This document shows, one piece after another, positions 1-64,000 of a DNA stretch of 64,000 bases; positions within the stretch are counted from its first letter, which is position 1; the number at the start of each line of letters is the position of its first letter. The notes beneath the pieces are model-generated. The model did not search any database. It saw nothing but the letters and a program-made list of their open reading frames with translations, and had not been told where the DNA came from. The stretch is from the IMG/VR virus record IMGVR_UViG_3300043015_002491, positions 1 through 64,000 of that record; one strand, 5' to 3'. The DNA is from a virus. The position numbers and the translations under genes were made by a program.

Positions 1-23
1 AAACTTACTTTTCCTTTCATTTT

Positions 24-593
24 CTATTCTGACATATGTTGGTAAAAATCATCTAAAAAGAATAATGGTGTTTCAGCAACAGTATTATCTGTTATGAACC
101 CACAAATAGGCATCAATGCTTTCCACATGATAAAAAATACGATGAAGAAGAATATTAATGCAGAACTATATGATGTTACAAGGTCAACTATGTTCCAAAT
201 GTAAGGGGTTAAAAAATATAAAGCTATAAATATTAACATTAATGATAAATTTAACTTACCGAAAAATAAAAGCATGTTCATACCGAATCCACTACCATCA
301 GCCCCCCAAGTCTTAAAAATTACCCAAGATAAGCCACCCAACCAAAAATCTAATAGAAAGACAAATGAAAGTATCCCACCAGTTACACAATTTTCAATTT
401 TACCCTCTTTCGTTCTTATCACATAACTTAATAAAAATAGTATTGGGAATAAAGGTCCTATAAATGGCATTAAAAATAAATACACTAAAATTTGTGCACC
501 ACCTCTATGTAATAGTTCTCTACCGAATCCCCAACCTTTTAATAAATCAAATCCTCCTTTACCATCTGGTACTAATTTATCCCAATTACTCAT
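24..593 (-). CDS. hypothetical membrane protein
   Basis: 189 aa ORF with several hydrophobic segments. Confidence 0.6.
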   Translation of the reverse strand: MSNWDKLVPDGKGGFDLLKGWGFGRELLHRGGAQILVYLFLMPFIGPLFPILFLLSYVIRTKEGKIENCVTGGILSFVFLLDFWLGGLSWVIFKTWGADGSGFGMNMLLFFGKLNLSLMLIFIALYFLTPYIWNIVDLVTSYSSALIFFFIVFFIMWKALMPICGFITDNTVAETPLFFLDDFYQHMSE

Positions 594-669
594 AATATTA
601 TTTTTTTATTTGTTTAATACTGCAATATACGAAAAGTATTTTAATCTACCAAATATTTTTCAATTTTTT

Positions 670-1404
670 TTAAAACTTTATACCATTTCTAGTATAAAGA
701 AGTTCTTTAACCGTCCTCATACCCTTAGTAGCAACATTCTCAATCTTACTGATTGGTCTGTGAACATCAAAGTAACTTACTGGTTGTGGGTCAATATAGA
801 ATACTTCAGCATCCACACTAACATTATTAATCATGTCAATAGTGTAACCTATTTGGAAACTACATCCGACAATAATCACATAATCAGCATTCATTAAAGC
901 TTCATAAGCATCCTCCATGTTAAATGGGTATTCACCAAATAAAACAGTATGTGGTCTTAATTGACTACCATGTTCATCATCCTTATCACCAACATTTATC
1001 TCACCATAACCAATATCATATAACTTGGCCTTATGAGCAACTTGTGGTATATAATATGAACTACGAGCCTTAGTCAATTCCCCATGTAAATGTAATATGT
1101 TCTTCGAACCAGCTCTCTCATGTAAGTCGTCAACATTTTGAGTGATAACGGTAACATCAAAGAATTCTTCTAACTCAACGATATCTAAGTGTGCTTGATT
1201 AGGTTCAGCATCTGGTAACATCTTTCTAAGCATGTTATGGAATTCTAAAACCTTTTCTTTATCATTTTTCCAAGCTTCAGTCGTTGCAACTTCTTCAATC
1301 TTGTAATTATACCAAAGACCATCATTGGTATCTCTGAACGTGGCTACGTTACTCTCTGCGGAAACACCAGCTCCTGTAAATACTACAATCCTTTTTCCAC
1401 TCAT
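670..1404 (-). CDS. cobB: Sir2/CobB family NAD-dependent deacylase
   Basis: GAGVSAES, TQNVDDLHERAG, HLHGEL and RPHTVLFGE motifs. Confidence 0.92.
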   Translation of the reverse strand: MSGKRIVVFTGAGVSAESNVATFRDTNDGLWYNYKIEEVATTEAWKNDKEKVLEFHNMLRKMLPDAEPNQAHLDIVELEEFFDVTVITQNVDDLHERAGSKNILHLHGELTKARSSYYIPQVAHKAKLYDIGYGEINVGDKDDEHGSQLRPHTVLFGEYPFNMEDAYEALMNADYVIIVGCSFQIGYTIDMINNVSVDAEVFYIDPQPVSYFDVHRPISKIENVATKGMRTVKELLYTRNGIKF

Positions 1405-1859
1405 ATCTCATTTTCTTTTACAATATCATAAAACTTTAGAGTTCTAGCTACTTCATACCAATCATTCTCCGCATCAAACCCAGCCTTATCTTCAAATAAT
1501 ACATTGAAGTAAAACTTCTTCTCGTAATAACCATAACCATCACGGTCTGTAAGTACCTCTGGATTCTCATTTACATACTTGAAATGAATACCATTAGCTT
1601 CGAATAATTCCTTATACTGCTCAATTTCATGTGGGTGTGAGCAAGTATATATAATCATTACAATATCATCTCTCTTTGATATTTCTTGTAACACTTGTTT
1701 CGCAAATGGATAAAACTCACTTGGTATGTTACCACTCTCGTAATTTGGTTTTATAATTGTTGAATGTAAATCAAAAGCCCAATAGGTAAAACCCCAAGAT
1801 TCATGCTTTTTCATAGCACCGAAATGATTTTTTTCAATTGACCATGCTATTCCACCCAT
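1401..1859 (-). CDS. HAD-superfamily-like phage protein
   Basis: FDLHSTI motif I-like segment; C-terminal EDKAGF. Confidence 0.5.
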   Translation of the reverse strand: MGGIAWSIEKNHFGAMKKHESWGFTYWAFDLHSTIIKPNYESGNIPSEFYPFAKQVLQEISKRDDIVMIIYTCSHPHEIEQYKELFEANGIHFKYVNENPEVLTDRDGYGYYEKKFYFNVLFEDKAGFDAENDWYEVARTLKFYDIVKENEI

Positions 1860-2276
1860 AATTAATTGTTTTATTTATTAAAAATTTGTTTAAAATCAGA
1901 CGTATTCATTAATAAGAATACATCATTATGTTCAAATAATACTTGACTACCAGTGTAAGTAATCTTTTTAGGTTCATACTTTAACAATTCCTCAATTGTC
2001 ATATTTCTTTCACCTTGGTTGGAAACTCCAACTGTAATTGTTTGTTTTGTCTCTGCCATAACACAAATATAGTAAATTAATCTTATTTATACAACTTTTT
2101 ATTTAAGAATGTTAATTGTCCCATCTTTCCAATGTTCTACAATCCTCCCTTCCTTATCCATGTAAATCTTAGGTAACCCTTTACCCCAAGTATCTTCCTC
2201 AACTTGTTTAGCAAAATCCTTTTGGAATTGCTCTGACATTAAATATTCATTTATTGGGTCTTTATCTTCACTCATC

Positions 2277-2861
2277 CTATAATGGTTTATAATATTCTTT
2301 ACAATGGTCACATTGACTATAACACTTCCTATCACCCTCAATCTCACTCTGACAATAACTATAGTTCAATGAAGTCCAAACTACATCAACACCACACTCT
2401 CTGAACATTGTTATTGATTCAACCCATGACTCACCCCACTTATGATGATTGAAGTCTGGCTTAGGTGAATATATCTTACTTATACCAGATTGGATAATCG
2501 CTCTAGCACAATCAACACATGGGAAATATGTACAATACATTCTCGCACCATTAATATTAATACCAAGTCTGGCTGCTTTATAGATAGCATTACGTTCAGC
2601 ATGTTCTGTCCACATATACTTCATAGGTCTTTCATACCTACGTTGGTCTGTATCGTCATCAGCACCTCTAGGGAATCCATTATAACCAACAGTTAACTCT
2701 GTATTCTCCTTGTCATGAACAATTACAGCACCAGTTTGTGTGTTCTTATCTTTTGACCATTCAGCAACTGTTTCAGCCAAATCCATAAACCTATAATCCC
2801 ACTTAGTTAGATTAGGTTCATTTTTACCACATTTACAGTCAGTACATTTACATTCTCCCAT
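2277..2861 (-). CDS. dCMP deaminase
   Basis: HAERNAI and PCVDCARAIIQSGI zinc-binding motifs. Confidence 0.92.
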   Translation of the reverse strand: MGECKCTDCKCGKNEPNLTKWDYRFMDLAETVAEWSKDKNTQTGAVIVHDKENTELTVGYNGFPRGADDDTDQRRYERPMKYMWTEHAERNAIYKAARLGININGARMYCTYFPCVDCARAIIQSGISKIYSPKPDFNHHKWGESWVESITMFRECGVDVVWTSLNYSYCQSEIEGDRKCYSQCDHCKEYYKPL

Positions 2862-3484
2862 TACTTACTCTTTATTCTTTCTAAATTTCTTTGTGTTATT
2901 ATTTCTTTGACCCTTTGATATGATATTGGATAAAAGTCATGTGAATCAACACCCACATCAAATTGGTTTGGTGACAAATTAGGGCTATTATCAAGCATAC
3001 CATGAACGTGTCCGAACAGTTGCCATGCACCTCTATGACTTCTATTATATGTCATCATCGTATAATGACATAACACAATAGGTTGAAACCCATCACTAAC
3101 CTCATCATCATTTACCTTAATCTCAAGTAACTCATAGATACCACCATCAAATTCATCTCTATTAAAAGCCTTACTCATAACAGTTTTCTCATGATTACCC
3201 TTAATCAATACCTTATGTCCGTTAAGACTTTGAAGGATATGATGACAATCCTTTTCTCTCCCCAGTGCAAAGTCACCAAGACAGAAGATAAGGTCGTCTT
3301 CACCAACAACACTATTCCAGTTGTTAACCAATGTTTGGTTCATTTCCTTTGTGTCTTCAAATGGTCTTTCACAATACTTGATTATGTTAGCATGTAAGAA
3401 ATGTGGGTCCGAAGTGAACCATATTCTATCCGCTGGAAGACCACCAAAGTTAAAGGGAAAATTATCTTTTTTACTGTATTCCAT
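2861..3484 (-). CDS. calcineurin-like metallophosphoesterase
   Basis: SDPHF, LGDF, KGNHE and GHVH motifs. Confidence 0.88.
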   Translation of the reverse strand: MEYSKKDNFPFNFGGLPADRIWFTSDPHFLHANIIKYCERPFEDTKEMNQTLVNNWNSVVGEDDLIFCLGDFALGREKDCHHILQSLNGHKVLIKGNHEKTVMSKAFNRDEFDGGIYELLEIKVNDDEVSDGFQPIVLCHYTMMTYNRSHRGAWQLFGHVHGMLDNSPNLSPNQFDVGVDSHDFYPISYQRVKEIITQRNLERIKSK

Positions 3485-4241
3485 CCATTTCTACCTTTTG
3501 ATTCATTCTTGGTACTAACTCACTAAACCTTTCTCTATCCTTTGTTATCCAGATAGCACCATCGACAACCCATCTAGTTCTAAGAGTACCTGGAATTTCT
3601 GCATTACCAATTTCGTATTGTTCCTTAACACACATTCTACCTCTCTTGAAACCTGTTGGTTGGTCATTCCAATTCACCCCTTTCTCCATGCACATATCTT
3701 GCATTTCAGATGTAGACTTACCATTAAGTTCTTTGTGTGAATATAATGATTGTGCAGTCATACTGATAGAGTTTCTTACAGCATCAGTTTGTCTCCAAAC
3801 AAAATAGTTTTCAACTTCAATTGGGTCAGAAATACTAAACACCCTAGAATCAAAGAATGCTAACTTTTTAGTGATTCCATTATCCCTCATATATTCATTG
3901 AAGAATGCAGTAGCCATACTAGCTGTGATACTTGCAATCTTCTGAATGTTGTTATCGAAGTATGCGCTTGTTGTAATCTTATCAAAGTCTGTAAGTAACA
4001 AGCTAATCTCATCTGACTGAACATAACCTACCTTACAACCTTGTACATTCTCACAAAGCATCTTTGTAGTATAATCCATTGCATCCATCAAAAACTTATC
4101 GTATGGTCTTTCAAAACCCTTTGTAAATGTGTGGAATGCTTTACCATCAAGTCTGATAAGTGTATATGTTCTTCTTGGAAGGAAGTACTTAGTTCTACTT
4201 TCGTACTGTTCCTTCATGCGTGTTCCTAATGCGTCTTTCAT
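3471..4241 (-). CDS. tRNA(His) guanylyltransferase Thg1-like protein (3'-5' polymerase)
   Basis: RLDGKAFHTFT, YVQSDEISL, FDSR and WRQTDAVRNSI motifs. Confidence 0.93.
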   Translation of the reverse strand: MKDALGTRMKEQYESRTKYFLPRRTYTLIRLDGKAFHTFTKGFERPYDKFLMDAMDYTTKMLCENVQGCKVGYVQSDEISLLLTDFDKITTSAYFDNNIQKIASITASMATAFFNEYMRDNGITKKLAFFDSRVFSISDPIEVENYFVWRQTDAVRNSISMTAQSLYSHKELNGKSTSEMQDMCMEKGVNWNDQPTGFKRGRMCVKEQYEIGNAEIPGTLRTRWVVDGAIWITKDRERFSELVPRMNQKVEMDGIQ

Positions 4242-4582
4242 AGTTTTTCTTTTTTAATTTTATTCCAACCGATACTTAAAACGTATCTAGTTCCTTTTGT
4301 TATTTTTGTTACATGATGTTCTACAACATCTGGTCTAAACTTAAAGTATCTACCTCTTTGTTCAACACCATTTATATAAAACTTTCCACCATCTTTAGGT
4401 TTCTTAAGTATTAAATTAATTCTATGATGTTCATGGAATGGTATGATAGCTGAATCAATGTGTTTTGGTATTTCACTACCTTCTGGATATTTCAATAAAT
4501 AAACATCAAACTTAAATCTCTTTGAGTTGATGATACACTTTTTCATATATCCAGTTTTCTGTCTACCTTCTTCCCATTTCAT
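4238..4582 (-). CDS. 2OG-Fe(II) oxygenase-like protein
   Basis: HxD (HID), later H (EHHVT) and RYVLSIGW. Confidence 0.7.
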   Translation of the reverse strand: MKWEEGRQKTGYMKKCIINSKRFKFDVYLLKYPEGSEIPKHIDSAIIPFHEHHRINLILKKPKDGGKFYINGVEQRGRYFKFRPDVVEHHVTKITKGTRYVLSIGWNKIKKEKL

Positions 4583-4654
4583 ATGACAAATATATACAAA
4601 AAAAGGGAAACAAACAAGTGCTTCCCAATTTTTTTCAAAAAAAAATGAATTAAT

Positions 4655-6241
4655 TTAATAAACTGCTTTCACACTTACTGTATGATTAGTAGTTACCTTA
4701 GCTCTTTCTCTAATTTCTTCGAACTTAGCTTCATTATAAAGTACACCGTTCTCGAATACTAATTGTAACTCATCCTCAGCTTCGTTAAACCCTTCATCAC
4801 TAGATGTAAGTGTCTTATAACCAGTTTGAGTTTTAACTAACTTCAAGTCACCCTTCTTAGACTTCTTAAATGATTTAGTGATGTTACCATCAGCATCAAT
4901 TTCAGTTGGAGACTTAACCACATCTCTTTCCTCACCATTAACGATTGCGAAACAAGCCTTTACAGCGAAGTTTTGAGTGTCTCTGTTGATGTCAGCTTGT
5001 AAAAGCTTTCCACCCATACCTAATGCTAAGTTCTCTGCTGAGATACCTTCTTCTCTAAACATCTCGTATATTTCTCCAATTGAGTTGATATTTACACCAT
5101 CACCTTGGATTACTCTAACTTGTGGAGGTAGTACCTTATATCCCTTAGAGTTAGTTGTATAACCAAACTTATCGAAAAGGATTCTGAAAATCTCCTTAAG
5201 AGTATTAATTACGTGTCCAGAATCTGGTCTGATTACTAATTGATTTCCTGGCTCTGCTGGCCTTGAAAGAATCTTATCTCTAAGTCTATCACCCCAGTAC
5301 TTAGATACTGCTCTGATAATGTTATAAGAATCAGATACACAAGCTACGATACCAGTTGGGTATCTGTCTAATACCGCTTCCATGATATCAGCTTCACCTT
5401 CTTCACCTCTCAATGTCATAATTGAATGTTCAGTTGCTGGTATTGAAAGACCATATACTCTTTCTGTGTTATAGAATTCACAGATTCCCTTAGAAGCGAT
5501 AGTTGTATCAGAACCTAAGAAGTTAACTAAGTGTGCAGAACCACCGTTTCTTGCTGATTGTACAGAAGACACACCTCTGAATCCAAAGTCATTAAGTACG
5601 AAGTCCATAGATAATTCCTTAATATCTTCTGGTAAATCAGTTGTATCATCGAATGCTTTTCTAACAATCTTTCTAACTTCTCTTGAAAGTGTTGCTACTG
5701 TAATAGGATACCACACTTGTAATAATAGTGTTTCTAAGAAGTTAGTCACCCAGTAGCACTTATCGTCAGTATTTTCAATTGTTAATAGTACGTTTTTAAC
5801 ACCAACTACGGAACCCTCTGGTACAGCTTTAATCCTAACTGGTAACTTACCACCATGTTCTTTGATAATGTATTCAAACTTAGCTCTATCAAATACATCA
5901 GTTCTTCCGAATACACCATGTAAGTAAGCTTCAGCTTCATCTAACTCTTCAGTTGTGATAGCAACACCTTCTAAGTATTCCTTAAGGAAGATTTGTAACC
6001 CATAGAATACAGTTTCATCGAATTTTCCACCTCTTGATTCTAAATAAGATTTAATCTTAGTTGTACCCTTATCATAGAATGAGTGATGTGAGTATTTGTA
6101 TGCATCTCCAAGTAATGCTAAGTTATTTGGTTTGTCAAGTGCTTTTTCAATAAGTCCTTGAAGTCCTTCGATTGAAGCAAAGTCTTTGTTCTTAATAGCT
6201 TCGACCAATCTTTCTTTAATTTGTGTTTGTAAACTTTTCAT
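4655..6241 (-). CDS. nadV: nicotinamide phosphoribosyltransferase
   Basis: DAYKYSH, DFGFRG, PATEHS, VSDSY, IRPDSG and IQGDG motifs. Confidence 0.93.
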   Translation of the reverse strand: MKSLQTQIKERLVEAIKNKDFASIEGLQGLIEKALDKPNNLALLGDAYKYSHHSFYDKGTTKIKSYLESRGGKFDETVFYGLQIFLKEYLEGVAITTEELDEAEAYLHGVFGRTDVFDRAKFEYIIKEHGGKLPVRIKAVPEGSVVGVKNVLLTIENTDDKCYWVTNFLETLLLQVWYPITVATLSREVRKIVRKAFDDTTDLPEDIKELSMDFVLNDFGFRGVSSVQSARNGGSAHLVNFLGSDTTIASKGICEFYNTERVYGLSIPATEHSIMTLRGEEGEADIMEAVLDRYPTGIVACVSDSYNIIRAVSKYWGDRLRDKILSRPAEPGNQLVIRPDSGHVINTLKEIFRILFDKFGYTTNSKGYKVLPPQVRVIQGDGVNINSIGEIYEMFREEGISAENLALGMGGKLLQADINRDTQNFAVKACFAIVNGEERDVVKSPTEIDADGNITKSFKKSKKGDLKLVKTQTGYKTLTSSDEGFNEAEDELQLVFENGVLYNEAKFEEIRERAKVTTNHTVSVKAVY

Positions 6242-6266
6242 ATTATAAACTTTTATATAAAAATTA

Positions 6267-7289
6267 TTATTTAATTATTCCTTGTTCTGTTTTAACCATT
6301 CTTTCTAAAACCTTTACAAGTTTCCCAAAGAATTCTAAGTGTTCTGGTACTATCATTTTAGCATATACTTCATAGTCAAGTACATCCTCTATTGGAAACC
6401 AAATAACTTCTTCGATATCATCACCACCCTTTGGATTACCAGCCATCTTAGTGGCTAAGAAGAGAGTACTAAAGATTTCACTGTCTTCTTTAGCATGCCT
6501 CCAATCCTTAATCTTACCACTACATATGTATTTAAGTTCACTAGCTGATTCACATACACTAATACCTGGCGCTTCTTCATGAAGTTCTTTAAGTGCTGCG
6601 GTTTCGTAACTATCATCAGTCACTTCAACGTGACCACCAATAAATCTATATTGATTTTCACCTGGTTTTCTACCCAGAAGTATTGAACTTGTTGTTGGGT
6701 CATATACCACAATATCAGCACATGGCATGATAACTGGATATCTACCATAATTAGCATATACCACACCCTTCCTAAAATCTGTTGAATCTATAATTTCTTT
6801 TGACACTTCATCCCTAACCTTACTACCAGATATATCTACATCATTACCAATTAACTCAACTGTTTGGTATTTGCCATGGTAGTATGGTATAAATGAGTCT
6901 CTACCACCATAAAGTAAGAATGTTCTTTTACCGTATGGTTCTTGAATCTTTTGGTCAAGGATATATGACCAAGTTTCATTACTTCTTTGGTCTCTCATTG
7001 GTAGGATTGTTATTTCTGGATATTCTTTTTGAATCATAGCTTTTCTAGCCGCAAATTCTAAAGGATTTCTTTTAGTATTTTCTACAACTGGAATACCTAA
7101 AAATATAATAACTTTTTTGTGATTTTGACACACAGTATCAATTAACTCTTTATGTACTGGGTGTAATTCTGGTACTTGCATGCGTGAGACAATAACTCCA
7201 ACCTCGTAGTCGTTAACATTAATAACTGGGGGGATGTTTAACTCAATGTGTTCGTCTTTATAATCCATATTTTTAAATCGTTTTAACAA
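6267..7289 (-). CDS. bifunctional NMN adenylyltransferase / Nudix hydrolase (NadM-Nudix)
   Basis: N-terminal nucleotidyltransferase (RMQVPELHPVH, RNPL, SGSKVR) and C-terminal Nudix box (GGHVE...ALKELHEE); adjacent to nadV. Confidence 0.85.
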   Translation of the reverse strand: MLKRFKNMDYKDEHIELNIPPVINVNDYEVGVIVSRMQVPELHPVHKELIDTVCQNHKKVIIFLGIPVVENTKRNPLEFAARKAMIQKEYPEITILPMRDQRSNETWSYILDQKIQEPYGKRTFLLYGGRDSFIPYYHGKYQTVELIGNDVDISGSKVRDEVSKEIIDSTDFRKGVVYANYGRYPVIMPCADIVVYDPTTSSILLGRKPGENQYRFIGGHVEVTDDSYETAALKELHEEAPGISVCESASELKYICSGKIKDWRHAKEDSEIFSTLFLATKMAGNPKGGDDIEEVIWFPIEDVLDYEVYAKMIVPEHLEFFGKLVKVLERMVKTEQGIIK

Positions 7290-7339
7290 ATATAGGTAAA
7301 AAAAAAGGAACCCGCAAGGATTCCATTATTTTTTTTTAT

Positions 7340-7924
7340 TTATTTTTCGAGTTTATTTTTCAACTCTTGTAAAGCACTCAAATCACCAAGCGCAAATGTT
7401 GCTCTACCTTCAGCTTCTTTACGTTTTTTATTAACAATCTTTTTAACTTCTTCATCTTCAATACCATCAGCTCTACTAATGAAATTCTCTTTGTTAATAC
7501 CTTTAAGTAACCACCCAATGTGTTTGTCACCCTTCATAAACCTAGTTAATACCCAATCATAAAATACAACATACGTTTGAGAAGACATATACGTTGTTGT
7601 ATTTGCACCTTGAACCGCTAAGTGTTTACCATCAATTAATTTCTTAATAGGTGCTTCAGCTTCAACATTTGGGTTAAACATGTTGTGCATGTATTGAAAG
7701 AAATCATTCTTGAATTCTTCACTTTGAACACCCTCTAAAATATTATTAACTGAAACTAATTTATCATTAGTTATAACACACTTAAATTTACCCTTCGGTT
7801 TTACGAATACTTTCTCAACCTTATCGTTTGGGAAGTATGCTCTTACTAGGTGGTTCAAGAAATTCCTAGCTTTTTTATTTTCATAAATTTCGTCTAATTT
7901 TTTAAATACGTCTTCTCTATTCAT
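7340..7924 (-). CDS. hypothetical protein
   Basis: 194 aa ORF in operon orientation. Confidence 0.6.
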   Translation of the reverse strand: MNREDVFKKLDEIYENKKARNFLNHLVRAYFPNDKVEKVFVKPKGKFKCVITNDKLVSVNNILEGVQSEEFKNDFFQYMHNMFNPNVEAEAPIKKLIDGKHLAVQGANTTTYMSSQTYVVFYDWVLTRFMKGDKHIGWLLKGINKENFISRADGIEDEEVKKIVNKKRKEAEGRATFALGDLSALQELKNKLEK

Positions 7925-7937
7925 ATAAAAGTTTTTA

Positions 7938-8324
7938 TTATTGTAATAATTCTTTAACTACTGTTGATGCTAATCTACCATCATATTGACCATTATAAGA
8001 GTCCTTTAAAAATCCCATAATTTGACCCATATTAGCGTTTTCATTTTCAGAAATATAATCAGAAACTATTTCTGTTAACTGTTCGTTTGTTAATTGTTTT
8101 GGTAAATACCCTTCAAGGATGTTTAACTCAAATTCACTTAGCGAATTTGTAGCTTCAGCTGATTTAATCATTGACTTAATCTTAGATATCACTAACGCAT
8201 CTTCTGGCGTTTTAGATTCCTTAGTAATTTCAGTCTTAAGAACCCCTAAAAAGTCCTTCTTTTCGATTTCTTTAGCTTTATAAGCTGTCATGAAATCATT
8301 GCTAATTGTTTCAATTAAATTCAT
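7938..8324 (-). CDS. GatB/YqeY domain protein
   Basis: YLPKQLT, MGQIMG and DGRLASTVVK typical of YqeY. Confidence 0.85.
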   Translation of the reverse strand: MNLIETISNDFMTAYKAKEIEKKDFLGVLKTEITKESKTPEDALVISKIKSMIKSAEATNSLSEFELNILEGYLPKQLTNEQLTEIVSDYISENENANMGQIMGFLKDSYNGQYDGRLASTVVKELLQ

Positions 8325-8332
8325 CTTTATTT

Positions 8333-8752
8333 TTATTTTAATTTTCTATAATAATGGTAACCAACGTTACCGTCAATTGCATAATAAGACCATTTTAACT
8401 CACCCTTTTGAACTCTCTCACCCATTTCAACGAATCTAGTGTTCTTAGCATTTTCACTAACCCTAACATACTCATATGTTTTATTCTTAACACTCTGAGT
8501 CGTTGTTTTTTTAACATTACCAGTACTACTTTTTTTACTACTAATAACTTTTTTAGTTGGGGGTGTCGTTTTCTTAACTGGAGTTTTTTTAACTGGTGTC
8601 GTTTTCTTACTTGTAACACTATTTTTCTTAGCTGGAGCTTTCTTAGTACTTGAACTAGACTTAGTAGATGTTTTTTTGACATTACTACTGGTCTTTGTTG
8701 TCGTAGTTTTTTTACTTCCAGTCGTTGTTGTTTTCCTTACCCTTTTAGCCAT
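8333..8752 (-). CDS. Lys/Thr-rich basic (histone-like) protein
   Basis: low-complexity KKTTP repeats plus a short aromatic C-terminal domain. Confidence 0.55.
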   Translation of the reverse strand: MAKRVRKTTTTGSKKTTTTKTSSNVKKTSTKSSSSTKKAPAKKNSVTSKKTTPVKKTPVKKTTPPTKKVISSKKSSTGNVKKTTTQSVKNKTYEYVRVSENAKNTRFVEMGERVQKGELKWSYYAIDGNVGYHYYRKLK

Positions 8753-9013
8753 TCATATTTCGTTAACAAATATACTATTATTTTTTTTAATATACAAGTT
8801 AAAACGAAAAAATCAACATTAATTAACCATTTTTATGGTTTAATAATCTTAATTTATGTTCTTGTAAATGTCTATCTAATTCTTGCTTACCCAACAAATC
8901 ATTAAATTTATCAAAATATAGTTTTATATATCTCTCAGCAGCTACCCAATGATTAGCGTTTTCGCAACTATCTATAATATCAAAACCTTTTATTTTAGCT
9001 GTTATCTGTTTTA

Positions 9014-9574
9014 CTATTTCCATTTTTTTTCGTATGTTGTGAATGTTAATTGATATTTATCTTCTTTAATTGAGTATTCATCAATCATATTATATTCTCC
9101 CCTATCAAATTCTGGGAAATAGGTATCCCCCTCAATAAGACCATCAGAATCATAACCAACCCAAGTCACATAAATCCTATTTGGTTCGTAGTCATTCATT
9201 ACTTGGTTATATAATTTACCACCACCAATAACAAATATTTCCTTTTCCTTAAATGTATTAGCAATCTTTAAGGCTGATTCAAATGATTCACACACCCAAA
9301 CATTGTTTTTAGCTCGTATAGTATAACCAGGGTCACTAGATAAAACAATGTTTATTCTATTGGGTAATGGTTTACCTATTGATTCATAGGTCTTTCTACC
9401 CATAATAACAATATTGTCTTTTGTCCTAGCTTTGAAGTACTTTAAATCTGTTTTAAGACTAGTACCCCATGGCATATCACCATCTTTACCAATAACTCTA
9501 GTTTCAACAGCACAGGCTACTATAACATTAAGTATTACCTTTTTACCTTGTGAAAAATTCGTACCCATAATCAA
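9014..9574 (-). CDS. folA: dihydrofolate reductase
   Basis: IGKDGDMPW, IMGRKTYESIGKPLPNRINIV, IGGG and GDTYFP. Confidence 0.95.
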   Translation of the reverse strand: MIMGTNFSQGKKVILNVIVACAVETRVIGKDGDMPWGTSLKTDLKYFKARTKDNIVIMGRKTYESIGKPLPNRINIVLSSDPGYTIRAKNNVWVCESFESALKIANTFKEKEIFVIGGGKLYNQVMNDYEPNRIYVTWVGYDSDGLIEGDTYFPEFDRGEYNMIDEYSIKEDKYQLTFTTYEKKWK

Positions 9575-9788
9575 ATATTCAAAATTGTTTTTAATTTACT
9601 TAGTGTTTCTTCATCATCATGGTAAAAGTGTTCAACACATACAAATAATTCCCTAATCGTTTCGTTCAACATTTCATCTTCAGTATCACCTTTTAATATG
9701 TCTTCCACACCAGCTTGTAACATTAACCAATCTAACCCATTCATTGGTACTAAGGTCCCTTCCTCTACCATCTTTTCGTATTTTGTCA

Positions 9789-10166
9789 TTACTCAAATAC
9801 TTGTATCTTAGCATCCACTTCAGTTAATTCACTCCACGTACCTAAATACGTGACAGCTCTTACTTTTCTATTGTCAATCCAACAATACTCTTCACCATCC
9901 TTGATTCTTGGTTTGTCTGTTACCAATCCATGAAACTTAAAACCATGTTTATTAAGCCATGTCTCAGTTACCATCCTATCCTTAGATTCTCTAGCAGTGA
10001 AGAATGTTATATGGTGACCTTCATCGAACCATTTATTAATGATTTCCTTAGCACCTTCAATGGGTTCAGCATCTGGATAAAGATGAGCATCCTCATTCTT
10101 TATATCATCACAAATGGTACCATCTATATCTATTAGGAATATTTTTCTAGACATCTGCTTGTACAT
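9789..10166 (-). CDS. HAD-superfamily phosphatase-like protein
   Basis: DIDGTI, FTAR, KP and WIDN motifs. Confidence 0.75.
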   Translation of the reverse strand: MYKQMSRKIFLIDIDGTICDDIKNEDAHLYPDAEPIEGAKEIINKWFDEGHHITFFTARESKDRMVTETWLNKHGFKFHGLVTDKPRIKDGEEYCWIDNRKVRAVTYLGTWSELTEVDAKIQVFE

Positions 10167-10549
10167 ATTTAATTTTTTCTAATATTTCTGGTTTAATCCA
10201 AGACTCTAATTCTGTTTCAGAATAAGAAGCTTTAAATAATTTCATTAATAATTCAAAACGATACTTACCATCAAGTGTATTAATACCCATCGACTTTATA
10301 AAGTCCTCAACCACTTCTTCTGGTTCCTCAACACCTAATTCACGAAGTAATGAAAGTCTCTCACCGTAATCTAATCTATAACTAACATAATCAATCACAT
10401 CTTCCCATTCAGCTTCAAATTGGTCTTCTTCGTAATTGAAATGATTTTTAACAGCCGTTTCAATTCTATTAAAATCTTTTAAATCGATTTCTTCATTTTT
10501 AATGAGTTGTATGACTTCATTAATACAAGCTTCGTTATAAGTTTTTTTA

Positions 10550-10954
10550 TCACTCATTAGATTCTTTTTTTAAATATTTTTTCTTAACTTTTTCACTAAT
10601 AGGTATTGCGTTTCCATCCTCGTCAACACTAACAAATTTAATATCTGTCGCTAGTATCCTTTGTTGTTTACCGTTGTAAACATTGTGCCTTCTAGCTTCA
10701 ACAAGTAGTGTTACTGAAGTGTTACCAAACCTAACAACTTCAGCGTAAATCTTAATTACATGGCTTGGGCCAGCTGGTTTTTCCCAAACACATTTATCCA
10801 TTGTAACAGTCACCATTCTAGGTGTGTCACATACTTCCATCGCAAAGGCTACGGCATCTCCGTCAATCCAATACAATAGTTTACCTCCGAATAGAGTATT
10901 GTTAAACCCTAAATCCGAATGTTTAACTGGGTGCACTCCAATCAAATTCATCAC
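10550..10954 (-). CDS. acyl-CoA thioesterase (hotdog fold)
   Basis: DLGFNNTLFGGKLLYWID, GNTS and FVSVDEDG. Confidence 0.85.
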   Translation of the reverse strand: MMNLIGVHPVKHSDLGFNNTLFGGKLLYWIDGDAVAFAMEVCDTPRMVTVTMDKCVWEKPAGPSHVIKIYAEVVRFGNTSVTLLVEARRHNVYNGKQQRILATDIKFVSVDEDGNAIPISEKVKKKYLKKESNE

Positions 10955-10966
10955 AAATATACTATT

Positions 10967-11458
10967 TTAATCTTTATTATGCAACTCTAAATCTGTTATT
11001 TTTAAACAATAACAATCTCCCTTAAATTTCCACTCACAACCTTCAATAGTATCATCTATTTCCCCAGCCTTTCTGAAAGTGGCTTCTTTAAAGAAATCGT
11101 CTTTCTTTTTCCACCCAACAATCCAACCAGTTCTAAGTGATTTATGTACCACAACAAAGCAATACCAATCACACTTCTGCTTGGTGTTGTACGAGAATAT
11201 ATTATAAGTATGGTGTAACTCTGGTGGAACGTTCTGTTTTTTGGTTTTTACATCAACTTTTTTACCTTTAATTACTAAGTCATAATCATATTCACCAGCG
11301 TACTTAGCTTTTTCACCGTAATAATCCATAACGATAATTTCTCCCAAAGCACCAACTTCGTTACCCTTACCCTCTGTAACTGAACCTCTTAAAACATTAA
11401 ATTCGTATAACTCTTTACCCCTTTTTCTTTGGTCATCACTTATTTTTATCTTAATCAT
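10967..11458 (-). CDS. putative PD-(D/E)xK nuclease-like protein
   Basis: GALGE...YDYDL...VDVKTK pattern. Confidence 0.45.
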   Translation of the reverse strand: MIKIKISDDQRKRGKELYEFNVLRGSVTEGKGNEVGALGEIIVMDYYGEKAKYAGEYDYDLVIKGKKVDVKTKKQNVPPELHHTYNIFSYNTKQKCDWYCFVVVHKSLRTGWIVGWKKKDDFFKEATFRKAGEIDDTIEGCEWKFKGDCYCLKITDLELHNKD

Positions 11459-11469
11459 TAAATGTTTTT

Positions 11470-12036
11470 TTAATCATTAAAATTATATTCTTTTTTTGAA
11501 CCGTCAGCCTTAGAATATACAACCTTATTAGGTTTAAGAGTTAATACTTTATCATCATCAAGTGAACCACAATACTTTTTACCAGTACCAGCCTTAACAT
11601 AAGCAAGTGTTGAATGTGGGTGATAATCTGGGTAGTCAGTTGTATGAGGTAATTTAGTAAACATAGCATTCATGTCATGCAAATCTTGACCTTCAACATC
11701 AAATTTAACCACATCAAAACCTCTATTGGCGTTATCAAACATACCAATTTCTTTTAGTGTCACCTCTGGTGCTACCATCTTATCAACTAATTCTTCAATA
11801 GTTTCATCTGGAATGTCTGAATGAAGACCATAAAGAATGGTAACATGTGGTTCATTCTCTCTACCATATCCTGGGTCATCCTTCGTACCATGATAAATAT
11901 CTTCATCTTTTATTCTTGATTGAACTTCATTCCACCAATCTTGGTCTATGTCAAAGTATACCATAACACAACCATAGTCATAAACATTACCCTTTTCTTC
12001 TTTTAATAATTTATTAAAAATATCTGTTAATTTCAT
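11470..12036 (-). CDS. 2H phosphoesterase, Acb1/T4 gp57B-like (candidate anti-CBASS nuclease)
   Basis: two HxT/S motifs (PHVTILYGLH, YHPHSTLAY); GCVMVY N-terminus. Confidence 0.8.
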   Translation of the reverse strand: MKLTDIFNKLLKEEKGNVYDYGCVMVYFDIDQDWWNEVQSRIKDEDIYHGTKDDPGYGRENEPHVTILYGLHSDIPDETIEELVDKMVAPEVTLKEIGMFDNANRGFDVVKFDVEGQDLHDMNAMFTKLPHTTDYPDYHPHSTLAYVKAGTGKKYCGSLDDDKVLTLKPNKVVYSKADGSKKEYNFND

Positions 12037-12344
12037 ATCTTAGCTTTTTTATTTTGTTTTGAAACCCATTCAGTAAACTTAACCACTTTCTCATGTGTTA
12101 ATAGTTCTTCAACAGTGTTATATTTCCTACCCAATTCTGAGTGTGAAAAGTATTGATGGACCATAGGATGACAATCACCACATAGGTCTGCCCTACGGTT
12201 TTTCATTTCATCTCTTGAAAACATCTTCTTACACCAATTCTTAGAATGAATTTGTTTTGGTATAAGGTGGTGGGAAGTTGTTTCTTCTTCCCTACCACAT
12301 AAATCACATATACCTTCCATAAAACTTAATTTTACCACCACCAA
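12033..12344 (-). CDS. HNH endonuclease-like protein
   Basis: CDLC...HHLIPK...CGDCH..VH. Confidence 0.75.
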   Translation of the reverse strand: MVVVKLSFMEGICDLCGREEETTSHHLIPKQIHSKNWCKKMFSRDEMKNRRADLCGDCHPMVHQYFSHSELGRKYNTVEELLTHEKVVKFTEWVSKQNKKAKI

Positions 12345-13033
12345 TACATACCTCTGGTTTTGTAAGAAGAATAAAACTCGTCTTCTAATTCACCATTGTT
12401 ATAGGTATTGATGATTTCTCTATTTTCTTTTCTGTGTTTCCCCTTAGCTTTACGTCTTTCAACTTTTCTCCACCATTTAGGTACAGACCAACCACCATAC
12501 GGATTATCGCTGATATTATAAAGCTTAGACTTTAACTCAGCTTCTTCTTGGTAAAGTATTTCATCATGTTCTTTATAGTGTGTTATATAAGAACGTGATT
12601 TCTTCATCACCAATTTCCAAGGTTCAATATCAACCTTGTATTTAGGTCTCCACCAGTAATTTTTATCACTAGTATCTAACCTAAAATATTTTTGAAGACA
12701 TGACGGATAACTTAAATAAGTAGATTCATCAATTTTCTTAAAGTAAGGTTTAATGTCTTGCCACTTATTATTGTTTCTCCATTCCTTAACCCTAAAGTCC
12801 TTTCTCTTAGACCAAACCTCAACACCTAGATTATCAATAATCCATTGTAAGATTTCACCATCTGGACTCTTAGCGATGTCTTCTCTTAATACCCACTCAC
12901 CATTATAGCCGTGGGGGATAGGCTTCTCCAATTCAATCCAAGCTTGGTTGCGTTTGTGTTGCCAGTTTTTGTCAAGCTCTTTCTTAGTTCTAATTAGAGC
13001 TTTTTCCTTTTCAAAATACTTATTTCTCTTCAT
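12332..13033 (-). CDS. hypothetical basic Trp-rich protein
   Basis: 233 aa; PKWWRKVERRKAK segment; ends YWWW. Confidence 0.6.
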   Translation of the reverse strand: MKRNKYFEKEKALIRTKKELDKNWQHKRNQAWIELEKPIPHGYNGEWVLREDIAKSPDGEILQWIIDNLGVEVWSKRKDFRVKEWRNNNKWQDIKPYFKKIDESTYLSYPSCLQKYFRLDTSDKNYWWRPKYKVDIEPWKLVMKKSRSYITHYKEHDEILYQEEAELKSKLYNISDNPYGGWSVPKWWRKVERRKAKGKHRKENREIINTYNNGELEDEFYSSYKTRGMYWWW

Positions 13034-13054
13034 TTAACATAGGATTTAATACAC

Positions 13055-13108
13055 TTAGTTGTGTATTCGCCCTATGCCTCCTGTAGAAGTACTATTTAAT
13101 TTAATCAT
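13055..13108 (-). CDS. putative uORF MIKLNSTSTGGIGRIHN overlapping a hairpin in front of 12332..13033
   Basis: 17-codon ORF; CATAGGG..AATACAC pairs with GTGTATT..TCCTATG just before the downstream ATG. Confidence 0.4.
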   Translation of the reverse strand: MIKLNSTSTGGIGRIHN

Positions 13109-13452
13109 ATTATAATTTTTATTATTGCATTTCTTCTTTTGCAATATCTATTTCATCCTTATCTTCACCAATAAAATTATCATGTAAATAATCGATACAC
13201 ATTTTAGCCGATTTCTTAGCTTCAAAATATTTACTATCTTCAGCTAATTGGATTAGTGTACCTAACGCATTACAAATGGTTGTCATATCATCTAACACCA
13301 TTTTCTTAGCTGTACTCTCATCCTTGATTGTTTCAACAAGGTTTTCTGGTTTGGAAATTCTGATTGGGTCTTCCCTTTCAGAATCCATATCTATCATAAC
13401 TATATTTTTCATGTAACAAATATAAGACTAATTAATTAAAAAATCAAGTTAT

Positions 13453-14439
13453 TTATAATTTATTTAATTGGTCCATCTTTTTAGCTTGGTTCTTTTTCTT
13501 TAAATTTTTAATTTTATCATAATGACCAGCTTTTTTGTTTTGTTTAAGAGCTTCAGCGGCTTCTGAACCAGCTGGTTGACCGCCATGTAACAATAAAGCG
13601 AAATTATCATCACTACCCCATGCTAATGAATCATCAACATCTATCTTAAGACCTAACTCTTTAGCTTTTTCTGGTGTGTAAACAACAACACTATATCTAA
13701 GGTTATTATCCATGATAGTTTTTGCGTTGTTCTTATCCATTGATGCTATAAGTTTAAAATTTGATGGTACAGAACTTCTATTAGCTAACCAAAACTTTAA
13801 TGAAGTTGTATACGCATAAAATAAAGTATTAGGGAAAGCTTTAGCTGTTTCCATCCAAGCTTTAAAATAATCAGAAGAAAAGAAATCACCAGCCTCATGT
13901 ACCCTAATCAATTTTTCACCTTCTAAACCATGATATTTAATTGATTTAATTAATAAATCTTTCATACCTTCCATACCATTTTCTTTTCTGGCACCATTTA
14001 ATAAATCTAAATTTTTATGAGCATTTTTATAGGCTGCTGGGTATTGGGATTGTGCTCTTGCTGCATAACATCTAAATTCAGCTTCTTTACCTTGTAATAA
14101 TGAAGAACCATCAGAAAATTTCTTACCACCTGGTTCGGCAGCAAAAGTTTTACATGTAGTTGCTAATGGACATGTAAAACCAGCTGGTAGTGAAAAATAT
14201 GGCCAATCTAATTTAGAATTACCACCTTCACTAAATGTTAACACACAATCTTTATTCGCATCAATAGGCTCACTTATTACTTCCGAATCATCAGAACCAT
14301 CTATATGACCAAATACGTCAAAATCTTCTTCTTCAAACATATATTGTCTAATGAAATGTGTCCCACAAGAACCACCCATGACTTCATTAATTAAGTGGTT
14401 TTTCATTAAACCTTCCCTAAGCAAATTCTTAATACTCAT
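13453..14439 (-). CDS. Gp88-like (radical-SAM-like) phage protein
   Basis: FSLPAGFTCPLATTC...CYA, RVHEAGDFF and FYAYT. Confidence 0.65.
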   Translation of the reverse strand: MSIKNLLREGLMKNHLINEVMGGSCGTHFIRQYMFEEEDFDVFGHIDGSDDSEVISEPIDANKDCVLTFSEGGNSKLDWPYFSLPAGFTCPLATTCKTFAAEPGGKKFSDGSSLLQGKEAEFRCYAARAQSQYPAAYKNAHKNLDLLNGARKENGMEGMKDLLIKSIKYHGLEGEKLIRVHEAGDFFSSDYFKAWMETAKAFPNTLFYAYTTSLKFWLANRSSVPSNFKLIASMDKNNAKTIMDNNLRYSVVVYTPEKAKELGLKIDVDDSLAWGSDDNFALLLHGGQPAGSEAAEALKQNKKAGHYDKIKNLKKKNQAKKMDQLNKL

Positions 14440-14526
14440 ATTTTTTTTCTTTTACTATAAATATAAAAAAATATATAAAAAGTTTGGGTATTAAAATATA
14501 AGACGTATTGAGAATATAAAAATAAG

Positions 14527-14598
14527 TTCCCCCAGGGAATTTCGAAATCCCGACCCCTCCGTTAAAAGCGGAGTGCTCTGCCTCTGAGCTATGAGGGA
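14527..14598 (-). tRNA. tRNA-Lys(TTT)
   Basis: cloverleaf; anticodon arm CTCCG-CTTTTAA-CGGAG. Confidence 0.92.
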
Positions 14599-14626
14599 AT
14601 AAAATGCCTCTCTCGGCATCCGTCAC

Positions 14627-14730
14627 AACATTTTGTATTCTGTTAACCTATCTGAACTCTAAGACTCATTCGTCTTTTACAGACATGGACATCCATTATC
14701 AAGTTCGGGTCCTAACGGTAAAATCTTGTT
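14627..14730 (-). ncRNA. candidate 6S-like RNA
   Basis: rod-like pairing GTTA/TAAC, ACC/GGT, GAACT/AGTTC around an open centre; between tRNA genes. Confidence 0.4.
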
Positions 14731-14743
14731 AAAAACCAGTATG

Positions 14744-14824
14744 AGCGGGTAGTCAGAATCGAACTGACATCGCTGCATTGGAAGTGCAGTATAATACGCT
14801 TTCGCTCCGTTATACGATACCCGC
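14744..14824 (-). tRNA. tRNA-Gly(TCC) with expanded D-loop
   Basis: loop CTTCCAA; D-loop contains extra AGCGAAAGCG. Confidence 0.85.
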
Positions 14825-14829
14825 AATTG

Positions 14830-14903
14830 AGCCCACCACCAGAATCGAACTGGTATCTACGGTTTACAAGACCGTTGTAATAAAGCCGTTATACTAGGTG
14901 GGC
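14830..14903 (-). tRNA. tRNA-Thr(TGT)
   Basis: ACGGT-CTTGTAA-ACCGT. Confidence 0.9.
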
Positions 14904-14910
14904 TTATTAG

Positions 14911-14995
14911 TGGGAGCCGCTGGAATCGAACCAGCACCTATACAGGGCTACAGTTTTACAGACTGCCTCAACCAACCAATAGTTGACTCACTCCC
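14911..14995 (-). tRNA. tRNA-Tyr(GTA), divergent copy
   Basis: loop CTGTAAA; long variable arm; imperfect base of acceptor stem. Confidence 0.75.
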
Positions 14996-15046
14996 AAATT
15001 GACTTTTTACCTTATCCAAACGTAAGCTTAAAGTCTAACAGCGTAG

Positions 15047-15129
15047 TGGGCCTGGTAGGATTCGAACCTACACGCTCCGAAGAGACCAGATTTACAGTCT
15101 GGCGAGCCAACCAATTGCTCAACAGACCC
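15047..15129 (-). tRNA. tRNA-Tyr(GTA)
   Basis: CCAGA-CTGTAAA-TCTGG; long variable arm. Confidence 0.92.
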
Positions 15130-15134
15130 AAATA

Positions 15135-15191
15135 CAGAATGCGCTTTTATATTTACCCAAAAAATAGTTTAAATTTTGCTGAATGCATTCT
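15135..15191 (-). ncRNA. CAGCAA-family small RNA with Pro(TGG) anticodon stem-loop
   Basis: AGAATGC-ATTCAGCAA...TATTT-TTTGGGT-AAATA...GCATTCTG. Confidence 0.7.
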
Positions 15192-15195
15192 TTAG

Positions 15196-15269
15196 CTACC
15201 CAGGGAGGCCTCGAACCTCCAAATTCCACATTCAAAGTGTGGTGACTTTGCCAATTTGTCTACTGGGCA
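15196..15269 (-). tRNA. tRNA-Gln(TTG)
   Basis: CCACA-CTTTGAA-TGTGG. Confidence 0.88.
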
Positions 15270-15323
15270 ATAATGATTTTTTGTATCCTTTACCAAGAAA
15301 GCTTAAAATCTAACAGCATTATG

Positions 15324-15419
15324 TCTGGGGAATGGGATTCGAACCCATGGCAGACACTACCCTTGTGCCCGCACCACGTCCCAAGCGTGGCCACTTCAAC
15401 CTTACTCGTGCATCCCCAG
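15324..15419 (-). tRNA. tRNA-Pro(TGG) with 8-bp variable arm
   Basis: CCACG-CTTGGGA-CGTGG; variable stem GCGGGCAC/GTGTCTGC. Confidence 0.8.
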
Positions 15420-15430
15420 TTTAATTATAG

Positions 15431-15505
15431 TCGGATAGACTGGACTCGAACCAGCACAATGTCCTCATCCCAAATGAGGCGAGATACCAATTTCTCTACT
15501 ACCCG
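15431..15505 (-). tRNA. tRNA-Pro(TGG)
   Basis: CTCA-TTTGGGA-TGAG. Confidence 0.9.
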
Positions 15506-15568
15506 ATTAATTCTCAATACGTCAATGAACATTCTGATTATTTAATCTCTATCAGAAAAAAAGAGCAT

Positions 15569-15602
15569 AAAAAAACCCGTCTCAGTTTTCCTGGACGGGT
15601 TT
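15569..15602 (-). terminator. attenuator terminator of tRNA operon 1
   Basis: AAACCCGTCCAG-GAAAA-CTGAGACGGG-T7; 5' arm complementary to GGCGGGTTT (15664-15672) in the leader ORF. Confidence 0.85.
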
Positions 15603-15626
15603 CTATATCTTTTGAACCTTATGTGA

Positions 15627-15734
15627 TTACAATGTAGTTAAATCACTTTCAGTTAAACATAGCAAACCCGCCACACTCGGCTTCCCGCCTTGCGTATACT
15701 GTTTCGGTTGATATGTCGTAACTGTTAAGTTCAT
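15627..15734 (-). CDS. leader peptide 1 (MNLTVTTYQPKQYTQGGKPSVAGLLCLTESDLTTL)
   Basis: 35 aa ORF between promoter and terminator; codons 6-19 all T/Y/Q/P/K/G. Confidence 0.85.
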   Translation of the reverse strand: MNLTVTTYQPKQYTQGGKPSVAGLLCLTESDLTTL

Positions 15735-15784
15735 TTTTTCTATTTTTTAAATTATTAAATTTGTTCGTTTAATTTATATATATG

Positions 15785-15816
15785 CAAATATATGGTAAAA
15801 GTTTCAATTTGTCAAG
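15785..15816 (-). promoter_or_regulatory. Bacteroidota-type sigma-A promoter, tRNA operon 1
   Basis: CTTGAC...GAAACTTT...TATATTTG (-33/-7 TAnnTTTG); near-identical at four loci. Confidence 0.8.
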
Positions 15817-15870
15817 TATTTTTCAAAATATTTTTAAACTTTTTTATATGTGCTTGATAATCAAGTATTT

Positions 15871-16269
15871 TTATAAATTATTTTTATCCCTAGCTTTTAT
15901 CTCATCCCTAATCTTAGCTGCATCTTCATATCTTTCTTCTTCAATAGCGATTGCAAGTCTATCTTCTAGAGATATTTTCTTTTTAGTTTTAGGTGTGAAG
16001 CCAGTATCAAGTGGTGAATGAATCATTTCAACCTTAACTATTGAACCATGTTCTGTTTCCCAAACACTTCTTTTGAATTTATAACCATTCTCTTCAAATT
16101 CAGTAACTTCATTAGGTTCACCTAATTCACTTTCATATGGATTAGTAGTGTCATCATTTAATTCACTAAAGTCATTTAACTTATTTATTAAATCTCTCAT
16201 ACCTTTTAAGGGGTCATTTGATTTCTTCCCAAAGAAGTCATCAAATAAATCATCAAAATCATTAAACAT
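15871..16269 (-). CDS. UVR (UvrB/C) domain protein
   Basis: C-terminal LAIAIEEERYEDAAKIRDEI; likely start MFNDFDD. Confidence 0.7.
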   Translation of the reverse strand: MFNDFDDLFDDFFGKKSNDPLKGMRDLINKLNDFSELNDDTTNPYESELGEPNEVTEFEENGYKFKRSVWETEHGSIVKVEMIHSPLDTGFTPKTKKKISLEDRLAIAIEEERYEDAAKIRDEIKARDKNNL

Positions 16270-16952
16270 AATATTATTTTTTATTTTTGTTATACGATTA
16301 ATTGTACAAAATAGATACCATTTATTTTTTTCTGCCAATATGTCTGTATCTATATCTAATAGATGTCAAAAGATACCTAAATGGATTAATTTTAAGTAAA
16401 TAGAAATATAGTCCAAATAATGAAACTGATAATAGGTAAAAAATAGAAGTGGTAATTACATAGGAATCTCCTGTCGCTTTTAAAACCATGTAAAAAAGGG
16501 CATCGTACCCTAATGGGTTCATAAACATCGCCATCATTAGAACGATTGTGGCTATTTTCTTTCTGTTTACTACCCTCATCATCCATATTGTTTAAACTTT
16601 GTGTTACCATATTATTAAAATAAGCTAGTTTGATTTGGAAGCATGTTCTTCCAATATTCAAGCTGCTCATCAAGCTTCTTAATCTTTTTGTTAATAGAAG
16701 CCCTTTCTCTTACTAATTGCTTTCTAGCTTCAGTAAGTTCTCTTAATTTATTGTTAATATCGTCTTGACTGATTGTATTATTCTCAGCTAAGATGTTTAA
16801 CTTTTCTTTAATCTTCTTTTTCATATTATATAAATATGAGCATCTTGGTTTAAATACAAAAAAGTTAAGGCCAGTGGCTACCATTCTAGATGGAGTTCGG
16901 AGATTACTATTTCACACTTAGGACCCTAAGACCTTAACCTTTATATTATTAG

Positions 16953-17022
16953 TAGTACTGCTGGGATTCGAACCCAGGTCTCCCCCTCAACGGGAGCGTC
17001 TTGACCGCTACACCACAGTACG
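16953..17022 (-). tRNA. atypical tRNA-like gene (loop GTTGAGG, nominal TGA)
   Basis: T arm CTGGG-TTCGAAT-CCCAG and acceptor GTACTG/CAGTAC; non-canonical anticodon loop. Confidence 0.55.
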
Positions 17023-17107
17023 ACTCTAAGGGAGCGACCCCTAGAGTAAGGAATGTTAGATACTAAGCTTTGGGAGCGACCCATCGCATCATACCCACTA
17101 CCCCTAG

Positions 17108-17232
17108 TCGGAAGGGCTAGATTCGAACTAGCATCAAGTGGTTCCCATAGCTTTTAAATTGCTGAACTTAACCTTTTAAAACAGATTAATCTTTTTGCAT
17201 TACCACCGCCTCACCAGTTGGGCTACCTTCCG
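17108..17232 (-). ncRNA. tRNA body with anticodon loop replaced by ~60-nt CAGCAA module
   Basis: acceptor CGGAAGG/CCTTCCG, D and T arms intact; GTGGT/ACCAC stem encloses TTAATCTG-TTTTAAA-AGGTTAAGTTCAGCAA. Confidence 0.7.
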
Positions 17233-17277
17233 TTTAAAAGGAAGTGTTGTTAAAACGTTTTACCGCACCATTAATAT

Positions 17278-17340
17278 CAGAGTGACTTTTACGTAAATCA
17301 AATTAAAAGTTTGAGCGTTAAAAATTGCTGAAATCACTCT
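17278..17340 (-). ncRNA. CAGCAA-family small RNA with Lys(TTT) anticodon stem-loop
   Basis: AGAGTGA-TTTCAGCAA...TCAAA-CTTTTAA-TTTGA...TCACTCTG. Confidence 0.7.
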
Positions 17341-17364
17341 TTATATTCCTAATATTTTTGATAT

Positions 17365-17482
17365 CAGAATGGGACTTAATACGTGCTCTACCAATTGAGC
17401 TACTTGCCCAGAAGGACAAGGCTGGACTCGAACCAACAACAACGAGCTTAACAGGCTAAAATTTAATTGCTGTAGCCATTCT
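17365..17482 (-). ncRNA. CAGCAA-family RNA with circularly permuted tRNA(Asn)-like module (YrlA-like)
   Basis: AGAATGG-CTACAGCAA, AGC-CTGTTAA-GCT, T arm, acceptor closed by loop (CTTGTCC-TTCT-GGGCAAG), D arm, CCATTCTG. Confidence 0.8.
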
Positions 17483-17746
17483 TTATATATCTTATCTAAT
17501 CTCTCAAAGAACTATGGTACAAACTTACAACTTATTTTTTAATTATGCAAGTTTTTTTTTTATTTTTTTTTAAGATTTTTATTACCCTTTGTATGGATAG
17601 GGTCAAAAGGGCAATGCCTACAACCACTCCCACAACATATAGACCTACGTTTTAAGTAGGATTCTGTATATATTATTTTGCCATTCTCTAAATAATAATC
17701 TTTACCTTCTTCAAATCTAAAATCACTCATATTAATTAATATTTAG

Positions 17747-17819
17747 TGGAGCCACCGATACTCGAAATCGGAACTGCTGGTTGCAAACCAACTATTATCA
17801 CCACTTTAACTATGGCCCC
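17747..17819 (-). tRNA. tRNA-Ala(TGC)
   Basis: loop TTTGCAA; GGGGCCA/TGGCTCC with G3:U70. Confidence 0.88.
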
Positions 17820-17953
17820 AGTTTTGTTAGATTTCGTACCGTTATCACACTTCAGTACAAGTCACTTTCAATTTATCTAACACACTTCCTATGCTGGCTA
17901 ACTGGGTTATTTAAGCGAAATACGCCCCCAGCGCCTTTATGTGACACCGTTAG

Positions 17954-18030
17954 CGGTCTAGGAGGGTTTCGAACCCTCGTTTTAGAGCAGAGACAGTGCA
18001 ATTCCCCCCACCATGGGGGCTTACTAGACC
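17954..18030 (-). tRNA. tRNA-Asp(GTC), divergent copy
   Basis: loop CTGTCTC; acceptor GGTCTAG/CTAGACC; unusual D arm. Confidence 0.65.
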
Positions 18031-18085
18031 GTGCACTAACTAAGGGGGATGATTAAGCCCCAATCAATTGTCGTAGTTAGTAAAG

Positions 18086-18158
18086 CGGACGTGACGGGAG
18101 TTGAACCCGCTCCGAACTGCGTGACAGGCAGACATCTTAACCGTTTGACCTCACGTCC
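18086..18158 (-). tRNA. tRNA-Asp(GTC)
   Basis: CTGC-CTGTCAC-GCAG. Confidence 0.85.
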
Positions 18159-18232
18159 GTAATTGATAGTCTTTCCTATCAGTCATACTCAAAACTCCCA
18201 CTGGTCGTAACTCCAGTTATAGAGAGCGTTTG

Positions 18233-18317
18233 TAATGCGGACGGGGTTCGAACCCGCAATACCCAAGAGGGTCCAGATTGAAAGTCTGGTCGCTTAAACC
18301 AATTTGCATACCGCATC
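18233..18317 (-). tRNA. tRNA-Glu(TTC) with long variable arm
   Basis: CCAGA-CTTTCAA-TCTGG; variable arm ACCC-TCTT-GGGT. Confidence 0.8.
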
Positions 18318-18322
18318 ATATG

Positions 18323-18396
18323 TAACCCAGACGGGGCTCGAACCCGCAATCTCCACAGTGAAAGTGTGACGACTTAACCAGTTTGTCCACTGGGTC
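18323..18396 (-). tRNA. tRNA-Glu(TTC)
   Basis: CACA-CTTTCAC-TGTG. Confidence 0.88.
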
Positions 18397-18431
18397 AAAT
18401 TAAACCAAAATGTCAAAGAACTATTCTTTTG

Positions 18432-18503
18432 TGCGACCCCTCAGATTCGAACTGAGACCTCCTGGGCTTCAACCAGGCGAGCTACCATTAACTCCAGAGC
18501 CAC
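18432..18503 (-). tRNA. tRNA-Phe(GAA)
   Basis: CCTGG-TTGAAGC-CCAGG. Confidence 0.85.
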
Positions 18504-18513
18504 ATATGGGCAT

Positions 18514-18544
18514 AAAAAAAGGCCCTCCGTTTCGGGAGAGCCTT
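18514..18544 (-). terminator. attenuator terminator of tRNA operon 2
   Basis: AAGGCTCTCCCG-AAA-CGGAGGGCC-T7; 5' arm complementary to GGGAGAGTC (18594-18602) in the leader ORF. Confidence 0.85.
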
Positions 18545-18574
18545 CTTATCTAAGCTTTTATGTTTTTATAACAT

Positions 18575-18667
18575 TTAACTTATGACAATACTTGACTCTC
18601 CCAGGCTAAAATCGGCCTCAGCAAACGCTTCAAAAGCAAAATCAAATATGTTGTTAAATGTTCTCAT
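18575..18667 (-). CDS. leader peptide 2 (MRTFNNIFDFAFEAFAEADFSLGESSIVIS)
   Basis: 30 aa ORF; codons 8-20 all F/D/A/E. Confidence 0.85.
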   Translation of the reverse strand: MRTFNNIFDFAFEAFAEADFSLGESSIVIS

Positions 18668-18716
18668 TATTTCTATTTTTTAAATATTAAATTTTTTTGT
18701 TTTAATTATATATATG

Positions 18717-18748
18717 CAAATATAGGTCTAAAGTTTCAAAAAAGCAAG
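18717..18748 (-). promoter_or_regulatory. sigma-A promoter, tRNA operon 2
   Basis: CTTGC...GAAACTTT...TATATTTG. Confidence 0.8.
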
Positions 18749-18793
18749 TATTTTTACAAATTATTTTTAAAATTTTTTTTAATTACTTCATTA

Positions 18794-19738
18794 TCAACGA
18801 TTTAATTTTTTTACTCCTCTACCAAATAATTCAGATTCTTTTTCTCTTCTAGATTTTAGACCTGGATGTTTCTCAAATGATTTTTCACTAGTAGTCTTTA
18901 TTTTTTCTTTAGCCTTTTCATATTCACCCCTTTTAACTAATTGTATAAAGTCAGAGTTTCTAAAACCACTTCTACCCATATTAAAAGCCATAGATACCAT
19001 AGCATCATACATATCTTGGTTGATTGTATATTTAATACCTTTCTTGTCCCAACGTGATAAAACATCATTAATAACCTTTTCAGCATAAGCTAAATCATTT
19101 TTAAATAACTCTTCAGCAGTTTCTCTAGAAATTACTTGACCTAATTTAAACTTAGACCTTCTAATTTTTTCAGCATGCCCCCAACCAATTGTGATTGCAC
19201 CATCACCAAGTTTATAAGCTTTAAGTACTGGTTCACCCTTATGTTTTATACTACCTTCTTCATACTTAAGGTGATTTATTAAATTTTGTGATGCTTTAGT
19301 AGGTTTAGCTACTCTATTGTCTAATTCTTTATTAACTTGATTTTCTTTTTCACTACTAACTCTTTTAACTGGCGTTGAAGTTTCTATTGATGTTAATATA
19401 TCTTGTTTTATATCTGGCGCATTAGCACTTAATAACGAACTAACCGTGTTTAATGATAATAAACCCATTAAACTAATACTCACATATTTTACCATTTTTT
19501 TTCTAAACCCAGATGGGATATTTTTGGTCTTATTTAATAAAACTTCTAAGAATCTTTCACCTTGTGTTGGTGAATGAATGGTTGACATGGTTTTTTCAAG
19601 TTGATTTTTTGTTAAATCCCATTCAAATGTTCTAGACTCTTCTTCGTTTTCACATATTAGTATTAAATCATTTAAACTATTTTCAAATAACCTAGTTTCT
19701 AATTCTTCTCTTAACAAATTTTCTATTAGATGTTTCAT
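18794..19738 (-). CDS. phage lysozyme (GH24) with N-terminal extension
   Basis: EEG..AYK.GDGAITIGWGH, DAMVSMAFNMG and GLKSRREKESELF; likely start MKHLIENLLRE. Confidence 0.88.
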   Translation of the reverse strand: MKHLIENLLREELETRLFENSLNDLILICENEEESRTFEWDLTKNQLEKTMSTIHSPTQGERFLEVLLNKTKNIPSGFRKKMVKYVSISLMGLLSLNTVSSLLSANAPDIKQDILTSIETSTPVKRVSSEKENQVNKELDNRVAKPTKASQNLINHLKYEEGSIKHKGEPVLKAYKLGDGAITIGWGHAEKIRRSKFKLGQVISRETAEELFKNDLAYAEKVINDVLSRWDKKGIKYTINQDMYDAMVSMAFNMGRSGFRNSDFIQLVKRGEYEKAKEKIKTTSEKSFEKHPGLKSRREKESELFGRGVKKLNR

Positions 19739-19792
19739 ATTATATAAATATAACCCAACCATTCAAAAATTGTATAGTACCTTAATTTTTAG

Positions 19793-19874
19793 TGACCCTG
19801 GTGAGACTCGAACTCACACGCCTTTCGGCAGAGGCTTCTTAGACCCCCCTGTATACCAATTCCAGCACAGAGCC
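19793..19874 (-). tRNA. tRNA-Leu(AAG)
   Basis: GGGGT-CTAAGAA-GCCTC; Leu-type D loop and variable arm. Confidence 0.8.
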
Positions 19875-19879
19875 ATAAA

Positions 19880-19963
19880 CAGGTTGAGTTTTACGGGATT
19901 GAACCGCTTCGTTTTGTTTTGCAGACAAAATTTTAACCATTTAAAGTTTGCTGTACTCAACCT
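19880..19963 (-). ncRNA. CAGCAA-family RNA with Cys(GCA) anticodon arm and T-arm remnant
   Basis: AGGTTGAG-TACAGCAA...TTTGT-CTGCAAA-ACAAA..GCGG-TTCAATC-CCGT..CTCAACCTG. Confidence 0.75.
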
Positions 19964-19967
19964 TTAG

Positions 19968-20056
19968 TACGGAGGGCGGGATTCGAACCCGCAGATGTAT
20001 CTTACGTGTGCCGTGGGGTCTAAGCCCACCGACTTTACCAGTTTGTCCACCTCCGC
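19968..20056 (-). tRNA. tRNA-Leu(TAG)
   Basis: GTGGG-CTTAGAC-CCCAC; long variable arm. Confidence 0.82.
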
Positions 20057-20061
20057 ATTTG

Positions 20062-20144
20062 TACTCCCGCCCAGACTCGAACTGGGATTTACTTCACGTC
20101 TCTTCCATGTAAAAGAAGGATGTTACCAATTACACCACAGGAGC
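20062..20144 (-). tRNA. tRNA-Val(TAC), variant with expanded variable region
   Basis: loop TTTACAT. Confidence 0.7.
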
Positions 20145-20150
20145 ATTTTG

Positions 20151-20240
20151 TAGCGGGAGCTGGATTCGAACCAGCGAAATCAGATTCACTCTGCCTCTGG
20201 GTTATGAGCCCAGCGAGCCGACCAACTGCTCTACCCCGCA
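20151..20240 (-). tRNA. tRNA-Met(CAT), initiator-like, long variable arm
   Basis: CTGGG-CTCATAA-CCCAG (three G-C pairs); 1:72 mismatch. Confidence 0.8.
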
Positions 20241-20247
20241 ATATTAG

Positions 20248-20438
20248 TTGCCACGGTAGGAATCGAACCTACTGCCTCTCCCCTATGAACGGGAGCGAGC
20301 TTTGAACAAATTTAACAAACTCCAAACTATTCATGTTTAACCAGAAGTCCCCTTAACATGTGTCGGTTATTCCATATTAAACAATCCAAGCCCTTTTAAA
20401 ATTAAACCTTGGCATGTTCTCCAATGCTCTACGTGACT
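20248..20438 (-). tRNA. tRNA-like gene (CAT) with >100-nt insertion in the D-loop
   Basis: acceptor GTCACG/CGTGGC; D stem GAGC/GCTC separated by a long insert; intact T arm. Confidence 0.6.
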
Positions 20439-20449
20439 AAGTTTAGCCG

Positions 20450-20535
20450 TAGCCAGAGTGGGACTCGAACCCACACGCCCCTTTCGGAGCAAGGGATTTT
20501 AAGTCCCTCGTGTCTACCAATTCCACCATCTGGCC
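20450..20535 (-). tRNA. tRNA-Leu(TAA)
   Basis: AGGGA-CTTAAAA-TCCCT. Confidence 0.92.
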
Positions 20536-20559
20536 ATATTTTCAAAGAACACTTTGTTG

Positions 20560-20635
20560 TTGGGATAGAGGGATTCGAACCCCCGACCTTCTCGGTGTAA
20601 ACGAGACGCTACTGAACCAACTGAGCTATATCCCA
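20560..20635 (-). tRNA. tRNA-Val(TAC)
   Basis: CTCG-TTTACAC-CGAG. Confidence 0.9.
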
Positions 20636-21398
20636 ATGTGCTAGGTTTTACCCTAGCTTTATAAATCTTTCATTTTTGATGGCTTTACTTATCCATCTTG
20701 CTAATTCAGAACCTCTGATTTTAGCATCAAATGTAGTTGTACCTAAATCTGAAGATAACTTTAGCGTTTGTATTTCTTCTCTTTCAAACGAATCAGTTTC
20801 AATTACTTCTTCAACTGTTGCTATTGGGAATTGATATAATTCGTCCATAATCACAACATTGTAATATAAATTACCAGCAATATAGTGACTAAATGTAGCC
20901 ATATTCTTAGACTTCATTAAGTCTTTTTTTATTTCTATTTCATTAAACATAACCATTCTCTTTTTTCCATTTTTCATGCATCATATTAATCGTATGGTAA
21001 GGACTTCCTTTACCTTCAATAATTTCTTCGAACCCATTTTCTTTAGTAATAAGAGATTCTCCATATTCAATAGTACCCTTAAATTTACTACCATAACTAC
21101 TAGATTGAAGTGTTTTTGTTGCTGGGTCTACATCACCCCAAGAACTTCTCCATCCTCTAGGTTTAAGATACTCAATAAAATATTGTTTACCTGTTTCTGG
21201 ATAAAATACCACTTCTCTTCCAGTTTCATCTCTGTTCACTAAGAACTCTTGCCTACTAATTGTTTTCATTTTTTCTTTTTTAAAAACCTTGTTATTATCA
21301 TTAACCAATTAACATTATTTTTTTGTCCCTTAGTTAATCTTTCTCTTGTTCCTTCTAAATTACCTCTTAAAATTTCTTTTACCATTTTATTTTTTTAG

Positions 21399-21469
21399 AG
21401 GCGGGAGAGGGAATCGAACCCCCGTAAAAGCTTTTGCAGAGCTCCACCTAACCACTCGGTCATCCCGCC
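21399..21469 (-). tRNA. tRNA-Cys(GCA)
   Basis: AGCT-CTGCAAA-AGCT; U73. Confidence 0.88.
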
Positions 21470-21485
21470 ATTAATTTTTAAACAT

Positions 21486-21519
21486 AAAAAAAGTCCGACT
21501 CGTTTTACTGAATCGGACT
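21486..21519 (-). terminator. attenuator terminator of tRNA operon 3
   Basis: AGTCCGATTC-AGTAAAAC-GAGTCGGAC-T7; 5' arm complementary to GGTCGGACT (21560-21568). Confidence 0.85.
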
Positions 21520-21545
21520 CTCTGTTTATCTTATTTTTATTCAAG

Positions 21546-21626
21546 TTAAGACACAACACAGTCCGACCAGTTTACCACTAGTAAACATAAGTTAAGGACT
21601 AATAATATGTTGTTTCTTGTAATCAT
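21546..21626 (-). CDS. leader peptide 3 (MITRNNILLVLNLCLLVVNWSDCVVS)
   Basis: 26 aa ORF; 10 of codons 8-18 are L/V/C. Confidence 0.82.
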   Translation of the reverse strand: MITRNNILLVLNLCLLVVNWSDCVVS

Positions 21627-21656
21627 TGAATTTTTCTTTGTTTTTAAATATATATG

Positions 21657-21688
21657 CAAAGTTACTATAAAAGTTTCAATTTGTCAAG
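21657..21688 (-). promoter_or_regulatory. sigma-A promoter, tRNA operon 3
   Basis: CTTGAC...GAAACTTT...TAACTTTG. Confidence 0.8.
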
Positions 21689-21723
21689 TATTTTTATAAA
21701 AAAGTTTTATTTTTTTTTGTAAT

Positions 21724-22431
21724 TTAAGAATACCTCATCTTAATTATTCTAGCTATTATGTTGAATAGCTGTTCTTTAGACCTACCTTCACGTCTTTTTA
21801 AAAAGTCATTAATTAAGTCAGAAATTCTCTTTTCTTTTTCTCTTCCCATCTGATATTTGTATGATATTACATCGAAAAGACTCATAAAATAATATCCATT
21901 AAGTTCGGTAGCCCTATCAAGTATTGTATCACTATCATCCACCTTAGTATCTGTATAATCACCGCCAGCTCTTTGTGGAGCCCATTCGTCAAACGCTTCA
22001 ATGTCCATTTGAGTTAAACCTAATTCATTTGGTCTGTAAATACCCTTCTCATAATTAGAGATAAATTTATCCATATCAACCTTACCGTTTAGGTTTGATT
22101 TTAAAATTTCCCAATTTTCTTTATTAGGTACTACCACATCTAAGTCACCTGGCTCTAATGGTATTTCTTTACCACCAAATTGTTCAGAAATCTTATTAAT
22201 AAATTCTGGTAAACCATCATACATATAAAGTCTTGCAGAACCAGATATAAAGTATTTTTTATCAGATGGTTTTATACCAAATGCTTTAAATAATACGTTA
22301 TCAGATTCTTTAATTAACCTCATTAATTTATTATTAGCCTCATCAAGTATCATCGTTTCTTGTAATGCTTTTTCCAAATTAGTCCAAGCATCTCTAATCA
22401 TCATTTCTTCATATAAGTTAGATAACTTCAT
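21724..22431 (-). CDS. putative nucleotidyltransferase-fold protein
   Basis: ISGSARL...GDLDVVV (GS...DxD). Confidence 0.5.
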   Translation of the reverse strand: MKLSNLYEEMMIRDAWTNLEKALQETMILDEANNKLMRLIKESDNVLFKAFGIKPSDKKYFISGSARLYMYDGLPEFINKISEQFGGKEIPLEPGDLDVVVPNKENWEILKSNLNGKVDMDKFISNYEKGIYRPNELGLTQMDIEAFDEWAPQRAGGDYTDTKVDDSDTILDRATELNGYYFMSLFDVISYKYQMGREKEKRISDLINDFLKRREGRSKEQLFNIIARIIKMRYS

Positions 22432-22820
22432 ATTCTTTAAGTTTATTTACAACTTCTGTATTATATTGTTTTTCAATTGTAAGTTTTTTCAATGAAAATA
22501 ACATAAGGAATGGGTTTGGTCCCTTGATAAATAAAAAATTATAAGCAGACCATTCACTAGTCATATAATACTTCTCATTTTCCATAACTTCAATTAATGG
22601 GTACCCATGTTTGTCAATATATTTCCAATCATAAGTGTGACATATTTTACTCACTTTCTTTAAAAATAATAACAACTCTATCACTCTCATAATTACCAAT
22701 AAGCTTAACATTGAAATAACTACCATAACTATAAATATTAACGTTTATTCAAATATAAGAATTATTTCCCAAAATACCAAATTAATCTTTACATTTAACA
22801 CTATAAACCTATATTATGGT

Positions 22821-23144
22821 ATGGGATTTATTTATTTAATTACTGATTGGTCTTCGAACCCGACACGTTATAAGGTGGGTATCACTAAGAATAATGTTGA
22901 AAGTAGATTAAAGCAGTTGCAGACAGGTTCAAGTGGTGAATTAGTGTTACTTAAAACATACGAATCAGAACACTATCGTAAAATAGAAGGTATTCTCCAT
23001 CGTGGTTATAAAACCTACTCTACCGATGGTGGTAAAGAATGGTTTGAATTACCAGATGAAACAGCCCTAAACTTTTTAAATGAATGTGAGCAGATTGATA
23101 ATAATATCAAAATGCTCAAGGATAGTGGTAACCCTTTTATTTAA
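22821..23144 (+). CDS. GIY-YIG / T5orf172-like nuclease
   Basis: GFIYLI...YKVGIT...RLKQLQTG...EWF. Confidence 0.85.
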   Translation: MGFIYLITDWSSNPTRYKVGITKNNVESRLKQLQTGSSGELVLLKTYESEHYRKIEGILHRGYKTYSTDGGKEWFELPDETALNFLNECEQIDNNIKMLKDSGNPFI

Positions 23145-24351
23145 TAACTACCCCTTTTTGTTTTTCATAAACATAAAACTTCTTTCTAATTTCAATAAGA
23201 AGTTTATTTACCAAACCACTTTCAACACTCTTAGGTAAATCAGATTCATCAAAGATTGTATCCATGTTCTGGATTTCTTTATCCGCCATTTCAATTAGTG
23301 ATTCTAAATCAACTTCTCCACGTCTGATTGAAAGTAATTCTTGAGCATCTGGTCTACGGATAATAATACCCTTACCTTCACCAATCTCCTTAGCCATTCT
23401 GATAAGTCTCATGCAATGCATCATATTCTTACCATCGATTTGTTGACCATGTTTTTGCGTATCAACATATCTTGCTTCGTTTCTATTTTCAACCCATTCT
23501 TGGTATTCCTTATAATCCTTACAGTGTTGTGAATAACCATCCTTATTATACGTAAAGATAGCAATTGATTTTTCCTCCTTGGGGATACTTGACAATCTCA
23601 ATTGATTGGATATTCCAGCATTGTTGGATTCCCCAACCTTAACAAGGCCCTTATACCCAAGACCGAAAGTAGTACCTTCTTCATTCCCAAGGAATCTTTT
23701 AACTCTATTCTTAGACTCTTCATCAAAGTCAGATGAGAAACAATTAGCAGCTACACCATCATAATAAAGAGCATACATATCTCTAGCATTGGGAATATTA
23801 ACCACACCGCAGAATTTTTGTGCATCAGAAGGGTAACCCTCTCTTTCAAACCAATCTTTAATTGGAGTTGACTTCTCACCTTCAATTACATAACAGAAGT
23901 CAAGTAATTCTTTTCTAGTTACTTTTTCCTTTTCCCAGTTTTGTTTCTTGTTAAGACCCTTCGCCTTCTTGATTTGTTGTCTAGCATATCCACCAAATGA
24001 GTTTTTACACCCCTTTGTGATAAACTTGTTCTTCTCGTTGATAATAATATCAAAAAGTGGATTCTTAGAGACAATACAATCTTCTGGTGAATTAAGCAAT
24101 TCAAGTACCGTTGGGTTGTTGCTTTCAAGTAGTTCAAGGAAACGCCTTACTTCCCAACCAACATAATCTTTATTAATATTTATTTGTTCAACATACCCAG
24201 TACCTAGAATAAAGTCTTCTGGAAGGATATATACAAACTTCTTATCAATATCACTTGTCGGTGTTTGAGTTCCATAGGCTTGTGACCCTACAATGGTTTC
24301 AAAAAGGATGAGACCATTCTCTACTAAAAATTCGTGTGTAATCTGTTTCAT
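23137..24351 (-). CDS. Pol-beta superfamily nucleotidyltransferase (RlaP/NrdC.11-like)
   Basis: GSQAYGTQTPTSDIDKK, NPTVLELL and KNMMHCMRL. Confidence 0.82.
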   Translation of the reverse strand: MKQITHEFLVENGLILFETIVGSQAYGTQTPTSDIDKKFVYILPEDFILGTGYVEQININKDYVGWEVRRFLELLESNNPTVLELLNSPEDCIVSKNPLFDIIINEKNKFITKGCKNSFGGYARQQIKKAKGLNKKQNWEKEKVTRKELLDFCYVIEGEKSTPIKDWFEREGYPSDAQKFCGVVNIPNARDMYALYYDGVAANCFSSDFDEESKNRVKRFLGNEEGTTFGLGYKGLVKVGESNNAGISNQLRLSSIPKEEKSIAIFTYNKDGYSQHCKDYKEYQEWVENRNEARYVDTQKHGQQIDGKNMMHCMRLIRMAKEIGEGKGIIIRRPDAQELLSIRRGEVDLESLIEMADKEIQNMDTIFDESDLPKSVESGLVNKLLIEIRKKFYVYEKQKGVVIK

Positions 24352-24936
24352 TTTTTTATTTTATGTAAGATACAAAAAAGCTAGGTAAATACCAAATAAA
24401 ATCGGCATTAATAATGCAATACTCACTGCTAAGATTATTTTGATGAAATCAAATATCTTTAGCTTTTTTGTTCTCATTAGTCTTCAATTAACTTTTCCAC
24501 TTTTTCACAAGGTACACAGGTTAAACCTAATCCAGTTGTTGACACAGAACCAGTCTTTCTTGAAGCCACGGCTCCAAAACATAATCCAGTTCTCTTATCT
24601 TTAAAATATACAACATCGGTTCCATCGAAATCAACGTTGTCCGAAGTATTCACTGAACAACTTGTCAGTGCAATAACTACTACTAAAATAAATCCTATCT
24701 TTTTCATAAAGCAAATATAGTGAATTAATTATTACTTTGCAAGTTTTTCTTCTAAATATTCGTATAAGTTATCTCTAAAGACTGTATCATTACATCCCCA
24801 ACTAATTGCTATACCTTGTACATATTCTGGTAAAGCATCCCATATGGTTTGTAATTCCTCGTTGGAGTATTCATATCCAGTTACTTCTAATACAACATCG
24901 TGTATTGCTGCGAAATCTTCTTCTTCAAGTGTTACT

Positions 24937-25452
24937 TTAACTATCATATTTTATAAAACCGTTAATTATTAGATTATGTATGTATTTAGAATGTGCCATA
25001 TTTTTATCGTTTGCATACCCAAGTGCCATATGAAGTCCCCAATAGGGTCTACCAAGCCCTAATTCAGCTCTAATACCATGTAATTGTTCTCTATGTTCCT
25101 CTGGTACATTAAGCCACCAATGACCACTACTATTATCCTTAACTGAGTCTGTTCTTGGGTCTACTGAAAGGACTATTTCTATTTCCTTACCATCCCACTT
25201 TTTCTTAACTTCATCCCACTTACCATTCATATCTGAAGCCCTGTCATTAATGAATGTGACATGGGCACCACGAAGTGGTCTATTAAGTGGCAAATTATAC
25301 CTCTTTTTAATGAACCATGCGTAGTATTCAGCAAGTTCCCCTTCAATTAGAACCATCGCTACCCGTTTCCAAGTAGCCTGGTTTTTATGCTTGTTTGTTT
25401 TATCAGATGGGTCGAACTTAATCTTACCCTTAACCGTTATTGTGTTTACCAT
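24937..25452 (-). CDS. 2H phosphoesterase-like protein
   Basis: AHVTFI and a degenerate second motif LHMALG. Confidence 0.6.
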   Translation of the reverse strand: MVNTITVKGKIKFDPSDKTNKHKNQATWKRVAMVLIEGELAEYYAWFIKKRYNLPLNRPLRGAHVTFINDRASDMNGKWDEVKKKWDGKEIEIVLSVDPRTDSVKDNSSGHWWLNVPEEHREQLHGIRAELGLGRPYWGLHMALGYANDKNMAHSKYIHNLIINGFIKYDS

Positions 25453-25648
25453 CTACCCCAAATTTTGATTTATACCAAACTCTTTCATGTAAATAATAAA
25501 GAAACATTTTACTAATAACTTCTACACCCCCTATTGATAACCCAACTTTAACATCACCAGTTATTAAATAACCAACAAACATTGTGTCAAGTGTACCAAC
25601 AATTCTCCATGTAATTGTTTTAGCTATATGTCTTTTTTTTTCTACCAT
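25430..25648 (-). CDS. DUF2061-like small membrane protein
   Basis: KTITWRIVGTLDT...YYLHERVW. Confidence 0.85.
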   Translation of the reverse strand: MVEKKRHIAKTITWRIVGTLDTMFVGYLITGDVKVGLSIGGVEVISKMFLYYLHERVWYKSKFGVDGKHNNG

Positions 25649-25672
25649 ACAAATATAAAAATAAAAAAACTA

Positions 25673-26131
25673 TTATACAAACTTTTCAGTTAAAAAATTA
25701 ATAACATCACCTTGAATTGATTCATCAACCATGGTTTTCCAAGTATTATCACCATCTTTAATGGATTGTCTAATCTTAGTTGCAGAAACCCATGCTAGGT
25801 TATCTGGTGGTGTGAATTCATTTATTTCGTATCCAACACCTCTACCGTAGTTCACAGATTCAATATCTGGTATAACCATAACTTCCACATCATCACCCTT
25901 AGCTTCATGATATTTTTTAATCATTGAAACTGTTTGTTCAGTTGTAAAAGGATTTTTTTCATCTGGTTCAATGTCTCTAACCATAATAAGTGCTGGGACA
26001 CCTTCATCTAATTTCTGTTGTACTAAAGATATATGACCAGCATGGTAAGGTTGGTACCTACCAATAAAAATAGCCCTTTTTTTATCCTTGTTACTTGTCG
26101 GCTCTCCACCGTGATTTTTTTTAGTCCACAT
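25673..26131 (-). CDS. cytidylyl/adenylyltransferase-like protein
   Basis: IGRYQPYHAGH (HxGH) and SATKIR. Confidence 0.82.
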   Translation of the reverse strand: MWTKKNHGGEPTSNKDKKRAIFIGRYQPYHAGHISLVQQKLDEGVPALIMVRDIEPDEKNPFTTEQTVSMIKKYHEAKGDDVEVMVIPDIESVNYGRGVGYEINEFTPPDNLAWVSATKIRQSIKDGDNTWKTMVDESIQGDVINFLTEKFV

Positions 26132-26132
26132 A

Positions 26133-27092
26133 TTATTTCTTTTTTATTTTAGGGTGATTATTAAGAGTTTTAAGAGTTTGTTCCCACCCCTCAAAATGAA
26201 ATCCTCTATCATCAATATAAACAGTTGCTGGAAATTTATGATTTGAAACTTCATCTATTAAATGGTCCATACCATACTTCTCAAGCCATGGATATATAGC
26301 TGATTTTGGTCTACTAGATAATATCTTAAGTTTATAACCTAATCTTTTTAATTCTTCAAGTGATTCTTTAGCACCTTCCATTGGTGGGTCATATGCGTTA
26401 TCTAAACCTTGGAAACCCTTAGAATACTTATGTATTACACCATCAAAATCAATAGCTAAAACATCTTTTTTGTCTAAATTTTTAATTTCTTTAGGTCTAT
26501 GTCCGATAATTTCTCTACCCTCCAAATATAATAATATTTGTTCAACACAATCTTCTACTGAATAGTCTGATGAATTTATTGTTAAGTCTGGCTTTGTTGG
26601 TATTTCATATGGTGAGTCTATACCAGTAAAATTAGGTATCTCACCAGCCCTAGCTTTTTTATAAAGACCTTTCGGGTCTCTATCCTCACATACCGATAAA
26701 TCAGCATCAATAAACACCTCAATAAAGTTATCTTCACCAATAATATCTTTACACTTAATCCTCTCTTCCCTAAATGGTGAAATGAAAGCTGTGATGGTTA
26801 GTGTTCCAGATTCTGAAAACAGTTTAGCAACCTCACTAATCCTTCTCATATTTTCTTTTCTATCCTCATCAGAAAATGTTAAATCTTTATTAAGACCCAT
26901 TCTAATATTATCACCATCAAGTACTTGAGTTTTAATACCTAACTCAAATAAAGCTTGTTCTAAAGCATTACCTATAGTTGATTTACCAGAACCAGAAAGA
27001 CCTGTAAGCCATATAACTGGTGAGGAATGTTTAAATTTATTATTTTTGTCGATTTTTGACACCCTATTAGGGTGATACGTTAAATTATTCAT
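26133..27092 (-). CDS. cysC: adenylyl-sulfate kinase fused to a HAD-like domain
   Basis: WLTGLSGSGKST, LDGDNIR, RDPKGLYKKARAG and FTGIDSPYE; C-terminal DFDGVIH...YIDDR. Confidence 0.9.
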   Translation of the reverse strand: MNNLTYHPNRVSKIDKNNKFKHSSPVIWLTGLSGSGKSTIGNALEQALFELGIKTQVLDGDNIRMGLNKDLTFSDEDRKENMRRISEVAKLFSESGTLTITAFISPFREERIKCKDIIGEDNFIEVFIDADLSVCEDRDPKGLYKKARAGEIPNFTGIDSPYEIPTKPDLTINSSDYSVEDCVEQILLYLEGREIIGHRPKEIKNLDKKDVLAIDFDGVIHKYSKGFQGLDNAYDPPMEGAKESLEELKRLGYKLKILSSRPKSAIYPWLEKYGMDHLIDEVSNHKFPATVYIDDRGFHFEGWEQTLKTLNNHPKIKKK

Positions 27093-27149
27093 AAAATTTT
27101 ATTTGTTTAATTATCATTAAACATACAACATTTTAGTTAAATGTAAATA

Positions 27150-27872
27150 TTAATTATTAGCTAACCTCAACCTATTTGGGTGTGTAAAGTCTCTTAAAAA
27201 CGCATTCTTAACACCACCAATCTTCTCCAACCACTTTTCATAGTTCTTTTGATTGTCTTCTTCCCATTTAGCCATTTCACTATCTTTTGGTTTATATTTT
27301 CTACCCTTATCTTCCCATGGGTAAGGCATATTAACATAGTCTGGATACAATTCTCTATTGAAAACTCTTTCATCAACAAGAAAAACAACAGCAGTTAATG
27401 TGTTATTTAAATCTGGTTCTCTAAATTCAGCAAAAAGGATTCCGTTATCAGATAACAAATCTCTATGTTTTTGCATTGAACCGTAAAACTTATCATCTGG
27501 GTTTTCATTAGTCGTACCACCATTAAGTATGATAAATGTTTTATCTCTTGAAGCCCATCTATTATATGTGTCCTCAATACCTGGTAACTCTCTAGTACAT
27601 TGCTGATATTCAACCACAGCATGACCATATTGGATTCCAGCTTGTATTGGTGAGATGTTATATGGTACAAGACCGTACATTCTTAATTCTAAAAACCTTT
27701 CTGGTTTCCTAGGGGTTGAGTTTGGTTTAACCTTAACTTCATTAATATACTCTAAGAATTCTTCTTTACTCAATTTAACTAACATGTAAACATTTTCATT
27801 ATTCTCTGGTATCTCTAAAAGTCTAATATTACTTTCTAAGCACCATTCATAAGGTGTTTTTAACTCATTCAT
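27150..27872 (-). CDS. Pth2-like peptidyl-tRNA hydrolase
   Basis: IQAGIQYGHA, IILNGG and FREPDLNNTLTAV. Confidence 0.6.
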   Translation of the reverse strand: MNELKTPYEWCLESNIRLLEIPENNENVYMLVKLSKEEFLEYINEVKVKPNSTPRKPERFLELRMYGLVPYNISPIQAGIQYGHAVVEYQQCTRELPGIEDTYNRWASRDKTFIILNGGTTNENPDDKFYGSMQKHRDLLSDNGILFAEFREPDLNNTLTAVVFLVDERVFNRELYPDYVNMPYPWEDKGRKYKPKDSEMAKWEEDNQKNYEKWLEKIGGVKNAFLRDFTHPNRLRLANN

Positions 27873-29711
27873 AAATTATGTTTTTTAATTATTTCTTTTA
27901 ACTCTAAAATTTCTTCTTCTTTTCTATTAATAAGTTTGTTTAAATGGTTAATAGCAGTTTCTTTAACCTTTTCTCTATCATAACCAAATATACCACTGGA
28001 ATTATCCATAAAAGCTACTTCTTCATCTCTAAGCATGAATATAAAACTATATTGGGTACCACCATAACCATTAAAACCTGTTATATAAACACTATCAAAT
28101 ATAGTTTCCTTTATTTCATCATGGAATGAATTAGTATAATACAAAGTAGATGGTTCTGGTATATAGAAGACATGCCTATCACCACGATTGTAGTTTTCCC
28201 ATGGCACATTATTCATTAGATATTCAACATCCAATAAATCATTAAGCTCACACTTAATGTGCTTTGCTTTCATTTTTTCTAACATTTATTTTTTTTTAAT
28301 TAACTAAACTATGTTTTGTATATTTCTTTTTATGTTTTCCATGCCACGATATATATGAACCGCTTGAATGTTGTTTTTGTACGTAGTATTTACTAGCGCA
28401 TGATGATAACATAAAACTAATTATAGTTATTATTGTAATAGTTAATGCTTTAGTTTTTTTCATTTTTTTTATTGAAAGGTATTATTTAGTTATGATTCTT
28501 CAATTGTTTTACAATTAATACATTGTTTATAACCAGAATCAAAATGATTCCATTCATGGTTACATCTTTTAACTTTAATACGCCTTTTAAATTTTTTACT
28601 AATCTTTTTTAATTTACTTAAAAACATTAACTCCATTTAATAATACCAATTATATCAATAATAACCCAAATTAGATTCATTGTGACCAGACTCCAATCTC
28701 TATCTTTTAATAAAACAAAAAACATAGCTATGTGTCCAATTATAAATAGTATATAACTAGTCAAAATACTAGTTAATTTAAGAGATATTGTTAAAGCAGC
28801 TAAAATAGTTATAATAACACTTAACCATTTAATAATTTTTTTAATCTTCATCATCTAAATTAATCCCAAGTTTACCAAAGACTTCTTCACTAGTATAATA
28901 CCATTTCATCTTTCCTTGAGCAATCCCTATCAATAATGACCATAATTCACGTCCTTTTGGGTTCCATTCCCCATCAGTATCAACTATATGACCCTTATCA
29001 TCATCGTAACCAGTTTCTATCACAACAAATGACTTAATATACATATACCAAAGATATTGGAATGGTATAGCTAAATACCATCTATATCTCCAAATCTGAA
29101 CTATCTTGTTACATTCTTGAAATCTTTTCTCGCTCATGTTTTTCCTTTATAAGTCTATACTCGTGTTTATTAGTCTTATAAAAAGCACTTAATTGCTCTT
29201 CATATTTATCAATGTTATCCAACATATATGGTATTAATAATGAGCTTGGTGGTTCTGCATCGAAATTTTCATTTGCTCTTATCGATGGTAACACATCTTC
29301 CTTTAAATCCTTAACTTTTACTCCTTTTTTAGTTTCTTTAGCTTTTATTTCTTTAAGCATTTCTGGTCTATTTTCGCTAATCCATTCTAAATATAATGGG
29401 TCATTTTCTTCGACCCACCCATATGTCTTACCAGAATATTTCCCAGACCTAAATTTAAAGTTAGAATTCATTAGAAATTTCTATTATCATTAACAAATTT
29501 TGATGGATTATTTAGAACCCATTCGATTATTGGTCTCTGCATAGCACCTGGTACTGGAAAACCTTTCATGTAAAGCACTCCAGCCACAATGTGAAATTCT
29601 TCACCATTTGAAAACACCAATTCTTGTGATATTTCTGGTAATTTTACCGTTTCTGCATGCTTAAGACGGAATACTCTATCGCCTATTAATTTTTTTGCCA
29701 TAATTTTTAAT

Positions 29712-30770
29712 TTATAATCCTACATTATTATTTTCCATCTCAAAAAACCATGTTCTAGCCTTATTTGAAATGGTCCCAGAAAGTTCTTTTGGTTCAAAAC
29801 CATTACCAACAATAGTGTCAAGTTCTTCCTTAACAATGTCATTGTATATCCATTTAAGGAATACACCAACATTCTTTCTAGATACGTCAAGACCTTCCAT
29901 CTTAAGCTGTTCAAGCCCTTGATTAAGTCTTGATTCGGTAACAAAGTTATCTACCAACTCTTTGATGTTATTAACTCTTTCGATATCTACTGGTGCAAGA
30001 GTCTTTGTTTTAGATGACTGATGCTTTTCTCCCTTAACTTTAAACCAATATTTAGAGCTAGACCAACCTTCATCAATACAACGCCAAACAACACCTTCAC
30101 CAACACCACTCTGTCCGAATGCTTTACCTACTGGACATTCCTTTTCAACAGCTTCTGTGATTTCTACCATCTTATTAACAGCTTCTTTAGGGTTGTTAAA
30201 ATCAATAGTAGCTCTATAAGTTGGGAAATCTAAGATATTATAAATCTTTTCATCCTTTTCCTTAACTTGCATTAATTGGTCGTCAGTAAGCCACATGTTA
30301 TCTACTTTAATTGCAAAGATAACAAACATCTTATCAAGTCCATTAAGTGCAACACCCTTTTGAATATTACCACCACACCATTCACCATAGATTCTAACAA
30401 CTTCTGGTGTATAACCTATGTTACCAACACCCTTCATTACTTTAGCTAACAATTGCTCTGTATTTCTAGTGTGAGCAAATGCAGCAAACCCAGCATTATC
30501 ACTTTCTGGTGTGATAATGTTCTTTCTTGATTGTGCGTGGAATTCGTAATCAAAAGTAACTGGATTCCATGTGTAAACAATGGCTGCATTAGTACCATGT
30601 AACTTAACAGTTCCAACAAAATTAAGTATTGGATGTTCCACTTCACCTCTATTCATAATAGGGTGTCCAGTTTCTTCATCAATACCCATGTATCTGGTAC
30701 GATGGTCAACATCTTTAATTACATTCCTAAATTGTTCAATTGATGGGAATTTTTGAAACTTCTTTTCCAT
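29712..30770 (-). CDS. RNA ligase, Rnl2-like
   Basis: KLHGTN (motif I), YGEWCG, GEGVVW and FKVKGEKH. Confidence 0.85.
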   Translation of the reverse strand: MEKKFQKFPSIEQFRNVIKDVDHRTRYMGIDEETGHPIMNRGEVEHPILNFVGTVKLHGTNAAIVYTWNPVTFDYEFHAQSRKNIITPESDNAGFAAFAHTRNTEQLLAKVMKGVGNIGYTPEVVRIYGEWCGGNIQKGVALNGLDKMFVIFAIKVDNMWLTDDQLMQVKEKDEKIYNILDFPTYRATIDFNNPKEAVNKMVEITEAVEKECPVGKAFGQSGVGEGVVWRCIDEGWSSSKYWFKVKGEKHQSSKTKTLAPVDIERVNNIKELVDNFVTESRLNQGLEQLKMEGLDVSRKNVGVFLKWIYNDIVKEELDTIVGNGFEPKELSGTISNKARTWFFEMENNNVGL

Positions 30771-30802
30771 ACTTATTTTTTATTAATCAATAATATTTTA
30801 CA

Positions 30803-31129
30803 TTAAAATGGTATTTCATCATCTTCTGGTTGGTTTACAGGTGTAATATTACCAGTCTTAGCTTTACCATTTACCTTAAGTGCGTTAGCTGTTAAGTTAA
30901 CATAGTATTTACCATTATACTCATTACCTCTAATAGAGAAACTAACAACAACTGCATCACCAGCTTTAACTGAATCTAATAATTCAACTGAATCCTTCAG
31001 AAATTCAAATTTAACATCTTGTGGATATTGGTCATCCGTTGTAATTACAAGTTCTCTTTTTTTAAACCCAGAATCCCAAGTTTGCGTTTCATTAATAACC
31101 TTTACGGTTCCTTCCATTGTATAAATCAT
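30803..31129 (-). CDS. DUF3127 family OB-fold protein
   Basis: FKKRELVIT..QYPQ, GNEYNGKYY; acidic DDEIPF tail. Confidence 0.8.
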   Translation of the reverse strand: MIYTMEGTVKVINETQTWDSGFKKRELVITTDDQYPQDVKFEFLKDSVELLDSVKAGDAVVVSFSIRGNEYNGKYYVNLTANALKVNGKAKTGNITPVNQPEDDEIPF

Positions 31130-31178
31130 AATCTTTAATTTTTAACAAATATACATAATATTTCCCAACAATACAAAT

Positions 31179-31970
31179 TTATTTATTATTTTTTACTAAA
31201 AACTCACCATTCCTACCCATATGGTCTGGATAAAACATATATACTGGGGCTGATTGAACTACATCTTTAGTTTCAATATTCATAAGACTAAGTCTACCAT
31301 CATAAGTAGCACCAGTATCCATATTCCAAACATTCCCAATATTCATAGGAATACCCTTATCTTCGTAATTAATAGTTGGGGTGTGACCAATATAGATTTC
31401 ATTATATTGTTCCCATAACTTATCACCTGGATTTGTAGTACCAGTCTCCTTTATTCTAATCATATGACCCCAGAATTGTCTATCCCAATAAAATAAAGCG
31501 TTCTCACCCATCTTTTGACCAACTTCTAATTCGTACTGTTCATCAAGTGGAGTTCTAGGGTCAAAACCAGCATGCATGAAGATTCTATTATCTTCATCAA
31601 CATAATATAATTTAGCTTCACCTAAGAACTTTAAATGTTTCTCAACTAAGTCTGGGTGTTTTTTGTAACTATCAACAGTAGCTTTACCACCTTGATGCCA
31701 CCATATAGAATTAGGACTACTCATCTTAACCCCATGTTCAAGTGACCATTCAAGGAACCTTTCAGTCCACTCATCATGATTACCCTTCAAGTAAATAAGG
31801 TTCTTGATTTTCATCAATTCCTCAATACATTCAGCAACATCTGGCCATCCATCAGTTACATCACCAAGTGCTACGAGTCTATCATTCTCATAGTCAAAAT
31901 TAACAGCTTCTAAAACCTGTTTTAACGCTAGATACCCACCATGGATATCACCAATTACAAACTTTCTCAT
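31179..31970 (-). CDS. Ser/Thr-phosphatase-like metallophosphoesterase
   Basis: GDIHG, LGDVTD, KGNHD, GHTPT and DTGA. Confidence 0.9.
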   Translation of the reverse strand: MRKFVIGDIHGGYLALKQVLEAVNFDYENDRLVALGDVTDGWPDVAECIEELMKIKNLIYLKGNHDEWTERFLEWSLEHGVKMSSPNSIWWHQGGKATVDSYKKHPDLVEKHLKFLGEAKLYYVDEDNRIFMHAGFDPRTPLDEQYELEVGQKMGENALFYWDRQFWGHMIRIKETGTTNPGDKLWEQYNEIYIGHTPTINYEDKGIPMNIGNVWNMDTGATYDGRLSLMNIETKDVVQSAPVYMFYPDHMGRNGEFLVKNNK

Positions 31971-32251
31971 TTCTTTTTACTTTCTTTTTTTATACCCCAA
32001 TATGTTCCAAGTGTACCTCCAATAAGGAATGCTATGATTGGTAATGTTTGACCCTCAAGTATTGAGTTAGCACCAATAGACATTGATACAAGCCAAGCTA
32101 GTGCAATACCATTACTGGTAAGAATAGCTGGTAACATTCTACGTTCAGCTGTATAAATTACATTAACAGTCCTCAAATATATGAAAACTATTTGACTTAT
32201 CAAAACAACTAGTGCTGATAAGTATGAGTTATTTAATATCTCTTGCATCAA
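31967..32251 (-). CDS. small membrane protein (DUF5698-like)
   Basis: three hydrophobic helices; GGTLGTYWGI. Confidence 0.5.
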   Translation of the reverse strand: MMQEILNNSYLSALVVLISQIVFIYLRTVNVIYTAERRMLPAILTSNGIALAWLVSMSIGANSILEGQTLPIIAFLIGGTLGTYWGIKKESKKK

Positions 32252-32354
32252 TTCTTTTTTTATTTAACGAATCTCCTTCGATTATTAAACCATCTGGTCC
32301 ATCACTTAATCTCATTAATTTAATGTTTTAAGGGGGTACAATACCCCCCTGGTT

Positions 32355-33470
32355 TTACAATACGTTATACAACTTCTTATTGTCGTAATTCATCATATAC
32401 TCTCTTACACTTTCTACCTTACCATCGTTTAATCCGAAGAATAAACCTGTGTAAGCCTTGTGTGTCTTACCAGCAACTCTGAATACTTCCATTGCATATC
32501 TTTTCTTTTCCTTTGGAGTTATGTTCTTTGGTCTTAAGCCTTTCAACTCACCCCACATACCTTCCAACTCACCTATAAGGTTATTGTAACCCTCGTGAAG
32601 CTTAAATATTTCTTCTCTTCTTTCTGGGAAAGTAGCGGAAAATTCCTCAATCTCATTAGACTTAACAACATCCATTATATTGTGTTCAGCTAATTTCCCC
32701 TTCAAATGATGAACTGCCACATATGCTGGATTCTTTATCTTGATTCTATTGTGGTTTGCATCCACAACAACATAACCTTCCTCTGTGAATGGCATACCTT
32801 CAAAAGTTCTCTTGATAGCACCAACATTGTCAACATTCATGTCAAAAGCCTTAACTAATGGCACACCTATTGATATTGCGGTCATTTCAAGGTCTTTCCA
32901 AGATAACTCCTTAAGAGTCTTTCTATTTCTTACTGTCAAAAGGGAAACCTTAGATTCTCCGTGTGGAGTAACCACTATATTATATGGGGTCATTAACTCA
33001 AATACATATACATGGTCCTTATCCAACAAACAATCATTGAATGAATACTTGTTGTTTAGTGTATTCCAGAATAATTCATTGAAAGTAGTACCTAACTTGT
33101 TGTTTACTTCACCTTCCCCTTCAGCGGTTCCAGTTGTAGCTGCGAACCACTCTTTCTTATTCCAATCCCAGTATACTTGAATCATAGACCCATCTTCCTT
33201 AGTCAACACCTTAGCTGTATCCCAGTCAATTTTAGCAGCGTGACCTTCTTCAGCGTTGAAGAACTTGAAGAAAGATAAAGACATGATTTCCCAAGTATTC
33301 TTTTCAAGTATAAGCCCTCTGCACTCTTGCACAATAACCTCACCCATAGATGATTCTATTTGGTCATACTTGATAAGAACCTTGTCCTCATATTCCCTAG
33401 ACTTTAATTTAAAGTCAGTAAGCGTCTTAGCAAGTCCATTTTCTTTTATGTATTCTATTACTCTTAACAT
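32355..33470 (-). CDS. RNA ligase, T4 Rnl1-like
   Basis: ECRGLIL, KFFN, KEDGS (motif I), FEL, EGYVV and RIKIKN. Confidence 0.9.
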   Translation of the reverse strand: MLRVIEYIKENGLAKTLTDFKLKSREYEDKVLIKYDQIESSMGEVIVQECRGLILEKNTWEIMSLSFFKFFNAEEGHAAKIDWDTAKVLTKEDGSMIQVYWDWNKKEWFAATTGTAEGEGEVNNKLGTTFNELFWNTLNNKYSFNDCLLDKDHVYVFELMTPYNIVVTPHGESKVSLLTVRNRKTLKELSWKDLEMTAISIGVPLVKAFDMNVDNVGAIKRTFEGMPFTEEGYVVVDANHNRIKIKNPAYVAVHHLKGKLAEHNIMDVVKSNEIEEFSATFPERREEIFKLHEGYNNLIGELEGMWGELKGLRPKNITPKEKKRYAMEVFRVAGKTHKAYTGLFFGLNDGKVESVREYMMNYDNKKLYNVL

Positions 33471-34013
33471 GATTATTATTTTATGATTTACACAAATATA
33501 ATTAAAAAAAGGGAACCACCAAACGATTCCCTAATTATTTTTAATTATTCATCATCATCATCATCATCTTCACCCATTTCAAAATCTTCATTCATTTCAT
33601 TTCTAAGTTTATCTATAATCTTATATATGTCCTCATCTAACATATCCGCCATTGGATTTTCTAATCTTTGTGTTTCGTATAATTTTTTAGCTGAGAACAT
33701 TGAACATAACTCACCAAATAAATTTATATCATTTTCATCATGTATAATACCACTAATTAGAATCATGAAGTTACCCACATTAGTGATTATGTAGTCTTCT
33801 TTGTCAACCCCTTCTTTCATTAGGGCATCACCCATTTTAAAAATTTTTGCACTTAATTCATGGTGCCTTTTTTTGTTTTCCATCTTATTTAATTTGTGTT
33901 AATAATAAAAGCATTACAATACCAAAACCAATGATACATAAATTAACTTTTGTCGCTTCATCTAAATTTTTAAATCTCTTAAACATATTCAAATATATTA
34001 TTTTTTTTGGTTA

Positions 34014-34970
34014 TTAACCAAGTTTTTCTTCAGAAACTTTTCCAGAAAGATTTGGTCCATCTTCCCATTTACCCCAATACTTAATATCATTAGACATAAC
34101 TGGTTTACCACCCTTAGCTCTATTAACGGCTATTGTAATGTGTGGTTTTTCATTATCCGAATAATAACCCTCAACACCAACAGCTAAAGCCATATCAGAC
34201 ATACCAATACTAACAACCCTTAAGTTTACGGTCTTACCTAAGTCACCCTTAAGGTTTTCTGGTAACCCATTACCGAAGTTAATTGTCATGTGATGAGCAA
34301 TTATTTCCCAATCACCCCAAACATCACTTATTTTACTTCTAACCGCCTCTAGTAATTTAGTTCTAGATTTTTCATCCAATACAACACTTGCAAACATCTT
34401 TGGTTTATTTGAATACATAGGTTTTGCTTTAATAACTTTTTCAAGTGAAAGTGGTCCAACACTCTTATGAGATTGAATCATTGATTTAATTTTATCCAAT
34501 GGTACACCATGTGTATTCCTTTGCGCTAACTCTTCAGCAGAAAGACCGCCAGCACCTATATCAACAAATTTAATATTTTCATCAGCATAACCCATGTTTA
34601 ATGCTGCTTCAACATAATTCTTTGGTTCGTTAGCCTTGATGTTGGTATTGTCAACTATAACTGGTGACACACCCTTTTCCATAGCTTCCTTAGCCATCTT
34701 AAAGTTAAGTGAGTGCATCTTACTAAGTGGTGTGAAATCCTTATTAGAAATCATGTTTGAAAAGAATTCGTTATAATCACCTTGTGCTTCGATTCTGTCA
34801 TCAGTCGAGAATATGGCACCACCACCCTTAAGTTCTTTTGCTTTAGTCGATTTACCACTACCTGGTATCCCTCTCATCACAATAAGTTCTTGTTCTGGTT
34901 TTGACACTGTAACACCTAACGAGTTTTTCTCAACATTTTCTCTAAGTATTTTTCTTATATTTTCTTTCAT
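34014..34970 (-). CDS. polynucleotide kinase / 2H cyclic phosphodiesterase fusion (RNA end-healing)
   Basis: P-loop RGIPGSGKST, VDNTN and RNTHGVP; C-terminal HHMTI and PHITI. Confidence 0.85.
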   Translation of the reverse strand: MKENIRKILRENVEKNSLGVTVSKPEQELIVMRGIPGSGKSTKAKELKGGGAIFSTDDRIEAQGDYNEFFSNMISNKDFTPLSKMHSLNFKMAKEAMEKGVSPVIVDNTNIKANEPKNYVEAALNMGYADENIKFVDIGAGGLSAEELAQRNTHGVPLDKIKSMIQSHKSVGPLSLEKVIKAKPMYSNKPKMFASVVLDEKSRTKLLEAVRSKISDVWGDWEIIAHHMTINFGNGLPENLKGDLGKTVNLRVVSIGMSDMALAVGVEGYYSDNEKPHITIAVNRAKGGKPVMSNDIKYWGKWEDGPNLSGKVSEEKLG

Positions 34971-36789
34971 ACTAAAAATTCTTTAAATTTATTTTTCAAT
35001 TCTACCTCTGTTAAGTAAGTTTCAAGTTTTACCTTAGTTTCGTAATTTTCATTTTCACGCTCTAAAATATCATATGATACAATATCTTGTGGGAACTTAT
35101 GGCGTAATTCAATAAAGTGTTTAACACTTAACTCATAACCCTTAATTTCTTTACCTTCTTGATTAGTTCTATAATAAATAATACTATTTAAATAAATTGA
35201 CCTAATGGCATCTAACTCTTCATCTAACATAATATCTAATATCTCATCTATGGACATATTTAACCCTAAATATCTTAGAACCATATTTTTAATTTCATTA
35301 GGGATTGTTGAGAATGCTAGTGTTTCAATATCATATATTTTATGTAATCCAGCATCTTCCAATTCAAATCTTAATTCACTAGAATCTATGGTAACCCCTA
35401 TGAAGTTATCATCATCATAAAAAATATGGAAATCAAATAAGTCTAACGATGGTAAATAACCATCATCAGACAAAGGAATGTGTGTTACTATAATATTCTT
35501 AACGTTTATCATGTAACAAATATAATAAAAAAAATGAAACCTACAATGAAAAAATTAAATTATTTTCTTTTTTTTCTAGATTCTTCTAATAATTCTTCAG
35601 CTGTATCACTTAAATGTTTAGGCATAACACTAATTAAATCCATCTTCTCATCATCATTAGCATTCTTAAAAACACTTAACATGATGTCATCACTAGGTAA
35701 TTCATTAAAAATATCCGCAAGTTCTATTGGTTCCCCATTATCAGTTTCAAATCTATTACTAGTTTGATAAAAATGTACCTTCTCACCATTAGATAATTTC
35801 ATCTTTTTAAAAGATTCTTTCTTTTCTTTAGCTCCAACATTTTTTTCTTTAGACCATCTTCGTAACCCATCAATTGTTATAGGTCTTTTTTCAGTACCGT
35901 AATCACCACTATTAACAAATTCAATTAACTTTTCATATGGAATAACATAATCGTATTGACCTTTAACTATATGTTTCCAAAATAAAGTTGTGATGACATT
36001 ATCCTTAACCACTAACACTAGTAAATGACCTGGTAGGTCATTATTTGGTTTTATTGGTTCTTTAGAGTCATATATAATAATACCCAAGTCTCTACCAAAA
36101 GAATCACCAAATTCTAAGCTTTCAATAAAATCAATCCTTTCATCAATTATTTTTTTACCTTCATCACCTATTTGGTCTAGTAAAGCAGTAATCCTTTCTG
36201 GATACCTTTGTTTAACAAAATGCTTTATATCCTTTATCGCTTCTAATAATCTTTGTCTAATAAATTCTTTCATTACTCACCTTTTAATATTTGTTTAAAC
36301 TTTCTAAGTTGTTCTTTTATTACGTTTTTAGCTTTAAAACTAGGACCCTTTTTGTTTATCGGTACTTTCACAGTTTTGGGTGACTTATCACCACCATTAA
36401 CATTAATAGTATATTTTCTATTATCCTTAAAGGTAATTTCGTTAAATTCTTTATCCAACTGATTTATTTCCATCTTAAGCTTAGGACCATCAGCTGAGAT
36501 AATTCTATGTATTTGAACATCCCCTAGATATTCACCTTGTATAATATGATTTAACTCGGCTTCTTTTCTTTTTTGTTTACCCGCAGAAACCCAGTCATTT
36601 CTAATACCAATAACCTCACAATCACCACCTACAGTAGCACTCATAAGGTCATCATTGTACTGTCCACCAGACTTTCCACATTCACATTTTCTCCATTTGG
36701 TGTGAATTAGTCTAACTACGTCATCACAATTTTTACAGATAATTAACTTCATATTATATAAATATATTGAAACACGCAAAAAGATGAAG

Positions 36790-36879
36790 CGGAAGACAAG
36801 GGAATTGAACCCTCGGACCGCTCAAGGCGGCCAACGCATTAGCAGTGCGCCCCGACTAACCAACATTCGGCTATCTTCC
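36790..36879 (-). tRNA. tRNA-Ser(GCT)
   Basis: CGCA-CTGCTAA-TGCG; long variable arm; G73. Confidence 0.88.
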
Positions 36880-36884
36880 AAGTA

Positions 36885-36951
36885 CAGGATGGTTTTTTTA
36901 CGTAATCAAATTAGAAGTTTGGTCGTTAAAAATATTTGCTGAACCCATCCT
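36885..36951 (-). ncRNA. CAGCAA-family small RNA with Arg(TCT) anticodon stem-loop
   Basis: AGGATGG-GTTCAGCAA...CAAA-CTTCTAA-TTTG...CCATCCTG. Confidence 0.7.
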
Positions 36952-36955
36952 TTAG

Positions 36956-37028
36956 TACCCCTACAGGGATTCGAACCCCGATTCTCGGCTTAGAAGGCCG
37001 ATGTCCTATCCAATTGAACGATAGAGGC
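36956..37028 (-). tRNA. tRNA-Arg(TCT)
   Basis: TCGGC-CTTCTAA-GCCGA. Confidence 0.9.
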
Positions 37029-37133
37029 ATTTTGGTGAGAGGCTTTGGGTTAGATAAACCTCAATATTACATGAGAGACCCCCTAGAATGCATCACCATT
37101 GTGTGAGAACGTCTAAACGTTCCCGACTTTTAG

Positions 37134-37208
37134 TACACCTAGAAAGAATCGAACTTTCAATCTCTCAGTTCGTAGCCGAGTGCTTTAAATCCGTTAAGCT
37201 ATAGGTGT
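37134..37208 (-). tRNA. tRNA-Arg(ACG)
   Basis: CTCGG-CTACGAA-CTGAG. Confidence 0.88.
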
Positions 37209-37216
37209 ATATTAAG

Positions 37217-37286
37217 TACCGACTGTGAGGTTCGAACTCACTTAACCGTCCATATGAAGGACTGTTCTTTTCCACTAAGTGTCGGC
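37217..37286 (-). tRNA. short tRNA-Met(CAT)-like with reduced D arm
   Basis: GTCC-TTCATAT-GGAC; T arm present. Confidence 0.6.
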
Positions 37287-37317
37287 ATGTCGCTACTATT
37301 CGACCTATCAATATTTG

Positions 37318-37389
37318 CTCCTTGGGGGAATTTCGAAATCCCGACCTATCGCTTAACAGGCGATTGCTCTACCTCTGAGCTACCAAGGA
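37318..37389 (-). tRNA. tRNA-Asn(GTT)
   Basis: ATCGC-CTGTTAA-GCGAT. Confidence 0.9.
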
Positions 37390-37446
37390 ATAATTGTTTA
37401 TAGTTGGCCAAAACTAGTAAATAAATTAACTTTTGGCTGATTATAG

Positions 37447-37519
37447 TGGGCCCACTGAGACTCGAACTCAGAACAACTGATTATGAGTCAGCCGTTTTAA
37501 CCACTTAAACTACAGGCCC
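37447..37519 (-). tRNA. tRNA-Ile2/Met(CAT)
   Basis: CTGA-CTCATAA-TCAG; GGGCCTG acceptor resembles Ile2. Confidence 0.82.
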
Positions 37520-37523
37520 TTTG

Positions 37524-37613
37524 TACTGGTGGTGAGATTCGAACTCACGTTTGGTAACAACCTCAAGAACCGCTACGTTTCTCCAAGATATAAGCTTGGG
37601 ACGCTACACCAGC
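37524..37613 (-). ncRNA. tRNA-like RNA with Ile(TAT) anticodon hairpin displaced into the D-arm position
   Basis: acceptor GCTGGTG/CACCAGT; T arm GTGAG-TTCGAAT-CTCAC; CCAAG-CTTATAT-CTTGG inside the GCGT/ACGT stem. Confidence 0.55.
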
Positions 37614-37692
37614 ATTTGTAGAGTAGGTGGGGTATTCTCCCACAATAAAGGGTCATAGTCCAGCGGTTTGTAGTTTGAACCTACTATTCTAG

Positions 37693-37778
37693 TTGGTAGG
37701 GTGGGACTCGAACCCACATTGTGCTTTCGCACCCAGTGTATCAGACTGGTCCCTGTAAACCAATTCGGGTACCTACCA
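37693..37778 (-). tRNA. tRNA-Ile(GAT) with long variable arm
   Basis: CCAGT-CTGATAC-ACTGG; variable arm GTGC-GAAA-GCAC. Confidence 0.8.
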
Positions 37779-37785
37779 ATATTAA

Positions 37786-37875
37786 TGGCGGAGAGAGTGG
37801 GACTCGAACCCACACACCTCTAGGGCCTACGGTTTTCAAGACCGTTGCAGTTAGACCTACTCTGCTTACCTCTCC
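37786..37875 (-). tRNA. tRNA-Ser(TGA)
   Basis: ACGGT-CTTGAAA-ACCGT; CCA encoded. Confidence 0.9.
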
Positions 37876-37884
37876 GAATAAAGT

Positions 37885-37969
37885 ACCCCATTGTAGGATT
37901 CGAACCTACGGTCCCCTAAAGGGACACCCGTTACACACGGGTCGCATTAAGCCACTCTGCCAAATGGGT
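37885..37969 (-). tRNA. Ser-like tRNA body with anticodon loop TGTGTAA
   Basis: GGCAGAGTGGCTTAATGCG D arm and long variable arm; ACCCG-TGTGTAA-CGGGT (G33). Confidence 0.6.
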
Positions 37970-37976
37970 CACTTTG

Positions 37977-38049
37977 CACTGCGTTAGAGAATCGAACTCT
38001 ATCCATCCGAGGTTTTGGAGACCTGGCGCATACCATTATGCTACGCAGT
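37977..38049 (-). tRNA. tRNA-Trp(CCA)
   Basis: AGGT-CTCCAAA-ACCT. Confidence 0.85.
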
Positions 38050-38127
38050 ATGTGTTTCAATACGTCAAAGAACATATCGGTTTAAAAGCCGATATTATCA
38101 ATTATCTGTTATTAATCAGATAACCTT

Positions 38128-38203
38128 TGGGGTGCACGAGGAATTTCGAAATCCCGACCTTCCGAATCACAGTCGGATGCTCTGCCTCTGAGCTACGTAC
38201 ACC
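38128..38203 (-). tRNA. tRNA-His(GTG)
   Basis: TCCGA-CTGTGAT-TCGGA; G-1, C73 and CCA encoded. Confidence 0.92.
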
Positions 38204-38388
38204 ATATTTAAAGAACTACGAAGAATACAACCTTTCCCCTTTCTTTTTTTATTTTTATTTCACCATTATAGCCTCCGTCTTCAGCTTTCTTTTTATACTT
38301 GTCGTAGATGGTATCAAAGTCTTTCTTAACTTCTTTTTCTTTTTCTACCCCAAGTTTTCTAACTCTCTCTTCCATAATAATCGGACAT

Positions 38389-38422
38389 AAAAAAAGCCCG
38401 ACCAGTTTCCGAGTCGAGCTTT
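38389..38422 (-). terminator. attenuator terminator of tRNA operon 4
   Basis: AAAGCTCGACTCGG-AAA-CTGGTCGGGC-T7; 5' arm complementary to GAGTCGAGT (38471-38479). Confidence 0.85.
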
Positions 38423-38455
38423 ATATTATTTTAGTTTTTTTATTTACATCACAAC

Positions 38456-38539
38456 TTAAATAATGGACATACTCGACTCATTTAGAGAATTACGTCTCCA
38501 ATTACTAATCGAATTTCTATGTATGTTCATTGTTCTCAT
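38456..38539 (-). CDS. leader peptide 4 (MRTMNIHRNSISNWRRNSLNESSMSII)
   Basis: 27 aa ORF; codons 4-18 all M/N/I/H/R/S/W. Confidence 0.85.
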   Translation of the reverse strand: MRTMNIHRNSISNWRRNSLNESSMSII

Positions 38540-38574
38540 TGTTATAAAATTTTCTTTGTTTTTAAATATATATG

Positions 38575-38606
38575 CAAATATATGATAAAAGTTTCAATTT
38601 GGCAAG
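38575..38606 (-). promoter_or_regulatory. sigma-A promoter, tRNA operon 4
   Basis: CTTGCC...GAAACTTT...TATATTTG. Confidence 0.8.
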
Positions 38607-38632
38607 TATTTTTATAAAAAAATTTTAAAAAA

Positions 38633-39223
38633 TTATTTTAAACTATAAAATCTTGTTGGAACTTCTTCCTTTGAAAGTTTGAAACTTAAGTTTTTACATA
38701 ACTTTTCAAAAGTTTCAGCAACTTCTTTACCTTGTTGTGACATTAGTGGATTATGATTAGTTTTAAATGACTTTGAGTACGTATATTTTATAGCATCTCC
38801 TTCATCAACACCATCAAAGATACAGGTTGTATCGTTATATTGAAACATGATTTGTCCAGATTCATATAATTCACTTGATGAATTAACTTTAGGGTCCCAA
38901 TATTTACCTCGACCTTGTGTTGAAGGTGTATCTTTGTCTACGAATCTAACTATAACATCTGAAAAAGCTGGCTTCACTTCAAATTCAACATTTCCTAATG
39001 CTTGGTCTCTGTATTTTTTAAACTTATTTACAAAATTACTTATTTGTGGGTTTCTTAACAATTCTTCATATTGCCTTTTCCAATGTTTGAATCTATTTTC
39101 ATCTATGTTGTTCACAGTTACTTCATCATATGACTCATTTATTAATCCCTTTGAAGCAAGGTATCTTTGTTCGGCTAACATGTTAGCCTTTTGTATGTTT
39201 AATTTCTTATCAAATTTTCTCAT
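38633..39223 (-). CDS. hypothetical protein, MRKFDKK-leader family
   Basis: shared N-terminus MRKFDKKLNIQKANMLAEQRYL. Confidence 0.7.
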   Translation of the reverse strand: MRKFDKKLNIQKANMLAEQRYLASKGLINESYDEVTVNNIDENRFKHWKRQYEELLRNPQISNFVNKFKKYRDQALGNVEFEVKPAFSDVIVRFVDKDTPSTQGRGKYWDPKVNSSSELYESGQIMFQYNDTTCIFDGVDEGDAIKYTYSKSFKTNHNPLMSQQGKEVAETFEKLCKNLSFKLSKEEVPTRFYSLK

Positions 39224-39237
39224 AATAAATCTTTATT

Positions 39238-39669
39238 TTACAAATCTTCTCTAGAAATTATTTTATATTCATCTGGGTTTTGACCAATGTCAGATAAGAA
39301 TTGCACCATAGCTTCCTTATCATTGGAGTATATACCTTTACCAGCTTTAATCATTGGGTCGTCTGATGCACCATAACCAACTGGGTATGGTGTGGTTAGA
39401 TTTACGTGTTTGAAAATATCACCACTCTTAAATAGGTTATATAATATAACCATATTGTCATTTGCTACACCAAAGTCTCTTGAAGAACTAACGTATTTGG
39501 ATATTTCTCGAATTAAATCATAAAAATTGTTTATATCTTTTAAATCATATTTAGCGTCACTCATTTCATTAATAACTTCTTCATTTTTTGATTCCTTACT
39601 TTCAAGGTATCTTTGTTCAGCTAACAAATTAGCTTTTTGGATATTATATTTCTTATCAAATTTTCTCAT
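39238..39669 (-). CDS. hypothetical protein, MRKFDKK-leader family
   Basis: MRKFDKKYNIQKANLLAEQRYL. Confidence 0.7.
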   Translation of the reverse strand: MRKFDKKYNIQKANLLAEQRYLESKESKNEEVINEMSDAKYDLKDINNFYDLIREISKYVSSSRDFGVANDNMVILYNLFKSGDIFKHVNLTTPYPVGYGASDDPMIKAGKGIYSNDKEAMVQFLSDIGQNPDEYKIISREDL

Positions 39670-39810
39670 AATAAATCTTTATTTATAAATATCCATTATA
39701 AACAAAAAAACCACCCGAAGGTGGTTTTTTTATTAATCATGTTCCAATTCTTGACTTTCAAGTAATTATATAATTATAAGAATTTTAAACTTTCTTTTGG
39801 GTTTAACATA

Positions 39811-40674
39811 TTATCCTATATATATTTTATTACCGACTGTATATAGACTTCCAAATGTTTCACCATCAACATCTACAAATGTCTCTCCTTCTGATTTATA
39901 ATCATCAACACCTGGTCCATCTTTTACTTCTTTAACATAAAGAGTCCCACCTAAATTAACTGCAAAGAATCTACTCATATAATTTTTATCTGGTCCCATT
40001 GGTACTGGTGTTATCGGTGCTTTATATACAACACCTTCTTCATATTTAGGTATTTCCTCACCAATTTCAATTGCTTCACCTTCTAGTTGTTGGAACACGT
40101 CTTTTGTACGCATTCTCCAGTAAGGTGCAACCTTTGGGTTGTAGATTATTTCAGATTCTGGTGAACCTGGACTCTTAGAAGCTGTAGAAACCCTAACATC
40201 AGAACATTTAACTTTAGCTATAACATCCTTATTAGCGCCCTTATAAATCTCATAACCAGTTTTAACTCTATTTGTTAATAAACAATTAGTCATCTCAATA
40301 TCGAAAGACCATGGGTGGAAATTATTTCTTACACCTCCCTTTTCTACTTTATCAACTAAGTCACTTGGGTTGAAGTCTAATTTATCATCACCTAATAAAC
40401 CTGTTTTACCATTAGGTTCAACCTTCCATGTCATGAAAATACCTTTTCCAGTAATTGGGTCTCCAGTTTTAGCTAAGTTAAATCTAACCATGAATTGATT
40501 AGCTTTTGTAGTTGGGATATTTGGTACTCTGTCGTCTGTCGTTGGTTGTTCTACCTCTGGTTTTGACACCATACCTATTTCCTCTTCCTTTATTAAACCC
40601 TTTGAAGCAAGGTATCTTTGTTCGGCTAACATGTTAGCTTTTTGTATATTTAATTTCTTATCAAATCTTCTCAT
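39811..40674 (-). CDS. hypothetical protein, MRKFDKK-leader family
   Basis: MRRFDKKLNIQKANMLAEQRYL (start set at the second Met). Confidence 0.7.
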   Translation of the reverse strand: MRRFDKKLNIQKANMLAEQRYLASKGLIKEEEIGMVSKPEVEQPTTDDRVPNIPTTKANQFMVRFNLAKTGDPITGKGIFMTWKVEPNGKTGLLGDDKLDFNPSDLVDKVEKGGVRNNFHPWSFDIEMTNCLLTNRVKTGYEIYKGANKDVIAKVKCSDVRVSTASKSPGSPESEIIYNPKVAPYWRMRTKDVFQQLEGEAIEIGEEIPKYEEGVVYKAPITPVPMGPDKNYMSRFFAVNLGGTLYVKEVKDGPGVDDYKSEGETFVDVDGETFGSLYTVGNKIYIG

Positions 40675-40749
40675 TGGGTTTCTTTTAATTATAAATATCA
40701 CTAATAAAGAAAAAAAACTGTTCCTAAAACTCCCATAACTTCTTAATTA

Positions 40750-41910
40750 TTATAATAAATTTTTAAAATTTTCAATTTCCATTTTCTCAATAGCCTTACC
40801 CATTTCTGGTCCAGGCTTAACTCCTAACTCTCGTTGTACTTGGTCACCAGTTACACTCAATTCAAATTTAACAAAACTAGTGATTAACTCACCATTTAAC
40901 CTTGCAAGCATACCAAACTTAAGTATTTGAGTATCTTCAATACCAGACTTACTTTGTAACTTCTTAAACTTGTAAACTTGTTCTGGGTTTACGAATTGTT
41001 GTAAAGCAATTAGAAATGTAATAACCTTAACTTCTGATGAAGAATAAGTAAGCTTATTTAACTCCTTTGCAATAACATTAGGGTCATTATCCTTAAGTGT
41101 ATTAGCAATCACAATGATTGGGTCCTTATCGTTAACCCTATCTGTTTTACTAATCTTAAGACCTGGGAAAATTGATTCCCATAATTTGTAGTCATCAATA
41201 AGACTTAAGAAATGTTTAACATTCTTAGCCGTTTTAATCCCCTTTAATAACTCATCTCTGATTCTTTCTGGCGAAACACCTTCAAGACTGTTATCCTTCT
41301 TTAAAGCAGCATCTACAGCTGGGTCAAGCCCACTTCCGAATCTACCAGCGAATCTAATAGCTCTAAGTATTCTAAGTCTATCTTCACCGAATCTATCTTC
41401 AGCAGCACCAACAGTTCTAACAACACCATTCTTCAAGTCATCAATACCACCAACAAGGTCAACAACCTCACCAGTATCTATATCGTAAAATAATGCGTTA
41501 ATAGTTAAATCTCTTCTCTTAACATCGGTTTCAATATCTGTAAATCTAACAGCATCTGGTCTCCTACCACCAGATAGGTCTTCTCTAAATGTAGCAATTT
41601 CGTATTCATCTGAATCTGTGAATACATTGATTACACCAAAAGCTTTACCAGTTGGTAGTGTTTTAAACCCAGCATCAGCCATCATATCTTCAACCTTGTC
41701 TGGTACAGCATCAGTTGCGAGGTCATAATCTTTTGGTGTCTTTCCTAGTAATGCATCTCTAACAGCACCACCAACAACAAATAACTTATGTCCGTTTTTA
41801 ACGAAAACATCTTTAATTTGTCTAATATCATCTGGGATAGGCATGTTCATTTGCACCCTTTCTTCTCTTATGATATCTTCTCTAAGTATTTGTTTGATTT
41901 TATCTTTCAT
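40750..41910 (-). CDS. cca: CCA tRNA nucleotidyltransferase
   Basis: VGGAVRD, DYDLAT, RRDLTINA and EDRLRILRAIRFA. Confidence 0.92.
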   Translation of the reverse strand: MKDKIKQILREDIIREERVQMNMPIPDDIRQIKDVFVKNGHKLFVVGGAVRDALLGKTPKDYDLATDAVPDKVEDMMADAGFKTLPTGKAFGVINVFTDSDEYEIATFREDLSGGRRPDAVRFTDIETDVKRRDLTINALFYDIDTGEVVDLVGGIDDLKNGVVRTVGAAEDRFGEDRLRILRAIRFAGRFGSGLDPAVDAALKKDNSLEGVSPERIRDELLKGIKTAKNVKHFLSLIDDYKLWESIFPGLKISKTDRVNDKDPIIVIANTLKDNDPNVIAKELNKLTYSSSEVKVITFLIALQQFVNPEQVYKFKKLQSKSGIEDTQILKFGMLARLNGELITSFVKFELSVTGDQVQRELGVKPGPEMGKAIEKMEIENFKNLL

Positions 41911-41947
41911 ATCACAAATATAGAGAATTATTTTTAAATAAACAAGT

Positions 41948-43468
41948 TTATAACCTTTTTCTAAATAATTTTTTTATTATTTTTTTGTTTTCAGACATAA
42001 CACTTACATTTGATTCTATAAGACCTTTTTCTTGGAATTCATCTAAATCATCGTCTAATACCCATGCTTCACCATAGTCTTTTATATCAACCTTAGTTGC
42101 TTCTTCTGGGTGACCATAATTATATTCACCATAGTGTGGTTCGTAAAGTCTTATAGCATCAGCTTTTAATATTGTCTTATCAGTATATGTTTCTACAGTA
42201 TCATCACTAAATGCAAATGGTATTTCATAAATATCATCATCTAACATAATATAATCATCCTCATGTGTTATATATTGACCTTCACCATAATAATTGTGTT
42301 CTAATTCTACAGTATCATCTAATTTAGCATATTCACCTTCATATTTACCAGCTGTTAATTCTACTGGATATGACTCATCATCATACTTATACACCCATTC
42401 ATGGTCGTATGTTTTAATACAATCATCTATTAAATAAACACCATCATCTACGTATATTACATCGTCTTGGTGGGCGTACCCTTCTACATAACCATTTGGG
42501 GTTCTATATGATAAATAAAATGCTTCATCTTCATCAACAGTATCACCTTCATGGTCACCTAATTCAATATAAACTCCAGCATCTGCATGACCACCATGGG
42601 TGTCTTGTAAACGAAGCCAACCTTCACTACCATCAGCGGCTAAGGTACCACTTTCTGGGTCGTAGTATTGGAATGTGTCCATATATGGATATGTATCATA
42701 TTCACCTCCATTTTCAAGTGTTACTGTTGAGTTAGCTCTTTTACTAATACCCTTTTCTTCAGCGTAATTATTGAAAAAAGTATTAAATTCTTTGTTTGTT
42801 GTATAAACCCTATCCATGAAGTACTGGTCGTTATCCATATGCCAGATAAGAGCTCTACCTCTAACCTTGTTAGTTTCTGGGTTTAATAACACAAGACACT
42901 TAACTTCATTAGGATTGTCAGTATAAATCTTAAGGTATTCTTGAGCATAATCAAATCTCATACAAGAACCCATTGTTTCACCGTCTTCATAATTCTCACA
43001 ATGATATGCTTTAAGGATATCATCACCCTCAACAATTTTTAATTGTGATGTATCAGCTTTTTTAAGATGACTAATAAGGTCTTCTATTTCGTAATCCTTA
43101 ATATCCTTAATATCACTACCTAAATAATTAAGAAGTTTATTTATTTTAAAAAGCCTTTCCTTAACCTTTCCATTCATATCTGTATAACCTAGAGTGATTA
43201 ACTTTTCATTCTTTTTATCATAATCAACGTAATCAACATTAGCGTCATCTTTAATCTTATCACTATTAAAAAATGCTAATAGTTTTTTAGAAAGGGGGGT
43301 GTTGATATTATTTAACTTTTTAGTTAAGTTATCACCAACTTTTATTTCTTTTTCTAAAATTAATAAAAGTCTATTAGCCTTTACCCTATTCTCTCTCTCA
43401 GTTAATAGTTTAAAACCTTTAGTTTCCCTTATTGATTCGTTAAGTAATTTTTTAATTAATTTTTTCAT
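41948..43468 (-). CDS. hypothetical phage protein with acidic repeats
   Basis: GSCMR, GRALIW, MDRVY and YPYMDTF motifs. Confidence 0.65.
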   Translation of the reverse strand: MKKLIKKLLNESIRETKGFKLLTERENRVKANRLLLILEKEIKVGDNLTKKLNNINTPLSKKLLAFFNSDKIKDDANVDYVDYDKKNEKLITLGYTDMNGKVKERLFKINKLLNYLGSDIKDIKDYEIEDLISHLKKADTSQLKIVEGDDILKAYHCENYEDGETMGSCMRFDYAQEYLKIYTDNPNEVKCLVLLNPETNKVRGRALIWHMDNDQYFMDRVYTTNKEFNTFFNNYAEEKGISKRANSTVTLENGGEYDTYPYMDTFQYYDPESGTLAADGSEGWLRLQDTHGGHADAGVYIELGDHEGDTVDEDEAFYLSYRTPNGYVEGYAHQDDVIYVDDGVYLIDDCIKTYDHEWVYKYDDESYPVELTAGKYEGEYAKLDDTVELEHNYYGEGQYITHEDDYIMLDDDIYEIPFAFSDDTVETYTDKTILKADAIRLYEPHYGEYNYGHPEEATKVDIKDYGEAWVLDDDLDEFQEKGLIESNVSVMSENKKIIKKLFRKRL

Positions 43469-43469
43469 T

Positions 43470-45638
43470 TTATAATAAATCTTTAAATCTATTTATCGCT
43501 TCGAATAACTTATAATTTGAAAAGTGTGTTGGTAATGCTTCTATCTTAACCATACCACTCATAGTCTTACCAGTTTTCTTATCTGTTAATTCGATAAATA
43601 TTTCTTCTTTCTCAAAGTTAAACTTAGAATAATCAATTCTTAATTTAACCATTTCGTTTTCGAAACTATCCTTATTCATATCCAACTTCATGTCTGTCAT
43701 AATCTTACTTAACTTATCCCAGAATGGCCCACTCTTAGTTCCATAAGTAATGTATTTTGGTAGTTGGTCTATTCTAACATAACCACTAAAGTCTTTATGT
43801 GTCATATTATCTTGGAAATGAATGTATACAGTCTTTTTCGGTATGTTTATCTTTCTATCATAAATCTGTAGTGTTCTGTAAGCATCTGACATGTACATAC
43901 TATAACTATTAGTGTATTTATGAACCATATTGTGTAGTAACTCTCTAATGTTAGATAAGTCTGAATGATATTCATCACCAGATACATTTTTAAACCAATC
44001 TTTAGTTTCTTCATCATCACCAGTTTCATGGTGGAACTCAATAATTTCATCTTCAAACTCTTCTAGAAAGTGTTCAACAATATCATCTTCAATATCATCA
44101 TACACTTCTACTATCTGATTAATATCTACATTAAGAATTTGATTTTCTAATTCTCTAACCTCTTCATAAATCTCATAATCTTCGACTGGGATTTGGAAGG
44201 TGCTTGATAGGAAATCTTTAAATTCATCCATGTCATAGTCATCATATCTAATCAAGAAAAGCATGAATATTGATTTCTCAATTTCATTACGACTTATACT
44301 AAATAAACCGTCAGATTTATTGGCTACTTGTTGATTAGCTTCTCTATTAGCATCATAAGTCGCATCATAGATAATCTCATTTATTTTTTCTAAAACCTTA
44401 TCCTTCTTGTCTGAATTAATTATTAAGTTATTTAAAAAGTCTTTATCATAAACACCATCACTATAACCAACACCAGCTTTCTGGTCTTCAAGGTATTCTA
44501 AGAATCCTTTAATATCTAATCCTTCACTGTTAAATTTTATTTCTAGGTCATCTTTCTTTTGATTGAACATTTCTTCAATTGAATTATCATAATAATAACC
44601 TGGTTCTTCATCGTCAATATAAACATCTGGTTCATTATAATAACCACCTAATTGGTCATATATAGATAAGTCTGGGTCATCTAGATTTTTAAATTCAATG
44701 TCATCCCTAACTATGTCTTCTATTTGAAGGTCTGATGATAATAGTTTATTAATTTCATCATAATCATCTTCTTCTTCAGACTTTAATAATAAATTAACTA
44801 TTGGTTTTGTAGCATTACGTTTAACCAATTCATCGATAACCCAAGTTCTGGCGTTATTGGTGATTAATTTTCTATTAATCATAGAATCCAAATCATCATC
44901 ACTAATGTTACTCATATCACCCTTTAATTCTGGGTTAAAGAAAAATAATAACTCTTCATTATTATCTAAGAAGTTAGACACATTGATTTGTCTGTCATTC
45001 TTATCCATATATTGAGCACTCTGAACGTGAAATTGATACTTGTCAGTATTGTCTTTTTTATTAATGATAGTATAAATGGTACCACTCTTACCATATTGGT
45101 TAAACATATTATTCCTACCCTTATACTTTGGGTTTGTTGAATGTTTACCCCATGCTGTACACCATTCTGTTGCTGAACCTAGAGTACAAGCACCCTTTTC
45201 AGTCTTAGGTTTAAATACAAGCCACTTCTCACCATTATGTAATAATTCATAATCTTCTTGTTCTAAAGAATCAACTAACTTAGTCACATCTGTTTCACCA
45301 GCTTGTACAATATAGTCTTTAATAACATCATACATGTCTGGTAGCGTCTTAATCATGTTAGCTTTAAGTGGTAATTGTTTCTTATAAACAATTGATAAGT
45401 ATTCATTCGCTTTTGGTAAATCTTCTAGTTTAAGATTGTCCTTCTTAAACATATCAAGAAGTATTTTAGCATACTTACCAATCTTCTTAACTTCATCACC
45501 TTTAACTTTTGTCTTTGGGTCAGCTGAAACAATTTTATTAAATTCTTTTTCATCTATATCAGAGTAGTATTTTTCTCTGATTTCAGATGCTGTTAATTCC
45601 ATTATTAACTCTTCAAATATAAGACTAAGTTTTTTCAT
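43470..45638 (-). CDS. large hypothetical phage protein
   Basis: 722 aa; ACTLGSATEWCTAW...KYQFH motif. Confidence 0.65.
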   Translation of the reverse strand: MKKLSLIFEELIMELTASEIREKYYSDIDEKEFNKIVSADPKTKVKGDEVKKIGKYAKILLDMFKKDNLKLEDLPKANEYLSIVYKKQLPLKANMIKTLPDMYDVIKDYIVQAGETDVTKLVDSLEQEDYELLHNGEKWLVFKPKTEKGACTLGSATEWCTAWGKHSTNPKYKGRNNMFNQYGKSGTIYTIINKKDNTDKYQFHVQSAQYMDKNDRQINVSNFLDNNEELLFFFNPELKGDMSNISDDDLDSMINRKLITNNARTWVIDELVKRNATKPIVNLLLKSEEEDDYDEINKLLSSDLQIEDIVRDDIEFKNLDDPDLSIYDQLGGYYNEPDVYIDDEEPGYYYDNSIEEMFNQKKDDLEIKFNSEGLDIKGFLEYLEDQKAGVGYSDGVYDKDFLNNLIINSDKKDKVLEKINEIIYDATYDANREANQQVANKSDGLFSISRNEIEKSIFMLFLIRYDDYDMDEFKDFLSSTFQIPVEDYEIYEEVRELENQILNVDINQIVEVYDDIEDDIVEHFLEEFEDEIIEFHHETGDDEETKDWFKNVSGDEYHSDLSNIRELLHNMVHKYTNSYSMYMSDAYRTLQIYDRKINIPKKTVYIHFQDNMTHKDFSGYVRIDQLPKYITYGTKSGPFWDKLSKIMTDMKLDMNKDSFENEMVKLRIDYSKFNFEKEEIFIELTDKKTGKTMSGMVKIEALPTHFSNYKLFEAINRFKDLL

Positions 45639-45834
45639 TTTTATTTTTCTTTTTTATCCCATTTAACCAATTCACCATCACATACATCATTGGCAAATTC
45701 TTCAGCAGTTATAAATGACCACTTATCATCACCTTCAGTTCTCTTATAAAAGATAGGTCCATCAATATATCTAATTTGATATTGTATCTTATCTTTCTTG
45801 CTAGATTCTCTAAGTAATATTTTTATTCTATCTT

Positions 45835-46623
45835 TCATAACAGTTCCTCGTCTATTGTATGTTCATCATCATAAGCATTACTTGATAAATCACCAAGTTT
45901 TTCCATTATATCGTTCCTTCTAAGTAATTTAAATACAATATTCTCTACACTGTATTCACCACCCTCATCAAGCCCAGCTTGCCTCATCTTTCTAATTTTA
46001 TCTTTAAGTTTTTCAACTCTATCAACAACACTATTATTGTCTTTATCTTTTTCAATATCTTCAACAGATTTAACAATTTCTTTATATTTCTTTCTAATTG
46101 TTTCTTTATCTAATTTAACATCTTGTTTTTTTGGTTCTATAACCCATTCATCATCCATAATGGAATAAACACCTGTTGAATGGTGAGGTTGGTCTTCTGG
46201 TTGTAAATATAATTCAACTTCAAAACCCTTAATGGTGATATCATGGTCAGAATTCCACTTTCTAGTCTTAACGTCAAGTAAGTCTTTAACCATTTCTTTC
46301 TTATCACCTAATTCATTTATATCGAATATCAAATGAAGGTCAACATCTGAATACTTTGACCAATTAAAATTAGCTAATGAACCAGTCATTGTAATATCTA
46401 AGTATTCAAAATCTAAATCTAAAGATTCCCAATAATCTTCAGCAATCTTAATAAGTGTTTTTCTTATGTCTGGTTTTATCCTATCTTCTGTGTCCCATAT
46501 ATCTGGTTGGAGGGTGTCATTCATCTTAAATGCTGAAAAGTCTAATTCATCATTAAGTTCTGTAAGAAGTGACTCTATATGAAGACTCTCTTTTAATAAT
46601 CGTTTTACAATACATTTTCCCAT
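45835..46623 (-). CDS. nucleotidyltransferase-fold protein
   Basis: TGSLANFNWSKYSDVDLH...VELY. Confidence 0.7.
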   Translation of the reverse strand: MGKCIVKRLLKESLHIESLLTELNDELDFSAFKMNDTLQPDIWDTEDRIKPDIRKTLIKIAEDYWESLDLDFEYLDITMTGSLANFNWSKYSDVDLHLIFDINELGDKKEMVKDLLDVKTRKWNSDHDITIKGFEVELYLQPEDQPHHSTGVYSIMDDEWVIEPKKQDVKLDKETIRKKYKEIVKSVEDIEKDKDNNSVVDRVEKLKDKIRKMRQAGLDEGGEYSVENIVFKLLRRNDIMEKLGDLSSNAYDDEHTIDEELL

Positions 46624-46687
46624 ACTAATAAATATGTTGCTATAAACAAAAAAAGCCCTACAAAAGTAGAGCTTTTTTTTAATTAGA

Positions 46688-47175
46688 TGGGGGAAATCAA
46701 AAGGATTCTTCTTAACACCTTTAACATTTGGATTAATTACGGATTCGAACCGTTATTACCTTACTACCGATACTCCTAAGCGGTTAACTTAAGATTCTTC
46801 TCCACCATTTGACCTTGAAGCGGTCTTCCTACCTAGTACCGTGCCTTAACCCACTAATCAAAGGTTTATTAGGCTACAAGATGGGATTTATTTATTCACC
46901 CATAAGTAAGGTTACAAGTAGATATTTACATCTAGCTGTACCATTCAAATGCTCTAACGATAACTAGATTGTTAGCAACAATCATTGGCTACTCAGTCGC
47001 TTACTCCCCGAAGGAAGCTTGCACCTACGTTTTCACTATAATTGCTGTAGTTTACTCTCGGAAGATTTTCCATTGAGTATCCCACCACAGGAATCGTTAA
47101 CTCTTATCACCCTTGTAAATAGTGATTATTCGAGCATAATTATACATGCAAACTGTACAGGTTCACATGCCCCCA
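46688..47175 (-). ncRNA. large (~490 nt) structured ncRNA candidate
   Basis: no long ORF; GC above background; ends TGGGGG/CCCCCA pair; many hairpins; CGGTTCGAATCCG T-loop. Confidence 0.6.
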
Positions 47176-47189
47176 ATATTTTTAGTTAT

Positions 47190-47314
47190 CAGAATAGTGA
47201 TTTAGAATGATTAACATGGTCTAGACACATGGTTGTTTTTTGTTACTCAACAAGAGGACAATTTCTAAAACCTCTCTCTCTCTTTCTTAAAGAACTAATC
47301 GCTGTAACTATTCT
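47190..47314 (-). ncRNA. CAGCAA-family RNA variant (ACAGCGA)
   Basis: AGAATAGT-TACAGCGA...ACTATTCTG. Confidence 0.55.
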
Positions 47315-47661
47315 TTTATAACTTTTCTTCAATGAACGTTTGTTAATTACTTAACTGATACAAATATATCACATTATTTATCATTTGTCAAGTGTTTTGG
47401 TAAATATTTTTCAAATTCCTCAAGCCTAGCACCAAGAGTACTACCATTAGCTTCGAAAAATACCGAATCACCAATTACTCTAACATTACTAATATCCCAA
47501 TGAACTATATTACTTAAATTCATTGCTATCTCACCCTCATTGGGTAACCTTATCCACATATACTCATCCATAATACAATTATAATTAATTACAAATAAAT
47601 GTAAACAATAAAACCCCACAATTGTGGGGTTTTATTGAGTAATAATTAACTTTTATTATTT

Positions 47662-49023
47662 TTATTTACCAGTTAATTGTTTTGCCATTGAAGCACCAAT
47701 TAATGATTCTAATGGTGTACCACCCTTACTATCACCCATAATCATTGTTTCTGGGAATTTGATTTTAGATAACTCAGCAGCAACACCAATTTTAGTTTCT
47801 TTCTCAATTTGAGCTCTCTCTTGTGGTGTTAAACCAGCTGACACTAATCTTTGGTTCTCATAAGCTTGTGCATCTGCCGCTACTTTCTTCTTCTTAGAGT
47901 TTAATTTCTCAGTTTCTAAAGCAATTTCAGCTAACTTACGATTAGTTTCTTCTCGTTTTAATTGAGTTTCAATAGCGATTAAGGCTTTAACTTGCTCTTT
48001 CTCTTGTGTTACCCTTTCAGCAGCCTTATCTCTCTCCCCTTCAGCTACAATTCTTTGTTGTGCAGCCTTAGCGGTTTCAATCTTTTGTAATTCAATAGAT
48101 TTTTGCGCTGAAATATCCCTTGAATCTTCTAACTTCTTACGGAATTTTTCTTCTAATACTACTTGGTCTACAATAACTTGAGATACTATAATTTTGTTTT
48201 TTGTAATATCGTGTGCTATTCTAATTGGTAACCCAGTTTTCTTATCTATACGCTTATTAACTTCGTAACGTGTTTGAACTTCTTTAATTGTTCTACCTTC
48301 CTCATTTTGAATTACTGATTCAATCGTATCAGTGTGTTCAATTTTATCTACCGCATAACCACCAGATTTTAATTGTTCATCAAGCGTTGCTCTAAAGTTA
48401 GATGCGTCTCCAGATACATAATCTTCAGCGGTGAACATATAACCAGTGTTAATTACTTGTTCTTTAACTGTTGGGATAAGCGTATTATTAATTAAATTCT
48501 TTGGATGTATAATTTCTCTAACAATTTGACCAAATGATTCGTCATCTTGTGGTAACTGCATACGTACAGATAATTTAACACTACCAACTACTTTATCGAT
48601 AAATCTAATTGGAATACCACCTAATATTGGTCCTTCAATACCTTCAGTAGATTCACCATCACTAACCACCTTAATATCACTAAATGATTCCCATTCTTGA
48701 ACTCGTGAAAATGGCATCACTAATTTCCAACCTTGACTATATTCATAACTAACTTGACCTGTTGGGCTAACTATGTAATATTGATGCCCTGGTCTAGCGT
48801 AGAAGAATGCTGATGTTGACATCATTAATAACACTCCAATAACACCAACGATAAGAGATTTCTTACCAGTCCAGTTTGTTAAAAATTTTGGATGTGCTGG
48901 TAAAGTTTTTGTACCACCATATCCGTTTGGTACACTTTCAGATTCCGTTCTCAAATTCATAAATTTTGGTACAACGTATAATGCGATAGCTACCAATAAT
49001 AATAAAATTCCTAATACTGTCAT
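47662..49023 (-). CDS. SPFH/band-7 domain membrane protein
   Basis: N-terminal TM helices, SPFH core, coiled-coil, AGLTPQERA. Confidence 0.75.
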   Translation of the reverse strand: MTVLGILLLLVAIALYVVPKFMNLRTESESVPNGYGGTKTLPAHPKFLTNWTGKKSLIVGVIGVLLMMSTSAFFYARPGHQYYIVSPTGQVSYEYSQGWKLVMPFSRVQEWESFSDIKVVSDGESTEGIEGPILGGIPIRFIDKVVGSVKLSVRMQLPQDDESFGQIVREIIHPKNLINNTLIPTVKEQVINTGYMFTAEDYVSGDASNFRATLDEQLKSGGYAVDKIEHTDTIESVIQNEEGRTIKEVQTRYEVNKRIDKKTGLPIRIAHDITKNKIIVSQVIVDQVVLEEKFRKKLEDSRDISAQKSIELQKIETAKAAQQRIVAEGERDKAAERVTQEKEQVKALIAIETQLKREETNRKLAEIALETEKLNSKKKKVAADAQAYENQRLVSAGLTPQERAQIEKETKIGVAAELSKIKFPETMIMGDSKGGTPLESLIGASMAKQLTGK

Positions 49024-49118
49024 TTTCTTTTTTTTTTAATTGTTTATACTTATTTAATTATTACAGTCACAAATATAAGACTTTTTTTTTAATCTGCAAA
49101 CTTTTTTTTTGATTTTTT

Positions 49119-49652
49119 TTAAATCTTTTCTAAAACATTTTGAAAAAGTATTCTACCAAACCTTGATACTCTTTCTTTAAACTCTTCAAATGTGCCGTTA
49201 TTATTGATAATAACATCAGCACATGATTTATCAATATTAAATGATGTTGCTGGTTCAAGAGGTAATCTATCTGATGCGTCAACCCAAATAATAAGGTCAA
49301 AAAGCCCTTGCTTCATACATTCTTGTATTTCATCGTTATCTCTCATTCCAACATAACAATCAGAAATTTCAAGAATACCCTTAGCTAGTCTTGCCCTATC
49401 CTCTTTATTGTAATCACAAATAGATTCATACCACTCTTGTCTATGATTAACTCTATCCTCGAAACATTCTTCTGAAGACGTATAACCATACTTGTCTTTT
49501 AATTTTTCATAAAGAAAGATGTCAGCTGCTGCTTGAGATGATGATTTAAACTGTAAACCAAACTCTTCACCTAGTAGTTCAGCAAATGTGTCTTTTCCGT
49601 GCCTTGCATTTCCAATAATCAATAATTTAGGTGTTTTATTCATAATTTTCAT
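49119..49652 (-). CDS. deoxynucleoside monophosphate kinase-like P-loop protein
   Basis: IIGNARHGKDT, GMR and D.IINNNGT. Confidence 0.65.
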   Translation of the reverse strand: MKIMNKTPKLLIIGNARHGKDTFAELLGEEFGLQFKSSSQAAADIFLYEKLKDKYGYTSSEECFEDRVNHRQEWYESICDYNKEDRARLAKGILEISDCYVGMRDNDEIQECMKQGLFDLIIWVDASDRLPLEPATSFNIDKSCADVIINNNGTFEEFKERVSRFGRILFQNVLEKI

Positions 49653-49805
49653 ATTTAAATTTATATTTTTTACATTTATTTTTCATAATATCTTTTGTAT
49701 TTTATACAATATTACAATATTTTTTTGGGATACGCAAGTTTTTAGACAAAAAAAAATCCCCACCTATGAAGATGAGGACTTTTTCCATTATTAACCATTA
49801 AAAAT

Positions 49806-49853
49806 CAGAATCGTTTTATTTTGCAGATAAATATTCATTGCTGAACCGATTCT
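49806..49853 (-). ncRNA. minimal CAGCAA-family RNA with Cys(GCA) anticodon stem-loop
   Basis: AGAATCG-GTTCAGCAA..TTTAT-CTGCAAA-ATAAA-ACGATTCTG. Confidence 0.7.
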
Positions 49854-49968
49854 TAAACAACTATGAAAGACAGAAAAACATTTGGTGCGGTGGAGACGAC
49901 TTAACATCTTATTCTTAAGAATGGAAGAACCATATTTATATGGAAAACTTAAGAACCACCACATGTTG

Positions 49969-50803
49969 TAGCGGGGGAGGGAATCGAAAATGAACTTTCC
50001 CCACTCTCACATATATTTATGTTATATAACATAATATTTTAAATCTTCTATAATGAAACCTTTATACACTGAAACCGAATTTGAAAATGCAAAATCAACT
50101 GATAAATTACCTTGCGAATGTTACCATTGTGGTAAGAGATTCACGGCAATGAAAAAATCAATAAAGCAAGAAATCAAACATAAAAGAGGTAGAATAAAAT
50201 TCTGTTCTCAAACTTGTAACTCAGCAAATCAAAAAACTAGTAAACTGGTTAAATGTGATAACTGCGGAACAGAGTTCTTGAAAAAACCTAACCAAATCAC
50301 TAAATCTAAGAATAACTTCTGTTCTAGGTCTTGTAACACATCTTATAATAACAAGAATAAGACTTGGGGTACTAGACGTTCCAAACTTGAAATTTGGTTA
50401 GAAGAACAATTAAGCATTCTATACCCAAATTTACATATTGATTATAATAAACCAAATGCGATTGGGTCTGAATTAGATATTCACATACCTTCTCTTAACT
50501 TAGCAATCGAATTAAATGGTATATTTCACTATGAACCTATATATGGTGTAGATAAACTACAAAAGATTCAAGAGAATGACCATTCTAAATCAAAAGCATG
50601 CCATGATAATCAAATCGATTTATGTGTTATCGATACTTCTGGTCAGAAATACTTTAAACCAAAGTCATCACAGAAGTATCTTGATATCATCACTAATATT
50701 CTCAATGAACGCTTATCAACTTCCTAGTCACCAAAAATGGTGTGCAACAGTCACTACGTGCAAGTGAGTTGATTTCGACTGTCTAGCGGGGGAGGGAATC
50801 GAA
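49969..50803 (+). mobile_element. endonuclease cassette inserted at tRNA-Met 3' end
   Basis: 20-bp direct repeat TAGCGGGGGAGGGAATCGAA at 49969-49988 and 50784-50803. Confidence 0.65.
50053..50727 (+). CDS. putative homing endonuclease (zinc-binding repeats plus Vsr/DUF559-like domain)
   Basis: CxxC..FCSxxC repeats; SKLE..ELDI..LAIELNGIFHY. Confidence 0.75.
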   Translation: MKPLYTETEFENAKSTDKLPCECYHCGKRFTAMKKSIKQEIKHKRGRIKFCSQTCNSANQKTSKLVKCDNCGTEFLKKPNQITKSKNNFCSRSCNTSYNNKNKTWGTRRSKLEIWLEEQLSILYPNLHIDYNKPNAIGSELDIHIPSLNLAIELNGIFHYEPIYGVDKLQKIQENDHSKSKACHDNQIDLCVIDTSGQKYFKPKSSQKYLDIITNILNERLSTS

Positions 50804-50855
50804 CCCCCGACCTCAAGGTTATGAGCCTTGCGAGCTACCTCTGCTCTACCCCGCA
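50784..50855 (-). tRNA. tRNA-Met(CAT), initiator-like
   Basis: CAAGG-CTCATAA-CCTTG; 1:72 mismatch. Confidence 0.9.
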
Positions 50856-50962
50856 ATATTAGTTCTTCGACTAGGACTTTCACCTAAAGATACTACTTAC
50901 GTTAGTATTCGAAGAATTGTACTTAAACGTTATTCCAAAATTCAGTACCAATATTTTAATAT

Positions 50963-51022
50963 CAGAATGGTATCTTTACAATAAATATTCAAAATTTAAC
51001 TTTAACTTGCTGTAACCATTCT
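50963..51022 (-). ncRNA. CAGCAA-family small RNA (possible Ser TGA loop)
   Basis: AGAATGGT-TACAGCAA...TAAAT-TTTGAAT-ATTTA...ACCATTCTG. Confidence 0.65.
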
Positions 51023-51637
51023 TTTCATTAGGATTAGTTTTTAACACTATTTATATAACACTTCAATAAAACAACAAATGAATTTATTACGCTAACCCTA
51101 TACTTGTGGGTCTTCTAGGAATCACACCTAGTATTAACATTACAAGGAGGTGAAGTGAGTGTAACGTCAATATATTTATTAAGACCCTTAATATCTTTTT
51201 TTTTTGTCTTTCAAGATGTCAATGAACTAACGTTCTTTTTATATATACAAATATATAGATATATTTTTGTTTTGTCAAGTTTTTTTTAAACTTTTTTTTC
51301 TAAAATATTAAAATCATCTGTATATTCCTCTATTATCACATAAATATGCTGTGTATCAGAAAAATTATAAACAACATTTACAACCCTATAATATTTATCA
51401 TACTCAGTTAAAAATATTAATTCGTGAGTCCTTGGTATGGCGGTAACCTTCATACTTTGTTTAACAATATTCCATTTCTCATCAAGTATTGTTACTTCAT
51501 GTTTTTTAAACCATTTAAACATATAATTTTTTTAATTAAAATAACTATATTAAAAAAAAAATAAAGATTTAGACTTTATTTTACTAAATTTTGATATTTA
51601 TTTATAAATAGAATAACACTTAAAAAAATTAGAAATT

Positions 51638-51724
51638 ATGGGTTGCGGATGTAAAAAGAAAAATAAACCACAAACTAATACAACTAACAGTAACACACAA
51701 AGTAGTAGTAGTACTAGTAAATAA
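51638..51724 (+). CDS. 28-aa MGCGCKKK small protein
   Basis: ORF after a TATTTAT motif and before a terminator hairpin; below the ORF track cutoff. Confidence 0.55.
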   Translation: MGCGCKKKNKPQTNTTNSNTQSSSSTSK

Positions 51725-52117
51725 AAGAAATAAAAAAAGGGACTTTATCGAGTCCCTTTTTTATTTTTAAAAAGTATTATTATTTTGGTAAATCCTTACC
51801 CTTACCGAAAATTTTAACCACTGATGCACCTAACATTGTACCAGAAAAGATAAGCATTGAATCGAACATTTCTTTATCTATTTTATAGAAATTAAACCCA
51901 TCAGCAATAAATGCTGCAAATGCTAATAATCCAGCAATAATACCCATTGTTTTTTTTGATGAGAATTTTTCTTCATTCTTATCTTCCGTAAAGATGTCTT
52001 TAATAAATTCTTTCATAGTTTATAAGTTTTAAGTTTTGTTTATATACAATAAATATTTAACAAAACAAAAAAAGCCTCAATAATGAGGCTCTTTAAGAAA
52101 CTTATAATCATGGAGAA

Positions 52118-52561
52118 TTACGAAATAGAAACAACTTCTAATTCAAAAACTAAGTCTTTTCCAGCTAATGGATGATTAGCATCCAAAACAACTGTATCTT
52201 CTTTTACTTCTTTAACTGTTACAACCATCGGACCTTGAGGACCGTCAGCTTGAAGTAACTCACCTTCTTTAACTGTTGGTGGTACATATTGTTTTTCAAC
52301 TTCTTGAAGTCTATCACTTAATATAGGTCCATAAGCCTTATCTGAAGTGATTGTAACTGTTTTAGTTTCACCTTCTTTCATTCCTTGTAATGCTTCTTCG
52401 AAACCTGGGATAACTAACCCTTTTCCTAATTGCACTTCTAATGGTTCTTTATCTTGAAAATCTGTACCCTCTACAGCCTTAGAAGAATCAAAAACTTCAT
52501 CGTTAGTAAATTTACCTGTGTAATGCACCTTAACTGTGCTGTCTTCTTTAATAATTGACAT
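52118..52561 (-). CDS. FKBP-type peptidyl-prolyl isomerase (SlyD/SlpA-like)
   Basis: VHYTG...FDSS...IPGFEEAL...DANHPLAGKDLVF. Confidence 0.92.
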   Translation of the reverse strand: MSIIKEDSTVKVHYTGKFTNDEVFDSSKAVEGTDFQDKEPLEVQLGKGLVIPGFEEALQGMKEGETKTVTITSDKAYGPILSDRLQEVEKQYVPPTVKEGELLQADGPQGPMVVTVKEVKEDTVVLDANHPLAGKDLVFELEVVSIS

Positions 52562-52701
52562 AATAACTTTTTTTTTTTATTTTTAATTATGGTACAAATA
52601 TACCACCTTTATTTTAAATTGTCAAGTAAAAACGAAAAAACCCTCACTAGGAGGGTTTCTTAATTTCCATCTGGCGAAATCAGAATGGAATGCTTGAGCA
52701 G

Positions 52702-53070
52702 TGGAGTTGCTCGGATTCGAACCGAGGTCTTACTTACTCATAAAGAGCTTTCTACATGCTTATCTGGTTTCTAATTCCAGCAAAGTTTAACAGTTCCCTT
52801 ATTTTAGTAGTTCGTTTTACTGATAACTAATCTTCTACCCTTATTTTAACACCTTTGGTTGGTCGTTCCTGTGGGTTTCCCCAGTGCATTACTCTGTTAG
52901 GCGAATGCTACCTCTCCTACACCTACTTCTACAGAAGCAGTGTCAAGGAAGTTTTCAGCGATGTCAAATTCGTTTCCATCTAAAAATTTGATAGGTAATT
53001 AAAGTGTTTCCAATCTAACACTGCATGCTTACTAATCACGACTATAAGCAATCAATAGCCAGTCAACCCC
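52702..53070 (-). ncRNA. ssrA: tmRNA
   Basis: 5' GGGGTTGACTGG and 3' CTCGGTTCGAATCCGAGCAACTCCA with G3:U70; tag ORF 52897-52977 ending AFA-stop. Confidence 0.9.
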
Positions 53071-53679
53071 ATAATATTAAAGAACGTATCTTATAAATAT
53101 ACACAAATATATTAAAAGTTTTTTTAAATGTCAAGTAAAATTAAAAAAAAATGAGGAAATCTTTCGAAATCCCCATTTTAAAAATCGGAGTGTTAATTTT
53201 GTTATTTGTTAATCAGTAAGTAATTGTTTACTTGCTGGCATGTTATTATTTGAATTTTTTAGAGTTTCAATCTCTTTTTTATTGTAGTTTATAGTTCTTA
53301 CAAACTTATCATCCAAGTCTTTTATTTTAGTGTCTAACTTGTCACACCTTGAATCTATGAATCTTCTAGTTTCATCATCCTCTTGATTCATTTGTTGATA
53401 AATTTCAGTGACATGACGTTCCAAATCACTAATTAGGTTTTCAAACCTTTTATCTAACTCATTATAGATGTTTTCATTTTCTCTATCGAAATCATTAACA
53501 TCAACCTTTTTTTTCAACTTAACAAACGCAACCACAATAGCTGTAACTACTGCAACTACACCTAATGTTGCTAAGACTGTTATTAAAATTATCATTTCCA
53601 TATTAATTTAATTTTTTAATAACACCCCGATTTATTATAAATGTAATAAAAACCCAACTAAGTAAAGTGGTGTCTTAAA

Positions 53680-54426
53680 TTATTTCTTGTTTGTTACAAT
53701 ACCATCAATGATACCATACTCTAGAGCTTCGTCAGCTGTAAGCCAATTATCTCTATTACAATCTGCTAATACTTGTGCGACATCCTTACCACAATAATCA
53801 GCAAGCATACCAAATAATTTATCATTATACTTGATAGCTTCAGCAATACTAATTCTCATATCTTCTACGTGACCTTGAGCCCCAGCAGATACTTGATGTA
53901 ACATTACCTTAGAACTTGGTAGAGAATATCTTTTACCCTTAGTTCCAGCACCTAATAGGATTGAACCCATCGATGCGGCCATACCAGTATTAATTGTTTG
54001 AATATCTGAACTAACATAATTCATAACATCAACCATTGATAAACCAGATTTAACTGAACCACCTGGTGAGTCAACATGCATTGTAATCGTCTTACCTGGT
54101 TCTAAGTTATCTAAGAACATTAACTGTGCTTGAACAACTGTACTCATTTGGTCATTAACTGGACCAGCAACCCAAAGAATCCTATCCATCATAAGTCTTG
54201 AGAAGATATCCATTTGAGTTACTCTCATTTCTCTTTCTTCCAAGATGTATGGTGTAAGACTTCCACTTACTTGAGTGTTATTGTATATAGTAGCTTGTAA
54301 GTTCTCCCAATAATGGAATTGAATACTACTAATCCCCATATGCTTTGTAGCATAATCTTTAAATTCACTATAAAAATCTAACATATTATTCTTCGTTTGT
54401 ATAAATAAAGACTGGGGTATATTCAC
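53680..54426 (-). CDS. clpP: ATP-dependent Clp protease proteolytic subunit
   Basis: DIFSRLMMDRI, DSPGGSV, GMAASMGS and MLHQ; true start probably M at ~54384. Confidence 0.95.
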   Translation of the reverse strand: MNIPQSLFIQTKNNMLDFYSEFKDYATKHMGISSIQFHYWENLQATIYNNTQVSGSLTPYILEEREMRVTQMDIFSRLMMDRILWVAGPVNDQMSTVVQAQLMFLDNLEPGKTITMHVDSPGGSVKSGLSMVDVMNYVSSDIQTINTGMAASMGSILLGAGTKGKRYSLPSSKVMLHQVSAGAQGHVEDMRISIAEAIKYNDKLFGMLADYCGKDVAQVLADCNRDNWLTADEALEYGIIDGIVTNKK

Positions 54427-55346
54427 CCATCCAAGACCCTATTATATTATATTGGAAATATTCCATAGCTTCTTCATATGTCATATCATCACGTTCAACT
54501 AGTATTTCCAAAATCTTTTCTACACTATAAGCAGCAACTGGACCTAAATTAATCCTTTCAGCAACACCTATGATGGCTTCATCGAAACCATCACAGATTA
54601 ATGCTTCTTCGTTGTATTCTGCAACTTCTTCTGGAGTCATTATACTTCAGCTTCTTCTTTCTCTACTTGGTATAATGTTTTGATAGATTCACGAACAACT
54701 TCGTATCTTTCATAACCATACTTAGAAAGTAATCCAGAGAATGTTTCGATATCACCCTTCTTAATTTCTAACTTGTCTTTTTCTGTATCAAAATACACAC
54801 CAGCTAAGGCTTCTTCCGCTACGATTACTTTTTGCCAATCCTCTAATTGTTCAAAGATTTGTTCATTAACAAAAATGTATAAGTCATTTTTTGTTTCAAA
54901 CTTTAACAATGGATTTGCTTTAACAACCTTAGTGATTGTTTTACATTTGTTGTCAGAAAGTAACTTGATATTTACATATCTGTCCAATTCTGCGTTTGCG
55001 ATTACACCATCAAAAATCTCTTGTGTGTCATCAAATGGTTCTTCATACTTTGCCATAAAAATTTAATTTATATTGATTATTAATTAATTTACTTCATTAA
55101 ATGTGCTATAAAACTTATAATAAGACCGATACCTATAATAACTAAACCTAACGCTAAAGGAATCCATAATGGAGATGTTACCCACCACCAAGACCAATTA
55201 GCTACTTGACCAATCTCGGCCAATTTCATGACTAGGAATACAATGAAAATAAATCCACCTAAACCTATACCATTACTTGTCACTTTTTCTTTACTCATAT
55301 CATTTAATTTTTAACAAATATATAAACTTTATTATTTATATGCAAG

Positions 55347-56372
55347 TTATTTTTTAATATTTTTTAATTTTTCTATTACCTCTTTTTCTGAATCACTTAA
55401 CTCAGTTGGCATTTCGATATCTAAAATAATCATCATATCACCTCTAATATTTGTATTATATTTAAACAAACCTTTATTAACTACCCTTAAATTATCACCA
55501 ATTTTGCTATATTCTGGTACTGTAACCCTAATTTTACCACCGTCAATAGTTGGTACTTCCACTTTATCACCTAAGACTAACTGAGGATAACTTAATTTAA
55601 GGTTATACTTCAAGTTATCACCATTTCTAATAAAATTATCATTGTTATTGACAAATAATTTAATTAGAAGTCTACCAGGTGTGCCTTGTTTAACACCATG
55701 ACCCATACCAACATATTCCATTGTATCACCATCCTTAACACCCTTTGGGATTGTCACTTCAACCGTTTCTTCTTTATTAATTGTACCATTACCATGACAT
55801 GTACCACATATATTTTCAACAACTGAACCACTACCACCGCATTGGTCACAATCGATAACTTGTCTCATTTGACCTAGAGGTGTGTTAATAACATTCATTA
55901 TACTACCATTACCTTTACACTTAGGACAAGTTTTTTTACCCGTTCCACCATCAGAATTACAAGTCATACATGGCGCATTTCTCCTATATTTAAATTTCTT
56001 AGTGACACCGTTAAAAACTTCTTCTAATGAAATTCTTACATTTATAACTAAATCATGACCTCGACTTTGCTCTCGTTTAGTAAACGGATTCCTACCACCA
56101 CCAAAACCAAATTCACGCATTATATCTTCCATAGATTGACTACCAAATGGATTACCACCCCTAGGGTCAGCTGAACCAAACCTATCATAATTAGTTCTTT
56201 TGTTAGAATCACTTAATACATCATAAGCTTCAGCAATATCTTTAAATTTTTCTTCACCATCTGGGTTTACGTCTGGGTGATACTTTTTAGATAACTTTCT
56301 ATAAGCTTTTTTAATGTCCGATTCTGTGGCGTTTTTTTCAACACCCAATATTCCATAATAATCTTTACTCAT
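55347..56372 (-). CDS. dnaJ: DnaJ chaperone
   Basis: J domain with HPD; four CxxCxGxG-type repeats; C-terminal domain. Confidence 0.95.
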
Positions 56373-56405
56373 CTATTTATTTTTTTACAAATATAGCTAT
56401 AATTA

Positions 56406-57071
56406 TTGAATATGTACAGGGTAATACTCACTAAAAACGGAAAATATAAGCAAACACTTCATAGATGTAAAACTATGGAGACATCTTTTATTAACTATAA
56501 TAGATTTATTGAGGAAAATAAGACAGTATTATTCCCAAGGAAACATATAAATTATAACGGAATTAAATCGGTTGAATATCGCATTTATGTTGTTAAAGAC
56601 ACTGAAGAAGGTGATGAGTTTAGAATACTCAGAGATAAAATGGGTAGGACTTATGAAGAGCAGCCATTATTTGGAATTTGGACAGTTTTGGCTGACCATG
56701 AATATGAAATTGAGGAAACATTTTGGATGTTTGGTAAAGACCCTAAGTATGATAGGGTTACTATACATGATATCGCAAAACCAATGATGGAAGGTGCTTA
56801 TAAACAAAAAATGACAAAACAAATAATTATTGTACATAATAAATTAGTCTTACATAATGAAGAACAATTCGAAATGATTATTTGTAAGAATAAACTTGAT
56901 GCTCAAAGACTCCATCATACCCTACATAAGGCTTGTAAAAAGAATAAAATAAAGAGTGTTATATTCATGGGTACAGCTAGTCCAGCTACCGTATCAAGAA
57001 TGTATGAATTAATTCAAGAAAAGACTGGGTGGCCAATTGAAAAAGTGCGTAGGACTTCTACTCGCCCTTAA
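56406..57071 (+). CDS. hypothetical protein
   Basis: 221 aa plus-strand ORF divergent from dnaJ. Confidence 0.65.
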   Translation: MNMYRVILTKNGKYKQTLHRCKTMETSFINYNRFIEENKTVLFPRKHINYNGIKSVEYRIYVVKDTEEGDEFRILRDKMGRTYEEQPLFGIWTVLADHEYEIEETFWMFGKDPKYDRVTIHDIAKPMMEGAYKQKMTKQIIIVHNKLVLHNEEQFEMIICKNKLDAQRLHHTLHKACKKNKIKSVIFMGTASPATVSRMYELIQEKTGWPIEKVRRTSTRP

Positions 57072-57492
57072 AAGACTTCAAAAATTCAATCTTTTTATGT
57101 TTAGGTTGCTTTTTAACCTTATTTTCTAATTTAAGAGCTTCAGATTTGCTTTCTACTGCACGATAAGCTTCTAATATTACAGGTAACCTACCTCTGGTAT
57201 ATTTCGCTCCATTGCCGCTTCTATGGGCTTCTAAACGTTTAATTATGTTATTAGTCATGCCACAATATAGTGTTCCATCAGCACATCTAAGTATGTAAAC
57301 ACACCAGGTTGGTTCGTAGCCATCTAAAAACTGAACAGCATCAGATTCAAGTAGCATAGCCATATTCATCTTAGGGTTACCCTTACCAATACCTTCTAAC
57401 AAACCAAGTTCGTTCCATTTATTGATAATTTCTTCACGCATTTTTTTTAAGCGTTTTATCCCGTCACTATTAGTATTTAATAATCTACTCAT
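57058..57492 (-). CDS. GIY-YIG nuclease (UPF0213-like) with N-terminal extension
   Basis: VYILRCADGTLYCGMTNN..RL..H..G.GAKYTRGR. Confidence 0.85.
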   Translation of the reverse strand: MSRLLNTNSDGIKRLKKMREEIINKWNELGLLEGIGKGNPKMNMAMLLESDAVQFLDGYEPTWCVYILRCADGTLYCGMTNNIIKRLEAHRSGNGAKYTRGRLPVILEAYRAVESKSEALKLENKVKKQPKHKKIEFLKSFKGE

Positions 57493-57964
57493 ATTAAACC
57501 TTGCTCATCTTGAAGGTAATCTTCAAGGTTCTTTATTATTCTTGTTAAATCCTTATAATCTTGACTTTCTTTACCACCGTCTTTTAGTTCAACTAAAAGC
57601 TCTTCTACACGATATAAAAGAGCTAGTAATTGGTGTTCTCTATGATTAGTCCTCTCTCCCCCCATCAGTTTCGATTTCAGATTCTGGTGAATCCTTACCT
57701 TCATCAGCACCTTGACCTATATCAAAGTTCTTAGTAAGGTCTTCAACAATTTTATTTATTCTTTCCATATCAGCTTCAGCAACTTGTACTGGGTTGATAC
57801 ATTCAATTCTTTCTTCACCATCCGTTGGTATAAAGAAAGCCATTGCGTTTGCTTTTTTTTGAACTAAAGCATCATTCACTGAGTTAGCGAATGGTTGTAT
57901 AATATCTGGATTCATCATCATTTCTCTATCCAAATAAAATACTAAATAAGTTGTTTGTTCGTTT

Positions 57965-58387
57965 TTACTCATTATTACTATTATTATTACTATTATTATT
58001 ACTATTATTATATTTTTCCCTAGCCCTAGAACTAATCATTTCTGGGTCACCATCTTCATCGAGTCTAACAAATACAAGTGTATTATTAGCTATTAATTTT
58101 TGTTCCCCAGAATAAGGGTTGTGTCTCCTAACTTCTATTTCGATAGTCACTGAAGTTCTACCTAATTTAACCACTTCACCGTAAATTTTTACGATTCGGT
58201 TAACCTTAACCTTTTTATTAAATGAGACCTCACCAAATTTAGCTGTAACCACTCTTGGTGTGTCAGCAGCTTCAGCTGCCAAGATTCCCCCAGCTTCATC
58301 CATCCAACCTAGTAACTTACCACCGAAAAGATTTCCATGTGTTCCTAAGTCAGATTCCTTAACAATTCTTGATGTTATTAGTTCCAT
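57965..58387 (-). CDS. acyl-CoA thioesterase (second copy)
   Basis: DLGTHGNLFGGKLLGWMDE and GRTS. Confidence 0.85.
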   Translation of the reverse strand: MELITSRIVKESDLGTHGNLFGGKLLGWMDEAGGILAAEAADTPRVVTAKFGEVSFNKKVKVNRIVKIYGEVVKLGRTSVTIEIEVRRHNPYSGEQKLIANNTLVFVRLDEDGDPEMISSRAREKYNNSNNNSNNNSNNE

Positions 58388-58733
58388 TATTGTTTTATAT
58401 ATTCTTCGTAACTAACTTCTTCTACATGTTCAAGTAAATTAGTTTTATTATTCACCCAGTCACTTGGAGTGAAGTATTCGGCTAATAAATTGTTAATAGT
58501 TTCTTCTTTTTCATTTTTAGAAACTATACTCGCTTTCAATGGATTTCCATTGTCATCAACCAAATACACTATTGATTCAGACTCATCTTTTTTAATTACT
58601 TTTGTAATAATTTTCATCATTTATCTTTTAAACCTTATTATTTAATTATAACTTAAATCTAACTAAAAAAAATGAAAGTGTAAAGCATAAAAAAGGTTTA
58701 TATGAAAAAATCACATAAACCTTTTAATTTTAT

Positions 58734-58903
58734 CGGAATGCGGGAGCGTTTACTTCAGAGCTCTGTAATGAAGGTTGTTTTTTATAGTACACATCCTAAG
58801 TTTTTTAGTGTACCAAATAGGTGCTAACAACTTTAAAAACACCACCTTTCAACTGTACTTAATATAAATCTAATTTGTTAAAAAGTTTGCAGTATGCATT
58901 CCT
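58734..58903 (-). ncRNA. CAGCAA-family RNA variant (ACTGCAA) directly downstream of the DUF2828 gene
   Basis: GGAATGC-ATACTGCAA...GCATTCCG; begins a few nt after the stop codon. Confidence 0.6.
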
Positions 58904-58909
58904 TATATT

Positions 58910-60361
58910 TTAAACACGAATTGCTTCGTATCTTTCTGAACTAATAATATTCATCATCATTCCGTAAGGAGTGATATCATTACCAGCTAATAAGCTTGTT
59001 AATAACGCTGGGCTGAAACCAGACACCAACGCAGTACCTTGCTTATCGAATTGTACTGGGTTATTGTCATTTCTTGATTGAATGTTCCAGTATACAACCT
59101 TTGGCATTGTGTACCCAGCATCTGCATACATGTTTTCAATCATTCTTTGAGCAGTTGGATTCCAATCAGAATCACCTCTCCAACCATCGCCAGTAGCTTG
59201 GTTGAATTCCATATCCGAAAGGATAAGAATCATAGTTGGCATTTCTGACTCAGCAACATTACTAGCTTTTGCTTTTTGAAGCAATACCTTGAATGTCTTT
59301 TCTAAGTCTGTACTACCACCCCATTCTGCTCTAGATAGTTGGTTGAATCTGTCTCTTAAATCACCCTTTAAGTATTGTAACTTTGGGTTAGAGTGGAAAG
59401 TGAAGAATGCATCCTTGAATGGTCCTTCATTTCTCTCAGAGATATATAAACCTAATGAGATAGCTACATCCATACAGCTGATATTTGCGTTACCGCCAGC
59501 TGACACACCCATTGAGCCAGAAACGTCTACCACTGGTAAAACTCTTTCTTTATTACCTTCCATGTAGTTAGGTAAAGCTTTCCATTGTTCAACAGCACCA
59601 TCAGCTGAACCATATTTCAAGTTCTTAGTAATGTCGTATGGATATACAGCACCAGCATTAATCTTAGTTTCACCCTTTGAAAGTGAATCCAAATATGCTT
59701 GGAATCTGCTACCATCATTCTTAGAGAATGCCTTCATGTAATCAGACATTGCCTTAGATGGTACGTGTTCGTATGTAATCGCACCGAATTCTCTAGCACA
59801 CATTAATTGCTCAACAGTGTTAGATAACTCAGAAAGCATCTTTCTATACGCCTTTGGTGTTAACCCTAAGTGTTTTCTTAAGGTACTAGCCCATCTCTTC
59901 TTTTCCCTATTCTTAGTGTTACCTCTTGGCATCCACTTAGCCGCAAGTCCATTACCATCTTTTAACGCTTTTTCAATTTCGTTAAGAGCTTCTTTCTCTA
60001 ATTTAGTACCAACTAATATTAAATAGTCATCATACCTACCGTACTCAGCAATAAGTCCTATGTTCTTCTTAAGTGCTGAAGTTTTAGTATTAGCAAGATA
60101 AGTTAAAATATCTCTGAAAGTACCTCTTTCACCAGCTCCACCTCTAACGTCTCTAGCCCAGAATAAAATCTTCATAGCTGTTAACGAATCTTCAGCGAAA
60201 GCTTTAGAAAATGCATTAATCTTTCTTTGTTTATCTTGCCCTCTTAAAGCACCAATTTGGAAAAATAGGTCTACACAAGAATTAAGTGTAGTTGAATTTG
60301 TTGTCATACCATTTTCAGTAACAGTATCTTCAGTTCTTAAAGCGTCAATTAAATTTGCCAT
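58910..60361 (-). CDS. DUF2828 family protein with C-terminal vWA domain (TROVE/Ro60-like architecture)
   Basis: TENG, DLFF, FWARDVRGGAGER and AAKWMPR; MIDAS DVSGSM, ILSDMEF, YWN and SGFSP. Confidence 0.85.
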   Translation of the reverse strand: MANLIDALRTEDTVTENGMTTNSTTLNSCVDLFFQIGALRGQDKQRKINAFSKAFAEDSLTAMKILFWARDVRGGAGERGTFRDILTYLANTKTSALKKNIGLIAEYGRYDDYLILVGTKLEKEALNEIEKALKDGNGLAAKWMPRGNTKNREKKRWASTLRKHLGLTPKAYRKMLSELSNTVEQLMCAREFGAITYEHVPSKAMSDYMKAFSKNDGSRFQAYLDSLSKGETKINAGAVYPYDITKNLKYGSADGAVEQWKALPNYMEGNKERVLPVVDVSGSMGVSAGGNANISCMDVAISLGLYISERNEGPFKDAFFTFHSNPKLQYLKGDLRDRFNQLSRAEWGGSTDLEKTFKVLLQKAKASNVAESEMPTMILILSDMEFNQATGDGWRGDSDWNPTAQRMIENMYADAGYTMPKVVYWNIQSRNDNNPVQFDKQGTALVSGFSPALLTSLLAGNDITPYGMMMNIISSERYEAIRV

Positions 60362-60636
60362 AGTGTTAAAAATTTGAATTGTTAATTAATTTTAGTGTTC
60401 ACAAATATATAACCTTTTTTTCCTTTTGTCAACTTTTTTTTTAAAATTATTTTAATAAATTTTGTAATTTTACCTGTAACTCATTGAGTTTCTTTTGGTT
60501 ATTCTCAATAATTTTTTGTTCATTATCTGGCATAGTTATGGGGTATTGTGATTTAAGTCTAGAAATCTCCCTTTGAAGTCTATCACCTTCTCTAATGTAA
60601 TTGTCGTAAGCTTGCGCTTTTTCTTCTTGTGTCATA

Positions 60637-61149
60637 TTAATTTATTTTAGTGAACCAAGCCCTAATAGTTGACGTTGTGTTTTGTATATTAGTGAACTCA
60701 GCGTTATTTATTTGTCCGTCATCAACGAAGTAGTATCCGACATTGGCACTGTAGTGACTTCCACCAAATGGCATGAAGTATTTAAGCGTTAATTCATAAT
60801 TTGTTGATGATGGTAGTAATGATAGCGTGTATGGTCTTTGTGCGTTTTGATTTAATACATAATCATCACCAGTTGTAAATTCTATAGTATCGTTTGGATA
60901 TTCTGTAGCAAATGCTGATACCACTTTTGTTAATACCCATCTTGTACCAACTAGTGGGTTTGTTTGGTTACCAGTACCTGGAAGTGTACCACCATGAGTG
61001 TATGTATTTTGCCAATTAGTTGTGTCAACTTCTTCTGGCACTTCTTCTAACGCAATAAATTCTTCTTTTTTACAAGAAGAAAATAAAAGTGCTATTATAA
61101 CTAATATAAATGTAAATATTAAAATTGTCTTTTTTGTTTCTAATTTCAT
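60637..61149 (-). CDS. putative lipoprotein
   Basis: signal peptide with LFSSC lipobox. Confidence 0.65.
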   Translation of the reverse strand: MKLETKKTILIFTFILVIIALLFSSCKKEEFIALEEVPEEVDTTNWQNTYTHGGTLPGTGNQTNPLVGTRWVLTKVVSAFATEYPNDTIEFTTGDDYVLNQNAQRPYTLSLLPSSTNYELTLKYFMPFGGSHYSANVGYYFVDDGQINNAEFTNIQNTTSTIRAWFTKIN

Positions 61150-61737
61150 GTCCTTTAATTAATGGTTCTCTACAAATGTAAGAAAGATATTTTAATTATC
61201 CAAATCTTTTTTAACAAATCTTACAATAATACCACCAATTTCTAATTCAATGACATCCTTATGTTGAAACTCTGTACTTTCTGGATTAGCTTTATAGAAT
61301 AAATGTTCATCCATCTTCTTATGGTCTGTTTCACTCATTTCATATAATAAAACTAACCCTTCTTTATTAATCTCATCGTTATTAATTACTTCTGAAACCG
61401 TTTTTATAATATCATCATATTTCATATTAAAACCTTGTAAAAATATTCTTTAAAAATGTACCTAATTTTTGATACCACTTTTTCTTTATTATAATTATAC
61501 CGTTTGGGTTTGATTTAACTTTTTCACCTAAACCACTTTTAATTTCATTAATAAACCTGTTTTTCTTCCTTTCAACATCTTCTTTAATAGCTTTAATATC
61601 ATTATTAATGGAATCAATCGTTTCTACTTTTTCTAAACTTTCTTCCTTTTCTAGACCACTAATAAAAGTTTTATTATGTTCTTTAAATTTTGAAAGGACT
61701 GCTTCTAACGGTATCTTACCCTCTAATTTTGGTTTAC

Positions 61738-62172
61738 TCATATTCTATTTATTTTACCCTTTAACCCTGGAAACAGTGGTTCTGGTAATTCATTTTTATC
61801 AAACCAACCCCAATCCAGATTCTCATGGTCTAATGTAGGTATAAATTCGCTATTTGTCAAGCCTTCGTAATAATGAAACTCTAAATTTTTACTCTTATGG
61901 TAGATTTTATCTATAAATTTATAAGAAATAATATTTGGGTTTATCTGCATTTCTTCATTAACTTCTCTTTTAAGCCCTTCTAATACATCTTCACCGTCTT
62001 CAATACCACCACTAACTAATGACCATGTATTAGGTTCATCACCAAAGTCATTTCTAAGTAATAATAGGATTCTACCAGTCGAGTTACACTTAACCAATAC
62101 TCCAGCCGCAGTTCTTTTGTTTTCGTTTTCCATTAACATATATCTAACTTTATTTTTAATTAAATCTTTCAT
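61738..62172 (-). CDS. Nudix hydrolase
   Basis: GGIEDGEDVLEGLKREVNEE. Confidence 0.9.
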   Translation of the reverse strand: MKDLIKNKVRYMLMENENKRTAAGVLVKCNSTGRILLLLRNDFGDEPNTWSLVSGGIEDGEDVLEGLKREVNEEMQINPNIISYKFIDKIYHKSKNLEFHYYEGLTNSEFIPTLDHENLDWGWFDKNELPEPLFPGLKGKINRI

Positions 62173-62231
62173 ATTATATAAATATTGACTTATTGGATGA
62201 TAAACGTTATCTTTAAAGAAAAATTAAAGTT

Positions 62232-62558
62232 ATGGTAAATTTATTTATTTTCGTATTAGTTGCTTATGGGATTAGTAACATTTTAATCTATGGTTCAATC
62301 TTTGAAGGTTGGAGAACCTTACTATCTAAATTAGGGACTGGCGATAAGAGTCTTTATAAACTATTCACTTGCATGATGTGTTTACCTACTTGGGTAGGGT
62401 TTGGTTTATCTTATTTGTTACAATCACAAGGGATTGATACACCTATGACCACTTATGGTATTGAGAATTTATACTTATCTATATTTTTAGATGGTGTATT
62501 AAGTAGTGGAGCTGTTTATGCGTTTAACGTATTAGTTGAATACTTTGAGGGTGAATAA
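62232..62558 (+). CDS. membrane protein with CxxC (DUF1360-like)
   Basis: LFTCMMCLPTWVG. Confidence 0.55.
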   Translation: MVNLFIFVLVAYGISNILIYGSIFEGWRTLLSKLGTGDKSLYKLFTCMMCLPTWVGFGLSYLLQSQGIDTPMTTYGIENLYLSIFLDGVLSSGAVYAFNVLVEYFEGE

Positions 62559-62587
62559 TAAAAAAGCCCCAATTAAGGGGCTCTTTA

Positions 62588-63232
62588 TTAATAACTTCCA
62601 ATTTTTTCTTCTTCACATACTGGACAAACTTCATCTGGTCCAGAACAATTACATGTTATATTTGGTACATCGAATTCTTCTAATTCAACCTTACCATTCT
62701 TAGGTGGTAATTCAATATCTTGACCTTTAACATTAGTGATTTTAATTTCACCATTTACCTTTTCAGTTGTTTTTTTAACTTCTTCTGGGTTAGCTGGTGG
62801 TGGTGGTAGTGTTTCTTCCACATTAACATCATCTTCTAACTCAAAGTTATCCATATCACCTAACGATGGCATAACACCTGGTTTATTAAAAGTAAATTTA
62901 AGTTCTTGTAATTCGTGTAAAGTTTTTTCTTTAAATAATTTTTTAAGTTCTTCTACCTTTTGTTTAAGTAATTCATATTTCTTTTCTCTTTCAATATTAA
63001 CGCTAATAACACCTTCAACATAATCTAATAAGTCGTCAATTGTTACACCTTCCTTTTCAGTGAAGAACATATAGTAATTTTGAGATTCATCAACTAACTC
63101 TTTTTTAATCACATCACTATTTGGTACCGTCCACCCTTCTTTAAAGACAGCATCAACAATTTGCATACCTTGGATGTATCTAATACCAACAATGTGGGGT
63201 TGTAATGAATCTAATCTTTCTTGTATTGACAT
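62588..63232 (-). CDS. hypothetical protein
   Basis: 214 aa; C-terminal CxC..CxxC. Confidence 0.6.
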   Translation of the reverse strand: MSIQERLDSLQPHIVGIRYIQGMQIVDAVFKEGWTVPNSDVIKKELVDESQNYYMFFTEKEGVTIDDLLDYVEGVISVNIEREKKYELLKQKVEELKKLFKEKTLHELQELKFTFNKPGVMPSLGDMDNFELEDDVNVEETLPPPPANPEEVKKTTEKVNGEIKITNVKGQDIELPPKNGKVELEEFDVPNITCNCSGPDEVCPVCEEEKIGSY

Positions 63233-63470
63233 AAAACAATTTTATTTTTAAATATAAATACCAGTTACGATACTCATTAAGATATATGCTATAGACATGC
63301 TCAATACCCATAACGAAGTATTTTTAACTAAATACTTCTTAGGATTTTCAGTACTTGATTTCACCCAAGCTTGAGTAAAGTAGTACCCATGTCTAATAAC
63401 GTTTAAACATGACATAAATAACAAAATAAGTAAAATTTTATTGAGCATATCTATTAACATAATTTTTTAT

Positions 63471-63644
63471 TTAAGCTTTTTTCTTATCAGAAATTTCAAG
63501 TCTAAGCTCTTGAGCTACTTTTTTAATTTCTTGTAACCCTTGTCTAACTCTAGTTCCAGCAGCTTTATTGCTCTTACTATAGAATTTTTCTACATCTTCG
63601 TTAAGTCCTTCTACTAAAGCTTTTAAATTTTCAAATTTTTCCAT
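63471..63644 (-). CDS. histone H1-like (Hc1 family) protein
   Basis: 57 aa; KFYSKSNKAAGTRVRQGLQEIKKVAQELR; below the ORF track cutoff. Confidence 0.8.
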   Translation of the reverse strand: MEKFENLKALVEGLNEDVEKFYSKSNKAAGTRVRQGLQEIKKVAQELRLEISDKKKA

Positions 63645-64000
63645 TTTAATTTAATTTTTAATTATTATTATTGTTATTATTATTTGCGCTAGGTGCGTTA
63701 GCACTTGGCGCTGTATATGAATTCCATTTGGAAATCATAGTTTCAATTTTAACTATTTCAGCCAGTGATTCTTTAATTTCATCAACTAAATACTCAATAT
63801 TACTTTCACTACTATTGATAAGTCTTTGGAGTTTCTCTTCAGCCTTTAATTTATCACTAGCTAACTCAGCTAATATAATTTCAATCATTCTCATGTGGTA
63901 AATATAAGGTATTAAAAATATTAATCAACCCTTAAACACGTTTTTTTACCCTTTTTTAAGGGATTCGTCTAAAATTTTGTAGATTTCTATGAAGTTATCC

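What the first reader, a model, noticed from the sequence alone, without database searches (positions are those of the whole stretch)
17108..17482. Two neighbouring RNAs look like circular permutations of the same tRNA + CAGCAA chimera
17365-17482 has its ends in the CAGCAA stem and contains an Asn anticodon hairpin, T arm, acceptor stem closed by a TTCT loop, then D arm (YrlA-like order). 17108-17232 has normal tRNA ends, but its anticodon loop is replaced by the CAGCAA stem with the halves swapped (TTAATCT before AGGTTAA-GTTCAGCAA) and closed by a loop. The unit has its own promoter (~17520-17551) and boxA-like site. The second form could be CCA-tailed or charged while lacking an anticodon.
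Basis: seen in the sequence. Interest (0 to 1): 0.75.

Follow-up and report, generated by a model that had tools for sequence, protein, structure and literature searches.

The report
Two tRNA-shaped Ro60-like partner RNAs
A large uncultured phage encodes two neighbouring tRNA look-alikes that carry the same conserved "handle" in opposite topologies; they most likely belong to a widespread family, not found in the papers or Rfam copy searched, of partner RNAs for a phage protein shaped like the RNA-surveillance protein Ro60.

Summary
On the minus strand, A (17482-17366) is a YrlA-ordered tRNA body (T arm, closed 7-bp acceptor, D arm) whose ends form a 7-bp stem followed by CU-ACAGCAA. B (17232-17108) has normal tRNA ends and carries the same handle, closed into a hairpin, inside its anticodon loop. 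A third handle RNA (17340-17279) lies between them. The window holds nine open-ended handles plus B, against 1.8 expected by chance. The handle follows the gene for a DUF2828 protein in 46 of 70 related phage loci. That protein's model matches Ro60 over its full length. Both topologies recur in other viral contigs (35 A-type including the window's, 43 B-type), and 42 of 50 such records encode DUF2828 (18 of 18 near-complete ones), against 0 of 38 controls. Best reading: Y-RNA analogues of a Ro60-like protein, in two circularly permuted forms. Corrections: the two tRNA bodies differ (Asn-like and Pro-like), B keeps anticodon-like bases, and the promoter and boxA are not beyond chance. Binding and expression are not shown. 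This scan has noted the same system before, in at least 68 other genomes. I found no paper or Rfam family describing it.

The parts
17366..17482 (-). RNA A: open handle (stem AGAAUGG 17482-17476 / CCAUUCU 17372-17366, then CU, then ACAGCAA 17473-17467) carrying an Asn-like tRNA body with a closed acceptor (YrlA order)
   Evidence: Sequence. Rfam YrlA local hit of 42.3 bits. Aligns with 34 A-type RNAs from viral contigs; 21 of 23 consensus pairs show compensatory changes.
17279..17340 (-). RNA M: short open handle RNA (AGAGUGA-UU-UCAGCAA ... UCACUCU) between A and B; its interior resembles the copy at 36886-36951
17108..17232 (-). RNA B: tRNA-topology form. Acceptor CGGAAGG/CCUUCCG, A73. Handle hairpin at 17189-17168 (UUAAUCU-GUUUUAAA-AGGUUAA), then GU, then UCAGCAA at 17165-17159, all inside the anticodon loop.
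   Evidence: Aligns with 42 B-type RNAs; 21 of 23 consensus pairs show compensatory changes.
17522..17551 (-). Candidate sigma-70-like promoter TTGCAT-17 nt-TAAGTT upstream of A (unverified)
   Evidence: Sequence only. Not listed by the promoter scan, whose site count is not above shuffles.
58910..60361 (-). DUF2828/DUF7788 protein (483 aa) with a Ro60 fold (TROVE-like ring plus vWA); the inferred partner of the handle RNAs
   Evidence: Pfam. phrog_850 'RNA-binding protein'. AF2 model with pLDDT 83.9. Foldseek hits 9kop, 9l5y, 2i91, 1yvp and 2nvo at E 3e-9 to 1e-6.
58735..58902 (-). Handle RNA directly after the DUF2828 stop codon (GGAAUGC-AU-ACUGCAA ... GCAUUCC), followed by a terminator-like hairpin
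   Evidence: The same position is occupied by a handle RNA in 46 of 70 related loci.
15136..15191 (-). Open handle RNA between tRNA-Gln and tRNA-Tyr
19881..19963 (-). Open handle RNA with a CUGCAAA hairpin and a T-arm-like hairpin, between two tRNA-Leu genes
36886..36951 (-). Open handle RNA between tRNA-Arg and tRNA-Ser
47191..47314 (-). Open handle RNA with the variant motif ACAGCGA
49807..49853 (-). Short open handle RNA with a CUGCAAA hairpin
50964..51022 (-). Short open handle RNA near tRNA-Met
40750..41910 (-). PolyA_pol family (CCA-adding type) nucleotidyltransferase ORF; could complete the 3' ends of the tRNAs and of B
   Evidence: E 7.4e-39 at 41416-41784; ORF.

Best explanation
A and B are non-decoding, tRNA-mimicking small RNAs of a phage family that I call handle RNAs. 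The handle is a 7-bp helix followed by two bases and the single-stranded motif WCWGCAA, with a conserved G after the 3' strand. It is most likely the docking site of the phage's Ro60-fold protein (DUF2828, 58910-60361), as the basal stem of a Y RNA is for Ro60. A has the YrlA topology: the RNA ends lie in the handle and the acceptor is closed by a loop. B is the circular permutation: the ends lie at the acceptor and the handle is closed by a loop. B would therefore be cut by RNase P and 3'-matured like the neighbouring tRNAs, and probably given CCA. Shown here: the anatomy, the recurrence of both topologies, covariation, co-occurrence and adjacency of handle RNAs with DUF2828 genes, and the Ro60 fold of the protein model. 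Inferred: binding, processing, CCA addition and the biological role. The role is probably to tether tRNA-like cargo to the Ro60-like ring, for RNA surveillance or repair or for counter-defence.
For: Anatomy. Handle copies in the window: 11 on the minus strand against 1.83 +/- 1.33 in shuffles. Nine of these are intergenic, start with AG or GG, and sit inside tRNA clusters, 3 nt after a tRNA and 6 nt before the next.

Gene to RNA: 46 of 70 evaluable DUF2828 loci have a handle within 800 nt downstream on the gene's strand. The controls gave 17 of 70 (opposite strand), 3 of 74 (upstream), 7 of 66 (800-1600 nt downstream) and 10 of 76 (gene body). The closing stems differ between loci while staying complementary.

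RNA to gene: 42 of 50 viral records that hold A- or B-type RNAs encode DUF2828, including 18 of 18 records at least 90% complete. The figure is 0 of 38 for tRNA-rich records and for YrlA-like records without the handle. Pfam TROVE is found in 8 of 14 non-handle YrlA-like records and 0 of 18 handle records. In the 29 of 61 loci that also hold the gene, all 40 RNAs are on its strand and 37 lie within 1.2 kb.

Protein: AF2 model with pLDDT 83.9. Full-length Foldseek matches to Ro60 structures, E 3e-9 to 1e-6. The DxSxS triad of the vWA domain is invariant.

Both topologies: 35 A-type (including the window's) and 43 B-type among 205 motif-plus-T-loop sites. The flanking G is kept in 33 of 35 A-type and 37 of 43 B-type RNAs. 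RNAalifold recovers the D arms and outer T-stem pairs, which were not selection criteria, with compensatory changes.

B's ends match those of the phage's real tRNAs, and a CCA-adding family enzyme is encoded. Precedent: M. smegmatis YrlA is cut by RNase P and receives CCA (PMC4201824, passages).
Against: No binding or expression data. In this phage the DUF2828 gene lies 41 kb from A and B. A is below Rfam's YrlA gathering score (42.3 against 69) and lacks the GNCGAAN0-1G motif of bacterial Y RNAs. Folding energies of A and B are not better than shuffles (z -1.20 and -0.55). The closing, acceptor and handle stems were my selection criteria, so their covariation counts are partly circular. The opposite-strand control is not negligible (17 of 70). 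No orthologue of the A-M-B unit was found in relatives, so conservation of these two genes themselves is untested. Half of the B-type and 10 of 35 A-type RNAs keep a canonical anticodon arm, which a pure docking scaffold would not need.
Confidence: 0.72

Rival explanations
1. A and B are real tRNA genes in disguise. B is a tRNA-Pro(GGG) gene interrupted by a 54-nt intron, and A is a circularly permuted tRNA-Asn(GUU) gene. The handle is the signal at which an endonuclease cuts and a phage ligase joins, giving decoding tRNAs.
For: ARAGORN in intron mode reads B as tRNA-Pro(GGG), with stem GGUGG/CCACU and loop U|UGGGAA after removal of 54 nt. A contains a full Asn-type anticodon arm, and its CG/CG pairs continue that stem across the handle. 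21 of 43 B-type and 10 of 35 A-type RNAs keep a canonical anticodon hairpin in the tRNA register, against 3 of 215 and 2 of 175 in shifted registers. The phage encodes an Rnl2-type ligase, RlaP and a CCA-adding family enzyme.
Against: The insert has no group I intron match in Rfam, and I saw no bulge-helix-bulge at the junctions (reading). ARAGORN's intron mode makes such calls for 39 of 43 sequences of the B-type alignment (the window's B among them), mostly with implausible anticodons. Half or more of the family lack a usable anticodon arm. Seven handle RNAs of the window carry no tRNA body at all. The inserted part is the most conserved part, which is unlike an intron. The window already has a normal tRNA-Asn(GUU).
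Confidence: 0.08
2. The handle is a processing or stability element of phage tRNA operons, for example a spacer hairpin recognised by a host RNase, with no specific link to the DUF2828 protein. A and B are decaying tRNA genes that picked it up.
For: The handles sit tightly between tRNAs, 3 nt after one and 6 nt before the next. All are on the transcribed strand.
Against: 0 of 38 tRNA-rich or YrlA-like control records have DUF2828, against 42 of 50 handle records. The handle follows the DUF2828 gene even where no tRNA is near. The D and T arms of the tRNA-like bodies still covary.
Confidence: 0.08
3. The CAGCAA module is a small selfish repeat that inserts into tRNA anticodon arms. The copies are insertion scars without an RNA-level function.
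For: It is a multi-copy dispersed family. The insertion point in tRNA bodies recurs, mostly between positions 28 and 29 (reading of the B-type sequences printed).
Against: Complete strand bias (9 AG/GG-initial copies on the minus strand). Stems differ in sequence yet stay paired. No terminal inverted repeats or target duplications were seen in the flanks printed. The repeat-only reading does not explain the tight link to one protein family.
Confidence: 0.04

Closest known systems
Bacterial and phage Y RNAs of the YrlA type with Ro60/Rsr (Rfam RF02553; Chen et al. 2014, PMC4201824, passages read)
   Same: Both are small RNAs whose 5' and 3' ends form a protein-binding stem and whose distal part mimics tRNA, in the order T arm, closed acceptor, D arm. 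They are encoded with a ring-shaped TROVE+vWA-fold protein, often in several copies per genome. A's core matches the YrlA model at E 5e-8.
   Different: The basal module is a 7-bp stem plus NN-WCWGCAA instead of the GNCGAAN0-1G stem. The partner is DUF2828, which Pfam TROVE does not detect. A keeps a complete anticodon arm as a side branch. A is below the family's gathering score. B has the opposite topology.
[quoted passage not shown]
   Same: It is a Y RNA whose 7-bp acceptor-like stem is opened by RNase P and extended to CCA, giving tRNA-like ends while the Ro60 stem holds the halves together. This is functionally the topology that B encodes directly.
   Different: There the form arises by cleavage and has two pieces. 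B is encoded as one chain, with the handle closed by a loop.
Thermus phage phiLo Ro60 with Yrl1 and Yrl2 (PMC12135203; abstract and passages; structures 9kop and 9l5y)
   Same: A phage-encoded Ro60-fold protein with phage-encoded partner RNAs next to the gene. These structures are the best structural matches of the window's protein model.
   Different: phiLo Ro60 is a recognisable Ro60 homologue. Its RNAs carry the CGAA motif, and the passages I read did not mention tRNA-like domains.
Bas63 gp130 (Felixounavirus), a Ro60-like counter of the ppl defence system (PhageMaP preprint 10.1101/2024.10.10.617714, passages)
   Same: wV8, also a Felixounavirus, has a DUF2828-family protein that sits directly upstream of a tRNA cluster holding four handle RNAs; that preprint describes Bas63 gp130 as Ro60-like and directly upstream of tRNA genes. 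I did not examine Bas63 itself. The authors guessed that some of its annotated tRNAs may be Y RNAs.
   Different: No RNA was identified or defined there. The handle, the two topologies and the co-occurrence statistics are not in the passages I read.
Circularly permuted and split tRNA genes
   Same: A has the gene order 3' half, acceptor junction, 5' half, with a helix joining the transcript ends. B is an interrupted tRNA body.
   Different: Those genes are matured into decoding tRNAs by the archaeal/eukaryal splicing endonuclease at bulge-helix-bulge motifs. No such motif or enzyme is evident here, and most family members could not give a tRNA.

Membership tests
YrlA (Rfam RF02553) | Score at or above the curated gathering threshold (69 bits) | tested here: not met
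   A: 42.3 bits, local match to model positions 24-84. The B region: 16.3 bits, E 1.7.
YrlA (Rfam RF02553) | tRNA-like domain in the order T arm, closed acceptor-like hairpin, D arm, enclosed by a stem | tested here: met
   Met for A (alignment; consensus). Not the case for B, whose acceptor is open.
Bacterial Y RNA | GNCGAAN0-1G motif in the Ro60-binding stem (Chen 2014) | tested here: not met
   No such motif in A, M or B on reading. The only CGAA is in B's T loop.
Bacterial Y RNA | Encoded with a Ro60/Rsr (Pfam TROVE) gene | tested here: not met
   No TROVE match in the 122.5-kb record, which is only 35% complete. A Ro60-fold DUF2828 gene is present instead.
Bacterial Y RNA | Bound by the Ro60 protein in vivo | not testable with these tools
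   Needs immunoprecipitation or gel shift.
Handle RNAs of DUF2828 Ro60-like proteins (working family; not in Rfam 15) | 7-bp helix, 2 nt, WCWGCAA, and G after the 3' strand | tested here: met
   A, M and seven other copies have the open form. B has the hairpin-closed form, with G as the first loop base.
Handle RNAs of DUF2828 Ro60-like proteins (working family) | The genome encodes a DUF2828 protein | tested here: met
   Window 58910-60361. Family-wide: 42 of 50 records against 0 of 38 controls.
Canonical tRNA (RF00005 / ARAGORN) | Detected by the tRNA covariance model or by ARAGORN in default mode | tested here: not met
   Neither A nor B is listed.
Intron-containing tRNA | Removal of the insert restores a 7-nt anticodon loop with U33 and a purine at 37 | tested here: inconclusive
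   This holds formally for B (tRNA-Pro GGG, 54-nt insert). But the same program makes such calls for 39 of 43 sequences of the B-type alignment.
Intron-containing tRNA | A recognisable splicing apparatus or signal (group I intron fold, or bulge-helix-bulge) | tested here: not met
   No intron family in Rfam at E up to 10. No bulge-helix-bulge on my reading of the junctions.

The most novel reading that the evidence does not exclude
The handle is a switchable maturation signal. A is a permuted tRNA-Asn gene and B an interrupted tRNA-Pro(GGG) gene. Both are held in an inactive form on the Ro60-like ring, then cut at the handle and re-joined by the phage's Rnl2/RlaP/CCA enzymes into decoding tRNAs when needed. 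That would be the first protein-guided tRNA splicing or permutation system in a bacterial virus. A milder version is that B is charged with proline while on the ring. B has the full recalled E. coli-type tRNA-Pro identity set: C1-G72, A73, G35 and G36. The B-type RNA L063:4561-4685 has the same set.
Probability: 0.07. Interest if true: 0.95.

Novelty: new variant of a known kind. Interest (0 to 1): 0.74.

Why it matters
Ro60 and its Y RNAs are a conserved RNA-surveillance particle, and the purpose of the tRNA-like domain of bacterial Y RNAs is an open question. This work points to a second, apparently undescribed branch of that system. It has a different protein family (DUF2828, with matches in 711 phage records, including Felixounavirus, Listeria, Staphylococcus, Campylobacter, Vibrio and Mycobacterium phages) and a different RNA handle. 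Its cargo ranges from bare hairpins to complete tRNA bodies in two permuted topologies.

The window shows both topologies side by side. None of 61 other loci did. One form has tRNA ends and a complete Pro-like identity set, in a phage that also encodes a CCA-adding enzyme, an RNA ligase and RlaP. This makes the question 'is the tRNA mimic processed, tailed or even charged while bound?' directly testable. Because a Felixounavirus of E. coli (wV8) carries the same system, the tests can be done in a laboratory strain. A relative of the protein has been reported to counter a defence system. The RNAs may therefore be part of a counter-defence mechanism.

Tried and rejected
Thermodynamics: single-sequence folds of A and B are no better than shuffles. 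I do not use folding energy as support.

Motif count: CAGCAATT occurs 4 times against 2.38 expected, which is not significant alone. My first loose handle scan (spacer 0-4, distance up to 260) did not separate from shuffles. I replaced it with the strict scan.

Second YrlA reading: a weak match in which B's 3' half plus the downstream sequence forms a YrlA shape (17154-17053, 16.3 bits, E 1.7). Rejected as chance level.

Close phage relatives by DNA: 1 trivial hit.

Orthologues of the A-M-B unit through the neighbouring lysozyme-domain gene: 16 loci, none syntenic, no handle RNAs of this kind.

B as a paralogue of one of the window's tRNAs: no close match. The 5' half is nearest a tRNA-Leu and the 3' half nearest a tRNA-Pro.

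PDB by sequence for the DUF2828 protein: nothing meaningful. The fold search was needed.

RtcB: none found in the 122.5-kb fragment.

Expression: the look-up of sequencing runs listed three metatranscriptome runs holding small shares (0.16, 0.13, 0.05) of a 7-kb stretch.

Literature: searches for DUF2828; YrlA + phage; Ro60 + phage + Y RNA; TROVE/phage/tRNA-like/Y RNA; permuted tRNA + bacteriophage; and Ro60-like + phage gave no description of the handle or of the two topologies. Chen et al. 2014's supplemental lists of phage Y RNAs could include DUF2828 phages, and I could not check that.
Full report
Context. The window is the first 64 kb of a 122.5-kb IMG/VR virus record judged about 35% complete, so it comes from a jumbo phage. 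Nearly all ORFs and all 31 tRNA genes plus a tmRNA lie on the minus strand. Neither ARAGORN in default mode nor Rfam at gathering thresholds reports anything at 17108-17482.

The observation. Read on the minus strand, A (17482-17366) runs as follows: AGAAUGG, CU, ACAGCAA, UUAAAUUUU, then the hairpin AGC-CUGUUAA-GCU. Next come CG, UUGUU, the T arm GUUGG-UUCGAGU-CCAGC, the acceptor CUUGUCC-UUCU-GGGCAAG, UA, the D arm GCUC-AAUUGGUA-GAGC, A, CG, UAUUAAGUC and CCAUUCU. Rfam's YrlA model aligns to the T arm, closed acceptor and D arm with high posterior probabilities (42.3 bits, E 5e-8 in the 601-nt search, model positions 24-84 of 114). It does not align to the basal part, and the score is below the gathering score of 69. 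The two CG dinucleotides pair with each other. As a result the Asn-type hairpin is the lower part of a normal 5-bp anticodon stem, and the handle leaves that stem between tRNA positions 28 and 29.

B (17232-17108) is, in order: CGGAAGG, UA, a 3-bp D arm, then a 5-bp stem that encloses AAUGCAAAAAGA. Inside follow UUAAUCU-GUUUUAAA-AGGUUAA, GU, UCAGCAA and UUUAAAAGCUAUGGGA.

A family, not a pair. A strict scan used a 7-bp stem with at most one G-U, exactly 2 nt, [ACU]C[AU]GC[AG]A, and the partner strand 12-200 nt downstream. It finds 11 sites on the minus strand and 3 on the plus strand, against 1.83 +/- 1.33 (maximum 7) in 100 dinucleotide shuffles. Nine of the eleven start with AG or GG and are intergenic: 15191-15136, 17340-17279 (M, between A and B), 17482-17366 (A), 19963-19881, 36951-36886, 47314-47191, 49853-49807, 51022-50964 and 58902-58735. 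I did not follow up the other two. One of them lies inside the NAMPT ORF.

Several copies sit 3 nt after a tRNA (..N73-C-UAA-AG..) and 6 nt before the next (..CU-GUAUUU-GG..). Ordinary tRNA processing would therefore release them. B's loop, G-UUUU-AAA, looks like the 3' flank (G) and the 5' flank (AAA) of the open copies fused together.

The partner protein. The copy at 58902-58735 starts 8 nt after the stop codon of a 483-aa DUF2828/DUF7788 protein. PHROGs calls the family 'RNA-binding protein'. A sequence search of the PDB finds nothing. An AlphaFold model built from 24 homologues (pLDDT 83.9, pTM 0.82) matches Ro60 structures over about 510-580 columns. The matches are the phiLo phage Ro60 (9kop, 9l5y), Xenopus Ro60 (2i91, 1yvp, 1yvr) and D. 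radiodurans Rsr (2nvo), at E 3e-9 to 1e-6 and TM 0.37-0.61. The next matches cover only the vWA domain. Pfam TROVE does not detect the protein.

Link between protein and RNA, in both directions. Of 76 viral-contig loci encoding relatives of the protein, 70 have at least 200 nt downstream. Of these, 46 carry a handle within 800 nt on the gene's strand (66 handles). The controls gave 17 of 70 on the opposite strand, 3 of 74 upstream, 12 of 74 upstream on the opposite strand, 7 of 66 at 800-1600 nt downstream, and 10 of 76 in the gene body. The stems vary between loci while staying paired (AGAAUGU/ACAUUCU, AAAAUGC/GCAUUUU, UGGUUCC/GGAACCA, AGGAUAG/CUAUCCU and others).

In the other direction, I took viral records found only by RNA features (ACAGCAA followed by a T loop, then classified as A- or B-type). 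Of these, 42 of 50 encode DUF2828, and 18 of 18 among those at least 90% complete. The figure is 0 of 38 among records found by a T-loop/D-arm pattern that hold tandem tRNAs or non-handle YrlA-like RNAs (0 of 15 near-complete). Pfam TROVE gives the mirror image: 8 of 14 non-handle YrlA-like records and 0 of 18 handle records. Where the fetched locus also holds the gene (29 of 61 loci), all 40 RNAs are on its strand and 37 lie within 1.2 kb. In the cultured E. coli phage wV8, the gene (gp47) directly precedes the tRNA cluster, which holds four handles. One of these is an A-type tRNA mimic.

Both topologies are natural classes. Simple rules sorted them. I called a site A-type if it had a closing stem plus a closed acceptor hairpin, and B-type if it had a 7-bp open acceptor plus a handle hairpin. 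One search gave 37 A-type and 43 B-type sites. After I required a realistic closing distance, this became 35 A-type (including the window's), 43 B-type and 127 unclassified.

MAFFT plus RNAalifold on 35 A-type and 43 B-type sequences recovers the closing or handle stem, acceptor, D arm and T arm, with 21 of 23 pairs showing compensatory changes in each set. The closing, acceptor and handle stems were selection criteria, so those counts are partly circular. The D arm and the three outer T-stem pairs were not selected, and they covary as well. The base after the handle's 3' strand is G in 33 of 35 A-type RNAs. The first loop base is G in 37 of 43 B-type RNAs, and positions 3-7 of the handle strand share the same consensus in both sets. 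The two forms are therefore true permutations of one design.

None of the 61 other loci held both forms. The window's side-by-side arrangement is unusual in this sample.

What is special about B. In most B-type RNAs, as in A, the handle leaves the anticodon stem after position 28, and a full anticodon arm follows. This was seen in 21 of 43 B-type and 10 of 35 A-type RNAs, against 3 of 215 and 2 of 175 in shifted registers. In the window's B the handle sits in the anticodon loop. ARAGORN in intron mode reads a tRNA-Pro(GGG) with a 54-nt insert after position 32. That mode is permissive: it makes calls for 39 of 43 sequences of the B-type alignment, the window's B among them. The name is therefore only a description.

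Still, B combines C1-G72, A73 and ..U-GGG-A-A. As I recall, this is the identity set of E. coli tRNA-Pro. One B-type RNA in a 205-kb phage (L063 4561-4685) has the same design: C1-G72, A73 and U-AGG-G-A after a loop insertion.

B's 3' context (A-C-UA) is that of 27 of the window's 31 tRNAs, which end N73-C followed by A or T. Only two encode CCA. The phage encodes a PolyA_pol/CCA-adding family enzyme, an Rnl2-type RNA ligase and RlaP. No RtcB was found in the fragment.

Most likely mechanism. The handle docks the RNA on the Ro60-like ring, and the cargo is a tRNA mimic. This is inferred from the Ro60/Y-RNA precedent and from the associations above. A probably matures with its ends in the handle. 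Its 7-bp acceptor also makes it a candidate for RNase P cleavage, as shown for M. smegmatis YrlA, which would convert it into a two-piece version of B. B would be processed like a tRNA and given CCA. The biological role is open. A Ro60-like protein of the Felixounavirus Bas63 was reported to counter the ppl defence system, and the authors guessed at Y RNAs among the tRNAs. The phiLo Ro60 binds its RNAs and the host PNPase. Jumbo-phage surveys place TROVE proteins among RNA-repair genes.

Rivals. These are real split or permuted tRNA genes (0.08), a general tRNA-operon processing element (0.08), and a selfish repeat (0.04). Each is set out with its evidence in the Rival explanations section.

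Weak points. Folding energies are unremarkable. The DUF2828 gene is 41 kb away in this phage. No orthologues of A or B themselves were found. Part of the covariation evidence rests on sequences chosen for pairing. The promoter and boxA claims are not beyond chance.

Relation to earlier notes of this scan. After forming my reading I looked these up. Notes on this genome already list the ten handle copies (e1-6160430; it gave me the 47191-47314 copy, which I then verified) and the DUF2828 gene with its adjacent RNA (e1-6151922). Eighty notes in at least 68 other genomes describe the same system, including tRNA-topology forms (e1-5692233, e1-5832276, e1-5859792). My results agree with them and were obtained independently from the window and from public contigs.

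Literature. In the papers I could search I found no description of the handle or of the two topologies.

Noticed in passing
window 14910-20240 and 37692-37970 (minus strand): Several tRNAs that normally have short variable regions carry long, paired variable arms: Pro 97 nt, Glu 86, Val 84, Met 91, Ile 87, Thr 88. They often lie next to a normal-length copy with the same anticodon (Pro, Glu, Val).
   Followed up: no
window 16954-17021 (minus strand): A 68-nt tRNA-like gene called Ser(UGA) lacks the long variable arm of tRNA-Ser. It has a 4-bp T stem and an odd anticodon loop, GUUGAGG. It ends the A-M-B unit (Rfam tRNA 39.5 bits).
   Followed up: no
window 17022-17107 (minus strand): Between B and that tRNA-like gene lie two hairpins that share the core GGGUCGCUCCC. 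The second is a 10-bp stem, CUCUAGGGG..CCCUUAGAG. Function unknown.
   Followed up: partly
window 17560-17730 (minus strand): A 56-aa ORF with a CCGSGCRHCP cysteine motif lies between tRNA-Ala and the A-M-B unit. It has no PHROG match.
   Followed up: partly
window 23137-24351, 29712-30770, 40750-41910, 45835-46623: An RNA-end repair toolkit: RlaP nucleotidyltransferase, an Rnl2-type RNA ligase, a CCA-adding family enzyme, and a weak MTPAP-like nucleotidyltransferase match. No RtcB was found in the 122.5-kb fragment.
   Followed up: partly
window 52118-56372: A quality-control cluster around the tmRNA (52701-53070): an FKBP-type isomerase, ClpP and a full DnaJ.
   Followed up: no
window, all tRNA genes: 27 of 31 tRNA genes end N73-C followed by A or T. 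Only two (Ser 37786-37875, His 38128-38202) encode CCA, so the set depends on a CCA-adding enzyme.
   Followed up: yes
window 58735-58902 and loci L068-L130: The long handle RNA that follows the DUF2828 gene has a conserved 3' hairpin, CUUCA..UGAAG. Loop bases of this hairpin can pair with the stretch just before the closing stem (GAGC/GCUC in the window, GGG/CCC or GAG/CUC elsewhere). This suggests a covarying pseudoknot.
   Followed up: partly
L063 4440-4688: Two B-type RNAs lie in tandem, so that the T arm of the first and the D arm of the second mimic an A-type arrangement. This illustrates how tandem duplication could convert one topology into the other.
   Followed up: partly
window 4655-7289: Genes for a NAMPT-type nicotinamide phosphoribosyltransferase and a NUDIX protein (an NAD salvage pair).
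   Followed up: no

Follow-up and report, generated by a model that had tools for sequence, protein, structure and literature searches.

A putative leader-peptide attenuator ahead of a Phe-Glu-Asp-Ala tRNA block in a phage genome

The locus described here lies in a virus record of 122,509 bp with a G+C content of 31% (IMGVR_UViG_3300043015_002491), whose first 64 kb constitute the stretch of DNA referred to below as the window. ARAGORN identified 31 tRNA genes and 1 tmRNA gene, all on the minus strand. On this strand, a promoter-like block is followed by an ATG-initiated open reading frame (ORF) of 30 codons, a hairpin with a U7 tract, and a tRNA-Phe gene that opens a tRNA block at 17746..18503. 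As determined by both ARAGORN and Rfam, the block is composed of tRNA-Phe (18431-18503), two tRNA-Glu genes (18322-18396 and 18232-18317), tRNA-Asp (18085-18158), and tRNA-Ala (17746-17819), all minus strand. The neighbors are phage-like, i.e., a Phage_lysozyme domain protein (18794-19762), a GP88 family protein (13453-14439), and, after the tRNA block, a DUF5522 protein (17560-17730). The original prediction for this locus had placed tRNA-Phe about 10 nt past the U tract, and the ARAGORN start at 18503 and the end of U7 at 18514 indeed leave a gap of 10 nt. It had also described the array as Phe-Glu-Glu-Asp-Asp-Ala; the order Phe-Glu-Glu-Asp-Ala was recovered by default ARAGORN and by Rfam, while the second Asp gene did not hold up, being called only after the ARAGORN threshold was relaxed, in the form of an odd, degenerate 78-nt tRNA-Asp-like sequence at approximately 18030..17953 (minus strand). 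This 78-nt sequence sits in a highly structured 266-nt spacer that separates tRNA-Asp from tRNA-Ala. Parts of the stretch were present in 24 sequencing runs, 2 of which are metatranscriptomes, each with 12-15% of the words.

Several other RNA-like elements were noted around these genes. The segment at 17382-17444 (minus strand), which lies between tRNA-Ser and the DUF5522 ORF, matches the Y RNA-like family YrlA below threshold, scoring 42.3 bits where the cut-off is 69 (E 6.6e-7). An odd tRNA-like gene at 14750-14819 (minus strand) scored 30.7 bits with the Rfam tRNA model and was called by relaxed ARAGORN as an 82-nt tRNA-Ser; in a simple fold, it shows a loop of 7 nt whose anticodon would be that of a Gly tRNA (UCC), and 2 Gly codons occur in the adjacent leader. 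Another such gene, detected by ARAGORN only, is a 97-nt tRNA-Pro with a long extra arm at 15323-15419 (minus strand).

The leader ORF spans 18667..18575 on the minus strand (30 codons plus the stop codon) and is the sole ATG ORF of 15-60 codons that ends just ahead of the terminator at 18514..18546. As had been claimed, codons 8-20 (18608..18646, minus strand) are 13 consecutive Phe, Asp, Ala, or Glu codons; they read FDFAFEAFAEADF and specify 5 Phe, 4 Ala, 2 Asp, and 2 Glu residues. All codons of this putative regulatory run are readable by the array anticodons GAA, GTC, TTC, and TGC under standard wobble rules. When the 122,509-bp contig was translated in six frames (245,014 translated positions), this 13-residue run proved to be the longest Phe/Asp/Ala/Glu run, with the runner-up reaching 8.

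Downstream of the ORF, ViennaRNA predicts an intrinsic terminator, made of regions 3 and 4 and the U tract, at 18514..18546 on the minus strand, with the hairpin at 18546..18517 (loop at 18534..18529; -18.2 kcal/mol) and U7 at 18520..18514; this hairpin escaped a simple terminator scan, whose stem rule takes in some of the T run. Region 2, the 5' half of the candidate antiterminator, is located inside the ORF at 18593..18603 (codons 22-25, minus strand) and is predicted to pair with the 5' arm of the terminator. The proposal that GGGAGAGTC pairs with the terminator arm was thereby confirmed at the level of complementarity, with GGGAGAGTC lying within 18603..18593 and the 5' arm containing GGCTCTCCC. 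The 2:3 duplex has a predicted energy of -18.5 kcal/mol compared to -9.1 ± 2.3 kcal/mol for shuffled ORF sequence (z -4.0); the energy was matched by 1 of 300 shuffles and, in a second shuffle run, by 0 of 200. Candidate region 1 (codons 7-12, 18634..18649, minus strand) is predicted to pair with region 2, with a 1:2 duplex energy of -11.8 kcal/mol that was equaled by 41 of 300 shuffles and is thus no better than chance; the 1:2 pairing was clearly better than shuffles in just 1 of the 4 units of the contig. The full-length minimum-energy fold combines 1:2 with the terminator (-46.3 kcal/mol, z -4.2 versus shuffles).

Ribosome positions were then mimicked by static folds, in which the transcript was cut before the 3' arm of the terminator and a ribosome mask was laid over the A-site codons. 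With masks at A-site codons 8-18, the 2:3 duplex stayed formed, and with masks at codons 19-20, region 2 was covered. Even without a ribosome, the truncated transcript folded into 2:3, and the mask of a ribosome at the stop codon did not cover region 2. Because static folds keep 2:3 with both naked RNA and a stop-codon ribosome, the OFF state would depend on kinetics and steric effects. The distance of 10 nt between the U tract and tRNA-Phe has no space for a promoter of the array's own, so the array would have to be transcribed by read-through; a second promoter past the terminator was ruled out on the same ground.

A motif scan placed a promoter common to four tRNA units at 18708..18749 on the minus strand. 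It consists of an upstream CTTG (about 18747..18744), a conserved GAAACTTT (18737..18730), a TAnnTTTG box (18724..18717), and a conserved block (18717..18708), all on the minus strand, and transcription probably starts near 18710. A sigma-70-style scan also marked 18732..18705, with 10 of 12 positions matching. When the 25-nt promoter motif was searched with up to 2 mismatches, 4 matches were found in the 122.5-kb contig, all on the minus strand and each upstream of a short ORF and a terminator preceding a tRNA block, compared to 0 matches for a reversed control pattern. Scans of viral contigs with the promoter pattern, in a collection that may leave out the window's own genome and its near copies, gave 21 and 1 single matches with no tRNAs at any of them, which we read as chance. 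The TAnnTTTG box, with TTG about 20 nt upstream, is reminiscent of the Bacteroidota housekeeping promoter (-33/-7 consensus), and the units of LR745206.1, a phage genome introduced below, carry a similar box. The phage host is probably a member of the Bacteroidota; a SusC-like gene is noted in LR745206 by PMC9723777.

The three sister units share this promoter and lie on the minus strand. The unit at 15569..15822 (35-codon leader, 15734..15627; terminator, 15603..15569) precedes Pro-Pro-Gln-Tyr-Tyr-Thr-Lys, that at 21486..21694 (26-codon leader, 21626..21546; terminator, 21522..21486) precedes Cys, two ORFs, and Val-Leu-Met-Val-Leu-Leu, and that at 38389..38612 (27-codon leader, 38539..38456; terminator, 38422..38389) precedes a 55-amino-acid ORF and His-Trp-Thr-Ser-Ile-Met-Asn-Arg-Arg-Ser. 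With a gap rule of at most 1,000 nt, 30 of the 31 tRNA genes stand behind one of the four leaders. Residues belonging to the leader's own array made up 16 of 34 in 15734..15627, 15 of 29 in 18667..18575, 13 of 25 in 21626..21546, and 24 of 26 in 38539..38456; scored against the other arrays, the contig leaders mostly had 1-3 such residues, and 10-11 against the eight-amino-acid set of the His block. The 55-amino-acid ORF of the last unit, at 38208-38375 (minus strand), is rich in Lys and Glu and lies between the His-block terminator and tRNA-His, a position in which it would be co-regulated with that block. All four terminators of the contig have T7 followed by ATG (the bases immediately past each U tract lie at 15569-15566, 18513-18511, 21485-21483, and 38388-38386), as do one unit of LR745206.1 and the metagenome contig L062 described below; this T7-ATG may reflect processing, a start signal, or common descent.

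The correspondence between leaders and arrays was examined in two further public megaphage genomes, LR745206.1 (GenBank, 634,780 bp), reached via a tRNA match, and LR756502.1 (642,428 bp), reached via the lysozyme. Units were collected by a scan blind to composition, which called an ATG ORF of 15-60 codons at most 45 nt before a hairpin (-9 kcal/mol or lower) plus T6, with a tRNA within 250 nt; for match scoring, the most upstream ORF was kept per terminator. The scan took in 8 of the 13 loci of the two LR genomes, leaving out L050-L052 (LR745206.1) and L059 and L060 (LR756502.1), all single tRNAs; no leader-terminator unit was found at these single tRNAs or at the first Met tRNA of L047 (LR745206.1). 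It returned 4 units in the contig, 7 in LR745206.1, and 7 in LR756502.1. For all 18 leaders, the leader's own array was the top-scoring array of its genome. The true pairing was the single best of 24, 5,040, and 5,040 within-genome permutations in the contig, LR745206.1, and LR756502.1, respectively, and in 300,000 random pairings drawn across the 18 units the observed score was never reached. According to PMC9723777, LR745206.1 and LR756502.1 are related; their units are therefore not independent, and the within-genome permutation tests are the clean ones.

The leaders also follow the arrays where tRNAs are grouped differently. Phe is grouped with Glu, Asp, and Ala in the contig and with His and Lys in the LR genomes, and Tyr is grouped with Pro, Gln, Thr, and Lys in the contig and with Glu in the LR genomes; in both cases the leaders follow. 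LR756502.1 also has an array of 4 Gln tRNAs, and the leader in front of it contains 7 Gln codons in a row. Alignment of the 18 leaders gave an N-terminal consensus Met-x-Thr-x-Asn-Asn-Ile, present in at least half of the sequences, and a mean column identity of 21%; the central segments have no features in common except that each mirrors its own array. The shared N terminus suggests one ancestral leader that may have been duplicated and re-spelled.

Position and structure were examined in the same 18 units. The best complement to the 5' arm of the terminator falls just past the control codons, around codons 16-31, in all 18, and it lies inside the ORF or at its end in 16. The terminator arm begins 21-36 nt past the stop codon, a range that is partly imposed by the scan rule. 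The 2:3 duplex beat 95% of shuffles in 11 of the 18 units (median z -2.5), the remaining 7 individually not doing so, and the four units of the contig have the strongest 2:3 duplexes of the set (z -2.9 to -5.0). Nine terminators that were inspected closely are all canonical, with energies of -11.8 to -20.3 kcal/mol and U6-8.

Arg codons provided a view of the match below the level of the amino acid. In leaders whose arrays hold an Arg tRNA, 12 of 12 Arg codons are readable by the Arg isoacceptors of the leader's own array. Two Arg/Ser units with only ACG or TCG anticodons use CGN exclusively (5 of 5 Arg codons), although sampling of long ORFs in the genomes of these units put the CGN share of Arg codons at 7-9%. 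In the two units whose Arg anticodons are TCT or CCT, all 3 Arg codons are AGA, and the His-block unit of the contig, which has both anticodon kinds, uses AGA three times and CGT once, with CGN accounting for 8% of the Arg codons of the contig. The match is weaker for Ser: AGT codons occur in the Arg/Ser leaders, where the sole Ser tRNA found has a TGA anticodon that cannot read AGT. Of 55 Arg, Ser, and Leu codons in total, 40 match when strict wobble is applied and 44 when wobble is permissive.

An orthologous unit was found in the metagenome contig L062, directly downstream of a lysozyme with 75% amino acid identity to that of the window. It has the same type of promoter, a 30-codon leader, Phe, Glu, a gap, Asp, Ala, and the same DUF5522 ORF. 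The L062 leader differs from that of the window at 3 of 93 nt, of which two changes are synonymous and one replaces Ile with Lys at codon 29; the segment from the stop codon to the U tract is identical at 59 of 60 positions, with all stem positions unchanged. Nucleotide identity between the two contigs is 97-98% for the leader and terminator, 82% for the lysozyme gene, and 76% for the promoter and 5' UTR, compared to 59-68% for the four tRNAs (Phe, Glu, Asp, and Ala; L062:3067-3658 versus 17746-18503 of the window). The switch region is far better conserved than the tRNA genes behind it, and the tRNAs seem to turn over or diverge much faster than their switch. Among more distant relatives, the 16 viral loci found by the lysozyme (37-54% identity) had no arrays, 2 of them having a lone tRNA-Ala without a leader, and five parent records of these lysozyme-found viral loci had no tRNA at all. 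Among the 24 metagenome loci found by the lysozyme, 23 (at most 54% identity) had 0-1 tRNA, and only L062 was informative. The cultured Bacteroides phage DAC19 has a 3-tRNA array, Gln-Met-Leu, without a leader or terminator.

Altogether, these observations support the original prediction of an attenuator: all of its sequence-level features are present save a convincing 1:2 pairing, the leader-array match extends to 18 of 18 units, and for Arg it reaches the level of the codon. In our judgment, the unit is quite probably a ribosome-mediated leader-peptide attenuator that would switch on the tRNA block upon slow decoding of the block's own codons. Transcription would begin at the unit's own promoter, and a ribosome would translate the 30-codon leader. 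When the Phe, Asp, Ala, and Glu codons are read fast, the ribosome would pass region 2 (codons 22-25) and reach the stop codon; region 2 would be unavailable, the 3:4 hairpin with U7 would form, and transcription would end 10 nt before tRNA-Phe. If instead a cognate tRNA is in short supply and the ribosome stalls in codons 8-18, region 2 would be free to pair with the 5' arm of the terminator, and the 2:3 duplex would block the terminator and let RNA polymerase read into Phe-Glu-Glu-Asp-Ala. The product is the kind of molecule whose shortage would stall the ribosome, and the circuit would thus act as a negative-feedback supply control for a set of tRNAs, with four such circuits predicted in the contig, one per tRNA block. 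Because the 1:2 pairing is at chance level and the static masks yield no OFF state, we favor a variant in which region 2 would be kept occupied not by region 1 but by the translating ribosome itself while regions 3 and 4 are made.

As for the signal, we favor a shortage or depletion of host tRNA during infection: the circuit would top up the tRNA set if the host supply is short, depleted, or cleaved, and would turn off once phage tRNAs accumulate. The same hardware could also serve amino acid starvation or general translation stress sensed through uncharged tRNA, with the arrays forming part of a starvation response. Charged-tRNA levels fall on amino acid starvation, and the trp, his, and ilv leaders respond to them, so that classical attenuators of the same design give this reading a precedent; moreover, the sequence results here do not separate a lack of tRNA from a lack of charging. 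Extra tRNA, however, does not relieve a shortage of amino acid, which would make the feedback pointless, and the choice of Arg codons follows the isoacceptors rather than the amino acid, as fits the sensing of particular tRNA species. On these two grounds, we favor usable cognate tRNA as the quantity that would be sensed and regard starvation as an unlikely signal.

The decoding sensor was also weighed against two readings in which nothing is sensed by the leader. Were the ORF incidental or untranslated, the hairpin would be a leaky, constitutive terminator or would serve in processing or insulation, and the codon run would have no sensing role; the chance-level 1:2 pairing and the 7 of 18 antiterminators that are individually non-significant fit such an account, but it leaves unexplained why the own array is best for 18 of 18 leaders, why the 13-codon run is unique, why Arg codons split between CGN and AGA, and why a leader and terminator conserved at 97-98% stand beside tRNAs at 59-68%. 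We find it very hard to credit. Fainter still is the prospect that the small ORFs encode functional peptides, e.g., small regulators or membrane peptides, each with its terminator, and that the tRNAs are expressed by unrelated read-through. The N-terminal consensus Met-x-Thr-x-Asn-Asn-Ile among the 18 leaders and the almost unchanged L062 ortholog would agree with a peptide function, but the central segments are alike only in mirroring their arrays, with a mean column identity of 21%, and the isoacceptor-specific choice of codons would be left unexplained if the peptide were what mattered. For the leader at 18667..18575 itself, a chance ORF and a stand-alone peptide gene were both rejected. 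The conservation and the codon-level tuning, as read from these sequences, would be hard to explain except as properties of a decoding sensor. More tentatively, and with real doubt, we extend this to megaphages, which may possess a modular, self-correcting tRNA supply, each block being switched on by stalling on the codons that it reads, down to the isoacceptor.

In amino acid operon attenuators, the position of the ribosome chooses which structure forms; those of enterobacterial ilvGMEDA, ilvBN, and thr are multivalent, and trpL, hisL, pheL, and leuL belong to the same class. The phage unit is like them in having a promoter, a short ORF with a cluster of control codons, and mutually exclusive antiterminator and terminator structures directly before the genes that would be regulated. 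It differs in its output, which is tRNA genes and then the DUF5522 ORF rather than biosynthetic enzymes, so that the product is the sensed molecule, in the number of amino acids per leader (up to 8), in region 2 lying inside the ORF, in a 1:2 pairing without support, and in its setting, a phage, probably of Bacteroidota. Escherichia coli pheST, with its pheM leader, is a leader-peptide attenuator that governs a component of the translation apparatus and responds to the decoding of Phe codons; unlike the phage unit, it controls a protein (a synthetase), senses one amino acid, and is a host gene. T-box riboswitches work without an ORF, the tRNA itself binding to the leader RNA. They resemble the phage unit in a terminator/antiterminator switch that ties translation-related genes to the state of a specific tRNA, whereas the control codons of the phage unit are carried by an in-frame ATG ORF. 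A T-box reading was rejected, as Rfam gave no T-box matches at E <= 1 in 14000-22000 or 36000-39000. In Mycobacterium tuberculosis, small Cys-rich ORFs are said, in work by Barth and colleagues from 2021, to report the cleavage of tRNA-Cys by VapC4. There, as would be the case here, stalling on a short ORF reads out the depletion of one tRNA species; unlike the phage unit, the VapC4 system is a host stress circuit with protein-gene outputs and no terminator switch before tRNA genes.

Searches with the Rfam leader families gave none at E <= 1 for 18514-18748. In the His-block unit (~38.4 kb), sub-threshold matches were obtained to Thr_leader (RF00506; 22.8 bits against a cut-off of 55) and Trp_leader (RF00513; 20.4 against 41), and over the terminator Rfam returned sub-threshold, chance-level matches only, i.e., RefA9 (27.9 bits against 49) and ctRNA_p42d (23.1 against 50).

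tRNA genes are usually taken as constitutive or growth-rate controlled, and the reason for tRNA carriage by phages has been a question for 50 years. No published account of leader-peptide attenuation of tRNA genes was found in the full-text literature, subscription journals and supplements excepted, and passages of PMC3082878, PMC10264068, and PMC9723777 do not mention it. If the proposed mechanism is true, these would be the first attenuators with the sensed molecule itself as output, and the reach of leader-peptide attenuation would grow to include RNA genes as outputs, phages, and probably the Bacteroidota. The phage would gauge decoding capacity codon by codon and make tRNAs on demand; its tRNAs would then answer a shortage that is sensed, for instance when host tRNAs are depleted or cleaved, instead of providing static compensation for codon usage. 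In this manner, a phage could detect and offset a loss of host tRNA, be it by anticodon-nuclease defenses, host shut-off, or a mismatch in codon demand, and the leaders would represent a natural, readable record of the tRNAs that each phage expects to lose. They would also supply compact, programmable sensors for individual tRNA species.

Two other elements related to translation or codon repetition were noted elsewhere in the window. The tmRNA gene, at 52701-53070 on the minus strand, encodes a 26-residue tag ending in Ala-Phe-Ala, according to ARAGORN, and a 39-nt trinucleotide repeat at approximately 57972-58011 would specify 13 Tyr or 13 Leu residues according to frame.

What the first reader, a model, noticed from the sequence alone, without database searches (positions are those of the whole stretch)
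21486..21688. Attenuator 3: L/V/C sensor whose Leu codons match the three Leu isoacceptors
The control run TTA TTA GTC CTT AAC TTA TGT TTA CTA GTG GTA uses Leu codons TTA, CTT and CTA, and the array encodes Leu(TAA), Leu(AAG) and Leu(TAG) plus Val(TAC) and Cys(GCA). GGTCGGACT pairs with the terminator arm AGTCCGATT. Two hypothetical ORFs (20648-21308) lie inside the operon and would be co-induced.
Basis: partly seen in the sequence, partly recalled or inferred. Interest (0 to 1): 0.83.

Follow-up and report, generated by a model that had tools for sequence, protein, structure and literature searches.

The report
Leader-peptide attenuator gating phage tRNA genes
A giant phage places its cysteine, valine and leucine tRNA genes behind a tiny test gene written in those codons and wired to a switchable transcription stop, so it probably makes these tRNAs only when ribosomes read those codons slowly.

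Summary
Window 21687-21486 (minus strand) holds a promoter, a 26-codon ORF (MITRNNILLVLNLCLLVVNWSDCVVS), and a strong hairpin with a T7 tract that ends 16 nt before tRNA-Cys.

- **Paralogues.** It is one of four such modules in this roughly 35%-complete giant phage. Each heads one tRNA array, and each leader is written in the amino acids of its own array (17, 10, 13 and 15 of 18 codons; shifted frames about 20%).
- **Switch.** A segment at leader codons 19-24 pairs with the terminator's 5' arm.
- **Covariation.** Across 29 distinct modules from 22 IMG/VR contigs, own leader/terminator pairs average -15.3 kcal/mol against -9.6 for foreign pairs. None of 100,000 re-assignments reached this, even within module type.
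- **Geometry.** Folding with a ribosome mask keeps the antiterminator while the A site is at codons up to about 18 and loses it at the stop codon (29 of 29).
- **Distant relative.** The published 635-kb phage LR745206 sorts its tRNAs differently, and its leaders follow that sorting.

Taken alone, the L/V/C leader's composition is not exceptional. Seven literature searches found no tRNA genes under leader-peptide attenuation. This scan has noted the same system on other DNA.

The parts
21657..21687 (-). Promoter: TTG (-33), 20 nt, TAACTTTG (-7). It is one of four paralogous copies of an extended motif.
   Evidence: the motif TTG-N18-21-TAnnTTTG occurs 31 times on the minus strand and 0 times on the plus strand, against a mean of 2.9 in shuffles; the extended motif occurs 4 times against 0.00 expected. 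That this is the Bacteroidota consensus is recalled, not tested.
21546..21626 (-). Leader ORF of 26 codons plus TAA: MITRNNILLVLNLCLLVVNWSDCVVS.
   Evidence: B-type orthologues were found in 8 further distinct modules.
21573..21605 (-). Sensor codons 8-18 (LLVLNLCLLVV). Ten of the 11 are Leu, Val or Cys codons.
   Evidence: The last A-site codon that still permits the antiterminator is codon 17.
21555..21571 (-). Segment 2, the 5' strand of the antiterminator. Its core GGTCGGACT lies at 21568-21560, in leader codons 19-24.
21511..21523 (-). Segment 3: the 5' arm of the terminator, which is also the 3' strand of the antiterminator (AGTCCGATT at 21519-21511).
21486..21501 (-). Segment 4 (3' arm, AGTCGGACT at 21500-21492) and the T7 tract at 21492-21486.
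   Evidence: The terminator hairpin folds at -19.1 kcal/mol.
21398..21469 (-). tRNA-Cys(gca). It starts 16 nt after the T tract, which leaves no room for a promoter of its own.
20648..21269 (-). Two conserved genes of unknown function (108 aa and 109 aa) inside the operon.
   Evidence: 48-82% identity at this position in 7 loci, 5 distinct sequences, from related phages. No Pfam or PHROG family matched. No fold match was found.
19792..20635 (-). tRNA-Val(tac), Leu(taa), CAT tRNA, Val(tac), Leu(tag), Leu(aag).
   Evidence: No phage-type promoter motif lies between 21657 and 18747.

Best explanation
This is a ribosome-mediated (leader-peptide) transcription attenuator that controls a phage tRNA operon.

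**Proposed mechanism.** Host RNA polymerase starts at the promoter at 21687-21657. A ribosome translates the 26-codon leader while the polymerase transcribes the terminator region.

- **Fast decoding.** If Leu, Val and Cys codons are read quickly, the ribosome reaches codons 19-27 and covers segment 2 (GGTCGGACT). Segment 3 then pairs with segment 4, and transcription stops at the T7 tract, 16 nt before tRNA-Cys.
- **Slow decoding.** If any of codons 8 to about 17 is read slowly because the matching aminoacyl-tRNA is scarce, segment 2 stays free and pairs with segment 3. The terminator cannot form. The polymerase then reads into tRNA-Cys, two small genes, and the Val, Leu and CAT tRNAs.

The result is negative feedback: the phage supplies these tRNAs on demand. 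The same device, with different sensor codons, heads the other three arrays. Together the four arrays cover all 20 amino acids.

**Shown from sequence:** the anatomy, the frame-specific match between codons and arrays, the covariation of the antiterminator, and the geometry.

**Inferred:** that the leader is translated, that transcription and translation are coupled, that termination is conditional, and what the physiological trigger is.
For: - **Four paralogous modules.** One precedes each tRNA array of G000.
- **Leader matches own array.** Counts of codons 2-19 against the four arrays are: leader A 17/2/3/1, B 8/10/0/1, C 5/0/13/1, D 5/2/0/15. Binomial P ranges from 1e-7 to 4e-4. The complete 362-kb relative G003 shows the same pattern: 17, 11, 11 and 14 for own arrays.
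- **A prediction held.** Leader D carries GGC GGG. A tRNA-Gly(tcc) that ARAGORN had missed lies in that array at 14750-14822.
- **Frame control.** 189 of 270 codons match in frame, against 57 and 51 of 270 in the shifted frames.
- **Outliers among small ORFs.** Leaders A, C and D rank first for their own arrays among the 270 small ORFs of the window.
- **Covariation of the antiterminator.** Across 29 distinct modules, own leader 3' part against own terminator arm averages -15.3 kcal/mol. Foreign pairs average -9.6 (sd 3.25). The own sensor part against the own arm gives -4.2. None of 100,000 random re-assignments and none of 100,000 within-type re-assignments reach the observed mean.
- **Geometry.** On transcripts ending in the terminator loop, the antiterminator is the predicted fold with the ribosome at sensor codons in 29 of 29 modules. 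It is lost with the ribosome at the stop codon in 29 of 29. The last permissive A-site codon has a median of 18 and a range of 15-21, which is where the matched run ends.
- **Reading frame kept.** In the alignment of 14 A-type modules, 11 of the 14 rows have only 3-nt gaps in the ORF.
- **Little room for a separate promoter.** The first tRNA follows the T tract by 16 nt here. In the other modules the scripts place it 11-25 nt past the terminator or, counted from the leader's stop, 59-64 nt.
- **Cys co-variation.** A Cys codon in the sensor goes with tRNA-Cys in 8 of 8 B modules. Neither is present in the ninth.
- **Distant relative.** LR745206 (CCA-adding enzyme 39% identical) partitions its tRNAs differently, and its leaders follow: 12/6/0/0, 0/18/0/4 and 1/8/8/3.
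Against:
- **Weak composition signal for this leader alone.** It scores 10 of 18, which is z of about +2.3. Other chance ORFs in the window score 11. Its hydrophobic sequence could also pass for a signal or membrane peptide.
- **Codon-level match is limited.** Exact Watson-Crick codons are not enriched (46 of 108 against 56.6 expected). CTT occurs without Leu(aag) in six of nine B modules.
- **A weak relative.** G001 fits poorly: 4 of 18 and 9 of 18.
- **Thermodynamics favour the terminator.** For the full-length leader the minimum-energy fold keeps the terminator at this module for all 12 ribosome positions sampled. At modules A and C the antiterminator helix wins at A-site codon 5 (A) and codons 5-9 (C). 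Antitermination here would therefore have to be kinetic.
- **No superattenuation.** With no ribosome the antiterminator is still predicted in 27 of 29 modules, unlike trp.
- **Coupling unknown.** Whether the presumed Bacteroidota host couples transcription and translation is not known.
Confidence: 0.8

Rival explanations
1. The hairpin is a constitutive terminator or insulator, and the short ORF encodes a small hydrophobic peptide such as a membrane or signal-like peptide. The resemblance to the array is coincidence. The tRNAs are made by leaky read-through or from an unrecognised promoter.
For: The composition of this leader alone is not exceptional among the window's small ORFs. B-type leaders are hydrophobic, and one relative ends its run with an AEA-like motif. 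No expression data exist.
Against: - The other three paralogous leaders are not hydrophobic, and each matches its own array.
- The match is specific to the reading frame.
- Segment 2 covaries with each terminator.
- tRNA-Cys starts 16 nt after the T tract.
- A Cys codon in the sensor and a tRNA-Cys in the array occur together or not at all.
Confidence: 0.05
2. The leader region senses tRNAs directly as RNA, in the manner of a T-box. Uncharged tRNAs would pair their anticodons with the codon-like triplets and stabilise the antiterminator, with no translation of the ORF.
For: The triplets match the anticodons of the downstream tRNAs, at least by wobble. No Shine-Dalgarno sequence is visible upstream of the ATG.
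Against: - No T-box or other Rfam riboswitch or leader family is found at 14000-24000, even at E up to 1.
- An ATG-to-stop frame of 24-38 codons is kept in all 32 modules, and 11 of the 14 rows of the A-type alignment have only 3-nt gaps in the ORF.
- The matched run ends just where a ribosome's leading edge would reach segment 2.
- Ten to eighteen consecutive specifier triplets have no precedent.
- Absence of a Shine-Dalgarno sequence is normal for Bacteroidota (recalled).
Confidence: 0.05
3. The mechanism is the same attenuator, but the physiological signal is general: amino-acid starvation or overall translation capacity. On this view the device does not gauge the supply of the particular tRNAs encoded downstream.
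For: A leader-peptide attenuator reads aminoacyl-tRNA availability, which also falls on amino-acid starvation. This follows from established knowledge of the trp, his and ilv attenuators.
Against: Leader content follows the array content module by module, even where a distant phage partitions its tRNAs differently. A general translation gauge would not need that. Making more tRNA would not relieve amino-acid starvation.
Confidence: 0.1

Closest known systems
Multivalent leader-peptide attenuators of enterobacterial amino-acid operons (ilvGMEDA leader with Leu, Val and Ile; thr leader with Thr and Ile; also trp, his, leu, pheA). Recalled from textbook knowledge.
   Same: A short ORF close to the promoter, with a run of regulatory codons for several amino acids. 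An intrinsic terminator follows. The antiterminator uses the 3' part of the leader and the terminator's 5' arm. The position of the ribosome decides which hairpin forms.
   Different: - The regulated genes are the tRNAs that read the sensor codons, not biosynthetic enzymes.
- One sensor samples up to 8 amino acids.
- Four paralogous sensors partition all 20 amino acids.
- The system is carried by a phage.
- With no ribosome, the antiterminator rather than a 1:2 hairpin is predicted in 27 of 29 modules.
- No Rfam leader family matches.
pheST (phenylalanyl-tRNA synthetase) attenuator with the pheM leader. Recalled.
   Same: A leader-peptide attenuator that regulates a component of the translation apparatus according to the supply of the matching charged tRNA.
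   Different: It controls a synthetase, senses one amino acid and is cellular. Here the tRNA genes themselves are the target.
T-box riboswitches. Recalled.
   Same: They sense the state of a specific tRNA and switch between a terminator and an antiterminator upstream of translation-related genes.
   Different: A T-box binds uncharged tRNA directly and does not need a ribosome. No T-box match was found here, and the sensor here is an ORF with a conserved frame.
Anabaena sp. PCC 7120 trn operon, a long tRNA array induced under translational stress (PMC8421152, passages read; PMC10272220, abstract read).
   Same: A supplementary tRNA array is kept silent and switched on when translation is impaired.
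   Different: Control there is at the promoter, through direct repeats bound by the repressor TrcR. The words 'attenuat', 'leader peptide' and 'terminator' occur 0 times in the main text of PMC8421152. That control is not codon-specific, and the system is not a phage.

Membership tests
Ribosome-mediated (leader-peptide) transcription attenuator | A short ORF between the promoter and the regulated genes | tested here: met
   A 26-codon ORF lies at 21626-21546, about 30 nt downstream of the promoter motif. An ORF of 24-38 codons is present in all 32 modules examined.
Ribosome-mediated (leader-peptide) transcription attenuator | A run of regulatory codons that corresponds to the regulated function | tested here: met
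   Ten of the 11 codons 8-18 are Leu, Val or Cys. Own-array counts in G000 are 17, 10, 13 and 15 of 18. The match is frame-specific. For this module alone the composition is not an outlier.
Ribosome-mediated (leader-peptide) transcription attenuator | An intrinsic terminator between the leader and the first regulated gene | tested here: met
   A hairpin at 21523-21488 is followed by T7, and tRNA-Cys begins 16 nt later.
Ribosome-mediated (leader-peptide) transcription attenuator | A mutually exclusive antiterminator that uses the leader's 3' part and the terminator's 5' arm, supported by covariation | tested here: met
   The duplex energy here is -16 to -18 kcal/mol. Across 29 modules, own pairs average -15.3 and foreign pairs -9.6 kcal/mol. 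None of 100,000 re-assignments reach the observed mean, even within module type.
Ribosome-mediated (leader-peptide) transcription attenuator | Geometry: a ribosome stalled at the regulatory codons leaves segment 2 free, and a ribosome at the stop codon masks it | tested here: met
   This holds in 29 of 29 modules. The last permissive A-site codon has a median of 18 and is 17 in this module. The model assumes a ribosome leading edge 11 nt past the A site.
Ribosome-mediated (leader-peptide) transcription attenuator | The leader is translated, and termination responds to charged-tRNA supply | not testable with these tools
Ribosome-mediated (leader-peptide) transcription attenuator | The regulated genes are amino-acid biosynthesis or aminoacylation genes, as in all described members (recalled) | tested here: not met
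   The downstream genes are tRNAs plus two small ORFs of unknown function.
T-box riboswitch | A match to the T-box covariance model (stem I, specifier loop, T-box sequence) | tested here: not met
   No T-box hit was found in 14000-24000 at E up to 1.
Rfam amino-acid leader families (Trp, His, Leu, Thr leaders) | A match to one of the curated models | tested here: not met
   None is listed, at E up to 1.

The most novel reading that the evidence does not exclude
These modules are an evolvable system that senses tRNA supply codon by codon. Each array of a giant phage's near-complete tRNA set stays silent until ribosomes falter on the codons that array serves, for example when host tRNAs are cut by anticodon-nuclease defences or are destroyed during host shut-off. 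On this reading the phage detects tRNA-targeting immunity and replaces exactly what is missing. The sensors would be re-written whenever tRNAs move between arrays, as the different partition in LR745206 suggests.
Probability: 0.3. Interest if true: 0.95.

Novelty: new variant of a known kind. Interest (0 to 1): 0.85.

Why it matters
Why phages carry tRNA genes, and when they use them, is an open question. Codon-usage matching, host shut-off and escape from tRNA-cleaving defences have all been proposed.

A sensor written in the very codons of the downstream tRNAs would mean the phage measures decoding capacity and supplies tRNAs on demand. That turns the question into a simple reporter experiment. 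It would also extend classical attenuation from amino-acid supply to tRNA supply, and it would be a natural, modular codon-specific sensor of translation speed.

Seven full-text searches found no account of tRNA genes under leader-peptide attenuation. The library lacks most subscription journals and old scans, so this is no proof that none exists.

Tried and rejected
- **Promoter-motif scan of IMG/VR.** It returned 0 hits, so the motif is specific to this genome.
- **Relatives through neighbouring proteins.** The 235-aa gene upstream and the GP88-like gene gave none. The lysozyme gene gave 16 loci with no tRNA arrays except a single tRNA-Ala with no leader. These are too distant to be informative.
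- **Cultured relatives.** INPHARED holds no module-like DNA; its 3 hits are chance matches in a Campylobacter phage gene. It holds no CCA-adding enzyme above 39% identity.
- **Formal pair counting on a MAFFT alignment of 14 A modules.** I abandoned this because the terminators are out of register. I used alignment-free duplex matrices instead.
- **Full-length minimum-energy folds with a ribosome mask.** They keep the terminator at this module and at module D. At modules A and C the antiterminator helix wins at the earliest ribosome positions. The switch here would have to be kinetic.
- **Exact Watson-Crick codon matching as a general rule.** Rejected: 46 of 108 against 56.6 expected.
- **Function of the two operon ORFs and the 55-aa ORF.** No Pfam family. 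Only a 0.0036 PHROG hit of unknown function. AlphaFold models had pLDDT 71 and 59. No Foldseek PDB match at E <= 0.001. The second model was not searched.
- **Recollection about E. coli tRNA-Phe genes.** I recalled that these genes carry an attenuator-like leader. The K-12 pheV upstream region shows none, a search on pheU and pheV gave nothing relevant, and I dropped the idea.
- **RNA runs.** X18 and X23 hold 0.15 and 0.14 of the stretch's sampled words. They were never laid, so they are no evidence of expression or habitat.
- **Supplementary files.** They were closed and not consulted. Those of PMC8421152 (promoter mapping) could bear on the comparison with Anabaena.

Full report
**What is there.** The window is AT-rich (about 31% G+C), and 27 of its 29 ORFs of 200 aa or more lie on the minus strand. 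It carries 31 tRNA genes and a tmRNA found by ARAGORN. It is the first 64 kb of a 122.5-kb IMG/VR virus record estimated to be 35% complete.

The record also encodes a CCA-adding enzyme, an RlaP-like RNA-repair nucleotidyltransferase, NAMPT and a lysozyme.

On the minus strand, 21687-21486 reads as follows:
- a promoter-like element (TTG, 20 nt, TAACTTTG);
- an A-rich 5' UTR;
- a 26-codon ORF, MITRNNILLVLNLCLLVVNWSDCVVS;
- a spacer;
- a GC-rich hairpin with a T7 tract.

tRNA-Cys starts 16 nt after the tract. The stretch folds far better than shuffles: -44.6 kcal/mol, z = -4.64, with 0 of 200 shuffles as good.

**It is one of four paralogues.** The same extended promoter and 5'-UTR motif occurs four times in the window and in the whole record, against 0.00 expected. 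Each copy heads one tRNA array.

| Module | Leader start | Leader peptide | Array |
|---|---|---|---|
| A | 38539 | MRTMNIHRNSISNWRRNS... | His Trp Thr Ser Ile Met Asn Arg Arg Ser |
| B | 21626 | this finding | Cys Val Leu CAT Val Leu Leu |
| C | 18667 | MRTFNNIFDFAFEAFAEADF... | Phe Glu Glu Asp Ala |
| D | 15734 | MNLTVTTYQPKQYTQGGKP... | Pro Pro Gln Tyr Tyr Thr Gly Lys |

Leader D carries two Gly codons. This led me to a tRNA-Gly(tcc) at 14750-14822 that ARAGORN had missed. It has a long insert in the D arm. With it, the four arrays cover all 20 amino acids.

**The match between leaders and arrays is real.** I used a fixed window of codons 2-19. The counts of codons whose amino acid has a tRNA in arrays A, B, C and D are:

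| Leader | A | B | C | D |
|---|---|---|---|---|
| A | 17 | 2 | 3 | 1 |
| B | 8 | 10 | 0 | 1 |
| C | 5 | 0 | 13 | 1 |
| D | 5 | 2 | 0 | 15 |

Binomial P against the phage's own amino-acid usage ranges from 1e-7 to 4e-4.

The off-diagonal 8 for leader B comes from a prefix (M-x-T-x-N-N-I) shared by leaders A, B and C.

Over 15 modules the match is 189 of 270 codons in frame, against 57 and 51 of 270 in the shifted frames.

Among the 270 small ORFs of the window, leaders A, C and D rank first for their own arrays. Leader B does not: it scores 10, and chance hydrophobic ORFs reach 11. For this module the composition alone is therefore weak evidence. Its case rests on the family.

**The switch.** In each module, a segment at leader codons of about 19-25 is complementary to the 5' arm of that module's terminator. 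The four terminators have different sequences.

I folded transcripts that end in the terminator loop, so that the 3' arm is not yet made, and blocked everything up to 11 nt past the A site. In the four modules of the window the antiterminator is then the predicted structure while the ribosome sits on the sensor codons, and it is lost once the ribosome moves on.

Across 29 distinct modules:
- the antiterminator forms at sensor positions in 29 of 29;
- it is lost at the stop codon in 29 of 29;
- the last permissive A-site codon has a median of 18 (range 15-21; 17 here).

Where I tabulated it (15 modules), the matched run ends at that same place.

The full-length minimum-energy fold keeps the terminator at this module for all 12 ribosome positions sampled. 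At modules A and C the antiterminator helix wins at the earliest positions. Any antitermination here must therefore be kinetic, as in the classical systems. With no ribosome the antiterminator is still predicted in 27 of 29 modules. This differs from trp.

**Relatives and covariation.** Relatives found through the CCA-adding enzyme and through two short leader-derived DNA patterns carry the same modules.
- They come from 21 other IMG/VR contigs, one of which is a complete 362.5-kb genome with terminal repeats (G003).
- Including the window's four, there are 29 distinct module sequences: 14 of type A, 9 of B, 3 of C and 3 of D.
- Of the 80 stretches that matched the B pattern, 7 were real modules.
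- One of the 15 stretches that matched the A pattern was cut by the end of its contig.

Terminator stems differ widely, and segment 2 follows them. Own pairs average -15.3 kcal/mol against -9.6 (sd 3.25) for foreign pairs. None of 100,000 random re-assignments, and none of 100,000 re-assignments confined to the same module type, reach the observed mean. The own terminator arm ranks first for 8 of the 29 leaders and within the top three for 18.

In 11 of the 14 rows of the A-type alignment, every gap within the ORF is 3 nt long.

**B-type modules in particular.**
- Eight of nine have a Cys codon inside the Leu/Val run, and tRNA-Cys is their first gene.
- The ninth (G001) has Ser at that position and no tRNA-Cys.
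- The Leu codons equal the Watson-Crick cognates of the Leu anticodons here (3 of 3) and in G003 (5 of 5, including the only CTC paired with the only Leu(gag)).
- CTG and Leu(cag) never occur.
- CTT occurs without Leu(aag) in six of nine modules.
- Overall, exact cognate codons are not enriched: 46 of 108 against 56.6 expected.
- Rare G-ending codons are over-used in the four G000 sensors: 11 of 41 against 4.7 expected, P about 0.005. The sensors may sample both codons read by each U34 tRNA.

G001 fits the scheme poorly (4 of 18 and 9 of 18). Even so, its D-type leader has lost Tyr and Lys and gained His, Phe, Glu, Asp and Ser, in step with its array.

**A distant lineage.** The published 634,780-bp uncultured phage LR745206 has a CCA-adding enzyme only 39% identical to the window's. 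It sorts its tRNAs differently: one array holds His, Phe, Trp, Lys, Arg and Ser; a second holds Asn, Arg, Leu, Val, Ile, Thr and Met; a third holds Pro, Asp and Gln.

Three of the four arrays I inspected are preceded by a short ORF, a hairpin and a T tract. The leader counts against the four arrays are 12/6/0/0, 0/18/0/4 and 1/8/8/3. The fourth array has no leader. So the leaders track whatever set of tRNAs lies downstream.

**Operon extent.** The motif TTG-N18-21-TAnnTTTG occurs 31 times on the coding strand and never on the other, against a mean of 2.9 in shuffles. None lies between 21657 and 18747.

On that criterion, nothing drives 20635-19793 independently. The sigma-70 consensus scan found no more sites than chance: 40 against 33.8 expected. 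From memory, this motif is the Bacteroidota promoter consensus. That would also explain the lack of Shine-Dalgarno sequences. The host assignment is an inference.

The two ORFs inside the operon are conserved at this position in 7 loci (5 distinct sequences) from related phages, at 48-82% identity. The 55-aa ORF after attenuator A matches in 18 loci from 16 contigs. None has a family or fold match.

**Interpretation.** The best explanation is a ribosome-mediated attenuator. Slow decoding of Leu, Val or Cys codons holds the ribosome back, the antiterminator forms, and the tRNA operon is transcribed. Fast decoding lets the ribosome cover segment 2, and the terminator fires. This gives on-demand, self-limiting tRNA supply.

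Rivals fit the family-wide data worse: a constitutive terminator with a small peptide gene, direct T-box-like tRNA sensing, or a general translation gauge. No T-box or leader family of Rfam matches.

**What is known.** Seven full-text searches found no tRNA genes under leader-peptide attenuation.

The nearest functional analogue in print is the Anabaena trn array. It is induced under translational stress, but through promoter repeats and the repressor TrcR (passages; abstract).

This scan has recorded the same kind of system in other phage genomes and for all four modules of this window. Those are unchecked AI notes. I tested the claims on this window independently.

**Limits.**
- There is no expression evidence.
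- There is no cultured relative.
- Folding results depend on an assumed ribosome footprint.
- Related modules are not independent samples, although the within-type permutation addresses this in part.

Noticed in passing
window 14750-14822 (-): A tRNA-Gly(tcc) with a long insert in the D arm. Default ARAGORN missed it and Rfam found it. Many other tRNAs here are unusually long for their type, at 84-97 nt (for example Pro 97, Met 91, Thr 88), which suggests inserts or introns.
   Followed up: partly
whole window, minus strand: The promoter motif TTG-N18-21-TAnnTTTG occurs 31 times on the coding strand and 0 times on the other, against 2.9 in shuffles. From memory it resembles the Bacteroidota consensus, which points to a Bacteroidota host.
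   Followed up: partly
window 38208-38375 (-): A 55-aa ORF lies between attenuator A and tRNA-His. tblastn matches it in 18 loci from 16 contigs, at 48-58% identity. It has no family match.
   Followed up: partly
window 20648-21269 (-): Two genes of 108 and 109 aa sit between tRNA-Cys and tRNA-Val. Both are conserved at this position in 7 loci (5 distinct sequences) from related phages. No Pfam or PHROG function was found. The AlphaFold model of the 109-aa protein (pLDDT 71) has no PDB fold match.
   Followed up: yes
sensor codons of the four G000 leaders: Rare G-ending codons (CCG, TCG, ACG, GCG, GGG) are over-used: 11 of 41 against 4.7 expected. The sensors seem to sample both the A- and G-ending codons read by each U34 tRNA.
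   Followed up: partly
L130 (LR745206 364000-369400): One tRNA array of LR745206 (Met Glu Tyr Ile Gly and others) has the conserved upstream hairpin but no leader ORF or terminator. It runs straight into a tRNA-Met, so it is an unattenuated exception.
   Followed up: no
L033 (IMG/VR contig, 7664-9376): Two A-type modules with different terminators and matching segment 2 variants lie about 1.5 kb apart on one contig. Each is followed by the 55-aa ORF and by tRNA-His.
   Followed up: no
window 17382-17444 (-) and 52701-53070 (-): A sub-threshold YrlA (Y RNA-like) hit lies between tRNAs (42 bits; gathering score 69). The window also holds a phage tmRNA. Together with the DUF2828 gene (58910-60361), the RlaP-like gene (23137-24351) and the CCA-adding enzyme (40750-41910), they form a large RNA-maintenance toolkit.
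   Followed up: no
window 18794-19762 (-): A lysozyme-domain gene follows the last tRNA of the B array. No phage-type promoter motif lies before it, so it may belong to the attenuated operon.
   Followed up: no

What the first reader, a model, noticed from the sequence alone, without database searches (positions are those of the whole stretch)
38389..38606. Attenuator 4: M/N/I/H/R/S/W sensor with isoacceptor-level correspondence
Codons 4-18 are ATG AAC ATA CAT AGA AAT TCG ATT AGT AAT TGG AGA CGT AAT TCT. They correspond to downstream Met/Ile2(CAT), Asn(GTT), His(GTG), Arg(TCT), Arg(ACG), Ser(TGA), Ser(GCT), Ile(GAT) and Trp(CCA). GAGTCGAGT pairs with the terminator arm GCTCGACTC. Leaders 2-4 share a similar start (MRTFNNI, MITRNNI, MRTMNI), implying duplication followed by codon retuning.
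Basis: partly seen in the sequence, partly recalled or inferred. Interest (0 to 1): 0.85.

Follow-up and report, generated by a model that had tools for sequence, protein, structure and literature searches.

The report
Codon-matched leader attenuator before phage tRNAs
A giant phage puts a tiny test gene, written in the codons of the ten tRNA genes that follow, in front of a switchable transcription stop, so it probably makes those tRNAs only when ribosomes read these codons slowly.

Summary
On the minus strand lie, in order: a Bacteroidota-type promoter, a 27-codon ORF (38539-38456), an intrinsic terminator with seven T (38422-38389), a conserved 55-aa ORF, and a tRNA array (38202-36789).

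Codons 2-18 are 17 consecutive codons readable by the array's anticodons and use all 10 species. None of 200,000 coding windows and none of 50,000 composition-matched shuffles has such a run. GAGTCGAGT (38479-38471) pairs with the terminator 5' arm (0 of 2000 shuffles as strong).

The leader belongs to a family. One pattern scan gave 31 homologous leaders on uncultivated phage contigs of up to 362 kb. 27 of them are followed by tRNA arrays, mostly His/Trp/Ser/Ile/Met/Asn/Arg. The antiterminator helix covaries with the terminator arm.

The three sister leaders in this window match their own arrays, and two of those types recur in other phages.

Mechanistically this is a classical ribosome-mediated attenuator, here applied to tRNA genes in a phage. 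Eight full-text searches found no published account. This scan has noted the same design before, on this genome and on other phage DNA.

Regulation itself is inferred; no expression data cover the leader.

The parts
38573..38607 (-). Promoter: ACTTG..TTGAAACTTT..TATATTTGCA, a TTG / TAnnTTTG arrangement of the Bacteroidota type
   Evidence: The pattern occurs exactly 4 times in the 122.5-kb record, each time before one of the four leaders. The consensus scan gives TTGCCA-17-TATATT at 38605-38577. 16 of 17 TANNTTTGYA matches in the window lie on the coding strand. The start site was not mapped.
38456..38539 (-). Leader ORF, 27 codons plus stop. Control codons are 2-18.
   Evidence: 31 homologous leaders were found in other viral contigs.
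38471..38479 (-). Region 2, the antiterminator segment GAGTCGAGT (codons 21-23)
   Evidence: Duplex with the terminator 5' arm is -14.6 kcal/mol; 0 of 2000 shuffles match it. It covaries with the arm across the family.
38493..38527 (-). Region 1 in this phage only: codons 5-11 pair with region 2 and its flank in the full-length minimum-energy fold
   Evidence: Not conserved in relatives: region 1 is nearly invariant while region 2 varies. Boundaries are approximate.
38389..38422 (-). Intrinsic terminator: 5' arm GCTCGACTC 38419-38411, 3' arm 38404-38396, T7 at 38395-38389
   Evidence: local fold -15.7 kcal/mol. Homologous hairpins of -13.5 to -19.1 kcal/mol followed by at least six T occur in all 26 distinct family members.
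38208..38375 (-). Conserved small ORF (55 aa, function unknown), the first gene behind the attenuator
   Evidence: Homologues are found in 22 of 26 distinct relatives' units. A DNA strain variant has 11 changes here, 8 at third codon positions by my arithmetic. The AlphaFold2 model has pLDDT 90.8 with no PDB fold match. No Pfam or PHROG family matches.
36789..38202 (-). Regulated tRNA array: His, Trp, Thr, Ser(TGA), Ile(GAT), CAT, Asn, Arg(ACG), Arg(TCT), Ser(GCT), plus two tRNA-like elements (Ile-TAT-like 37523-37619; CAT-like within 37209-37316)
   Evidence: No TANNTTTGYA promoter box lies between the terminator and the array on the minus strand.

Best explanation
This is a ribosome-mediated (leader-peptide) transcription attenuator that gates a phage tRNA operon.

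Proposed mechanism:
1. Transcription starts at a promoter shared by four such units.
2. A ribosome translates the 27-codon leader.
3. If any of the ten tRNA species encoded downstream is scarce as aminoacyl-tRNA, the ribosome stalls within codons 2-16. Region 2 (38479-38471) then stays free and pairs with the terminator's 5' arm as that arm emerges. The terminator cannot form, and RNA polymerase reads on into the small ORF and the tRNA array.
4. If decoding is fast, the ribosome is on codons 17-27 and covers region 2. The hairpin plus T7 then forms and transcription stops.

The unit is therefore a multivalent OR-gate that reports demand for exactly the tRNAs it controls, giving negative feedback on tRNA supply.

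Shown: the anatomy, the codon match, the covariation and the conservation. Inferred: translation of the leader, stalling, the direction of the switch, and the biological trigger. The likely trigger is depletion of host tRNAs during infection or by host anticodon nucleases; this is from general knowledge and was not tested.
For: 1. Codon match far beyond chance. A run of 17 codons uses 10 of 10 anticodon species; 0 of 200,000 coding windows and 0 of 50,000 composition-matched shuffles have such a run. 24 of 26 residues are in the array's set, the best of 458 short ORFs.

2. The same holds for the three sister units. The leader-by-array matrix is highest on the diagonal: 19/34, 19/29, 13/25 and 24/26.

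3. Antiterminator complementarity is significant in all four units: 33, 9, 2 and 0 of 2000 shuffles are as strong, always ending 67-75 nt after the ATG.

4. Family. 31 of 36 matches to the first-seven-codon pattern in IMG/VR are homologous 31-35-aa leaders, each with a T-run 47-56 nt after the stop. 27 of 31 are followed by same-strand tRNA arrays, mostly His/Trp/Ser/Ile/Met/Asn/Arg; the four broader-leader copies have shorter arrays. 3 of the 4 without an array have under 800 nt of downstream sequence.

5. Covariation. On an unfitted MAFFT alignment of 26 distinct sequences, 79.4% of cells pair against 67.4% in shuffles (0 of 500 shuffles as high). The covariation score is 0.370 against 0.209 (0 of 500). 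7 of 9 pairs change on both sides, and sliding the partner drops pairing to 25-53%. Cognate region 2 and arm duplexes beat permuted partners: 0 of 20,000 permutations, and 0 of 50,000 with one representative for each of 18 arm cores.

6. Geometry. With the transcript cut before the 3' arm, the 5' arm is predicted paired to the ORF with mean probability 0.74 when the A site is on codons 4-15, and 0.22 on codons 21-26, in 26 of 26 sequences. The switch falls at codons 17-19, where the conserved control run ends.

7. Signs of translation. The conserved ATG after region 2 is in frame in 26 of 26 despite length changes. Ser at position 12 switches between AGT (11) and TCG (10). AGA followed by CGY is kept in 24 of 24. 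All 9 replacement residues at positions 4-18 stay within the set I, M, N, R, S.

8. No TANNTTTGYA box lies between the terminator and the array.
Against: - No expression evidence exists. The one RNA run holds only three contigs, on tRNA-Arg, tRNA-Asn and the upstream gene, none on the leader, and contigs cannot show RNA ends.
- At equilibrium the full-length RNA prefers the terminator at most ribosome positions. In cut transcripts the antiterminator also forms with no ribosome, and in most relatives with a ribosome at the stop codon. Termination therefore needs a ribosome on codons 17-27 at the right moment.
- No conserved 1:2 helix or pause site that would synchronise ribosome and polymerase was found. 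The 1:2 pairing seen in this phage is not conserved.
- His and Trp are sampled once each, which in classical attenuators gives weak sensitivity.
- Many third positions of the control codons are invariant in 24 sequences. This could also mean an RNA-level constraint.
- The replacements that stay in the set are partly expected, because most set members have ANN codons (my reasoning).
- A variant leader (L035 type) carries 19 different amino acids and shows no clear match to its array.
Confidence: 0.8

Rival explanations
1. The short ORF is an ordinary small gene, or a functional peptide, that ends at its own terminator. The tRNAs are transcribed independently, and the codon match reflects composition.
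For: The peptide's first 18 residues are strongly conserved. The terminator is strong, and at equilibrium it forms.
Against: - Composition-matched shuffles never reach the match.
- Four paralogous leaders each match their own array, and this recurs in other phages.
- The variable part of the ORF covaries with the terminator arm, which a peptide function does not explain.
- No promoter box lies between the terminator and the array.
Confidence: 0.05
2. The element is a switch that works at the RNA level without translation. It would be a protein- or tRNA-binding riboregulator, analogous to a T-box, that chooses between the same two helices.
For: Nucleotide-level conservation of codons 1-18 is near complete, including many third positions. 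The antiterminator/terminator alternative exists regardless of translation.
Against: - No Rfam family, T-box included, reaches its threshold.
- All length changes upstream of the conserved ATG keep the frame, 26 of 26.
- The Ser AGT/TCG swap changes three bases but keeps the amino acid.
- The match is to codons in one frame only; the other frames give 9 and 7 decodable codons against 23.
- The sister leaders differ in sequence but follow the same codon logic.
Confidence: 0.07
3. It is a translation-dependent attenuator, but what it reports is amino-acid starvation or general translation speed (a stringent-type signal) rather than the level of these particular tRNAs. Its main regulated product could be the conserved 55-aa protein.
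For: Ribosome stalling cannot distinguish uncharged from absent tRNA (established for trp and his attenuators). The small ORF directly follows the terminator in 22 of 26 distinct relatives' units. A variant leader samples 19 amino acids.
Against: - The sensed codons are partitioned among four leaders exactly as the tRNA genes are partitioned among four arrays, which a general signal would not require.
- The other three units have no such ORF and start with a tRNA 10-65 nt after the T tract.
Confidence: 0.08

Closest known systems
Multivalent leader-peptide attenuators of enterobacterial amino-acid operons (ilvGMEDA: Ile/Leu/Val; thr: Thr/Ile; also trpL, hisL, leuL, pheL). Recalled from textbooks; Rfam models were tested here.
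   Same: A short translated leader rich in the sensed codons, an intrinsic terminator, an alternative antiterminator helix that uses the terminator's 5' arm, and a choice set by ribosome position. Several amino acids are sensed by one leader.
   Different: - The regulated genes are tRNA genes, not biosynthetic enzymes, so the loop closes on tRNA supply.
- It is encoded by a phage.
- It samples 8 amino acids and 10 isoacceptors, mostly one to five codons each, rather than runs of one or a few.
- Region 2 lies inside the ORF, and there is no conserved 1:2 helix.
- There is no sequence membership: Thr_leader scores 22.8 bits against a threshold of 55, and Trp_leader 20.4 against 41.
pheST attenuator of E. 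coli (leader-peptide control of an aminoacyl-tRNA synthetase operon). Recalled, not tested.
   Same: Leader-peptide attenuation applied to a component of the translation apparatus rather than to amino-acid synthesis.
   Different: It senses one amino acid, regulates protein genes and is chromosomal.
T-box riboswitches (recalled; the Rfam model is in the library searched)
   Same: They read the state of a specific tRNA and choose between a terminator and an antiterminator.
   Different: T-boxes bind uncharged tRNA directly and need no translation. No T-box match was found here, and the frame-specific codon logic points to a ribosome.
Long tRNA array (trn operon) of Anabaena PCC 7120. PMC8421152: term search only. 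PMC10272220: abstract read.
   Same: An accessory tRNA array that is silent by default and switched on when translation is impaired.
   Different: Control there is by the protein repressor TrcR (PMC10272220 abstract). The words 'attenuat', 'leader peptide' and 'terminator' do not occur in PMC8421152. That array is cellular, not phage-encoded.

Membership tests
Ribosome-mediated (leader-peptide) transcription attenuators | A short ORF with a start codon lies between the promoter and the regulated genes and is enriched in the sensed codons | tested here: met
   27-codon ORF. 23 of 26 codons are decodable by the array tRNAs, with a run of 17. Translation itself was not shown.
Ribosome-mediated (leader-peptide) transcription attenuators | An intrinsic terminator lies between the leader and the regulated genes | tested here: met
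   Hairpin of -15.7 kcal/mol plus T7 at 38422-38389. Present in 26 of 26 distinct relatives.
Ribosome-mediated (leader-peptide) transcription attenuators | A mutually exclusive antiterminator helix uses the terminator's 5' arm | tested here: met
   9-bp pairing; 0 of 2000 shuffles as strong. Covariation is shown.
Ribosome-mediated (leader-peptide) transcription attenuators | A ribosome stalled on the control codons leaves the antiterminator free, while a ribosome that has moved on prevents it | tested here: inconclusive
   In-silico masking gives 0.74 against 0.22 in 26 of 26 sequences. However, the antiterminator also forms with no ribosome and, in most relatives, with a ribosome at the stop codon. 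No synchronising pause or conserved 1:2 helix was found.
Ribosome-mediated (leader-peptide) transcription attenuators | Read-through responds to the supply of the cognate aminoacyl-tRNA | not testable with these tools
   Needs reporter or infection experiments. The RNA run gave no cover of the leader.
Rfam leader families (Thr_leader RF00506, Trp_leader RF00513 and the other curated leaders) | Score at or above the family's gathering threshold | tested here: not met
   No leader family at gathering over the whole window. The best weak rows are 22.8 bits (threshold 55) and 20.4 bits (threshold 41).
T-box riboswitch | Match to the curated T-box covariance model | tested here: not met
   No row, which searched all 4227 Rfam families.
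The phage leader family 'MRT(I/N)NIH..SISNWRRNS' defined here | Homologous control codons, in-frame Met after region 2, hairpin plus T-run 47-56 nt after the stop, and a tRNA array of His/Trp/Ser/Ile/Met/Asn/Arg type downstream | tested here: met
   The window's copy is the shortest (27 aa) and has its own helix version, GAGTCGAGT with GCTCGACTC.

The most novel reading that the evidence does not exclude
Giant Bacteroidota-type phages run a set of paralogous, isoacceptor-resolved 'tRNA demand gauges'. Each tRNA operon would be switched on separately, only when ribosomes stall for want of one of its own tRNAs. Together the four gauges of this phage cover all 20 amino acids. This would let the phage detect and repair selective loss of host tRNAs, for example through infection-induced decay or host anticodon nucleases, without paying for constitutive tRNA synthesis. 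The gauges would have arisen by duplication of one leader and rewriting of its codons.
Probability: 0.55. Interest if true: 0.9.

Novelty: new variant of a known kind. Interest (0 to 1): 0.8.

Why it matters
Leader-peptide attenuation is a textbook mechanism, but it is known for amino-acid and synthetase genes, where the output restores charging. Here the output is the tRNA itself. That would be direct feedback control of tRNA supply by decoding speed, and a way for a virus to monitor the host's translation apparatus codon by codon.

It bears on an open question: why large phages carry tRNA arrays, and when they use them.

It also gives a simple, testable prediction. Depleting one tRNA should induce only the operon whose leader contains its codon.

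The family is found on many uncultivated phage contigs (31 copies from one narrow pattern scan), so the design is not a curiosity of one genome. Because each leader is short and modular, it could also serve as a natural sensor of decoding speed for particular codons.

Tried and rejected
- Promoter-pattern scan of IMG/VR. It gave 8 loci. Only one holds tRNAs and none shows this architecture. These are generic promoters, and I dropped them.

- Relatives found through the 168-aa protein downstream of the array. This gave 3 loci, none with a tRNA array at the same place. Their records hold 2, 3 and 10 tRNA matches. In one, a tRNA follows a promoter directly with no leader. In another I first saw the homologous variant leader.

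- Equilibrium folding of the full transcript with a masked ribosome. The terminator wins at most positions, so I moved to transcripts cut before the 3' arm. The terminator winning at equilibrium is also what I recall for classical attenuators.

- RNA evidence. One metatranscriptome run (X14) held three identical contigs at 37083-37233, 37267-37417 and 38785-39054 and none on the leader. Contigs cannot show RNA ends or levels, and DNA may be present in the library. This is no evidence either way.

- Isolated phages. tblastn of a family leader against 50,697 phage records gave only two chance rows (E = 2). blastn of the region matched tRNA genes only.

- The small 55-aa protein. No Pfam or PHROG family, and no PDB fold match at E <= 0.001. 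Its function is left open.

- Flavobacterium chromosomal look-alike (L172, L173). It shares the first seven codons and has a terminator 0.9 kb before a tRNA array. Its antiterminator pairing (336 of 2000 shuffles as strong) and its amino-acid diversity (6734 of 100,000 windows as high) are not significant. The pattern was found in only 1 of 301 genomes of that genus searched, the query genome itself. I keep it as a lead only.

- The other four genome-contig hits are unrelated ORFs.

- Of 80 loci returned for the NNI-start pattern, 12 had a short ORF plus T-run, and 10 of those had matching arrays. The other 68 were dropped as chance matches inside genes.

- Literature. Searches found no account of leader-peptide attenuation of tRNA genes.
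Full report
WHAT IS THERE

The window is the first 64 kb of a 122.5-kb viral record that CheckV rates 35% complete. It has 32% G+C. Its 31 ARAGORN-called tRNA genes and a tmRNA all lie on the minus strand. The finding lies upstream of the last large tRNA array.

Reading the minus strand, the order is:
- a promoter-like stretch, 38607-38573;
- a 27-codon ORF, 38539-38456 (MRTMNIHRNSISNWRRNSLNESSMSII);
- a 33-nt A-rich spacer;
- a hairpin, 38422-38393, with seven T at 38395-38389;
- a 55-codon ORF, 38375-38208;
- tRNA-His at 38202, followed by Trp, Thr, Ser(TGA), Ile(GAT), CAT, Asn, Arg(ACG), Arg(TCT) and Ser(GCT) down to 36789.

Two further tRNA-like elements are seen only with relaxed settings or by eye: one with a TAT anticodon loop at 37523-37619, and one with a CAT loop within 37209-37316.

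CHECK OF THE OBSERVATION

I assigned codons to anticodons with standard wobble rules (my assignment, set out). On that basis:
- codons 2-18 are 17 consecutive codons that the array can read;
- over the whole ORF, 23 of 26 codons are readable; CTA, GAG and TCC are not.

Controls:
- None of 200,000 26-codon windows from the record's long ORFs has a run of 17 or uses 10 species, and the highest window had 19 readable codons.
- Among the record's 458 short ATG ORFs, only this one has such a run.
- None of 50,000 dinucleotide shuffles of the leader itself reaches 23 readable codons or a run of 17. 300 of 50,000 reach 10 species. The other two frames give 9 and 7 readable codons.
- At amino-acid level, 24 of 26 residues fall in the array's set. 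That is the best of the 458 short ORFs, and 0 of 200,000 windows reach it.

The pairing of GAGTCGAGT with the terminator arm is real: -14.6 kcal/mol, with 0 of 2000 shuffles as strong.

THE SISTER UNITS

The promoter pattern occurs four times in the record, each time on the minus strand before a short ORF, a hairpin with seven T, and a tRNA array. The four leaders are:

| Leader | Peptide | Array that follows |
|---|---|---|
| 1 | MNLTVTTYQPKQYTQGGKPS... | Pro, Pro, Gln, Tyr, Tyr, Thr, a Gly(TCC)-like element, Lys |
| 2 | MRTFNNIFDFAFEAFAEADF... | Phe, Glu, Glu, Asp, Ala, Ser |
| 3 | MITRNNILLVLNLCLLVV... | Cys, Val, Leu, Met, Val, Leu, Leu |
| 4 | this finding | His to Ser(GCT), as above |

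The leader-by-array matrix is highest on its diagonal. Each leader has an in-ORF segment complementary to its own terminator arm, ending 67-75 nt after the ATG. For leaders 1-4, 33, 9, 2 and 0 of 2000 shuffles are as strong.

RELATIVES

An exact scan of IMG/VR for the leader's first seven codons, with codon 4 left free, gave 36 matches in 35 loci.
- 31 are homologous leaders of 31-35 codons, mostly MRTINIHMISISNWRRNSH..., each with a T-run 47-56 nt after the stop. They lie on contigs of 6 to 362 kb.
- 5 are unrelated.
- 27 of the 31 are followed by same-strand tRNA arrays. Most are drawn from His, Trp, Ser, Ile, Met, Asn, Arg(ACG), Arg(TCT), Ser(GCT) and sometimes Thr or Arg(CCT); the four broader-leader copies have shorter arrays (see the caveats).
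- 3 of the 4 without an array have under 800 nt of downstream sequence.
- In 26 of the 27, every amino acid of the array occurs among leader residues 2-19.

The scan fixes six codons, so relatives that differ there were missed, and conservation of those codons says nothing.

The 32 copies, window included, give 26 distinct sequences.

COVARIATION

The control codons are nearly invariant, but the ORF's 3' part, the spacer and the terminator differ widely. Region 2 changes together with the terminator arm. The versions read are:

| Region 2 | Terminator arm | Where |
|---|---|---|
| GAGTCGAGT | GCTCGACTC | this window |
| GGTCAAGGT | GCCTTGACC | relatives |
| GTCGGGT | ACCCGAC | relatives |
| GAGACG | CGTCTC | relatives |
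| TGAGTC | GACTCA | relatives |
| AGTCGG | CCGACT | relatives |

On the plain MAFFT alignment A1, which was not fitted to any structure, the nine pairs transferred from the window give these results:
- 79.4% of cells pair, against 67.4% in shuffles (0 of 500 shuffles as high);
- the covariation score is 0.370, against 0.209 (0 of 500);
- 7 of 9 pairs change on both sides;
- sliding the partner by 1-3 columns drops pairing to 25-53%.

Part of the unpaired remainder is a one-column MAFFT offset in the GCCTT-GACC group (my reading).

Cognate duplex energies beat permuted partners in 0 of 20,000 trials over all 26 sequences. With one representative for each of 18 arm cores, the figure is 0 of 50,000.

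These sequences are related, so the counts are not independent events. The six or more distinct helix versions are the sounder measure.

SIGNS THAT THE LEADER IS READ AS CODONS

- In all 26 sequences the conserved ATG after region 2 is in frame, at codon 23-26, despite length differences upstream.
- Among the 24 main-type sequences, Ser at position 12 is AGT in 11 and TCG in 10. This is a three-base change that keeps the amino acid while switching isoacceptor, and both isoacceptors are in the arrays.
- AGA followed by CGT or CGC is kept in 24 of 24, so both Arg isoacceptors are always sampled.
- All nine replacement residues at positions 4, 8, 9, 11 and 12 are I, M, N, R or S. This last point is weaker than it looks, because most of these amino acids have ANN codons and are one mutation apart (my reasoning).

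HOW IT MOST LIKELY WORKS

I masked a 30-nt ribosome footprint and folded the transcript cut just before the terminator's 3' arm.
- In the window, the 5' arm is predicted paired with region 2 while the A site is on codons 1-16. It is freed when the A site is on codons 17-27.
- Across the 26 sequences, mean pairing probability is 0.74 for A-site codons 4-15 and 0.22 for codons 21-26. It is higher for the earlier codons in 26 of 26, and the switch falls at codons 17-19, where the conserved control run ends.

From this I infer the following. A ribosome stalled on a control codon permits the antiterminator and so read-through. A ribosome that has run on covers region 2 and permits termination. Read-through then transcribes the small ORF and the tRNAs whose shortage caused the stall.

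This is the logic of trp, his, thr and ilv attenuation (textbook knowledge) with the output changed from enzymes to tRNAs.

WEAK POINTS OF THE MECHANISM

- At equilibrium the full transcript prefers the terminator. I recall the same for classical attenuators. It means the decision must be kinetic.
- The cut-transcript model also forms the antiterminator with no ribosome and, in most relatives, with a ribosome at the stop codon, because their ORFs run 8-10 codons past region 2.
- Termination therefore needs the lead ribosome to be on codons 17-27, or to hinder the long-range helix sterically from the stop codon, at the moment region 3 emerges.
- I found no conserved pause hairpin. The window's own 1:2 pairing is not conserved.
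- No expression data cover the leader.

THE REST OF THE OPERON

The 55-aa ORF behind the terminator is a real, conserved gene.
- Homologues occupy the same place in 22 of 26 distinct units. A 23rd is cut by the locus end.
- A strain variant in a DNA run has 11 changes within 38228-38271, 8 of them at third codon positions by my arithmetic, and none in the leader, terminator or promoter.
- Its model is confident (pLDDT 90.8; one strand, two helices, two strands), but no PDB fold and no family matched it.

COMPARISON WITH WHAT IS KNOWN

- No Rfam family reaches threshold. The weak Thr_leader and Trp_leader rows (22.8 and 20.4 bits; E = 0.22 and 0.5) reflect a leader-like shape and are not membership.
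- No record among 50,697 isolated phages holds the leader.
- Eight full-text searches found no description of leader-peptide attenuation of tRNA genes.
- The nearest work in print that I saw is the Anabaena trn array. It is induced by translational stress but controlled by the repressor TrcR (abstract of PMC10272220; a term search in PMC8421152 found no mention of attenuation).
- This scan has noted the same design before, on this genome and on other phage DNA. I used those notes only as pointers, and I made every test here independently.

DUPLICATION AND RETUNING

A scan for the M..T.NNI start returned 80 loci.
- 12 have a short ORF plus T-run.
- 8 of these are M[KR]T.NNIF(D/E).. leaders rich in F, D, A and E, and they precede Phe/Glu/Asp/Ala arrays.
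- 2 are M.T.NNILVL.. leaders rich in L, V and C, and they precede Cys/Val/Leu arrays.

Together with the shared promoter, this supports a common origin of leaders 2-4 and a rewriting of the control codons to fit each array.

CAVEATS AND LOOSE ENDS

- A broader leader (MRTNNIHISNRNQWYQPCF..., 19 different amino acids in 35) stands before tRNA-Ile on four loci. Its match to the dispersed tRNAs behind it is unclear.
- Two Flavobacterium chromosomes carry a look-alike leader and terminator 0.9 kb before a tRNA array. The tests there were not significant, and it was found in only 1 of 301 genomes of the genus searched, the query genome itself.
- The host is unknown. A Bacteroidota host is inferred from the TTG / TAnnTTTG promoter type. 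That consensus is recalled from memory, and 16 of 17 matches to the box lie on the coding strand.

VERDICT

The finding is a real, conserved, codon-matched leader-peptide attenuator in front of a phage tRNA operon. It is a new use of a known mechanism. Regulation itself is still to be shown.

Noticed in passing
window 38208-38375 (-): A conserved 55-aa ORF lies between the attenuator and tRNA-His. Homologues sit at the same place in 22 of 26 distinct related units. The model is confident but matches no known fold or family.
   Followed up: partly
window 14743-14824, 37209-37316, 37523-37619 (-): Three tRNA-like elements are missed by default ARAGORN: a Gly(TCC)-like one, one with a CAT loop and one with a TAT loop. 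Several called tRNAs are unusually long for their type: Pro 97, Met 91, Thr 88 and Ile 87 nt, with an extra arm in the fold.
   Followed up: partly
L172 4625-4645 (-) and L173 6304-6324 (+): Two Flavobacterium chromosomes carry a 36-codon ORF starting MRTQNIH with a hairpin and seven T. A second short ORF with its own terminator follows, and then an Arg-Lys-Pro-Tyr-Leu tRNA array. This could be a cellular or phage-derived relative. The tests were not significant, and the pattern was found in only 1 of 301 genomes of the genus searched, the query genome itself.
   Followed up: partly
L038 7796-7816 and 9356-9376 (-): One phage contig has two leaders of this family 1.5 kb apart. They have different helix versions, and each precedes its own His/Trp tRNAs. 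This looks like a recent duplication of the whole unit.
   Followed up: no
L035 11083-11103 (-), also L042, L060, L061: A variant leader of 35 codons holds 19 different amino acids and stands before tRNA-Ile in phages whose tRNAs are scattered among protein genes. It may be a general rather than a set-specific gauge.
   Followed up: partly
window 23137-24351, 40750-41910, 52701-53070 (-): An RNA-maintenance toolkit lies near the arrays: an RlaP-family nucleotidyltransferase, a CCA-adding enzyme and a phage tmRNA. A related contig (L033) has a tmRNA with a nearly identical tag peptide.
   Followed up: no
window 38633-39223, 39238-39669, 39811-40701 (-): Three neighbouring ORFs share an N-terminus (M..RKFDKK.NIQKAN.LAEQRYL) but differ afterwards. 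This is a paralogous family of unknown function just upstream of the promoter.
   Followed up: no
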